Below are positions 1-34,031 of a stretch of DNA of 34,031 nucleotides, piece by piece (the stretch's first letter is position 1; each line of letters opens with the position of its first letter). The position numbers were made by a program, and so were the translations under genes. This DNA comes from a virus (taxonomy: Duplodnaviria; Caudoviricetes): IMG/VR virus record IMGVR_UViG_3300006879_000011, positions 1-34,031 of that record; one strand, given 5' to 3'. The notes below the pieces were generated by a model. It saw only the letters and a program-made list of their open reading frames with translations. It did not search any database and was not told where the DNA came from.

Positions 1-85
1 ATGTGCTAGCTCCTATGACGCCAACTGCTGATTGCGCCATAGTTTTTAAAACTTTGATTCCCAATTTTTCAAAATAATTTTTCAT
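1..85 (-). CDS. Holin, r1t-like family (5' part only, runs off window)
   Basis: ATG at 85 overlaps the upstream stop (ATGA), with RBS GAGGT. Translation MKNYFEKLGIKVLKTMAQSAVGVIGAST has the KT(M)AQxAVG motif of r1t-type holins; lysis-module position. Confidence 0.75.
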   Translation of the reverse strand, partial: MKNYFEKLGIKVLKTMAQSAVGVIGAST

Positions 86-306
86 TTCTCAACCTCGCTT
101 TCCAGACGTGCGAGGCGTTCATCAATATACTTACTGTGTTCTTCCAATTTAAAAGTTCGTTCGATTACATTATTGTGCTTATCGACACGATTTTTCAACT
201 CATTGATTTGATAGTTGGTCAGCTTAGTACTCGTGACAATACCGCCAAACGTGCCGACCAGGCTAGCAATCAACGAAAATATCCCTGTCAAAAATTCACC
301 CTGCAT
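82..306 (-). CDS. Small membrane protein, holin/antiholin-like (N-terminal TM plus coiled coil)
   Basis: Hydrophobic N-terminus (FLTGIFSLIASLVGTFGGIV) then YQINELKNRVDKHNNVIER; directly before the holin. Start is ATG 306 or GTG 315. Confidence 0.65.
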   Translation of the reverse strand: MQGEFLTGIFSLIASLVGTFGGIVTSTKLTNYQINELKNRVDKHNNVIERTFKLEEHSKYIDERLARLESEVEK

Positions 307-329
307 AATCCCCACTCGCTTCCTAAGCT

Positions 330-470
330 TTATCCAGCTGGTTCTTCGTCTTGCAATCCTGCATGAGACAAATCAAGCAAATCTTGCACCTGCTTACGGA
401 AACGTTTTGGAACTTGCTCAATAGTGATCCAGCCTAGTTCAATTTGCATTGCAAAATAGTTAATCATCAT
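330..470 (-). CDS. Small conserved phage protein (CD1375/XkdX-like)
   Basis: GGAGG RBS before ATG 470; IELGWITIEQVPKRFRKQV motif typical of small post-tail-fibre genes. Longer start at 527 possible. Confidence 0.6.
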   Translation of the reverse strand: MMINYFAMQIELGWITIEQVPKRFRKQVQDLLDLSHAGLQDEEPAG

Positions 471-495
471 TGTTTTACCTCCTATGATTGTATTT

Positions 496-903
496 TTAAT
501 TTTCTTTAGTAGTTTCATCTGTAGCACCGTCAGTGGCTTCTTCAGGGTACACTACGCCAATCAATTCATTAAGTGTAGCAGTCGTTAGTTGAGCTATTTT
601 TTCAGATTTGTCAATGGCTGCTTGCATTTGGTCGATGGTTTTTTCATATTCAGCAGTTTTTTTGCTAAGTTCATCAACCTTTTGAACCGCTTCTGGCATA
701 GCTTTATCTGCATATTCAGATTTGAAATAAGCATCACGAGCTAATTTGATAAGCTCGTCGTTGGTTTTGCTAGTTTGGTCACCAATAACGCGTTCAGTAA
801 ATGTGCCGTAACTTCCTGACATAGTAGCCAATGTAATTTCTGTGTGTGTGATTTTACCATCGGTATAGATTGGATATTTTCCGACAACGTACCATGCTCT
901 CAT
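496..903 (-). CDS. DUF1366-like tail accessory protein
   Basis: 135 aa ORF with a beta-rich N-terminus and coiled-coil C-terminus; typical position after the RBP in streptococcal phages. Confidence 0.55.
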   Translation of the reverse strand: MRAWYVVGKYPIYTDGKITHTEITLATMSGSYGTFTERVIGDQTSKTNDELIKLARDAYFKSEYADKAMPEAVQKVDELSKKTAEYEKTIDQMQAAIDKSEKIAQLTTATLNELIGVVYPEEATDGATDETTKEN

Positions 904-1070
904 TATTCATCACCCCCTTTCAATTCAGATGCTGTTTCAAGCTGAGATTCCAAATTTGCAATTGTTTCTCGTGCTTGTTCTAGCTCAGCTTCTAAACCTG
1001 CAAGCTGAAGTGTTTTGTTTGCAATTTCTAACGCTAGTTTTTGTTGAATTAATTCTTGAGTTTTATTCAT
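903..1070 (-). CDS. 55-aa coiled-coil protein (possible tail fibre chaperone); not in ORF track
   Basis: RBS GAGG, MNKTQELIQQKLALEIANKTLQLAGLEAELEQARETIANLESQLETASELKGGDE; stop overlaps next ATG (TAATG). Confidence 0.75.
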   Translation of the reverse strand: MNKTQELIQQKLALEIANKTLQLAGLEAELEQARETIANLESQLETASELKGGDE

Positions 1071-1100
1071 TTTTATCTTCCTCTTTTTTATTTTCCTTCA

Positions 1101-4100
1101 CTAAAGCCACATAACACCAGCTTTTTTGCATAGCCTTTCCAGGATAACTAAGAGTGTTTCCGTATGACCTCTAAGTCCTATGTCTTGAGCTAGGAATCCA
1201 CCGTGTACCTGAGCAAAAGGAATATCTCCCCAATCTCGAAAATTAAAATTACTCATATAAGAACTTTTTCCATACACAGTGAATAACCTTGTATATTGAG
1301 AATCGTATAAACTAAGAGCGTCAGCGTGCATGTTAGCTTCGGCTGTGGGTTTGTCACTTAACGTGTTATAAAGAGTGAATTCTATCCCAGCACGTCTACT
1401 GTTATCACTTTTTCTAACGTTAAAAGCGGAAATCAGATAATCTCGGGAGTTACTGTTCGTACCCAACCAAGTTGTAATTTCAAAAATTTTGTCACCCGCG
1501 ACACGTTGTATATATCCGTAGTTATTATTAAAAGTTAGCGTTCCTGCGTTTAGGTCGAATACAGTCGCTCCGTTTGTACTCCTTAGTTGTCCCCCAGTAA
1601 TCATATTCGCTGTGATAGCATTAGCAGCAATCTTACTAGCATCAATTGCCCCTGCCGCAATCTTACTAGTGGTAATCGCTCCAGCAGCAATGTTTGCAGC
1701 ACTAATGCCACCAGCCTTGATTTGGTTACTTGTAATCGTACCGCTTGCAATCTGACTAGCTGTAATGCTACCAGCCTTGATTTTTGCAGCGTCTAAAGTG
1801 CCAGCTGTAATACGGTCACCATTGATGCTGTTTGCGCTCATTTTATCAGTGGTGACTGCACCAGCTTTAATAGCGTCAGCTGTCACGGCATTACTTGAGA
1901 TGACATCAGCGGTAATGATTTTACCGTTTAGATGCGCTGTGTTGATTTGTTTGCTGGCGATCTTATCACTAGTAATCGCTCCGCTAACAATCATGTTGCC
2001 TTTGACATTGATTTTGTCAGAGAACAGGTTGATAGCGTTTTGATTAACGCTGAAATAAGAGCCGACCGCGTTAGCAAAATCACTGGTTGACTTGCCAGCC
2101 TTAATTACCACACCGTCTGTGTTAATGGTCAGACTAGAACTTTTGACTGTGTTATTATCAAGACTTTGTACACTTGCCTTGATTGAATCTGTTGTTTGTT
2201 TAAACTCAGATTGTGCAGTCTTTAAGTCTTTACTGCTAGCCAATTCAGCTAACGAAGGACTCCAACCAGAATTTGATTTGCCTTTCTTAACCGAAACATC
2301 ACCGAAATACAAGTCAGCTGAAGTACCTGCGTGCCTTGTACCGTTGTTGTCGAAACGAATATAACCCTCATCATAGTTACCAGTATTGAAAGTTACTGAA
2401 ACATCTTCTGCTCTTGAAACTGATAATTTGCGATCAGTAACTAACCGTTGTGATGAGTCCCAATCATTCTTACTTCCATTAACACGTTTCAAAAACCAGA
2501 CGTCCATATTAGTAACGCTACCATTATTAAAACCTTTAAAATACAAAGTATAATCGGTATTACGTTCAACTTTAAAGCGATTCATACGAAATATTTTCTC
2601 ACTGGTAGCCGTATTTCTAATAATATACATTTTAAAAGAGCCATTGTAATAAAATTCATGTGTTGTGTATTCCACATTACGATATGGACTGTAACCATCA
2701 GCTGGTCTGCCGTACGCAACAAGGTTTATTTCACCGCTTGGCAATTTCCCTTCGACGCTCGTAATCTTGCTGCTCAATTCGTTAGCTTTAGCTATGATAT
2801 TGTTTTCAGCAGTTGTCACACGACCGCTTAGTGTGTTGAAATCAGATTGTGATACTTTAGCAGAAAGCCCAGTATTAAGTGCTGAAATTTGAGTTGTATG
2901 CGTACTGATTGTTTGTGCGTTGCTGTTAGCTTTATTGGTAGCTGTGGTAATGCCACTTTGCAACTCAGCTTTAGCACTGTTAACCTCTGTTTTCGTTGCA
3001 AGCAGCGTCATGCCGTCTGCGGTTTGTTTGATTTCACTAGATAGCGAGCTGATTTGTTCGGCTGTGTCTTCTGGCGCTGGTGACCAATCGCTTGGCAAAG
3101 TACCAGTAGTTAATTTTGGCTTGTAAAACGCTAAATATGTTCCGCTATTACGAAAATCTAAAACTGTATGTAAGCTGAACCAGTCAAACGCACGAAGAGC
3201 AATGTCCTCTAATTGCCACGTACATGTTGACCAAAAGCGATAAGTCGTTTCGCTAAGCTTCTCGAAGTAACCTCGCTTCTGATTGTGGCCTTGACTAGTG
3301 AACCAAGAGTTATTAGGCTGTCCGTTCGGGTTAAACGTTGCGTCTGTATCAATCAAAATAGACTGCGTGTAAGTCATGCCCTTAGTTGGCTTAAAATTAT
3401 AAAACTGGCCTTGTGGAAGGATTTCCCTTGCTTTGGCTGTATCAGTGTTTGGGTCTGTTAAATCAAGATAAGCCCACTTCTTATCATCATCCCAAGTTGT
3501 GTTAGTAATGCCATAGCCCATAGTGAATGGTTTATCGGTGTTCTTGATTAAGTTAACAGTATCTACACTTTTCGGAATCTTCCCTTCAACTGCTGAAATA
3601 CTGCTTTTAATCTGGCTAGCTGTTTGGTCGAACTCTGACTTGTTCTGCTTAACCGTACCATCTAAAGTTTGCAAATTAGATTGTAAGCTTGCGTAGTTTT
3701 GGTCGGCGGTTTGCTTGTATTCAGCAACCTTTTGCTCGATGTCGGCATCGGGTGTTTGATAATCAACAGGTATATTTGACTTAGCGACCATAACCTCTTT
3801 GATTTCAACAGTGATTGGTTCGGTATTGTTGACAATACCAAAATTAGAATTACATTCTGTAATTGGCACGTTGTTTTTAGCAGTATAGCTAAACCAGACC
3901 CTCGTCCAAACATTTGCTGGAATGCTTTTGTTGGATGGAAAATGCGTTCGCTTACTTGTATCGTCATTATCATTTGACGTTGTACCAGACAGAACATTGT
4001 TAACGTCGTAGTTAAAAGAACATGCCTTGTTTGCCTTTATCATCAAGCCAAAGAATAGCGTTTCGCCACCATTTAAAAGAATGTCAAGACCACTTGTATT

Positions 4101-6143
4101 GAACGCGATACCATTACCAAAAGCTGTTGAACTTGCTGGTGCTGTCATTGTCCAACTATTAGATGTATTACTGTAATTGAAATTACTACAACCACGATTG
4201 ACCACTCTTGAAGTAGGTAGATAGTTTTTATTACCAACCGACAAACTATTAAACTTCGCACTTAACCCATCCAAGCCAGTTTCTAAAGTAGCTGTTTTTT
4301 TACTGGTACTGTCGGCTGTCGTCTTAACTTGAGATAGCGTTGTTTTAGTGCTAGTTAAGTCATCTTCAACTACTTTAGTTCGTGCAGTAACGCTAGTAAT
4401 ATTCTTCGTATTACTATCTACCGTTTTGCTTAACTCGCTAACAGTCGTCTTCGTACCGTTAGCGGTCGTTTCAACAGTTGTCACACGTTTAGTCAATTCC
4501 GTTTGGGCATTGGCTTGCGTCTGCAATTGTTGGGCGTGGCTCACCAAGTCTTGCTTAGCAGTGTTCAACTCGTTAGTTACATTGGTCAAGTCTTGCTTAG
4601 CTGCATCAACTGCTGCTTGGGCATTGTTTGCGACAAGACTTGTTTCAGTTAAGTTGTTCTTAACGTTCACCAAGTCCGCCTTGATTTCGCCCGCTGCCGC
4701 ATTGGCTAGCTCTGCCACTTTAGCTGTTTCTTGGTTGATCGTGTCAGCATACTCTTTGGCATTGCTTTCTGCTTGCGTTTTGGCTGTTTCAATCTGCGTT
4801 TCAATCTCCGCTTTTGAATTAGCCAATTCCTCAGAAATTTTGTTTTCAAATTCCTCGCGGTTTGGTACGTCTTTTAGTTCCTCAGCTATTTGTTCCTTGA
4901 ACGCTTCTACGTCATCAAGAACTGGATTGATTACCCAATCTGCACCGTTCCAGTAATACTGCTTGACTTTATCACCAACTGTTAAAAAGAGCAGATCTCC
5001 TTTTTTTAGCGTGCCTTTTGGGTTATCCACTGGAAAAGTATCGCCGTAATAGTTAGTGTTTTTACCGTCTGCAGAAACAAGCGCTTTGTTGGCAAATTCA
5101 TAAGCCGTATTGGCATTTGCCTCAGCATTTGCTGCTTGGTGTTGGGTATGCGTGTAGCTAGCTGATAGCTTTTTAACTGAACCAATATCGTTGCAGGTCA
5201 CTGTGTGCTTGATAAGTTTCCCAGTCACATCATATTCACTCGTAAACGAAACAATTCGGATTTTTTCTTTAAACCCAAGCGTTTCGTTGATTGCCATGAT
5301 GTAATCACCCGCAACAGGTTGTGTATAGCGATAACCTGCCCGTGTTAAATCTTCCATATCTAAACTAACTGAGATAGTGTAAGAATTATCCACGGTATTT
5401 TTTAAGGCATTTAACAAGCTTTCCGATTGCTTGTAGCGTTCATCTACGAGCGGGTCTGCTTCTAATTTCCCATAAACGCTTGCCAAAGGACTAGTGTATT
5501 CAACCTCCAGCCGCCCCTTGGAGTGGTCTTCTTCATCAAAATAAGCACCAAAACCTTTTTGGTAAGTGACAAAATCACCGATATTCTTTTCAATTCCAAG
5601 CTCGTTTAGGTTGAAATTTTTACGGACAACCGTTGATAAATCAGTACCGACCTTGGCTAGTATCCGCACCACTTTTCCGTTGACTTGAAATTCAACACCT
5701 GATGAGGTGATAATATCGTTGAACAAGCTCAATCGGTTTTTGTAGCCAAATGATTGTTTCTCAAACGCTTTAACCATCAAAGAAGTCTCGATGTCATACT
5801 TATATCCGCTGCCGTTGAAGATAAAATCAAGATAAGCTCTAAACGTATGAGAACCATCGTTCAGCTGGTCATAGACTGATGATTTTCCAAAATCCCAAAA
5901 GAACTGATGAACAGCGTCAAAAGACACTTGTACATTTTTTCCTTCGTCAACTGGTTTAGCAAAAGTCACGACATAGTATTCATCTTCAAAACGCAAGCGC
6001 CAACCACGTTCGATGCGGGAAAGTACAACATCCCCTGAAATGATTTCACCAGTTATTGACCGTTCGCCATTCACTGCATTGGTTGCTTTGATAGTCGCCA
6101 AAGCGCCATATTCCACATCGTTTTCATCTAAAAATATAATCAA
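1101..6143 (-). CDS. Tal/receptor-binding (host specificity) protein: prophage tail domain, coiled coils, three putative carbohydrate-binding modules, ITAxKIxAGA-type repeats
   Basis: 1680 aa after Dit. N-terminal Tal-like domain; modules bounded by NL/NY...(D/G)(W/Y)xPxxE/D; 10-aa repeats near the C-terminus. Confidence 0.9.
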
Positions 6144-6155
6144 TCTATCACCTCC

Positions 6156-6995
6156 CTACTTGTATAATTCCATAAAGTTCAAAATTTTAATAGTACCCAA
6201 AAAATCAGTTTTATAACTAACTGTATTTGTGGCGTTTGGTTTAATCACAAAATAAGCGTAATTAGTTTTTGCGTTAACGTTAACTAAATCTTTTCTTGTT
6301 TCAATTCCTGAGATTTTAAAAACTTCTCCTGAATTGATATTTCCCGACTGCGAATAGGTAAAGCGCGTGCCGTCAATTTCTAGATAAAAACTAGACTGAC
6401 CACCAGACGATGTCAACTCCACGACATAAGGCACTTCTAACTGCGATAGATTAGCAGTGCCGCGATATTGGAAATTCCCGCCGCTTAATGTGATATTTTT
6501 AGGTTTTGTTTCTCCAAACGGCATCTCAGCAGTAGTGAACGTAACTGAAAAATCATATTTCAATCCCTGCCCTGAATTGCCGACAAATTCAAAAGCTGGA
6601 CTACTGCTTGTGACTTTCCAGCGGTAATGCCATGCCGTGTGCGGTTGCCCAGCGATATTTAATTCTCCAGTAGTTTGCCCCGGTGTTTGGAAGTTGTAAA
6701 AATCAGCGTTATCAGGGTACATCTTAGTGATATAAAACGGCTCATCACTTAATAACAAGCCAGTCACATCATCTTGTTTTGCAAAAAAATCTTGGATAGT
6801 CGCAACAGATACACGCCCCGTCACTTTAATCTGTTTAGTGGTAAAAGTAGCACCTCCAAACACCATCCCGTTTCTTCCCGTCACGGAACGGTGGTCCAGT
6901 GAGATTTCAGGAGCGCTTTCTTCAATAGCAATATTATAAAAGCCATACTCAGAAAGTTTGACTGATGTCGTACCTTTTTCAATCAATAAGTCCAT
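6156..6995 (-). CDS. Distal tail protein (Dit, Sipho_tail)
   Basis: 279 aa between TMP and Tal; VTGRNG and ELYK-end motifs. Confidence 0.85.
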   Translation of the reverse strand: MDLLIEKGTTSVKLSEYGFYNIAIEESAPEISLDHRSVTGRNGMVFGGATFTTKQIKVTGRVSVATIQDFFAKQDDVTGLLLSDEPFYITKMYPDNADFYNFQTPGQTTGELNIAGQPHTAWHYRWKVTSSSPAFEFVGNSGQGLKYDFSVTFTTAEMPFGETKPKNITLSGGNFQYRGTANLSQLEVPYVVELTSSGGQSSFYLEIDGTRFTYSQSGNINSGEVFKISGIETRKDLVNVNAKTNYAYFVIKPNATNTVSYKTDFLGTIKILNFMELYK

Positions 6996-7010
6996 TTTTT
7001 CGCCCCCTTC

Positions 7011-10000
7011 CTAGTAATTAAAAAAGTCATTTTTAGCGTGTTCACGAGCTTCTCTTTCTTTGACAGTCGTATAAATCTTGTCACCAACCATTTCATTGTG
7101 CACCTCGAAGACTGGTTCTGACAAGCTAGTATTTTTCACTTCGTCTGATAAGCTATCAAGCGAACTTGAAATACCTGAGGTGCTAACACTTCCAGCAATT
7201 GTCATAGAGCTGCTAACGCCCCATTTTTGGTCAGTAACTGCTAAAGCATATTCTTTGCTGATGTCGTTGATTTTACCTATCCAGCCAGACATACCAATAG
7301 CGAATCCTTCACCAGTATATCCACCGAGCGATTTCATCACACGAGATGGTGAGTGGATGTTTAATGCTCTACGAATTGTTGCTTGTACTCGGGCAGCAAT
7401 GCCATTTGCTACTGCATAAATTGAACCTGCTGAACTAGAAAGACCACTAGCAAAGCCAGCGCCTGCATAATAACCAGCTGAGCGCATACCACCGCTTGTG
7501 CTCTTCATAATAGAGACCATACGATTACCAGCGCTGCTTGCTACTGAAACTGCGCCATTCATGCCACTTTGAACTGCTGAACGAACCCCATTCATGCCAC
7601 TTTGCGCTGCGCTTTTAGCTTTGTTGAATGAGTTTTTAAGCGTTGAGCCCATCTTACTTCCGGCAGATTGAACAGTACTGTTAATTTTATTCATTCCGCT
7701 GCTTACTGTCGAAGCCAAGCTATTCATAGCTGATGATGCAGATGACTTAGCCTTATTAAAGTTATTAGTGATGCTTGACGCCATTTTTGAAGATGCTGAG
7801 TTAGCAGATGAAGCTGCTGAATTAAGCTCAGATGTCACGTTGCTTGATAATCCGCTTGCTGAGCCGCTCGCATTTGCTTGCATTGCGTTAAAGTTTGAGC
7901 TGACACCACTATTCGCTGCTTGCGCTGCACTTGTAGCGTTTGCTTGCGCATTTTGCATATTGCTAGATACTCCAGCAGATAAGCTAAGCGCTTGGTTAAC
8001 AGCACCAAGATTCATACTAGATGTTGCAGCATTAACACCATTAGCCATGTTCTGTGCGTTGGCTGTGGCATTGGCGCTTGCTTGTGCTGTATTAGTATTG
8101 ATACCATTAGCCATATCAATGGAATCATTAAGGGCTTGAACGCTCATGATACCAGTCTGTGCATTAACATTCGAAGCCATTTGAGTTGCGTTGTTAGTTG
8201 CGTTCAAATTGGCGAGACCAGTATTCTGACTAATACTATTTAGCGTTGCCATTGTATCAGCACTAGTTTGTGCGCTCATTTGACTAGTTTGTGTGCCTAC
8301 CGCTGTAGTCATTTGAGCTGCATCGCTGCTAACTTTTGCAGTCGTTTCAGAACTCTTGCCAGTAATTGTATCCCATAGCGAACTAAATCCGTTCTTAATA
8401 CCGTCCCAAACACCCTTCAAAGCGTTAGGAATAGCCTCAAGCATTGCCTGACCAAGCCCAACAATCAATTGGATACCAGCAGCAAGAATTTGTGGGATGT
8501 TTTGGATAATTGTAATAGCCAACTGTCCGACAAGTTGAATACCTGCTGCAATGATTTGCGGTAAGTTTTGTGCAATTCCTTGAATAAACGATTGAATAAT
8601 TTGTACTGCTGATTGAACAATATTAGGTAAGTTCTGAAGAATACCCTGTACCAACATTACAATGATTTGAATACCGCCTTGCAAAATTTGTGGTAAATAA
8701 CTAGATAACCCTGTGATAAATCCAGTAATAACCTGCGTCGCAATCTGTATTATCGTTGGCAAATTTTGGATAATTCCTTGGACTAAGTTAGTGATAATCT
8801 CAACACCTTTAGAGATAATGTTTGGCATGTTAGCAGACAAACTTTGACCAAAATTATTAACAATTTGTTGAGCATATTGCAAAAGTAAAGGTAAATTTTG
8901 AACTAAACCATTTACGACATTTGCAATGAAGTCCATACCAACAGACAAGAGCTGCGGTAGTGCGCTAGCTATTGAGCTAATAAACGTGCCGACAATTTGA
9001 ATAGCTGACGATATTAAACTATCAGCGTTTGCACCCACCCCTTGAACAAGGCTTGAAATTAAATCAACACCAGCCTGCACAATCACTGGAAACATAACGG
9101 TGAATGCATTAGCAAACTTAGCGATTAAATCCGCACCACTAGCAATTAACGCTGGAATTTGACTAGTAATACCAGCAACTAAATTTTGAATGATTTGTGG
9201 CCCTTTAGTTGTCACCGTAGCTAGTAACTGGTCAATCTGTGCGCCAAATTGGTTATTGATTAAACCAACACCCGCAACGACCAAGCCAAGAATGGCTGCG
9301 GGTCCGATAACGGCTAATGCCATGCTAGCAACTGAAGTAATACCATTTGCCATAGTGGACATTGCAGATACCCCCTCGCCAGCTGCTTTGCGAAATCCCT
9401 CAGCAGTTGCATTTCCATCATCATCTAGTTTTAACAATCCAGCAGAGATATTCTCAAAAACATTGCCCATAACAGAACCGGAAGTTTGAGCTTCAACAGC
9501 AAGTTTTCCCATTGTAGTTCCTAAACTTCCTAAATATTTCAACGCAGGACCAAAGGCGAATGCACCAACTAACCCTGAAATGGCAGGTGTTAGATTACTT
9601 ACGGCATCTTGTACTTTAGACATTTGGTCAGCTGTTAACTTAGTACCATTCAAAACATGGTCAAGAGCAGGCTCTAAAGCTGTTAGTGAATCTAAGAACT
9701 TTTGCAATCCAGCTGATTCACTAAATTTGCTAACTAACTTATCTAACCACTGAACTAATTTTGTCAGAATTGGTAAAAACGCTGTCCCAATTTTAATTTG
9801 TAATGTTTCAAATGAACCACTAAGATATTCAACAGCACCTTTTAAGTTATTAAGTTTTTCTTTAGCAACATCCGCTGCAGTTACCTTACTAATTGCAGCT
9901 TGCATAGCATCTGCACCAGCAGCACCCTCTTTCATAGCAATGTTAGCAGCACGAATGGCGTCAGTACCAAACATTGTCTTAAGGGCGTTCTGTTGTTGCT

Positions 10001-11429
10001 CAGCAGTCAAACCTTTCAAGCTATCTTGTAAGATTTGTGAGATTTCACCAAATGACTTAAGCTTACCTTCTGCTGTATAGAATTTATTAGCTCCATCGGC
10101 AGTAATAATGCCCAATTGTTGCATTTGAGCTGTCGCAGCTTTAGTTTGCGGAGACAAGTTCAAAAGCATTGTTTTGAGAGATGTACCAGCATCAGAACCT
10201 TTTAAACCGTTTTGGGCAAAGACTGCAAGAGCGTTAGTTGTGTCATTAAATGACATACCAACACCAGACGCAACCGCTGCAACGGCAGAAAGTCCGTATT
10301 TTAACTCGTGAACATCTGTTGCTGAAGCATTCGCTGCACCCGCTAACTGGTTAGCTGCATCGGTAACACTTAAATTATCAGATTTGAAGGCGTTAAGCGC
10401 TGTTGAAGCCACTTCCGCTGCTTCCGTCAAACTAAGCTCACCAGCAGTGGCTAAGTTAAGAGCACCAGTCAAACCACCATTTAAAATAGCCGATGTATCA
10501 ACTCCTGCTTTACTCAGTTCAGCAATGGCATCCGCTGCCTCACTAGCTGAGAATGCAGTATCCGCACCAGCTTTTTGAGCAGCAGCATTAAATTGCTTCA
10601 TTGTTTCAGAACTAGCACCAGTAAGAGCCTTTATATTGCTCATTTTTTCTTCAAATTCTGCTGCTTTTGAAATTGAACCACCAACTGCAGCCTTAAACCC
10701 TTGGAAAACTGCGAATGCCGCACCGAGAGCTGTAACTGTCATAGTAGTTTTAGTAATACTATTTCCCAGCTCTCCCATTTTTGAACTAATACCGTTTAAT
10801 GCAGTAGTGGCCTTACTAGACAAATTTGAAAAGCCAGAGCCAAGCGAACTAGTCATTTTAGTCGCAACACTTGCAGCTTTACTACTTAAGCTAGTAAGAC
10901 TGCTTCCTACTTTCCCAACAAAAGAATTGCTGATTGTATTTGAAGCACTGCTTACTTTTGAACTAATCGTGCTAAACGCTGAGCTAACCTTGCTAGACGC
11001 CGATGTAGCAAAGTTAGAAACTGAGTTAGTTGCTTTTGTAAAAGCATTTTGAATAGGCTGAGGGATTTTATTAGCTAATGAGTTGACACTATTCTGAATA
11101 GATGCCAAAGCTGTATTAAACCCATTTTTTATGGGCTGAGGTATTTTTTCACCAATCGATGAAGCTATACGTTGAATTTCACCAATGGACAAGTTTAAGC
11201 CTGTGCTAAATGCTTTTCCTAAACGGCTACCAAGCGATTCCCCGTTGTTTGCCAACTGCGCCATAATTTGACCCACTCGTTGGACTAAACGATTAGAACT
11301 ATTCACAGCTGCATCTTGTGCTTTCTCAAAAGCACGCTGTGTTGCAGTTGTAATCTTATTCATTGCCGCTTGATAATCAGCAATATCAGCGCCGACATAT
11401 GCATAAATTGAACCATCAAATTCTGCCAT
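7011..11429 (-). CDS. Tail tape measure protein (TP901 family)
   Basis: 1472 aa, Ala/Ser-rich; core with GLKGSDAGTSLKTML; amphipathic periodic repeats; C-terminal IHSPSRVM motif. Confidence 0.95.
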   Translation of the reverse strand: MAEFDGSIYAYVGADIADYQAAMNKITTATQRAFEKAQDAAVNSSNRLVQRVGQIMAQLANNGESLGSRLGKAFSTGLNLSIGEIQRIASSIGEKIPQPIKNGFNTALASIQNSVNSLANKIPQPIQNAFTKATNSVSNFATSASSKVSSAFSTISSKVSSASNTISNSFVGKVGSSLTSLSSKAASVATKMTSSLGSGFSNLSSKATTALNGISSKMGELGNSITKTTMTVTALGAAFAVFQGFKAAVGGSISKAAEFEEKMSNIKALTGASSETMKQFNAAAQKAGADTAFSASEAADAIAELSKAGVDTSAILNGGLTGALNLATAGELSLTEAAEVASTALNAFKSDNLSVTDAANQLAGAANASATDVHELKYGLSAVAAVASGVGMSFNDTTNALAVFAQNGLKGSDAGTSLKTMLLNLSPQTKAATAQMQQLGIITADGANKFYTAEGKLKSFGEISQILQDSLKGLTAEQQQNALKTMFGTDAIRAANIAMKEGAAGADAMQAAISKVTAADVAKEKLNNLKGAVEYLSGSFETLQIKIGTAFLPILTKLVQWLDKLVSKFSESAGLQKFLDSLTALEPALDHVLNGTKLTADQMSKVQDAVSNLTPAISGLVGAFAFGPALKYLGSLGTTMGKLAVEAQTSGSVMGNVFENISAGLLKLDDDGNATAEGFRKAAGEGVSAMSTMANGITSVASMALAVIGPAAILGLVVAGVGLINNQFGAQIDQLLATVTTKGPQIIQNLVAGITSQIPALIASGADLIAKFANAFTVMFPVIVQAGVDLISSLVQGVGANADSLISSAIQIVGTFISSIASALPQLLSVGMDFIANVVNGLVQNLPLLLQYAQQIVNNFGQSLSANMPNIISKGVEIITNLVQGIIQNLPTIIQIATQVITGFITGLSSYLPQILQGGIQIIVMLVQGILQNLPNIVQSAVQIIQSFIQGIAQNLPQIIAAGIQLVGQLAITIIQNIPQILAAGIQLIVGLGQAMLEAIPNALKGVWDGIKNGFSSLWDTITGKSSETTAKVSSDAAQMTTAVGTQTSQMSAQTSADTMATLNSISQNTGLANLNATNNATQMASNVNAQTGIMSVQALNDSIDMANGINTNTAQASANATANAQNMANGVNAATSSMNLGAVNQALSLSAGVSSNMQNAQANATSAAQAANSGVSSNFNAMQANASGSASGLSSNVTSELNSAASSANSASSKMASSITNNFNKAKSSASSAMNSLASTVSSGMNKINSTVQSAGSKMGSTLKNSFNKAKSAAQSGMNGVRSAVQSGMNGAVSVASSAGNRMVSIMKSTSGGMRSAGYYAGAGFASGLSSSAGSIYAVANGIAARVQATIRRALNIHSPSRVMKSLGGYTGEGFAIGMSGWIGKINDISKEYALAVTDQKWGVSSSMTIAGSVSTSGISSSLDSLSDEVKNTSLSEPVFEVHNEMVGDKIYTTVKEREAREHAKNDFFNY

Positions 11430-11457
11430 ATAACCCCCTCCTTTCTGTCTTTTTGTG

Positions 11458-11801
11458 TTATCTGTTCATGAAATAGTCATTGACCTTCTGCAGACGCTCA
11501 GCAAGACTAGTGTTAGTTGTTTGCTTATTGTCTTTTGCATGAAAGGCTTGCTTGACTTTATTTCTGTCTTTTTTCTTGCTAAGCTTATTGGCACTAGCAC
11601 GCTTAGCGTTCATAGTGTAACGCATTTCCATAGCAAGCTCTGAAAGATTTTCACGAAAATCAATTTGCCTGTAATGAAGACCCTCTAAAATTGCGTCAAG
11701 CTCCCACTTGTTGCAAGAGTAGATTGTTTCTAAGTCTGTTAAGCCAAGACGTGCACACTCCGTTAAGATAGTGCGCTTTTCATCTTGCCAATAAGTTTTT
11801 C
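11458..11801 (-). CDS. Tail assembly chaperone extension (gpT-like), likely reached by -1 programmed frameshift
   Basis: The -1 frame relative to 11763..12227 is open from A GAA AAA C (11802-11795) to TAA at 11458 (KTYWQDEKRTILTECARLGL...LAERLQKVNDYFMNR), with no start at its beginning. Confidence 0.8.
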
Positions 11802-12227
11802 TGTGACTTCGACTTGAAGCGCTTCGCTGTCCTCTTGGGCTTTCATGTATTCGACTGCTGTCTCCAAGTTTTCGATATATTTCAAAATCTTGTTTCTGAA
11901 AAAACCAGAGTCAACCATTTCTTGTTGGATTTCTTCAAATAGAATTTCTGTATCTGCAGCGTCATGCTCCACCAGCCAATCTTCAATAGCTGTAATAGCA
12001 TCATCTTCTGAGATAGCTTTACTAAATGCTTTGTTAGCTGATAAAAGAATTAAATCGACGATACCTTCATCGTTACGGTTTAGAATGTTGTTAAACAATG
12101 TTCCGACACCATCGTTGTTGCTTGCACCAGTTTCTTTGTTCTTAGTTGCAAGCTGTTTGTCAACTTTAAACATTGTGCGGTAATCAAATTTAATTTCAAT
12201 GATTTTATTTTTTACTTTAAATTCCAT
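11763..12227 (-). CDS. Tail assembly chaperone (gpG-like)
   Basis: 154 aa between MTP and TMP; acidic; SGFF motif of TP901-like chaperones. Confidence 0.85.
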   Translation of the reverse strand: MEFKVKNKIIEIKFDYRTMFKVDKQLATKNKETGASNNDGVGTLFNNILNRNDEGIVDLILLSANKAFSKAISEDDAITAIEDWLVEHDAADTEILFEEIQQEMVDSGFFRNKILKYIENLETAVEYMKAQEDSEALQVEVTEKLIGKMKSALS

Positions 12228-12248
12228 AATGTGAGTTATCTCCTAATT

Positions 12249-12281
12249 AAAAAATAAAGGCTGGATGTAATATCCAACCTT
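12249..12281 (-). terminator. Intrinsic terminator after major tail protein
   Basis: Minus strand AAGGTTGGAT-ATTAC-ATCCAGCCTT followed by TATTTTT. Confidence 0.75.
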
Positions 12282-12288
12282 CGACATG

Positions 12289-12870
12289 TTATTCTTCGCC
12301 TCTTTGAATGTTATCGTAATCACCCTTAGTTTCGCCTGGGTTTTGATATTCGTAAACTTCATCAAGCAAAGCGATTTCTGCGGTAGTCAATGGGAATGTA
12401 CCATCTTTTAGCTTGCCAACAATTGTTGCTGTGTAGTTAGCTTCGATAATATCTTCAATACCTTCGCTGTATTCAATATCACCAATCTTAGCATAGCCAA
12501 ACTTCGCAGGGTAAACATCTTTTGGAGGTGTGCCGCTTGTTTGCGTTTTCAAGCTTTCATCGACAAGAACACGCCAAATCTTAATTGATTCTCCTGTATC
12601 GTTCGCTTGCTCAATAATTTTAATTGAAGGGTCTTTTGGTGCGAACTTAGTTGTTAATTCGATTTCGTGGCTAGTGCTTGTTTTATCAAGCAAAAGCCCT
12701 TGTTGTGTTTGTTCGTCTGAATACTCAGCGCCAAGTGTTAAAGTACCGTCAGTACGATAAGCTGGTAAGATTGCAGCGCTGCCAAGGTCGGCATGAATAG
12801 ACTGAATGAAATAAAATACTTTTTTACCTGCTAATGGCTTAGCAGTTGTTACTGTAATTTGTCCTGCCAT
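12289..12870 (-). CDS. Major tail protein (TP901-1 family)
   Basis: 193 aa; GKKVFYFIQ, DEQT and EYQNPGE motifs; position. Confidence 0.85.
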   Translation of the reverse strand: MAGQITVTTAKPLAGKKVFYFIQSIHADLGSAAILPAYRTDGTLTLGAEYSDEQTQQGLLLDKTSTSHEIELTTKFAPKDPSIKIIEQANDTGESIKIWRVLVDESLKTQTSGTPPKDVYPAKFGYAKIGDIEYSEGIEDIIEANYTATIVGKLKDGTFPLTTAEIALLDEVYEYQNPGETKGDYDNIQRGEE

Positions 12871-12885
12871 GTAGTAGCTTCTCCT

Positions 12886-13245
12886 TTAATAAATAGTATC
12901 AGATACAGTAATAGAAACGTGATACACGTCACGCCCTATGCTGTCATCTGGAATAATGTTAGCTGTTGCGTTTCTACGTCCTAATGCCCTTAAAGATTTT
13001 GCTTTAACTTCCTCAGCATCGGTTCTGCTTGAGCCATCTAAAAAGATGTCAATATTCACCGTAATATCTTCAATAATAGCCCCTGTTTGAGCCGTTTTAG
13101 ATGTGTCCGATGAATTAGACCCAATCACAATAAAAGGCTCTAGAACGTCAGGTTTTGGTAAATAAAAATAGATTGGAATAGCTAACACTTCCAATCTGTC
13201 GTGCAGCTCTTTTAAAAATAAAGTGGATGGTGAATAGGTCGTCAT
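12886..13245 (-). CDS. Tail terminator/completion protein (gp17-like)
   Basis: 119 aa immediately before MTP; EPFIVIG motif. Confidence 0.7.
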   Translation of the reverse strand: MTTYSPSTLFLKELHDRLEVLAIPIYFYLPKPDVLEPFIVIGSNSSDTSKTAQTGAIIEDITVNIDIFLDGSSRTDAEEVKAKSLRALGRRNATANIIPDDSIGRDVYHVSITVSDTIY

Positions 13246-13252
13246 ATATCAC

Positions 13253-13597
13253 CTATCTTTCGTATATTTTGCGTAAATTACTGAGTAGTTTTGGTCGCTC
13301 AGCGTCAAGTGCTGGTCTTAAGAATGGTTGTGCTCGCATTTTTCGAGTTCCTTTTTCAACGAAAACCGCGTAATGTTGAGGTGCGGTGACCTTATAAGTT
13401 AGTTTTCCTGCTTTTGCTGAAAAAATTGAATTTTTCAGTGCTCCAGTATCGACTGGCGCTTTTGTTTTTGCCATTCGCTCAATTCGTTTACTAGATAAAT
13501 CCAGTTCACGATTTGTAGCGATACGTGCTTGCTTTCCTTTATTAGCAATCGTTCTAACCATCCTGTCAACACCGCTCACTTTGAATTTGATACTCAA
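13253..13597 (-). CDS. HK97 gp10-family neck/tail component
   Basis: APVDTGALKNSI and YAVFVEKGTRKMRAQPFLRPA motifs. Confidence 0.9.
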   Translation of the reverse strand: MSIKFKVSGVDRMVRTIANKGKQARIATNRELDLSSKRIERMAKTKAPVDTGALKNSIFSAKAGKLTYKVTAPQHYAVFVEKGTRKMRAQPFLRPALDAERPKLLSNLRKIYER

Positions 13598-13872
13598 ATG
13601 TAAATCACCGTTGAATTTTTGTGATGTTTTTTACCCTTTATTTTGCGATTTTTACCATCGTAGATGATTTCAGAAAAACCATCGTAGTGCCCTTGTAAGT
13701 GCAGTTTAAAGCTATCAAGGTTATATTTTCCAAAGATGCCCATCTGTTCTGCATTGGTCAAATTGTCTTCCTGACAAGGAATTGGCTCAGATTGTTTTTT
13801 AACGACTTTATCGCCTAAAAAATCAGATTCAGTCGTTTCAGTGATTAAAATAACACGCTTGTTATAAATCAT
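13594..13872 (-). CDS. Head closure/stopper protein (gp16-like)
   Basis: 92 aa in the neck module, overlapping both neighbours. Confidence 0.65.
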   Translation of the reverse strand: MIYNKRVILITETTESDFLGDKVVKKQSEPIPCQEDNLTNAEQMGIFGKYNLDSFKLHLQGHYDGFSEIIYDGKNRKIKGKKHHKNSTVIYI

Positions 13873-14225
13873 ATAAACCTTGTAATTCCTTTCGCTTGAT
13901 AGTTTCGACCAATTGCAGCACTCCTCAATGTGCTTTCGTATTCATCTAAATACTTATCCCAGTTAAAAGAACGACCTTCTTCGCTATCAGCATTAGCACC
14001 TTCCGAATTCAAACGATTGTAGCGTTTAACAGCTACATCTCGAATAATGAAAGTTAAACGATTTGGAATTTCTGCTAACTCGTCCTCGCTAAACTCATTG
14101 AGCTTAGCCAAAACACGGTCAACACTTTCATTGATTGCTAGTTCAATCAATTTATCCTGCGTTGTATCTTTAGCAGGAATACCTTTGAAAAGTTTAACTT
14201 CCTCTAAAATCAACGCTTTGTCCAT
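13869..14225 (-). CDS. Head-tail connector (SPP1 gp15-like adaptor)
   Basis: VAVKRYNRLNSEGANADSEEGRSF motif; follows capsid gene. Confidence 0.85.
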   Translation of the reverse strand: MDKALILEEVKLFKGIPAKDTTQDKLIELAINESVDRVLAKLNEFSEDELAEIPNRLTFIIRDVAVKRYNRLNSEGANADSEEGRSFNWDKYLDEYESTLRSAAIGRNYQAKGITRFI

Positions 14226-14233
14226 AATCTAGG

Positions 14234-15145
14234 TTACCCTGCTCCTCCTTCTCCACCTCCTGCACCAGGTGCAGCGGCTGGTGCTTTGATTGTAGCTTCA
14301 ATAACACCTGTAGGAATTTCAGCAAACAATTTAAGAGCGCCAAAGAACACTGATTCGTATGTAAGGTTGTTAAGAGAACGATCACGACTTGAAGCAATTA
14401 AACCAGTTTCGTCAGTATAATCAGCAAACATTCCGCCAAGGTCAGAACCGTTCACATCAAGATAAGCAAGCACAAGGTTTTCAATAGCAGTTGAGTAAAC
14501 TTTACCTTGTGGTACGTTTGGCAATACAATAACGTTTTGCATACCTAAAAAGTTTTTAAGTAATGTCATCCCAAACACATTAGATGCGTCAGCACCAACT
14601 GCCTTATCGCCAAGATAATCAGCTACATCAAGTGAGCTTACGAATGACACGATTGGTGAGCCATCAAATTCAGAGAATGTTTGAAGTTTGCCCCAAGATT
14701 GAGCAAGCGCACCTTGCAAGCCTGTTCCATTAACTTTAGTTGGGTTTGTTTTTAGGAAAGTAAAGAAATCGGTTTTGATTTTGTTTTGAATTTCACGCAT
14801 AACACGTTGGTCTGCTTGGTCAATTGCCACAGAAGCACCATGACGTGCAATCGCTTCGGCAGATACGGCACGACGTTTTTTAAACCATTCAACTTGATAT
14901 TCTTTATCAGCCGTACGTGTCACTTTAGAAAGTGGAATTGTTTCACCTTCGCCAACACTTGTTTGGTCAATATCAGATGTCCATTTGTAAGTTTTAATTT
15001 TCATATCGGCTGACAACGGTTCTTTACGTGTCACACCGAGTAGTGTCAATAGTTCAGAGATATTAGTACTAAATTTGTTGACAAAATCAATTGTTTTGAT
15101 TTCGCCCAAGTCGTTCATAACAGTTAGTTTTTGTTCAGCAGCCAT
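14234..15145 (-). CDS. Major capsid protein
   Basis: 303 aa after scaffold; VGEGETIPLSKV motif; Gly/Ala-rich C-terminal tail. Confidence 0.9.
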   Translation of the reverse strand: MAAEQKLTVMNDLGEIKTIDFVNKFSTNISELLTLLGVTRKEPLSADMKIKTYKWTSDIDQTSVGEGETIPLSKVTRTADKEYQVEWFKKRRAVSAEAIARHGASVAIDQADQRVMREIQNKIKTDFFTFLKTNPTKVNGTGLQGALAQSWGKLQTFSEFDGSPIVSFVSSLDVADYLGDKAVGADASNVFGMTLLKNFLGMQNVIVLPNVPQGKVYSTAIENLVLAYLDVNGSDLGGMFADYTDETGLIASSRDRSLNNLTYESVFFGALKLFAEIPTGVIEATIKAPAAAPGAGGGEGGAG

Positions 15146-15148
15146 AGA

Positions 15149-15724
15149 TTAACCCTTTCTAAATAATTCCAAGTTTTCTGCAATGAGTTTTTGACGTTCA
15201 TTTGCATCTTGAATAGCCATAATTTCAGCTTTACTCATTGCCCCCGCTGTTGTTCCACGGCGTGGCTTATCTTGCGTCAGACGCTCATTTACGCGCTTCT
15301 CAACAGCTTCATCAAATACCTTTCGAACACTTGCAATGTTGTCTTTAACAGATTCTGCAGTATCTGCCATGACCACATCAAGAAATTCAATTGGTAAACC
15401 TTCATCTGACAAAAGACTTTGTGTTTCGATACGCAATTCTTTAACTGCGATTGCTTTCTCACGAGCTTCGAGGTCTGCTAAGCGCTTAGCTTCCTCTTCT
15501 TTCGCTCGTTCATCTTTTGTCAATTTTGCTAAACGCTCACCTTCAGATTGTGCTTGCTTAATTTTGTCTTCAGCGTCTTTTTGTGCTTTGGCCACTGCAC
15601 GTTTAACACGCTCTTGGACAATATGGTCAAGTTCATCTTGAGTGAATGTTTTATCCGCCTCAGTAGTTTCTGGATTGTCGACTGTTTCAGTTTCAACTAC
15701 TTCAGTGTTTGTTTCTTCTGCCAT
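15149..15724 (-). CDS. Capsid scaffolding protein (DUF4355)
   Basis: Acidic N-terminus, KTFTQDELDHIV motif, coiled coil. Confidence 0.9.
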   Translation of the reverse strand: MAEETNTEVVETETVDNPETTEADKTFTQDELDHIVQERVKRAVAKAQKDAEDKIKQAQSEGERLAKLTKDERAKEEEAKRLADLEAREKAIAVKELRIETQSLLSDEGLPIEFLDVVMADTAESVKDNIASVRKVFDEAVEKRVNERLTQDKPRRGTTAGAMSKAEIMAIQDANERQKLIAENLELFRKG

Positions 15725-15804
15725 GTGGCTACCTCCGTTTTTAAGTCTGAGTTAGACTGATAACCTGCATCTTTTAACGTCTTAAGCAGTTTTGGACAAA
15801 ACTA

Positions 15805-16752
15805 TTATATTTTATTGATTTCGCTTTTGTTCTCCAGCTCTTCTTCGTCAGGAATAACAGCAGAACGGCAATTGTAGTGGAATGGTGGCGCAGTGACACC
15901 CGTTTCAAACTCATCAATTCTATAACGCTTATCTTCACTGTGGATTCTCTTACAAATCTGTGATGTTCTATTGTCCATCTGTACAGAAATACGATAGAAT
16001 TCCAAACCAGACTCTTCATAACGTTTGATAGCTGAGCGGTTGACAATAGCCGTCCCATCTGTCCTGATAAGTGTTTGCGCTCGTGCTCTTGCTACGTTGT
16101 ACTTCTTAGCAAGTTCACTAGCCATGCTCCGAACATCATCACCACGAATAAACCCACGCTTTAAAACTTCCCTTAAGTCTTTAGCTAAAGTGTCTGTATT
16201 GCCCCAAACCTGCTCAGAATAGTTGTAACCATTGAAAGGAGTATTGATAAGCTCTTTTAATGCTGGTTCGTTCAATGCACCACCATTGCCGCCCATAATT
16301 TTCCTGTAAGCGTACTTGGCGGTTGATTTTAAATAGTTTTCGAACGACTTTTCAATAATGCCTTGCATAACACCGATTTTATAGGTCATCTCAAGGTTTA
16401 AGGCATCAAAGCGCGTGACTTTTGAGCTGGCGTATTGCTCATTTAATCGTTTGAGCAATTCAGGGTCTTTCTCAGCCTGTTTGCGGTACTTCTTAGCGTT
16501 AGCTTGATAATCTGATAGGTCAACACCTCTAAGACGCTGTAGAGCTTCAGAATAGCTTATTTTGTTATCGTCAGCATATTTTGTTACAAATGCAAACAAG
16601 TCACGTTGAACTTCTGCGCTATGCTCGATGTATATTTTTTGCAATTCTTCAAAGACATTGATATCAGTTGAATCAACATAGCGCATGATATCTTCTGTCC
16701 GCTTTTGCCAATAATTATCGTGGCTCTTCGCTGTTCTCTTCGTCATCAGCAT
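15805..16752 (-). CDS. Minor head protein (SPP1 gp7 / Mu F family)
   Basis: YWQKR, RAQTLIRT, DNRTSQIC and PPFHYNCRS motifs; exact start uncertain. Confidence 0.9.
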   Translation of the reverse strand: MLMTKRTAKSHDNYWQKRTEDIMRYVDSTDINVFEELQKIYIEHSAEVQRDLFAFVTKYADDNKISYSEALQRLRGVDLSDYQANAKKYRKQAEKDPELLKRLNEQYASSKVTRFDALNLEMTYKIGVMQGIIEKSFENYLKSTAKYAYRKIMGGNGGALNEPALKELINTPFNGYNYSEQVWGNTDTLAKDLREVLKRGFIRGDDVRSMASELAKKYNVARARAQTLIRTDGTAIVNRSAIKRYEESGLEFYRISVQMDNRTSQICKRIHSEDKRYRIDEFETGVTAPPFHYNCRSAVIPDEEELENKSEINKI

Positions 16753-18235
16753 TTACCTCAACGTCAAAGCGTGGTTCTGGTTCTTGTGGTTCTTCAGCTT
16801 TCAGACGTTTCAATTCATCTTCCGCATCAATACCAGTTACTTGTTCTAGCAACTCATAAACCGTTTGGTCGCTTACCACACCAAACAACGACTTAGCGAT
16901 GTTTGCAATTTCAGCATCGTTTTGTGGTAAGTTAGGACTAAAGATGACAGCAGTTTTATTGATAGCTTGATAATTCGTTGCTTCATTGCCTTTCACTTTC
17001 CAGATGTTTACCGCTAAGCGTAACCGCCGCATAAGCCCTTTTTTGAACAAGTTTTCTTGTTTGCTGCGATAATTATCAGATGCCATGAGTTTATATTTCA
17101 TGGATTCACCAGATTGAATGCCACTGAAATTGTTGTCAAGAATGTCAGGTGTGAATGTGAAACGTAAAATGTCGTTAACTAAACGTTGCTTGTATGCTTC
17201 AGCACCAGCTGAGTCATATTGCTTAACTAAGTATTTTGCATCTGGCTGTGAACCGCCAGGATTTGGATTGTCATCAAGCACTGCAATTTGTGCTTTCTTA
17301 AATCCAATCGCAACCCCTAACCGCCCGTTAGGGTTAACACGACCATCTTCAAGATAATCGTTGTCGTCCGAACCAGTATAAGGATTACCAGTGATTAGCA
17401 AAATAGCGTCATTACTATTTTGTTGAAAGTTAGCCAGTTCAGATTGTGATAAGTCGTAAGCGTCAATGTCATCAAGTACTGACTCATAAGCGCCTGTGCG
17501 GTCCTCGTTATTCTTAAATTCGTTGATTGGAACACCTTTAAGATAATGTTGTACTGGTTCATCAACTAAACGAAGACCAAACTTATCCTGATTGTCATCA
17601 ACATACGTGTAAATCGTGTCATCTGAATAGACACGCACTACCGTTTTACGGTGACCCATGCCGTAGTCAACTTCGTAATAATTGACACCTAACAACGATT
17701 TTTGCTGGTAGGTGTCATCATAAATAACAAACGTCTGCTCTGGCGCTAAATGATATAGCTTTAAAACGACATTCCCGTTTTCATCTTCTTCAGGATTTAA
17801 CAACTCATAAGCACGCCCATAAATAGACAAGTCAGTCTTAATCAAAATATTATGGTAAGCCTCGTTTGTTTGCTCAGAGAATGCATCAATCAATTCTTGA
17901 AGCGTTTTATCCTCATTTGTATACTTAACTGGATTTCCAAGCATATAACCTTGTTCAAATACTGTGATGTACTTTGCGAAGTCGCTTGAAATACGATTGT
18001 CGGCCGCAAATTCATCTGTTTTATCAGGACGATACTTGATATTGTTATCACCTAAATAGTACCGCTTAAGCTCTTTTAAACGCGCAACTTGTAGCTTATG
18101 TGTATTGATGTATTGTTTTAATTGTTCAATCCATTTTTGAGAGCCAAAATCGATGCTTTCATAATCTTCAGTTAGCATGATGATTTGGTCGTTACTGTGT
18201 GGATTGAACCTTGTTTTAGATAAAAATTTTACCAT
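16715..18235 (-). CDS. Portal protein, SPP1 gp6 family
   Basis: 506 aa; GYMLGNPV, YGRAYE and FSGIQSGESMKYKL motifs. Confidence 0.95.
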   Translation of the reverse strand: MVKFLSKTRFNPHSNDQIIMLTEDYESIDFGSQKWIEQLKQYINTHKLQVARLKELKRYYLGDNNIKYRPDKTDEFAADNRISSDFAKYITVFEQGYMLGNPVKYTNEDKTLQELIDAFSEQTNEAYHNILIKTDLSIYGRAYELLNPEEDENGNVVLKLYHLAPEQTFVIYDDTYQQKSLLGVNYYEVDYGMGHRKTVVRVYSDDTIYTYVDDNQDKFGLRLVDEPVQHYLKGVPINEFKNNEDRTGAYESVLDDIDAYDLSQSELANFQQNSNDAILLITGNPYTGSDDNDYLEDGRVNPNGRLGVAIGFKKAQIAVLDDNPNPGGSQPDAKYLVKQYDSAGAEAYKQRLVNDILRFTFTPDILDNNFSGIQSGESMKYKLMASDNYRSKQENLFKKGLMRRLRLAVNIWKVKGNEATNYQAINKTAVIFSPNLPQNDAEIANIAKSLFGVVSDQTVYELLEQVTGIDAEDELKRLKAEEPQEPEPRFDVEVNADDEENSEEPR

Positions 18236-18243
18236 ATGTTACC

Positions 18244-19530
18244 TCAAAATAGATAGCTTGCTTTTTTAGCTTTTTCTCTCATGTTGCTGTTCGCTCTCAT
18301 ATCATCAGCAAACGCATATCTTGTTGCGTCAATCGTGTGGTTATCCTTATCTTCCAATCTTGGTTTTGGATTACCATCACGGTCAACTTGATAGTCAATA
18401 TTTTCAAATTCTCTTGCGATGTTTGGCGTTCGTTTTGGATCAATACAAATGAAGTCCAAATCATCAAGCCAACGTTCACCAAATTCAACCGAGTCAGGAC
18501 CTTTTTTAACACCGTACACATTAGGTAGGTTAAAATCACCATGAAGTTCAGCAATAGACTTAGGTTCAGCACTATCTGCGCCAATTCTGTCTGACTGATA
18601 ACCTCGCGACTTAATCCAGTTAGCAGCTTGACGGTTGCTGATTTTTTGACCGTAATATTCGTCAATTGCGTAAATGCCATTGTGTTTCTTGTCATAATGC
18701 CAACGAACGAATGCTAAAGGGTCAGTAGCATAACCAAAGTCAAGACCGTTACGAATATTATCAAAGTTAGCTATTAAATCATCTGGTATTCTTTCAAAGC
18801 GTAAATTATCAAATGGGACGACACCAGAGCCAATAGCCTCTCCGAGGTATTCCCAACGGTAACGCCGCTCATCTCTAGCTTTGGTTGCTTCGGCTTCCTC
18901 GATAAACTCTTTAGCGATGTATGGATTATCAAGGTATGTCGAATGGTGAACAAATGTGTTAGCTGGTTGAAACTGTGTACCGTACTTCTTGTTAACCCAG
19001 CTTTGTTTTCGTTTCGGCGGGTTGTATGTATAGAAAAACTTATAAAAAAGACCACTACCCAACTCACCACGTAGCAATGAGTTAGTAATCGTCTTAACTT
19101 CGTCTTCAGTTTTAAACTCAGCTAATTCTTCAATCCACCCAATCGCAAACGGAAACTGACTATCTTTTAACGACTTAATACGTTCTGGATACTGTGCACC
19201 ACGAAAGACAATATAATTCCCTCGTGGCAAGTATGTAATCCGCAGTGGTGACTTATTGAACTTAAACAAGTGTGTCACTTGCTGCTCACTAATTGCCCAT
19301 TTCAACTGCTCATAAACTGACTGCTCAAGTGTGTTATCTGTCTTACGAATACACACAGCGTTGACAGCATAGCGCATAATCAGCTGGATGATGATATGTG
19401 CCACATCTGATGACTTACCAGAACCACGGCCACCCTCGCAAACAACATGTAGAATACTTTGATTAAGACTAGCACGCCAGACGTCATGAAACTTTGGCGG
19501 TATCAAACTTGAAAGCTTAACTGATGTCAT
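18244..19530 (-). CDS. terL: Terminase large subunit, PBSX family (pac-type)
   Basis: Walker A GGRGSGKS, Walker B WIEE, TYNPP, nuclease GLDFG and NHTIDATRYA. Start taken as ATG 19530. Confidence 0.95.
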   Translation of the reverse strand: MTSVKLSSLIPPKFHDVWRASLNQSILHVVCEGGRGSGKSSDVAHIIIQLIMRYAVNAVCIRKTDNTLEQSVYEQLKWAISEQQVTHLFKFNKSPLRITYLPRGNYIVFRGAQYPERIKSLKDSQFPFAIGWIEELAEFKTEDEVKTITNSLLRGELGSGLFYKFFYTYNPPKRKQSWVNKKYGTQFQPANTFVHHSTYLDNPYIAKEFIEEAEATKARDERRYRWEYLGEAIGSGVVPFDNLRFERIPDDLIANFDNIRNGLDFGYATDPLAFVRWHYDKKHNGIYAIDEYYGQKISNRQAANWIKSRGYQSDRIGADSAEPKSIAELHGDFNLPNVYGVKKGPDSVEFGERWLDDLDFICIDPKRTPNIAREFENIDYQVDRDGNPKPRLEDKDNHTIDATRYAFADDMRANSNMREKAKKASYLF

Positions 19531-19954
19531 CTTCAAACACCACCTGTTCAACAGTTGCATCTAACTCAACCTTATCAGTAAACAACCTATAACGTTTTCC
19601 AAGTAACTCAGCTGCCTTAGTTCGTGCTTGAACTGGTGGAACAGCATTGACAACTTTCTGTGTGCCTTCACCATCCAAAACAAGCAACGGTTCAGTCTTT
19701 TCACCACGCATGACAGCTGTCAGGTATTCCAAGACTTCTTGCTGGTCTGCCACACGTTCAGACTTTAATTTTTCGAGTTGCCCATCTATATAGGCTTTAA
19801 CATTAACATTCCGTAACATTCTTGATGCTGCTGCACTTGCTACATTATCCTTTTTAACGCTAGGATACGCAGCTTTATAGGCTCTTGTAGCATTTAAGTC
19901 AATGATGTACTCATCGGCAAAAATCTTCTGTTTTTCTGTCATCCCATTTTCCAT
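19517..19954 (-). CDS. terS: Terminase small subunit (Terminase_2)
   Basis: TEKQKIFADEYIIDLNATRAYKAAY and KAAELLGKRY motifs; start at 19954 or 19942. Confidence 0.92.
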   Translation of the reverse strand: MENGMTEKQKIFADEYIIDLNATRAYKAAYPSVKKDNVASAAASRMLRNVNVKAYIDGQLEKLKSERVADQQEVLEYLTAVMRGEKTEPLLVLDGEGTQKVVNAVPPVQARTKAAELLGKRYRLFTDKVELDATVEQVVFEDDIS

Positions 19955-20020
19955 CACCTCCAAACATAATAAAAAGGCAGACACTTCATAAGTGCCTCCC
20001 CCTCATTTCTTGACAATACC

Positions 20021-20093
20021 ATAATAACACATTTATAGCCTCATGCACGCTCAAATTCCCTTTTTTTGTGTCATTTGTTCTCATTTATTCTCA
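20021..20093 (-). promoter_or_regulatory. Putative late promoter with activator-binding direct repeats
   Basis: Three 10-bp phased repeats TGAGAATAAA/TGAGAACAAA/TGACACAAAA (20093-20064) start at the regulator's stop codon; extended -10 TG-T-TATTAT (20029-20021); no good -35. Matches the known layout of RinA/ArpU-activated ter promoters. Confidence 0.65.
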
Positions 20094-20501
20094 CGCTTCC
20101 AAAAAAATATCAATTTCTTCAGTAGCGTGCTTGCGCAAACGGTAATAAGTTGATTGACTGATTTTTAAATGTTCCATAACGTCCTCAGGATATTGTTTCA
20201 AAATGTACGTCATACGTAAAATGGCACGTTCTTTTGGATTAGAAACTTTATTGATTAGCCTGCTTAATTCAAGCTTACGATTGATAGCTTCGTTCGTATC
20301 CTGTTCGATTGACTCTTTTAAAACAATAAGTTGCGCATAAACATCATCGACTTTTACTGGTTTCCCGCCCTTGATTTTGTCGCTTGACCACTTAGGGCTA
20401 GATAACAAACCAGCCTCTAGCGTTCTTACCTCGTCAATTCTGCTTTGGATGTCTGCGTCTAGATTTTTAAGTTCGTCAAGTAATTGTGATGCCTTCCCCA
20501 T
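20091..20501 (-). CDS. Late transcriptional activator, ArpU/RinA-like (DUF1492)
   Basis: 136 aa just upstream of terS; sigma-r4-like C-terminal HTH (ILRMTYI...LKISQSTYYRLRKHA). Confidence 0.85.
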   Translation of the reverse strand: MGKASQLLDELKNLDADIQSRIDEVRTLEAGLLSSPKWSSDKIKGGKPVKVDDVYAQLIVLKESIEQDTNEAINRKLELSRLINKVSNPKERAILRMTYILKQYPEDVMEHLKISQSTYYRLRKHATEEIDIFLEA

Positions 20502-20515
20502 TCCCTAGCTCCTCG

Positions 20516-20534
20516 TGATATAATGTGGTATAAT
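20516..20534 (+). promoter_or_regulatory. Antisense extended -10 promoter(s)
   Basis: Two tandem TGnTATAAT elements on the plus strand (20516-20524, 20526-20534) point at a terminator about 25 bp downstream. Confidence 0.55.
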
Positions 20535-20557
20535 AATGTTAACGTATTCATACCACG

Positions 20558-20587
20558 AAAAGCCTTGCGTAAGCAGGGCTTTTTTTT
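20558..20587. terminator. Bidirectional intrinsic terminator
   Basis: AAAAGCCTTGC-GTAA-GCAGGGCTTTTTTTT; long T tract on the plus strand, 4 T on the minus strand. Confidence 0.8.
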
Positions 20588-20645
20588 CTTTTGCAGGCAG
20601 GCGCACGACCTGCAAGAATTATCGTGATTCACGCCTTGCATAATA

Positions 20646-20728
20646 ACAGTCGACTGATAGAACTGCGTTAGATTGTAGAAAGTAACACTTTTAGAAATGA
20701 CTATCTGTTATTGATATTTTAATCAGCC
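20646..20728 (-). ncRNA. Candidate pseudoknotted long-loop RNA, copy B
   Basis: P1 GGCTGAT/ATCAGTC; P2 GCAGTT/GACTGT crosses it; 2-nt linker. Hand-folded. Confidence 0.5.
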
Positions 20729-20730
20729 TC

Positions 20731-20819
20731 GCCAGCTTGCGCCTAGTGACAACTGACTGTTTTGTACTTTTAGAAAACAGAAAAGGAGTTCCTCCGTTCT
20801 TTTTTTTTAAATTCTAGGC
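20731..20819 (-). ncRNA. Candidate pseudoknotted long-loop RNA, copy A
   Basis: P1 GCCTAG/CTAGGC; P2 GTCAG-TTGT/GCAA-(G)-CTGGC; 2-nt linker; A-rich loop. Hand-folded. Confidence 0.5.
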
Positions 20820-20821
20820 TA

Positions 20822-20864
20822 TACCCATGAACCGAATTGAACGGTTCTAAATACCTTTATGGGT
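20822..20864 (-). ncRNA. tRNA-like minihelix (acceptor + T arm mimic), copy 2
   Basis: ACCCAT-AAAGGTATTTA-GAACCG-TTCAATT-CGGTTC-ATGGGT-A. Confidence 0.7.
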
Positions 20865-21072
20865 TGTCATCTTCGCTATCCGTCTGATAAACAATAATCT
20901 GATTATCCTCCAGCTTTTTTATTTTTGCTTTTGCCTCTTTCAACTCAGCCTGCAAGTCTGCAACCTGTTGTGCGTAACTTGATTTAACGCTCTCAAATCC
21001 AGCGTACATACTAGCTCCAAGCACACCTACACTTATGCAGACCGAGAGGGCGAAGAGCCAGTTAAATTTCAT
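20857..21072 (-). CDS. Small membrane-anchored coiled-coil protein
   Basis: 71 aa with N-terminal TM and GGAGG RBS. Confidence 0.75.
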   Translation of the reverse strand: MKFNWLFALSVCISVGVLGASMYAGFESVKSSYAQQVADLQAELKEAKAKIKKLEDNQIIVYQTDSEDDNP

Positions 21073-21076
21073 TTTT

Positions 21077-21412
21077 CTACCCTCCTAGCTCTAAACGCTC
21101 AATTCCTTCAGCGCGTTCAATTTTGCGGCGCTGCCTACGGAGTCGTTTAGTTTCCTCTGTGTCAAATTTCTTGATAGCGTATAAATACACTTCCGTTTCA
21201 TGCCCCGGCTTAATGCGATCCGATTTTGCTCTAAGTGCATCCAGTGCAATATCGGCTGGGATATAATCAAGTAATTCGATTAGAATATCGAACGGTGGCA
21301 TTAATCCTTTGATTTTAGCACATCGGTAACGTTTGCGGTCATAATCATCCAAAACTAACTGCAGCAATACATCTTCCATTGCTTCATAGAATTTTTTTGT
21401 TACTCTATCCAT
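21077..21412 (-). CDS. Hypothetical protein
   Basis: Start revised to ATG 21412 (RBS GAGGG, just after the upstream stop); 111 aa, basic C-terminus. Confidence 0.7.
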   Translation of the reverse strand: MDRVTKKFYEAMEDVLLQLVLDDYDRKRYRCAKIKGLMPPFDILIELLDYIPADIALDALRAKSDRIKPGHETEVYLYAIKKFDTEETKRLRRQRRKIERAEGIERLELGG

Positions 21413-21413
21413 C

Positions 21414-21779
21414 TTATCCCTCTTTTTTGCGTTCTCTACGTTCTTTGTGATAGTTTTGATAGTACTCTTTATGTTCTTTATAATAGTTTCTGTAATATTC
21501 TTTCCTATCACGTACTTTTTCTAAATCGCTTCTATAGGCTCTCAGAAGCTCTCTAAGCCCCTCTTTTGCTTCCGCGGTAAAATCTACGTCTCCTTGCTTA
21601 ACGACGCTTATAAACGTTTCTAGGACGTCTATAGTGGCTCTCAGTTTTACAGCTTTCCCGACTGGCTCACCCGTATAGTTTTTGAAGGTGTTTTTTTCTA
21701 CCAAAAACTTGAACCTGTCCTTATCACTAATCGAATTTATCAAGATAGCTTGATACTGCTTTTTATCTAGTAGGTGCAT
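21414..21779 (-). CDS. Hypothetical protein with YYxxYY basic helical C-terminus
   Basis: 121 aa, AAGGAG RBS, own promoter. Confidence 0.7.
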   Translation of the reverse strand: MHLLDKKQYQAILINSISDKDRFKFLVEKNTFKNYTGEPVGKAVKLRATIDVLETFISVVKQGDVDFTAEAKEGLRELLRAYRSDLEKVRDRKEYYRNYYKEHKEYYQNYHKERRERKKEG

Positions 21780-21811
21780 TCATTTTCTCCTTTGCTTTAC
21801 TTTATAAATAT

Positions 21812-21848
21812 ATTATAACTAACTTGTTTTAATTTGTCAACACTTTTT
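21812..21848 (-). promoter_or_regulatory. Consensus sigma70 promoter
   Basis: AAAAAGTG-TTGACA-17 bp-TATAAT. Confidence 0.9.
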
Positions 21849-22254
21849 ATTGAAAAAGTTTAAAATATTTTTCGGCTTTTTTAATCGCTTTGTCCACGAA
21901 ATATTCCATACGTTCCTTGTCCGAAATTCCAGCTGCATCAGCTTTCTTGTTGTAATGCCATAATTGTGTTGCTTTACCCAGTTGCTCGTCAATCTCCATG
22001 GCAAACGTTAATTTGATTTGTTCGTTAAGCTCCTTAAACTCTTCACCAGTTAGTTTCCTTGTTTTGCTTTCAGTTAAGATACGGTTTTTTAAATACTGTT
22101 TAGTGCGTGTAATTTTACGTTGCATACTAACCAAGTTGCCGTCAGTAGCAATCCAGGTGTAATTCGTAATTACTTTAGCTAACTCTTTCCAAGCCTCAGC
22201 CTGCCAGCAGCGTTCCAAATATTCCTCATCTGTTATCACAATCATTTTATCCAT
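21847..22254 (-). CDS. Hypothetical protein
   Basis: 135 aa ORF with AAGGAG RBS downstream of the origin. Confidence 0.75.
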   Translation of the reverse strand: MDKMIVITDEEYLERCWQAEAWKELAKVITNYTWIATDGNLVSMQRKITRTKQYLKNRILTESKTRKLTGEEFKELNEQIKLTFAMEIDEQLGKATQLWHYNKKADAAGISDKERMEYFVDKAIKKAEKYFKLFQ

Positions 22255-22289
22255 GTCTTTTCTCCTTTTTGTATATTTGCATATTTTTT

Positions 22290-22645
22290 ATTTTTGACCA
22301 CATGACCACTATTTTTTCTCTATATAAATAAAATAAAATTAATATATAATAATTAAATATAATAATTAAAATATATTATATTATATTATTTTAATGGTAA
22401 TTTATATATTTTATATAGCTAAACCCTTGATATTACTGCATTTTTGGATTACCACGTAAGCTGGTAAGGTATTTTTACAGAAATGCTCTAAGCCCTTGAT
22501 ACAACTGGATTTGTGATGTTACCACGTAAGCTGGTATGTTTCTCATTTTGCTGGTAATTACATGGTTTTTCCCACAAAAAAGTTAAATTATTACCACGTA
22601 TTTGGTGGTAACTTTTACGATTACCACCACTTATATGGTAATATT
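22290..22645. other. Putative replication origin (AT-rich tract plus iterons)
   Basis: Non-coding region right after the VirE-type helicase; nearly pure A/T at 22321-22417; TTACCACGTAAGCTGGTA twice (22449, 22519); further TTACCA..TGGTAA palindromes at 22591-22611 and 22621-22641. Confidence 0.8.
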
Positions 22646-22684
22646 TTTATACATTTTAATGCATAAATGAATACTTATTCTTGA

Positions 22685-24034
22685 TTACTGTTTGATTCGT
22701 TTATAGCCACGAACTAGTGAACCATGGACTGACTTGCGTGTGTTCTTGAATTCTGGGTTGTTATCCATCCAAATTTTGATTCTGCTGATTGTTTTTTTGT
22801 CTGTCGCTTCTTTATTGAATACGTTGTAAGCGATTTGTTTCAACGTGATAAAATCCTGTTTGGTTGTTAACTCATAAGTGCCGTCTTCTACCAACTGGTA
22901 TCTAAATCCATAAAGCTGGCTTTGTGTTAATTGTCTTTGCTGCGTGATATTCAGCTCGCTGAAATTTTCTGGAAGCAACAAGTCAAGGTAGCGTTCGATT
23001 TCTTCCACCATCGGGTCAATGTATTTGAAGCTTTCTTGGTACTCGATACGTTTTTCATCAAGTTTGTCGAAACTATCTAAGTCATACCCGTTTTTGTAAA
23101 GAGAAACAGCCTCACCCCACAGTTGGATGATGTCGTCTTCTTCCATCTTCATTGGGTGCTTCTTCTGCTCTTCTGGGTTTACTAGGATAGGCATAAAACG
23201 TCGGTCGCCTGTGTTGTCTTTTAAGTATTCAATATTGTTTGTTGTTCGTGCGATAACGAAGTTCTTCGCATATGAAGCGCCCCGTCTGTCATAAGATTTT
23301 CGGAACTCTAAAACGGTTTTAGAAATAAATGCTTTTGTTTCGTCAAAGCTCATTCTTTTTGAGGCTGTCATTTCATCATCGTTCACGATTAAAGCTTTAA
23401 GCATGACGTTATAAGAATCCTTATCTGTAAAGCTAACAGCATTTGACGTGTACCAGCCGCGGGCAATTTTAGATAGAAATGAAGTCTTACCAACCCCTTG
23501 ACCTCCTACTAGGTCTAGGACTGTATCCACTTTAGTGAGTGGTTCGTAAACTTTAGCAACTGCACTTGTGAAAAATACTTTTGCAATGGTTTCCGTGGTT
23601 TCGTTGACCTCTGCACCTAGCCAGTAATTAAATACTGTTTTTAGTCGTTCCTTGCCGTCCCAAACCTTAAGAGCTTGCTCCATATAATCCTTAACTGGAT
23701 TGTACTTCTTAGTGTCCCAAAAGATATTAAGCGCACCAGTGATTGCAGCTGGTTTAAATACCACATCAAGCTCTGTCTCAAAGTATTCAGAAAGAATATC
23801 CTCAAAACTTGGCTTGATTGAACCTTTAGGTATCAAAGTGCCATTTAAATAGAAATCGTTGATAACCTCAGGCTCTTGTGTGAACTCGTTAAATGCTAGG
23901 TTATCAGCGAATACGTCTGCGTTTAAAAGTAATGTTTTAACGTTGTATATTGAGTTACTTACTGGAATTCCGTTTTTATCCAACTTTAAACTTGTACCAT
24001 TTACTGTTTTATCCATTTTTATTACTTCACCCAT
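22685..24034 (-). CDS. VirE/VapE-family P-loop ATPase (primase-associated helicase)
   Basis: Walker A GGQGVGKT, IVNDDEM, and RTTNNIEYLKDNTGDRRFMPI, QLWGEA motifs. Confidence 0.9.
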   Translation of the reverse strand: MGEVIKMDKTVNGTSLKLDKNGIPVSNSIYNVKTLLLNADVFADNLAFNEFTQEPEVINDFYLNGTLIPKGSIKPSFEDILSEYFETELDVVFKPAAITGALNIFWDTKKYNPVKDYMEQALKVWDGKERLKTVFNYWLGAEVNETTETIAKVFFTSAVAKVYEPLTKVDTVLDLVGGQGVGKTSFLSKIARGWYTSNAVSFTDKDSYNVMLKALIVNDDEMTASKRMSFDETKAFISKTVLEFRKSYDRRGASYAKNFVIARTTNNIEYLKDNTGDRRFMPILVNPEEQKKHPMKMEEDDIIQLWGEAVSLYKNGYDLDSFDKLDEKRIEYQESFKYIDPMVEEIERYLDLLLPENFSELNITQQRQLTQSQLYGFRYQLVEDGTYELTTKQDFITLKQIAYNVFNKEATDKKTISRIKIWMDNNPEFKNTRKSVHGSLVRGYKRIKQ

Positions 24035-24037
24035 TTT

Positions 24038-24202
24038 TTAAAACTCCTCCGATACTTTAATTTCGAGGTCGTAACTCCAAACGCCATCTGCATGAGCTAG
24101 GTCTTCGGCGGTTGCTTTTGCTTCTTCAATGTTATCTGCATCAATGATAAAAGTGTCAATTTCTTTTCCGTTTTTAATAAATTTTACTTCAAATTCTTTC
24201 AT
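24038..24202 (-). CDS. 54-aa acidic protein; not in ORF track
   Basis: AAGGAG RBS; MKEFEVKFIKNGKEIDTFIIDADNIEEAKATAEDLAHADGVWSYDLEIKVSEEF. Confidence 0.8.
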   Translation of the reverse strand: MKEFEVKFIKNGKEIDTFIIDADNIEEAKATAEDLAHADGVWSYDLEIKVSEEF

Positions 24203-24231
24203 GTTTTTTCTCCTTTATTCTTGTTTATTCG

Positions 24232-24453
24232 TTATTTCACTTCTTCGGCATATTTCCAAGCCCATGCAAAGTCTTTTTTGATTTCTGCTTCAGTTAGTTG
24301 ATAGCACTCGTAACCTTTCCAGTCGTCTGACTCAAAGCACCAGATGCATACTTGACCTTCTGCGTATTTACGTAATACGTAGTGTTCTGGTGGCGTTTGG
24401 TTAGGAATTTCAACTGTGTAACGTTTTTCTTTAGGTGTTTCTTGTTTAATCAT
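24232..24453 (-). CDS. Stand-alone C-terminal module of DUF1642-type proteins
   Basis: KEKRYTVEIPN...LTEAEIKKDFAWAWKYAEEV resembles the C-terminal half of streptococcal DUF1642 proteins. Confidence 0.65.
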   Translation of the reverse strand: MIKQETPKEKRYTVEIPNQTPPEHYVLRKYAEGQVCIWCFESDDWKGYECYQLTEAEIKKDFAWAWKYAEEVK

Positions 24454-24486
24454 TTTTTTTGGTTCTCCTTTATTCTTTATATATAT

Positions 24487-24538
24487 ATTATATCAAATTT
24501 TTGGGCATTGTCAACACTTTTTTGAAAAAAAGTTTAAT
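24487..24538 (-). promoter_or_regulatory. Consensus sigma70 promoter with upstream inverted repeat
   Basis: ACTTTTTTTCAAAAAAGTG-TTGACA-16 bp (ending TGn)-TATAAT. Confidence 0.88.
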
Positions 24539-25361
24539 TTTTTTTACTGTATCTTCTATCTGTATTGTACATAGACTCAATCGTGGTGTGCAGCTCCCTA
24601 GCACTCAGTGGTTGTGGACTCTTGTCGTTCATAACATTGACTAATAAGACAACGATTTCTTTTTCAATCCCCATTGAAATGAGTTTTCCAGTGTAACTTG
24701 CCACCGTGTTATTCCTAGCTCCTTCACCGCCTAAACCTTTTAAACACTCATTGACAGCTTGGGTTACTTTAGAAACTTTGGGAACGTCTCTTTTGAAGCA
24801 ACTGAGAGCGCCTGTGTATCGTGTCTTATCGTCTTCAATTCCAGCTGTTTCTTTGATAGCGTTGGTAAATTCTTCTGTAGCCATTGCAAAGGCTAGATTT
24901 TCAAGAGACTTCTCAAAGTCCCATTTATAAGCTGCTCCATCAATCACGCTTGGCGGAGCTACTACGTAATTATTGACGTGGAACTTAATGTCGACACCAT
25001 CTAAAAAATCCACTTTTTGCGGCATTGTAAAACCGACTGGCTTTTTGAAAAACAAGTGTTTCCCACCGCTGGCGGTCAAGACTTGGCTGGTGCGTGGTAT
25101 TGTTCTGACGTGTTCCCATTCTTTCAACGATTGATAGCCATTATTTTCACCGTGGACGTCAATATCAATCACGAAAAAGTCCCTTGTTTTCAGAGCAATA
25201 TTTGCGTTCGGTGTTTTTGTCCAAACTTCTACAATCTCGCTCTCGGTCATCGGTGGTCTATCTGCGAACTTCTGCATAGGTCTTTTTGTGTTTGGTATTA
25301 ACGGAACAACGTCAAAGCCTCTGCGTGCGTATCCAAGTGCAAAATGTAACATATTTTCCAT
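24534..25361 (-). CDS. Bifunctional DNA primase/polymerase (Prim-Pol + PriCT-1)
   Basis: VIDIDVH, TASGGKHLFF, YVVAPPS and GARNN...ELHTTIES motifs. Confidence 0.92.
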   Translation of the reverse strand: MENMLHFALGYARRGFDVVPLIPNTKRPMQKFADRPPMTESEIVEVWTKTPNANIALKTRDFFVIDIDVHGENNGYQSLKEWEHVRTIPRTSQVLTASGGKHLFFKKPVGFTMPQKVDFLDGVDIKFHVNNYVVAPPSVIDGAAYKWDFEKSLENLAFAMATEEFTNAIKETAGIEDDKTRYTGALSCFKRDVPKVSKVTQAVNECLKGLGGEGARNNTVASYTGKLISMGIEKEIVVLLVNVMNDKSPQPLSARELHTTIESMYNTDRRYSKKN

Positions 25362-25392
25362 AATTTTTTCTCCTTTATTTTTTTTGCTATTC

Positions 25393-25563
25393 TTAAATTA
25401 TTTCAGTTGTCGAGTAGTCTGCATCGTAATACTTTTTAAGTGCTTCAGCGATTGTTCTAGCATCTGACAAGCTCATAGTTTTTAATAAGAACAGTTTGAA
25501 AGCTTCTTCACATCCCTTAGAATATAGCGAAATCCTTATATTAAATTCTTTTAGTTCAAACAT
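25393..25563 (-). CDS. 56-aa hypothetical protein
   Basis: Start revised to ATG 25563 (RBS AAAGAGG), behind its own promoter. Confidence 0.7.
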   Translation of the reverse strand: MFELKEFNIRISLYSKGCEEAFKLFLLKTMSLSDARTIAEALKKYYDADYSTTEII

Positions 25564-25596
25564 AAAAAAACCTCTTTCAACTTTTTTTGTAATTAA

Positions 25597-25626
25597 ATTA
25601 TACAACATATTGTGTCTGATGGTCAA
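25597..25626 (-). promoter_or_regulatory. sigma70 promoter
   Basis: TTGACC-18 bp-TATAAT. Confidence 0.7.
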
Positions 25627-25637
25627 TAGTAAACACA

Positions 25638-25665
25638 GAAAAAGAGAAGTTTTTTTACTTCTCTT
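25638..25665 (-). terminator. Intrinsic terminator after ssb
   Basis: AAGAGAAGT/ACTTCTCTT stem followed by T tract. Confidence 0.7.
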
Positions 25666-25674
25666 ATTACTGTT

Positions 25675-26013
25675 TTAGAACGGCATATCAAGGTCTGAAA
25701 TGTCAACTGATTGATTACCGAATGAATTTGTTTCAGCATCTGTCAAAAAGTCTGTAATGGCGATTTGTGGGTACACTCCTTTTCCGTCAGCTTTTTTGTG
25801 AGAGTAGCGCCCTTTAACCTCGACAAGGTTACCGATTGAGGCTTCTAGCTTTGGAATGTTGTCACCGAAAGCAACAACGTTAATGTAGCCATTCACCCAA
25901 TTGCCTTGCTCGTCTTTCCCATTTGAAAAAGACATACTTGCTGTCATAAATTTGTTAGTCTTTTTGTTGTATTGATCATTAAAATTGATCCATCCACGGT
26001 TTTGAATATCCAT
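25675..26013 (-). CDS. ssb: Single-stranded DNA-binding protein
   Basis: OB-fold pattern (YINVVAFG, LVEVKGR) and acidic C-terminal DISDLDMPF. Confidence 0.88.
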   Translation of the reverse strand: MDIQNRGWINFNDQYNKKTNKFMTASMSFSNGKDEQGNWVNGYINVVAFGDNIPKLEASIGNLVEVKGRYSHKKADGKGVYPQIAITDFLTDAETNSFGNQSVDISDLDMPF

Positions 26014-26015
26014 AA

Positions 26016-26585
26016 TTATTTTTCCTCCATTGTTTCGTTTTTATATTTCCAAATGTACCCACCAGCTGTTTTGTATACACCCTTGGCGCATTTTGTTATA
26101 TTAGACACATGAGTGCCTGTTGCATTACAAGCCGACGACAAACTTTCGTATTCTGCAACTAGCTCACCATCTATAGATAGCTGCCGCACTGCCCTGCCTT
26201 GTGCTTCAACTATTGCCTTTCTCGCCCGTTCTTGACGCGTGCCGTAATTTAAATTTTCTTTGTGAGTCACCCATTCTAAGTTGCTTGCGTGATTGTTGCT
26301 TGGATTTTCGTCCTTGTGGTTCACCTCTTCCTTTTCTAAGGGGTTAGGAACAAATGCTTCGGCGACAATACGGTGAATATTAGCGGATTTTGTACAACCG
26401 TCTTTGTGAAGAGTGACTCCGGAATAACCACCACTGTAACTAGAGCCCTTGAGTATTCTATCTTTTATTTTACGCTTGCGGCCGTCATTGCATTCAACGA
26501 TTCTGGCTAAGCTCCTCACTCTGCCAATGTTTGATACTTCATAGAACCCCTCATACCCAACAACTGGCTTCCAAATTTCTTTCAT
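26016..26585 (-). CDS. NUMOD4-HNH homing endonuclease
   Basis: [23 protein letters not shown]; HRIVAEAF..VNHKDE..NN..NLEWVT; C-terminal TAGGYIWKY. Confidence 0.93.
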   Translation of the reverse strand: MKEIWKPVVGYEGFYEVSNIGRVRSLARIVECNDGRKRKIKDRILKGSSYSGGYSGVTLHKDGCTKSANIHRIVAEAFVPNPLEKEEVNHKDENPSNNHASNLEWVTHKENLNYGTRQERARKAIVEAQGRAVRQLSIDGELVAEYESLSSACNATGTHVSNITKCAKGVYKTAGGYIWKYKNETMEEK

Positions 26586-26616
26586 GATTATTTTTATTCT
26601 CCTTTTTAATTCAGTT

Positions 26617-27249
26617 TTACAGTCCAGCTTTCACCATCAATTGCTTAACAAGTGCGTTCGCTTTTGCGTAGCTAGACTGGTTGATTGCCTCAAAGTTATC
26701 AACTCCAATCCGTTGCGCCACCCAGTTCTCTAGCTCGTTTACGTCTTTACCTGTTGCGGTTGCTAATTTAACCAAGTCGAGTCGTAGAGCTGTCACATCG
26801 TCTTTAGAGAACTTCCTATTTGAACCTTGTGACCCCCCGCCAGTAATCTTTTGGTGGCTGTCGCTATCTGGATCAACCGCATCATCGATAAGGAAAAGCC
26901 CATTTAACGCATATTTACGACTGTAAGATGATGCTGTACCAGTTGACTGGCTGTGGTCCATCCCTTTTTTTTGCTCCGCTTCCCTAGCCATCGCCTTAAC
27001 GCTGACAGATTCGCCTGTTTCGCAATCAATGAATGTCGCCGTTGAAACAACATACGACCAAAGGCACTCGCTCACTTTAATCTCGTCACTTAATAGCACG
27101 ATTGCATTATGCTCTTTTAAAATAGGTTTAAGGGCTTCTAATATATCTTCGCAGCTTCTATACATATAGTTACCAAAATTATTCTTTTTATTTTTTGGCG
27201 CTTTAAGCTCTGATTGGACTGCTAACAATTTTTTATAAACTTCTTTCAT
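26617..27249 (-). CDS. ERF-family single-strand annealing recombinase
   Basis: YRSCEDILEALKP and QSTGTASSYSRKYALNGLFLIDD ERF motif. Confidence 0.92.
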   Translation of the reverse strand: MKEVYKKLLAVQSELKAPKNKKNNFGNYMYRSCEDILEALKPILKEHNAIVLLSDEIKVSECLWSYVVSTATFIDCETGESVSVKAMAREAEQKKGMDHSQSTGTASSYSRKYALNGLFLIDDAVDPDSDSHQKITGGGSQGSNRKFSKDDVTALRLDLVKLATATGKDVNELENWVAQRIGVDNFEAINQSSYAKANALVKQLMVKAGL

Positions 27250-27269
27250 GTTTTTTACCTCTTTTTTTA

Positions 27270-27827
27270 TTAACTTCTAACTACTTCTTCTTTGTATTTC
27301 CAAATATATCCGCCAGCCGTCTTGCGTTTTCCACGTACACAAGCAGAAATATTTTTGAAAGTTATTCCGAGTTTTCTATCAGCTTCGTGTATGCTCCAAA
27401 ATTCGGCTACGATTTTACCATCTCTAGTGAATTGTTGAATTGGTTTTCCTTGCGTTTTCGCCATGCGTTCGTTGTGTGTCCCATGATTGTTATTTTCTTT
27501 GATAGTCATCCACTCTAGATTTTCTACACGGTTGTCAGTTTTAATCTCATTGATATGATTAACTGTTGGTTTATTCTCTGGGTTAGGGATAAAAGCTGTA
27601 GCAACTAAACGATGGATTGTCGCAGTTTTATGTCCTCTATTGTTGCAAAGAGTTACATATGAGTATCCGTGAGTGTTATTTCTTGATTTCAACACTTTCC
27701 CCTTATACTTGTGTTTTGCTCCATTGCTGTATGTAACAATTCTGTCGCAACTCCTAACCCTACCAATGTTACTAACCTCATATATCCCCTCATAACCGCT
27801 TATCGGTTTCCAAATTTCATCTGTCAT
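27270..27827 (-). CDS. NUMOD4-HNH homing endonuclease
   Basis: [23 protein letters not shown]; [20 protein letters not shown]; TAGGYIWKY. Confidence 0.93.
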
Positions 27828-27855
27828 GTTTTTTCTCCTTTTGTTTTATGTACTA

Positions 27856-27908
27856 ATTATACAACTTACTTTTCTTTTTGTCAACACTTTTTTTGAAAAA
27901 AGTTTAAA
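27856..27908 (-). promoter_or_regulatory. Consensus sigma70 promoter with upstream inverted repeat
   Basis: ACTTTTTTCAAAAAAAGTG-TTGACA-17 bp-TATAAT. Confidence 0.9.
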
Positions 27909-27909
27909 T

Positions 27910-28827
27910 TTATTTCACCATGAACAATTTCTCTGTTTTGTCGCCATAACCTTGTGCGGCGAGTGTCGACTTGGATTTTTTAAATTCGTAAACACATTGG
28001 AAACGTTCGTCAGATATTTCATAACTTGAAATTAAAACAATGTTTTTCTTACTCATTTCATAAGCCCAATTATAAAATGATTGACTGTTAAATCTATCTA
28101 TTGAATATCCTTTGAGCGTTGTTCCTTCATATGGTGGGTCAAGATATAAGATAGCGTTTTCTACTCTAGAAAAAGCTTTATAGTCTAGGTTTGTTACTCT
28201 TAAGTCCTCAAGTTGTTCAAATTGTCCGAGTTGCTGAATCCGCTCCAATTGCTGAACCTGCTCCAATTGCTGCAAGCGTTGTGACTGTTCTAAAACTTGA
28301 GTCCTATCTACTTTCCCAACATCAAACGGACGGTAGGCGTTCTTATAGGTGTCTGTTTTTTTATACCCGCGGAAAGTATCGTGGTTTTTAATTATTTCAA
28401 TAGCTAAGTTGTATTTAATATCTGAAAATTCTTTGCTATATAAGTATCCTATTTTATTGTTCCCAAAAGAATTAACCAAAAGTTTTAAATTATCATTAAC
28501 GGATTTTTCTTGTTTGTCTCTAATCTTGAAAAATTCTTCTCGTCTTATAATGAGTGTCTTTAAGTATTCCCTATCTGATAAAATAACCTTTTTAAACATT
28601 TCTGTTATTGTTTCGTCTAAATCATTATAGTGTACATCTAATCCATTTATTAAGCATTCAGCAGTGATTGCGCCACCGCCACCGAAGATATCATAAATTG
28701 GTTTATCAGTGCCGAAATTCTGTTTGATAATCTCTACAATCTTCTTGCTGATTTTCTTTTTAGAGCCTTGATAAGGAAGTCCAATAGCCTTCCCTTTTCG
28801 CACTTTCTTTTCATCCAGCGTTAACAC
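27910..28827 (-). CDS. Orphan N6-adenine DNA methyltransferase (D12/Dam-like, group alpha)
   Basis: PYQGSK (motif X), DIFGGGGA (motif I), LYLDPPY (motif IV). Confidence 0.88.
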   Translation of the reverse strand: MLTLDEKKVRKGKAIGLPYQGSKKKISKKIVEIIKQNFGTDKPIYDIFGGGGAITAECLINGLDVHYNDLDETITEMFKKVILSDREYLKTLIIRREEFFKIRDKQEKSVNDNLKLLVNSFGNNKIGYLYSKEFSDIKYNLAIEIIKNHDTFRGYKKTDTYKNAYRPFDVGKVDRTQVLEQSQRLQQLEQVQQLERIQQLGQFEQLEDLRVTNLDYKAFSRVENAILYLDPPYEGTTLKGYSIDRFNSQSFYNWAYEMSKKNIVLISSYEISDERFQCVYEFKKSKSTLAAQGYGDKTEKLFMVK

Positions 28828-30022
28828 TCGTTACCTCCGAAAAATAAAATTCAATAATATTTACGTCATGTTTTTGACGGCTTCCTGTCACTCGCCAAAG
28901 CAATTGGCGATAGTCGTCATATTCCCCACTGTTCTCATCTACTGGGTCAAGGACTGCAAGTGTTTTAAATTTATCCTGAAGCCCATCGACCCCAACACCT
29001 AGCGTCTGCGCCGTAGCAACGACAATAGGTGCAGTAAGTAGCTCTTTAGTAGTACCAGTCCAAATTCCAATCTGTGGATTCCTCTCTTTGATAATATTCG
29101 CTATTTGAACGCTTTTAGTCACGATAAGCATTTCGTGCGGCGCTTTAGCAATAAGCCTGTCCACCTCTTTTAGTAGCGGCGTGTCTTCATTGACCGCTGT
29201 TAATTTTGGAAAATCAATATCAAAGCCCGTTTGGTTAAGAATCCGCTCAAATGCTGTTTTGCCAAAGGATAGCTTACTCATCGCTGTTTTCCCGTTCTTG
29301 GTTACAACGTTGTAAGTGTTCAGCATTTTCAATGCATCAGGGTTGGCGCATGGTAGCGTGTTTTTGAAAAATTTAATCTTAAAGCCGTTGTTTTCTTCGG
29401 CATTTTCGATTTTTTCTATTTCTTCCCACCGCATGAAGTTTGGCAAATTAGAAATATAACTTTCATAGTTTCTAAAATCCGCCCACTTGGTTTTGGAGTA
29501 TGAAAACGCATCGTACACCATTTTCCCGTGAGCCAGTTCCCAATCAAATTTTCGGTTCGGGTTTGCTCTTTTCCAAAGGGTTTTTTCAAGTGGATAAAAG
29601 TTCTGCCCTTTTTTTCTAATTGGTGTGGCACTTAAGCCGATTGTGTACCCTCTTTTTACTTTCTTATAAGCGTTGACACAGTTTTTCGAGCTGACATTTT
29701 GCCACTCGTCAATAATAAGCACGTCACAAGCCATTTTAGAGCCCTCTTTGACGATGTTAGAAAGCTTCTTATCTGTAAGTGCTACTAATTCAAACGACTT
29801 ATCGTACCCAAACTCATTATAAGATTTTCCCCAACCGCTCAGGATACTCACCCTGTTATTTACAACAATGACCTTCTTAGCCTTCCTTTGTTTAGCGATT
29901 TCTAGCGCGCACAAAGTCTTGCCGCGACCCCCAGCCGCTTCTAAAAAGATGCCTCCTCTCTCGTCATTGATTGAACGCTTTATCGCCTCTTCTTGCCATT
30001 TACGAGCCTTGAACTGTTTCAT
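28811..30022 (-). CDS. Superfamily 2 helicase
   Basis: Q motif RKWQEEA, Walker A GGRGKT, DEWQ, SAT, GVGVDG and QLLWRVTG. Confidence 0.85.
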   Translation of the reverse strand: MKQFKARKWQEEAIKRSINDERGGIFLEAAGGRGKTLCALEIAKQRKAKKVIVVNNRVSILSGWGKSYNEFGYDKSFELVALTDKKLSNIVKEGSKMACDVLIIDEWQNVSSKNCVNAYKKVKRGYTIGLSATPIRKKGQNFYPLEKTLWKRANPNRKFDWELAHGKMVYDAFSYSKTKWADFRNYESYISNLPNFMRWEEIEKIENAEENNGFKIKFFKNTLPCANPDALKMLNTYNVVTKNGKTAMSKLSFGKTAFERILNQTGFDIDFPKLTAVNEDTPLLKEVDRLIAKAPHEMLIVTKSVQIANIIKERNPQIGIWTGTTKELLTAPIVVATAQTLGVGVDGLQDKFKTLAVLDPVDENSGEYDDYRQLLWRVTGSRQKHDVNIIEFYFSEVTSVNAG

Positions 30023-30470
30023 TCAATAATTCTCCTACTCCATTTATAAAGTCTTCAATATCTGACCTCATAGCGTAAAATAAAGCCAATCTTGCTGCCG
30101 CCCTCACGTCATTGTGGTGGCTTTCCCCGAACTTCCAAAGTCCGAGCGCTTTTAATAGCTCGTTAGGTACATCAGTCTGATAACCTCCGTTCCTGAAAGG
30201 TTCGGCGCATGGTATCAGTCTTTGTACTTCAGCTATTGTCTCCAGTACAGAATTGTCCTTAGATTTTGAGTTGTCTCTGGCTTCAAAGTGCTCAAAAATA
30301 ACTTTATCACATTTTATTTTATTGAATTCATCTTCAAACCACTTTCTGAACCCTTTTACGCCAAACGATAAGCACCAGTGGTCTAGTAGCTTGCCATTTT
30401 CAATCAGTACGATGCCGGTATTTGATTTTGTAGCCTTGTTGGAGCTCGGGTCAATAGATAGTATTTTCAA
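30000..30470 (-). CDS. RuvC-like Holliday junction resolvase (RNase H fold)
   Basis: ILSIDPS..TGIV, VIFE and HHNDVRAAARLA patterns; TTG start with AAGGAG RBS. Confidence 0.7.
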   Translation of the reverse strand: MKILSIDPSSNKATKSNTGIVLIENGKLLDHWCLSFGVKGFRKWFEDEFNKIKCDKVIFEHFEARDNSKSKDNSVLETIAEVQRLIPCAEPFRNGGYQTDVPNELLKALGLWKFGESHHNDVRAAARLALFYAMRSDIEDFINGVGELLNETVQGS

Positions 30471-30489
30471 TACAAAATCTCCTTAATTT

Positions 30490-30672
30490 TCACCATTCTT
30501 TAGCGCCTTCCAGGAACATCATGTTTTCAAAATCAGCCTCAAGTGTCAAGATTTGGTTAGAGCCGATGTCTATAAGAACACCGTCATCGGTGCGCATATA
30601 AAAAATAATGTGTTTTGGGTTAATGTATACGTATTCACTTGTTTCAATATCTAATAGTTTGTAAAACTTCAT
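30490..30672 (-). CDS. 60-aa hypothetical protein
   Basis: GAGG RBS; VYINPKHI motif; tight packing with neighbours. Confidence 0.7.
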   Translation of the reverse strand: MKFYKLLDIETSEYVYINPKHIIFYMRTDDGVLIDIGSNQILTLEADFENMMFLEGAKEW

Positions 30673-30829
30673 CTAAATTTCCTCGATTTTAACATTTTCT
30701 ATCTTACAATGATTGTTTAAATTTCTCAAAACTTGCAGCACTGTCTCAAAATATCTAAATGTTTCAACGCAAGTGCGCTCGCCTAGCTCAGTGTGCAGCG
30801 TATAAGTCAGTCTATATTTTTTTATTCAT
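30673..30829 (-). pseudogene. Small ORF interrupted by one extra base in an A7 run
   Basis: GGAG RBS then ATG AAT AAA AAA ATA TAG. With A6 it reads MNKKYRLTYTLHTELGERTCVETFRYFETVLQVLRNLNNHCKIENVKIEEI and ends flush with the next ATG (157 nt = 3n+1). Confidence 0.65.
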
Positions 30830-30992
30830 TTGTTAAACACTCCAATTCGATAGAAACTGTTTTATCTTGTTTAGCTAATTCGTCATACAAAAAGTTGGCT
30901 GAACGCTCATAATTACAGACAATTTGTCGTTCGTCAATATACCCATCATCTATCTTAGTCTTCCACATTATCAAAAATTTCTTGTCTCCCAT
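30822..30992 (-). CDS. 56-aa hypothetical protein; not in ORF track
   Basis: GAGGG RBS; MGDKKFLIMWKTKIDDGYIDERQIVCNYERSANFLYDELAKQDKTVSIELECLTNE. Confidence 0.72.
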   Translation of the reverse strand: MGDKKFLIMWKTKIDDGYIDERQIVCNYERSANFLYDELAKQDKTVSIELECLTNE

Positions 30993-31004
30993 TTTAATCC
31001 CTCG

Positions 31005-31151
31005 CTAAACATATTCAGGCACAACTTCGATTCCGTAAGCGTCTTCGTCCGTTAACATTTTTACAAATGTTGCCAATTGTTCTTCGTCTTTTGCAACCAT
31101 CTTAAAACGGTGGGTGTCGCAAGGCACTGAATAGTAAATGGTATACTTCAT
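31005..31151 (-). CDS. 48-aa hypothetical protein; not in ORF track
   Basis: GAGGT RBS; MKYTIYYSVPCDTHRFKMVAKDEEQLATFVKMLTDEDAYGIEVVPEYV. Confidence 0.75.
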   Translation of the reverse strand: MKYTIYYSVPCDTHRFKMVAKDEEQLATFVKMLTDEDAYGIEVVPEYV

Positions 31152-31167
31152 GTTTTTTTTACCTCTC

Positions 31168-31458
31168 TTATAGTTCGTTAAATTTCTTTTCTAACAAGTC
31201 AGTCAACGTTGTTTCGTAATCGCTAAGCGTTCTAATTTGTTTTTGTTTCTCGGCAAAGAGCTCCTCGGTTGGGATGCTATCAAGAAACGGTTGCCAGCGT
31301 TCTATAATTTCCTGCATCGCTTCGTTTACTTCTCTCTCGATTTCTTTTGTAAATTCGCCGCTTTTGATTTGCATGGTTTCGTTACTTACACCGCCGTATT
31401 TTTCATATTTTTCTGGCGCTAAAATCAATTCTTTGTGCTTATTGACATAGATTTTCAT
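31168..31458 (-). CDS. Hypothetical protein
   Basis: Start revised to ATG 31458 (GGAGG RBS); 96 aa. Confidence 0.75.
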   Translation of the reverse strand: MKIYVNKHKELILAPEKYEKYGGVSNETMQIKSGEFTKEIEREVNEAMQEIIERWQPFLDSIPTEELFAEKQKQIRTLSDYETTLTDLLEKKFNEL

Positions 31459-31573
31459 GTGTGCCCTCCTCAATTTCTTCTGTGTGTGCTTTTTTAGCTC
31501 TCTTGCCTACAAATGGCAATGTAATTACTTCAACGAACGCTAAAACTGTGACTGTGATAATTAAATGTGTCAT
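31439..31573 (-). CDS. 44-aa membrane peptide; not in ORF track
   Basis: AAAGGA RBS, ATGA overlap; MTHLIITVTVLAFVEVITLPFVGKRAKK... Confidence 0.6.
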   Translation of the reverse strand: MTHLIITVTVLAFVEVITLPFVGKRAKKAHTEEIEEGTHENLCQ

Positions 31574-31800
31574 GTATTATCCTTTCTAAATTCATCTAAG
31601 CTGACTTCTAAAACGTCAGCTATTTTGACCATATTTCGAAATGAGATTTTACTATTTCGAATATTTTGGATTGTGTTTTGACTAATTCCTGATTTTTCCG
31701 CAAGTTCTTTTTTTGTCATTCCTTTTTCAATCAAAATATGATTTAATTTTTTCCACAGATATTCACCATTTTCTTTTCTTAGTTCTTTCAGTGTATCCAT
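31570..31800 (-). CDS. XRE/Cro-like HTH regulator
   Basis: GMTKKELAEKSGISQNTI...KIADVLEVSLDEF; first gene behind a consensus promoter. Confidence 0.9.
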   Translation of the reverse strand: MDTLKELRKENGEYLWKKLNHILIEKGMTKKELAEKSGISQNTIQNIRNSKISFRNMVKIADVLEVSLDEFRKDNT

Positions 31801-31831
31801 TGTCTTCCTCCTTTTTTTTACTTATCTTACA

Positions 31832-31865
31832 AGTATATTATATTATATATACTACAATATGTCAA
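31832..31865 (-). promoter_or_regulatory. Consensus sigma70 promoter with operator-like inverted repeat
   Basis: TTGACA-17 bp-TATAAT; AGTATAT-8-ATATACT (31832-31853) spans the -10. Confidence 0.88.
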
Positions 31866-31871
31866 TAGTTT

Positions 31872-32051
31872 TTAAAATTTTTTTAAATTTTCTTTGATAA
31901 GTTCTTGTAATTCAAGTAAATCATCTTTCGTGGCATTGTTGCGAATAAACCCACGAGACGTTGACCTTTTAGTTAAATAATTTCTGTGCTCTCTATTTCT
32001 TGCGTTCCATTTTTTGTTAGCTCGTTGTTGTGGTGTTAGTTGCTCGTTCAT
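31872..32051 (-). CDS. 59-aa basic helical protein (RANKKW..NRE..YL..RS..R.FI pattern); not in ORF track
   Basis: GAGG RBS; MNEQLTPQQRANKKWNARNREHRNYLTKRSTSRGFIRNNATKDDLLELQELIKENLKKF. Confidence 0.8.
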   Translation of the reverse strand: MNEQLTPQQRANKKWNARNREHRNYLTKRSTSRGFIRNNATKDDLLELQELIKENLKKF

Positions 32052-32074
32052 TGTTTTTTTCCTCTCTTTTTTTA

Positions 32075-32410
32075 TTAGCAGAAAGAACGGAATTCACTGT
32101 CTTGAATACGTGCGAATTTAGCAGCAAGTTGCCAAATTGTTCCTTCTGAATTGTGTTCAGTAGCGAATTTTTTCCAAGCGTCAAAATCCCAGTTTACAGG
32201 TGTTTTGGCTACTTTGATGCGTGCCCATGTCATTGCTTTACCAAGCTCTTTATCTTCTTTTGAAACTTTTTCAGTTTTGTGTGCTTCGTTACGTAGAAAT
32301 GTTTTGTAGATATTCCAAGCGTATTTCAACGCATCTGAAAAAGTGATTTTGTTAGCTTTAAACATTTTCCATGCTGCTTTGAAAAGTTCTGATTTGTTAG
32401 TGATTTTCAT
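32075..32410 (-). CDS. acrIIA3: AcrIIA3-like anti-CRISPR protein
   Basis: Collinear motifs resembling AcrIIA3 as recalled: NKSELFKAAWKMF, TFSDALKYAW, KAMTWARIKV, IWQLAAKF. First gene behind a consensus promoter. Confidence 0.65.
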   Translation of the reverse strand: MKITNKSELFKAAWKMFKANKITFSDALKYAWNIYKTFLRNEAHKTEKVSKEDKELGKAMTWARIKVAKTPVNWDFDAWKKFATEHNSEGTIWQLAAKFARIQDSEFRSFC

Positions 32411-32436
32411 GTTTTTTTCCTCTTTCTTTATCTTAT

Positions 32437-32503
32437 ATATATATTATAATACATATAATACATATTGTCAACACTTTTTTAAACTTTTTTTAAACTTTTT
32501 TTT
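32437..32503 (-). promoter_or_regulatory. Consensus sigma70 promoter with phased A-tract UP element and palindrome over the -10
   Basis: Three A-tracts, AAAAAAGTG-TTGACA-17 bp-TATAAT; 20-bp palindrome with one mismatch at 32437-32456. Confidence 0.9.
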
Positions 32504-32591
32504 GATATTTGGGAATTTACTTGGAAAATAAAAAAACGTTGATATTATGAGCTTTGTTGGTATTTGGGAATTTACCTGGAAAATAAAAAAA
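32502..32591. repeat. Two 35-bp direct repeats with a 20-bp spacer
   Basis: TTGRTATTTGGGAATTTACYTGGAAAATAAAAAAA at 32502-32536 and 32557-32591 (2 mismatches). Confidence 0.9.
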
Positions 32592-32611
32592 GAGCCAGCA
32601 AAAGCTAACTC
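32585..32611 (-). terminator. Intrinsic terminator closing the RNA cluster
   Basis: GAGTTAGC-TTTT-GCTGGCTC followed by T7. Confidence 0.8.
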
Positions 32612-32617
32612 ATTTTC

Positions 32618-32718
32618 CCGACAGAGTAACCAGATGAACCCAGCCAGCGATGTAATAATTTTTTTAAGTGTGCAAAAGAGTGTGTTAATCACCTCTATTC
32701 TTTTTATTTTTTCTGGTT
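32618..32718 (-). ncRNA. Candidate pseudoknotted long-loop RNA, copy C
   Basis: P1 AACCAGA/TCTGGTT; P2 CTGGC-T-GGGT/ACTC-T-GTCGG; TCA linker; A-rich loop. Hand-folded. Confidence 0.5.
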
Positions 32719-32720
32719 AA

Positions 32721-32800
32721 TAGAGAGGGAGGGAGTCGAACCCTCAAAGCTTTACGCTCCCTGATTTCAGGTAAACATCTTCCAATTCTGAGACCTCTCT
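32721..32800 (-). tRNA. Class II tRNA-like gene / pseudo-tRNA lacking an anticodon loop
   Basis: Acceptor AGAGAGG/CCTCTCT plus A73; D-loop AATTGG; variable arm GAGC-GTAAA-GCTT; T arm GAGGG-TTCGACT-CCCTC. Anticodon arm is CCTGA-AA-TCAGG; no CCA encoded. Confidence 0.7.
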
Positions 32801-32803
32801 GAA

Positions 32804-32846
32804 TACCCACGCAAGGACTCGAACCTTGCCAGATACCGTTGTGGGT
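32804..32846 (-). ncRNA. tRNA-like minihelix (acceptor + T arm mimic), copy 1
   Basis: ACCCAC-AACGGTATCTG-GCAAGG-TTCGAGT-CCTTGC-GTGGGT-A. Confidence 0.72.
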
Positions 32847-32926
32847 TACCGATTGTTTGTAAAATATCCTAGCAATGTTCCAAAGGTCACACTTACTATA
32901 CAGATCATTACGATTACATACTTCAT
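32846..32926 (-). CDS. 26-aa hydrophobic peptide; not in ORF track
   Basis: GAGGT RBS, ATGA overlap with the DUF1642 stop; MKYVIVMICIVSVTFGTLLGYFTNNR. Confidence 0.55.
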   Translation of the reverse strand: MKYVIVMICIVSVTFGTLLGYFTNNR

Positions 32927-33441
32927 TCTTCCACCTCTTTAATTTCAAACGCTGGGTTATTCCAAATTCCAACACCTTCCCACACCTCCTGTGTTTGTTC
33001 CACGCCTGACGTAAAAGGACTACAAGACATAAACCATTCACCTAGCTTCTCATTCCAACCTAGATATTGGTTTGTGTCTCTAAAAGAAGCGAGATACAGC
33101 TTCTCTTTCTCAACCTCATATCCGAAAAGATTCATCTTAACAAGTGTCACAATTGGTTTGTTTCTATTATTAGTGAACCAGTCGTCCAGGTCTCTTTGCA
33201 ATCGTCCTTCATGGAATAAAAGAAAAAAGTTGTACAAGTTCCGTTCAAAATCATCTTTATTTTCTTCATACCAGTCGGCTACAAAATGTGGCACTTTTGG
33301 TTTCTGCGGTTCGCCGATTTGGTTGATGATATCTAATACTTGATTTTTAATGACCATCTCAACTTGTTGACATACAGTCTTATCGTTAATGTTCAACGTG
33401 TCCATGTAGTTTATTTGTTCAATTGCTTCTTGCTTATTCAT
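32923..33441 (-). CDS. DUF1642 domain protein
   Basis: MNKQEAIE, KPKVPHFVADWYEENK and FGYEVEKEKLY motifs. Confidence 0.88.
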   Translation of the reverse strand: MNKQEAIEQINYMDTLNINDKTVCQQVEMVIKNQVLDIINQIGEPQKPKVPHFVADWYEENKDDFERNLYNFFLLFHEGRLQRDLDDWFTNNRNKPIVTLVKMNLFGYEVEKEKLYLASFRDTNQYLGWNEKLGEWFMSCSPFTSGVEQTQEVWEGVGIWNNPAFEIKEVEE

Positions 33442-33662
33442 TTCATCCTCCTAACAATTTTATCAACAAAACTAAAATGATAGTAATCACAATCCGCATA
33501 ATGCCGCCGCTTTCATCGTGATGTATTTCCGTTTGCGTTGCTTGTCTTCTTTATTAGATACAACATCTGCAACCTCGATTTTATCTTCAGGCGGTTCTTC
33601 ATCACAGTTAGCTTCTTCCATGTGCAGTTTTACTCTTTCAATGCCGTTTCGTTGTTCATACC

Positions 33663-33890
33663 TTAAAGTTCTTTGTCATAGTCATCTTCTCCATCAACTA
33701 ATTCTTCTACACTCATATTATAGTATTCAGCCAGCGCCATCGCTGTAAACACGTCTGGAACTGAGTGGTCTAATTCCCAATTTTGGACGGTTCTAAAATG
33801 TCTTCCAAAATTATCAGAAAACTCTTTTTGCGTTTCTCCGTTGATTTTTCTCAGACGTCTTAAGCGCCTACCCAATGTTTTTGGTCTCAA
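33663..33890 (-). CDS. XRE-family HTH regulator
   Basis: LGRRLRRLRK..ETQKEFS...TVQNWE...LAEYYNMSVEEL; TTG start with GGAGG RBS. Confidence 0.85.
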   Translation of the reverse strand: MRPKTLGRRLRRLRKINGETQKEFSDNFGRHFRTVQNWELDHSVPDVFTAMALAEYYNMSVEELVDGEDDYDKEL

Positions 33891-34031
33891 TATTCTCCCT
33901 CCAATAATTCTGGATTTTCGTAAATCCTCGCCTTAACAGTCGACCAATCACATTCAAAGTAAGAAGCAATCCAATTTATTGTTTTACCATCAGAGAGCAG
34001 TTCTCTAAGTTTATCCTTAGGAATATCCACA
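33887..34031 (-). CDS. 3' end of an HTH-containing protein ending in a YopX-type IYENPELLE tail (partial)
   Basis: VDIPKDKLRELLSDGKTINWIASYFECDWSTVKARIYENPELLEGEY; runs off window. Confidence 0.65.
   Translation of the reverse strand, partial: VDIPKDKLRELLSDGKTINWIASYFECDWSTVKARIYENPELLEGEY

Follow-up and report, generated by a model that had tools for sequence, protein, structure and literature searches.

A family of modular non-coding RNA arrays in streptococcal phages is represented at two loci of the window (the whole 34,031-nt stretch of phage DNA analysed here). Its pseudoknotted modules belong to at least six classes (I, II, III, IV, V and Z) that have one pseudoknot layout in common, and tRNA-like minihelices stand ahead of many of them. 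The folds, their linkage, their shuffling and their placement before a late activator gene are counted as established parts of the array. We further propose, giving the full reading a little less than an even chance, that the minihelices would act as cut signals and that the pseudoknot-clamped small RNAs are predicted to repress translation of host mRNAs at the ribosome-binding site. The preliminary description of a two-locus small-RNA system is real, and the system is larger than first described.

Layout of the two loci

Coordinates are collected in Table 1. Both of the 43-nt tRNA-like minihelices claimed earlier were confirmed. As folded from sequence, each consists of 6+6 bp, a GG-bearing linker of 11 nt and a loop of the form TTCRANT. 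This pattern occurs twice in the window, compared with 0.00 for 100 shuffles, and with a 12-bp acceptor/T stack, a T loop and the D-loop GG each has the make-up of a tRNA-like processing signal. Each cluster does begin at the stop of a small ORF, putatively for a membrane protein, the minihelices abutting the stops of hydrophobic ORFs of 71 and 26 aa, and each is closed by a terminator. The same order in both clusters, also claimed, fails: locus 20592-20864 has three tandem pseudoknot modules in a row, and a mimic directly precedes only the first. The anticodon-less tRNA exists, but at the second-listed locus (32585-32846). A long-loop RNA was said to begin 2 nt past the last discriminator A, which is correct at 32719, while the distance at 20819 is 3 nt.

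Table 1. Array elements and neighbouring features at the two loci
Feature	Positions	Strand	Remarks
DUF1492 protein, phage transcriptional regulator	20091..20501	-	late activator of the ArpU type
Two TGnTATAAT extended -10 boxes	20516..20534	+	read from sequence; point toward terminator
Intrinsic terminator hairpin	20557..20584	.	U-runs on both sides; stands before late activator gene
Class Z pseudoknot module	20592..20636	-	P1 20636-20632/20603-20599, P2 20614-20609/20597-20592
Class II pseudoknot module	20646..20728	-	P1 20728-20722/20658-20652, P2 20666-20661/20651-20646
Class V pseudoknot module	20731..20820	-	P1 20819-20814/20746-20741, P2 20757-20750/20739-20731, SD/anti-SD hairpin 20800-20779
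tRNA-elbow minihelix, 43 nt	20822..20864	-	6+6 bp, GG linker, T loop, discriminator A, no CCA
71-aa ORF, hydrophobic N-terminus	20857..21072	-	phrog_30456; stop codon falls within minihelix
Intrinsic terminator	32582..32611	-	followed by perfect sigma-70 promoter at 32471-32443
Class I pseudoknot module, divergent copy	32618..32719	-	P1 32719-32712/32634-32627, P2 32647-32639/32626-32618 (weak: G-U pairs and one U-U mismatch); SD-like tract 32696-32690, anti-SD 32682-32677
tRNA-like RNA, 80 nt	32721..32800	-	7+5 bp stack, long variable arm, no 7-nt anticodon loop
tRNA-elbow minihelix, 43 nt	32804..32846	-	same 6+6 bp / 11-nt GG linker / TTCRANT-loop pattern
26-aa hydrophobic ORF	32846..32926	-	final stop base is first minihelix base

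The 80-nt tRNA-like RNA matches the Rfam tRNA model (RF00005) at 29.1 bits (E 0.03), with the 7-bp acceptor, 5-bp T stem and T loop of a tRNA. Its anticodon position holds a 4-bp stem with a 4-nt loop, not a 5-bp stem with a 7-nt loop; ARAGORN called 0 tRNAs on it, and relatives in pneumococcal phages carry the annotation tRNA-OTHER. At the other locus, the two extended -10 boxes are the predicted promoter of an antisense RNA of about 45 nt, in a position homologous to that of the Northern-validated Spy_sRNA1212757.

Conservation, linkage and placement in relatives

Covariation was counted for classes I, II, III and Z, and compensatory changes in these four support the common pseudoknot layout; class V has just 6 distinct copies. 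Taking both stems together, pairing is 96.3% in class III (double changes at 8 of 13 pairs), 92.9% in class II (8 of 11), 91.3% in class Z (6 of 10) and 82.8% in class I (9 of 17, with register slips). In the covarying minihelix family, 41-45 nt long, which includes both copies in the window, 364 of 366 unconstrained cells are paired (61 distinct contexts, 84 loci), as are 319 of 330 in metagenomes (55 contexts, 73 loci, chance matches included). The base after the discriminator is U in 104 of 111, and CCA follows in none. Such comparisons support tRNA mimics whose structure is conserved and whose sequence is not.

The proposed linkage of the elements in related streptococcal phages holds, with minihelix and module separated by 0-3 nt across differing minihelix sequences. 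A tRNA-like arm lies upstream of 33/33 class III, 6/6 class IV and 6/6 class V modules and of 53/54 in class I, where the sample comprises loci reached via the minihelix, the activator gene or the class II/III motifs. When class III modules are located by their own motif, all 26 of 26 have the arm directly upstream. Only 12 of 47 class II copies have one, and class Z follows other modules. A class II scan of the collection returned 6 loci, its criteria being too strict. Three false regex matches were removed from the module counts, as were loci L169 and L222, apparently the window's own record.

Relatives have the modules shuffled but in a fixed order, just upstream of a DUF1492/ArpU-type late activator gene, with one to five scored modules per array. 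This fixed place, immediately before the terminator ahead of the DUF1492 gene, could mark a cis element that stabilises or controls antitermination or attenuation and so times read-through into the activator gene; a Northern-validated antisense RNA spans that terminator in a homolog, and classes II and Z are both the most constant and the last in the array. We nevertheless consider a cis role unlikely, as the arrays differ freely in how many modules they have and of which type, the second cluster of the window closes with a terminator and then its own promoter with no activator behind, and cutting would separate the upstream modules from the transcript.

Each of the three full prophages in S. 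pyogenes SF370 contains modules, and so do many other deposited streptococcal phages (91 records), mostly in unannotated gaps. With 43 candidates scored in each of 150 Streptococcus genomes, a covariance-model search was positive in at least 5 of them. The minihelix is also present where these modules are absent, both in other contigs, most of them unrelated, and at sites downstream of the activator gene. That occurrence, together with its strongly conserved structure, would suit a minihelix that is itself the effector, a CCA-added decoy of the tRNA top for enzymes attacking tRNA acceptor ends or elbows. Yet its acceptor sequences vary widely, as they would in a signal recognised by shape, the spacing of 0-3 nt to the modules would go unexplained, and its read depth is the lowest of the region, though short structured RNAs are under-sampled; such a role seems decidedly unlikely.

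Proposed processing, and predicted pairing with host leaders

Judged from these folds, host RNase Z, and probably RNase P too, likely uses the minihelices as cut signals. Recognition by both enzymes is of the ruler type according to PMC4919913, which the 12-bp stack, measured from the T loop, fits. Streptococcal RNase Z is described in PMC8549757 as cutting immediately after the discriminator; a cut there would quite probably fall 0-3 nt ahead of the module's first helix. A point against this reading is that, by the same source, absence of CCA is normal for all streptococcal tRNAs (PMC8549757). With somewhat less assurance, the RNA would then be shielded from exonucleases by a helix at its new 5' end and by its 3'-terminal pseudoknot, and would expose a loop of 40-80 nt.

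For a pyogenic homolog, RNA reads in module and minihelix bins stand at 48:5, 90:20 and 70:5 (modules at 4-14 times the minihelix depth, no end mapped), in unstranded libraries from 2 studies, where another copy on a second prophage and possible antisense transcription are confounders. With finer binning, one run gave the minihelix greater depth than the module, 14 against 6-7. The earlier proposal that the mimics are cut sites agrees with the conserved structure and the 0-3-nt linkage. In the form first given, with excision of each effector as an RNA of 83-101 nt, it finds no support: most class II copies are without an arm (12 of 47 with one), class Z lies behind other modules, and in 37 of 67 cases the first minihelix runs into the stop codon upstream, so that cutting by RNase P there would remove the stop.

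Inside the module, an internal SD-like tract is predicted to hold an anti-SD tract, which may, with about equal chances either way, open, starting at an unpaired toehold, to pair with a target leader. Anti-SD tracts can pair with host leaders at medians of -8.0 to -9.9 against -5.0 to -7.0 when shuffled, and the SD-like tract has a higher affinity for the 16S tail than the anti-SD tract has for an SD. This affinity could instead mean that the released RNAs are decoys, whose A-rich, SD-like tract passes for a translation start and sequesters 30S subunits, host anti-SD sRNAs or an RNA-binding defence protein. The five long classes reach medians of -9.7 to -13.2 kcal/mol on the 16S tail (shuffles -5.2 to -7.5), equal to or beyond host leaders (-8.95 kcal/mol); the class III purine tract is invariant where its tail is variable, with a start codon next in 28 of 31, often the first of a 4-5-codon frame. 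Against decoys, the SD-like tract is predicted to be paired within the module, the A-rich tract may do no more than pack against stems, the SD-like tract has been lost from the window's class II copy, and no host non-coding region in contig C6 has a standout complement to it. Decoys are, on balance, a rather unlikely explanation.

For repression at host leaders, which we prefer, the suggested antisense regulation of host mRNAs has gained one specific lead, nrdD for class I, but the lead is post hoc. In a screen of contig C6 alone (1.53 of about 2.0 Mb), the nrdD leader came first of 1396 leaders for 12 of 24 class I segments and its match lay above 22 of 22 flank shuffles, with the segment picked after the match was seen, five classes tested and the variants related by descent. 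With whole loops as the query nrdD ranked third, and the window's own class I copy matches it weakly, at rank 39. In 4 hosts of the bovis type the leader carries the motif GTAAGAAGGAG, in 3 of the pyogenic type it carries GTAAGGAG, and seed and leader change by the same three bases between the host groups. Matching seeds are carried by 41 of 54 class I modules and by 12 of 47 in class II, where all 12 are of pyogenic type. A shorter form of the motif is carried by about 1% of genes, the pyogenic pairing spans only 8-9 bp, and in one genome (G003) the host has the motif while its prophage is without the seed. We treat the nrdD leader as a tentative, rather doubtful predicted target of class I.

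Among the C6 leaders, no gene stood clear of shuffles for bovis-type class II or for classes III, IV and V. A 13-nt complement at pcsB-like leaders was found in 7 genomes of another group, and pcsB was rejected as a class I target, bovis-type leaders matching just 7 nt. Phage start sites showed no recurring complement, and as sponge targets no host sRNA complement stood out.

The broadest proposal, which we judge rather less likely than not, is that streptococcal phages may encode a multiplexed small-RNA cassette, composed of an RNase Z-recruiting separator, a pseudoknot frame and swappable loop seeds that track host leaders, nrdD being the first candidate, as the host group changes. If the processing model holds, Gram-positive bacteria have in the 42-nt element a minimal RNase Z tag of natural origin, and phages multiplex small RNAs by tRNA punctuation. 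Both the nrdD pairing and the predicted 5' ends, one base past each discriminator (20821, 32803 and 32720 in the window), are defined to the base and can be tested with phages and hosts in culture.

Comparison with catalogues and known systems

The proposed Rfam check, on the window and 22 homologous loci, returned just tRNA and sub-threshold matches, with no module matched. Skipping-rope (RF02924), DUF2693-FD (RF02926) and salivarius-1 (RF03030), likewise small anticodon-less tRNA mimics, had 0 matches in the window at E up to 1, and no DUF3800-type partner gene was present among the neighbours scanned. The tracrRNA nexus is a structure to which class III was likened, a likeness judged to be palindrome coincidence. 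Full-text literature searches, with the alignments of PMC10690425 outside the comparison, found no description of the array among the matches listed. That catalogue holds 10,006 viral candidate RNAs and names Streptococcus 114 times in its table, and single modules may already be among its candidates (PMC10690425). Two SF370 sRNAs among the matches listed from PMC4829319, Spy_sRNA544833 downstream of the activator gene and Spy_sRNA1212757 antisense at the terminator, were excluded as modules by map position.

The closest analogues of the separator are the t-elements of plant mitochondria (PMC1920247) and mascRNA-type processing (PMC4919913), as those sources describe them, in which a non-decoding tRNA-like element is likewise set for RNase Z to make a downstream 5' end. 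Here the element is phage-encoded in bacteria, 41-45 nt long with a 6+6 stack, and cleavage is predicted; it stands between the non-coding modules of an array, where t-elements are placed at mRNAs (PMC1920247).

Tandem pseudoknots with A-rich linkers, and modules that begin right at a tRNA-like 3' end, much as theta ribozymes do (PMC10879173), raise the question of type III-like antitoxin mimics or self-cleaving theta/HDV-like ribozymes. We regard both as very improbable. Theta ribozymes of gut phages are also pseudoknotted RNAs that start at a tRNA 3' end, but PMC10879173 gives them a nested double-pseudoknot HDV fold with a catalytic C. The modules do not have that arrangement: each forms one knot of two stems whose first loop is long, and follows a mimic and not a tRNA, with 0-3 nt between P1b and P2b and 2-7 nt between P2a and P1b, no space for the extra HDV-fold helix. 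Type III antitoxins and pseudo-ToxI (PMC4627078, PMC3475682) have tandem pseudoknots and phage RNA arrays in common with the modules, which differ in being 45-130-nt units without identical repeats or an adjacent toxin. Loop lengths are opposite, the first loop being 17-100 nt where the 45-nt CptI has a one-base L1 (PMC4627078), and the antitoxin mimics suggested at the outset therefore do not have the type III layout. Neither alternative has an Rfam match; module neighbours belong to different classes rather than near-identical repeats, and the downstream gene is DUF1492, not a toxin ORF.

Prophage small RNAs processed from longer transcripts include P4 CI and P1 C4, and anti-SD small RNAs include the csRNAs. 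The prophage RNAs, DicF among them, are processed sRNAs that act on translation via base pairing, as the modules are predicted to do. All of these known systems are single RNAs, whereas here several modules are interchangeable, with one pseudoknot frame and a reusable tRNA-mimic separator. DicF is a prophage sRNA (PMC8383071). The logic of the proposed cassette would be analogous to that of CRISPR arrays and microRNA clusters.

Array order and module architecture

Across 82 distinct clusters, with gain and loss of modules among them, the elements follow the order minihelix-IV, minihelix-III, minihelix-I or V, II, Z, terminator and activator gene, where the minihelix is a tRNA-elbow mimic, 43 nt long in the window, and the numerals and Z denote classes of pseudoknotted RNA module. 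Modules begin 0-3 nt past a discriminator. Of the 47 class II copies, 12 lie behind a minihelix and the remainder follow I or V. Linkage to class III is the least biased test, because this class was found through its own motif: 26 of 33 motif matches are real modules, and a tRNA-like arm, represented by several unrelated minihelix sequences, sits directly upstream of all 26. Near-identical arrays also turn up in short contigs assigned to non-streptococcal genomes (L118, L119, L122, L123), which probably reflects contamination with phage DNA or misbinning. In L348 (G125 C68), a streptococcal prophage at greater distance, the minihelix is followed by an additional type of module and by a variant of class II.

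All six classes share one layout, 5' to 3': 5' strand of the first stem (P1), long A-rich loop, 5' strand of the second stem (P2), 2-7 nt, P1 3' strand, 0-3 nt, P2 3' strand. The loop of the five long classes (all but Z) includes a Shine-Dalgarno (SD)-like tract and its complement. In class III (for example L008 9548-9625), an ATG usually follows the SD-like tract, with an in-frame stop 4-5 codons on; the peptide sequence is unconserved and some copies have no ATG.

Counted on sequence-only alignments, both stems covary in four classes: the share of paired cells is 92.9% in class II, whose second stem reaches 100% and shows as many as six pair types, 96.3% in III, 91.3% in Z and 82.8% in I, where register slips are visible. 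Pairing in each alignment exceeded 500 of 500 column shuffles, a test inflated by relatedness, and all slid controls. For classes IV and V, six copies each, support is alignment-free pairing only.

The minus strand carries every identified gene of the window, a tailed-phage record whose non-coding DNA and late activator have their nearest relatives in S. bovis/equinus-group phages. The promoter beside locus B opens a 12-kb replication block. Because L119 contains both window starts in one continuous array, loci A and B probably derive from a single array through rearrangement. At the spot in SF370 prophage 370.2 equivalent to the two-way terminator, a 43-nt Northern-validated RNA, Spy_sRNA1212757, is produced; such an RNA is a candidate for antisense control of late-gene read-through.

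Array loci and neighboring features (T, minihelix)
Feature	Sequence	Positions	Strand	Description
Locus A	window	20592-20864	-	T-V-II-Z; flanked by 71-aa ORF and DUF1492 regulator (the activator)
Locus B	window	32582-32846	-	T-tRNA-like-I; flanked by 26-aa ORF and perfect sigma-70 promoter
Promoters	window	21812-32471	-	five perfect TTGACA/TATAAT promoters scattered through 12-kb block between clusters
Extended -10 boxes	window	20516-20590	+	two, aimed into two-way terminator ahead of late activator
CRISPR-repeat-like 36-mer	L042 (phage)	1646-1681	+	lone, 3' of activator gene; CRISPR-DR22, 33.5 bits, under cut-off; possible RNA anti-CRISPR
tRNA-Lys(UUU)-like genes	L042; L066	1438-1510; 1243-1315		3' of activator gene; one with altered anticodon arm

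The minihelix as a predicted cut signal

The minihelix search pattern fixed only the stem ends, GG linker and T loop, leaving six positions per copy free, and matched 76 loci in the viral set, 8 in the genome set and 75 in the metagenome set. Chance matches included, the free positions were paired in 364 of 366 cells in the viral and genome sets and in 319 of 330 in the metagenome set. A relaxed pattern gave four matches in 1.53 Mb of one host contig; each shows complete pairing, and together they occupy two prophage-like regions. A covariance model found at least 13 matches, spread over at least 5 of 150 Streptococcus genomes; judged by nearby ORFs, each of these matches sits among phage-type genes.

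The same type of minihelix occurs in unrelated contigs (L055, L074, L076, L078, L087, L096, L181, L209), sometimes twice, 109 nt apart, preceding another set of long structured non-coding RNAs; an Rfam scan of three of these loci returned no match, nor did L074 match deposited phages. Pyogenic prophages (L044, L048, L347, L355, L357) carry a further minihelix, or a larger tRNA-like RNA, 3' of the activator gene and ahead of the packaging genes.

In its 12-bp stack, its T loop and its GG, the minihelix agrees with the features measured by RNase P and RNase Z (PMC4919913). Streptococcal RNase Z cuts directly 3' of the discriminator (PMC8549757). Of 111 distinct elements, 104 have U as the following base and none encodes CCA, an absence normal in this genus. 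A difficulty for the model is that 37 of 67 first minihelices share sequence with the stop codon upstream, 26 of them via its last base, so that RNase P cutting would yield a non-stop message; RNase Z by itself would suffice for the processing we infer.

Four raw RNA runs from two studies, all unstranded, were mapped on a homolog that shares 99.6% identity with S. pyogenes prophages. Module versus minihelix depth was 48:5, 90:20 and 70:5 in three runs, the fourth being too thin; finer mapping reversed the ratio in one run, and boundary reads include a contribution from a second prophage copy. No read pile-up was seen at the predicted RNA end in these runs. The depths are compatible with processing, short of demonstrating it.

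Predicted antisense targets

Past its internal hairpin, class I retains an extension, part of which is predicted to be unpaired. In a screen of 1396 called leaders (S. equinus Sb05 contig C6) with 24 of 36 distinct class I segments, the nrdD leader ranked first for 12 of the 24, the segment having been selected after the first match, with five classes tried and the variants related. Predicted duplexes reach 20 bp, spanning the SD and extending to the start codon, and mean nrdD scores exceeded flank-shuffled sets (6/6 and 22/22). The nrdD leader motif is GTAAGAAGGAG in four bovis-type genomes, fitted by the seeds (predicted nrdD-pairing loop segments) of 41 of 54 class I modules, and GTAAGGAG in three pyogenic-type genomes, fitted only in 12 class II copies, all pyogenic type.

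The internal hairpin also accounts for the loop changes; in one pyogenic-type host the motif is present, yet its prophage lacks the seed; and for the window's own class I copy nrdD ranks only 39th. The same screen found nothing for the four other long classes. We regard nrdD as a rather unlikely target of class I; that the modules act by antisense overall falls somewhat short of an even chance, the live alternatives being action as decoys, a cis-regulatory role of the array and the minihelix itself as effector.

Comparison with known systems

Tests of membership failed for tRNAs, theta ribozymes, type III antitoxins and three tRNA-like Rfam families. No description of the system turned up in the literature searches; the supplements of PMC10690425 and a preprint on bacterial tRNA-like RNAs, both outside those searches, may contain single parts. 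The array is real and conserved, and as a system it is uncatalogued. In their predicted role as punctuation its minihelices resemble the t-elements of PMC1920247. The modules form new RNA families, and we infer that they undergo tRNA-punctuated processing.
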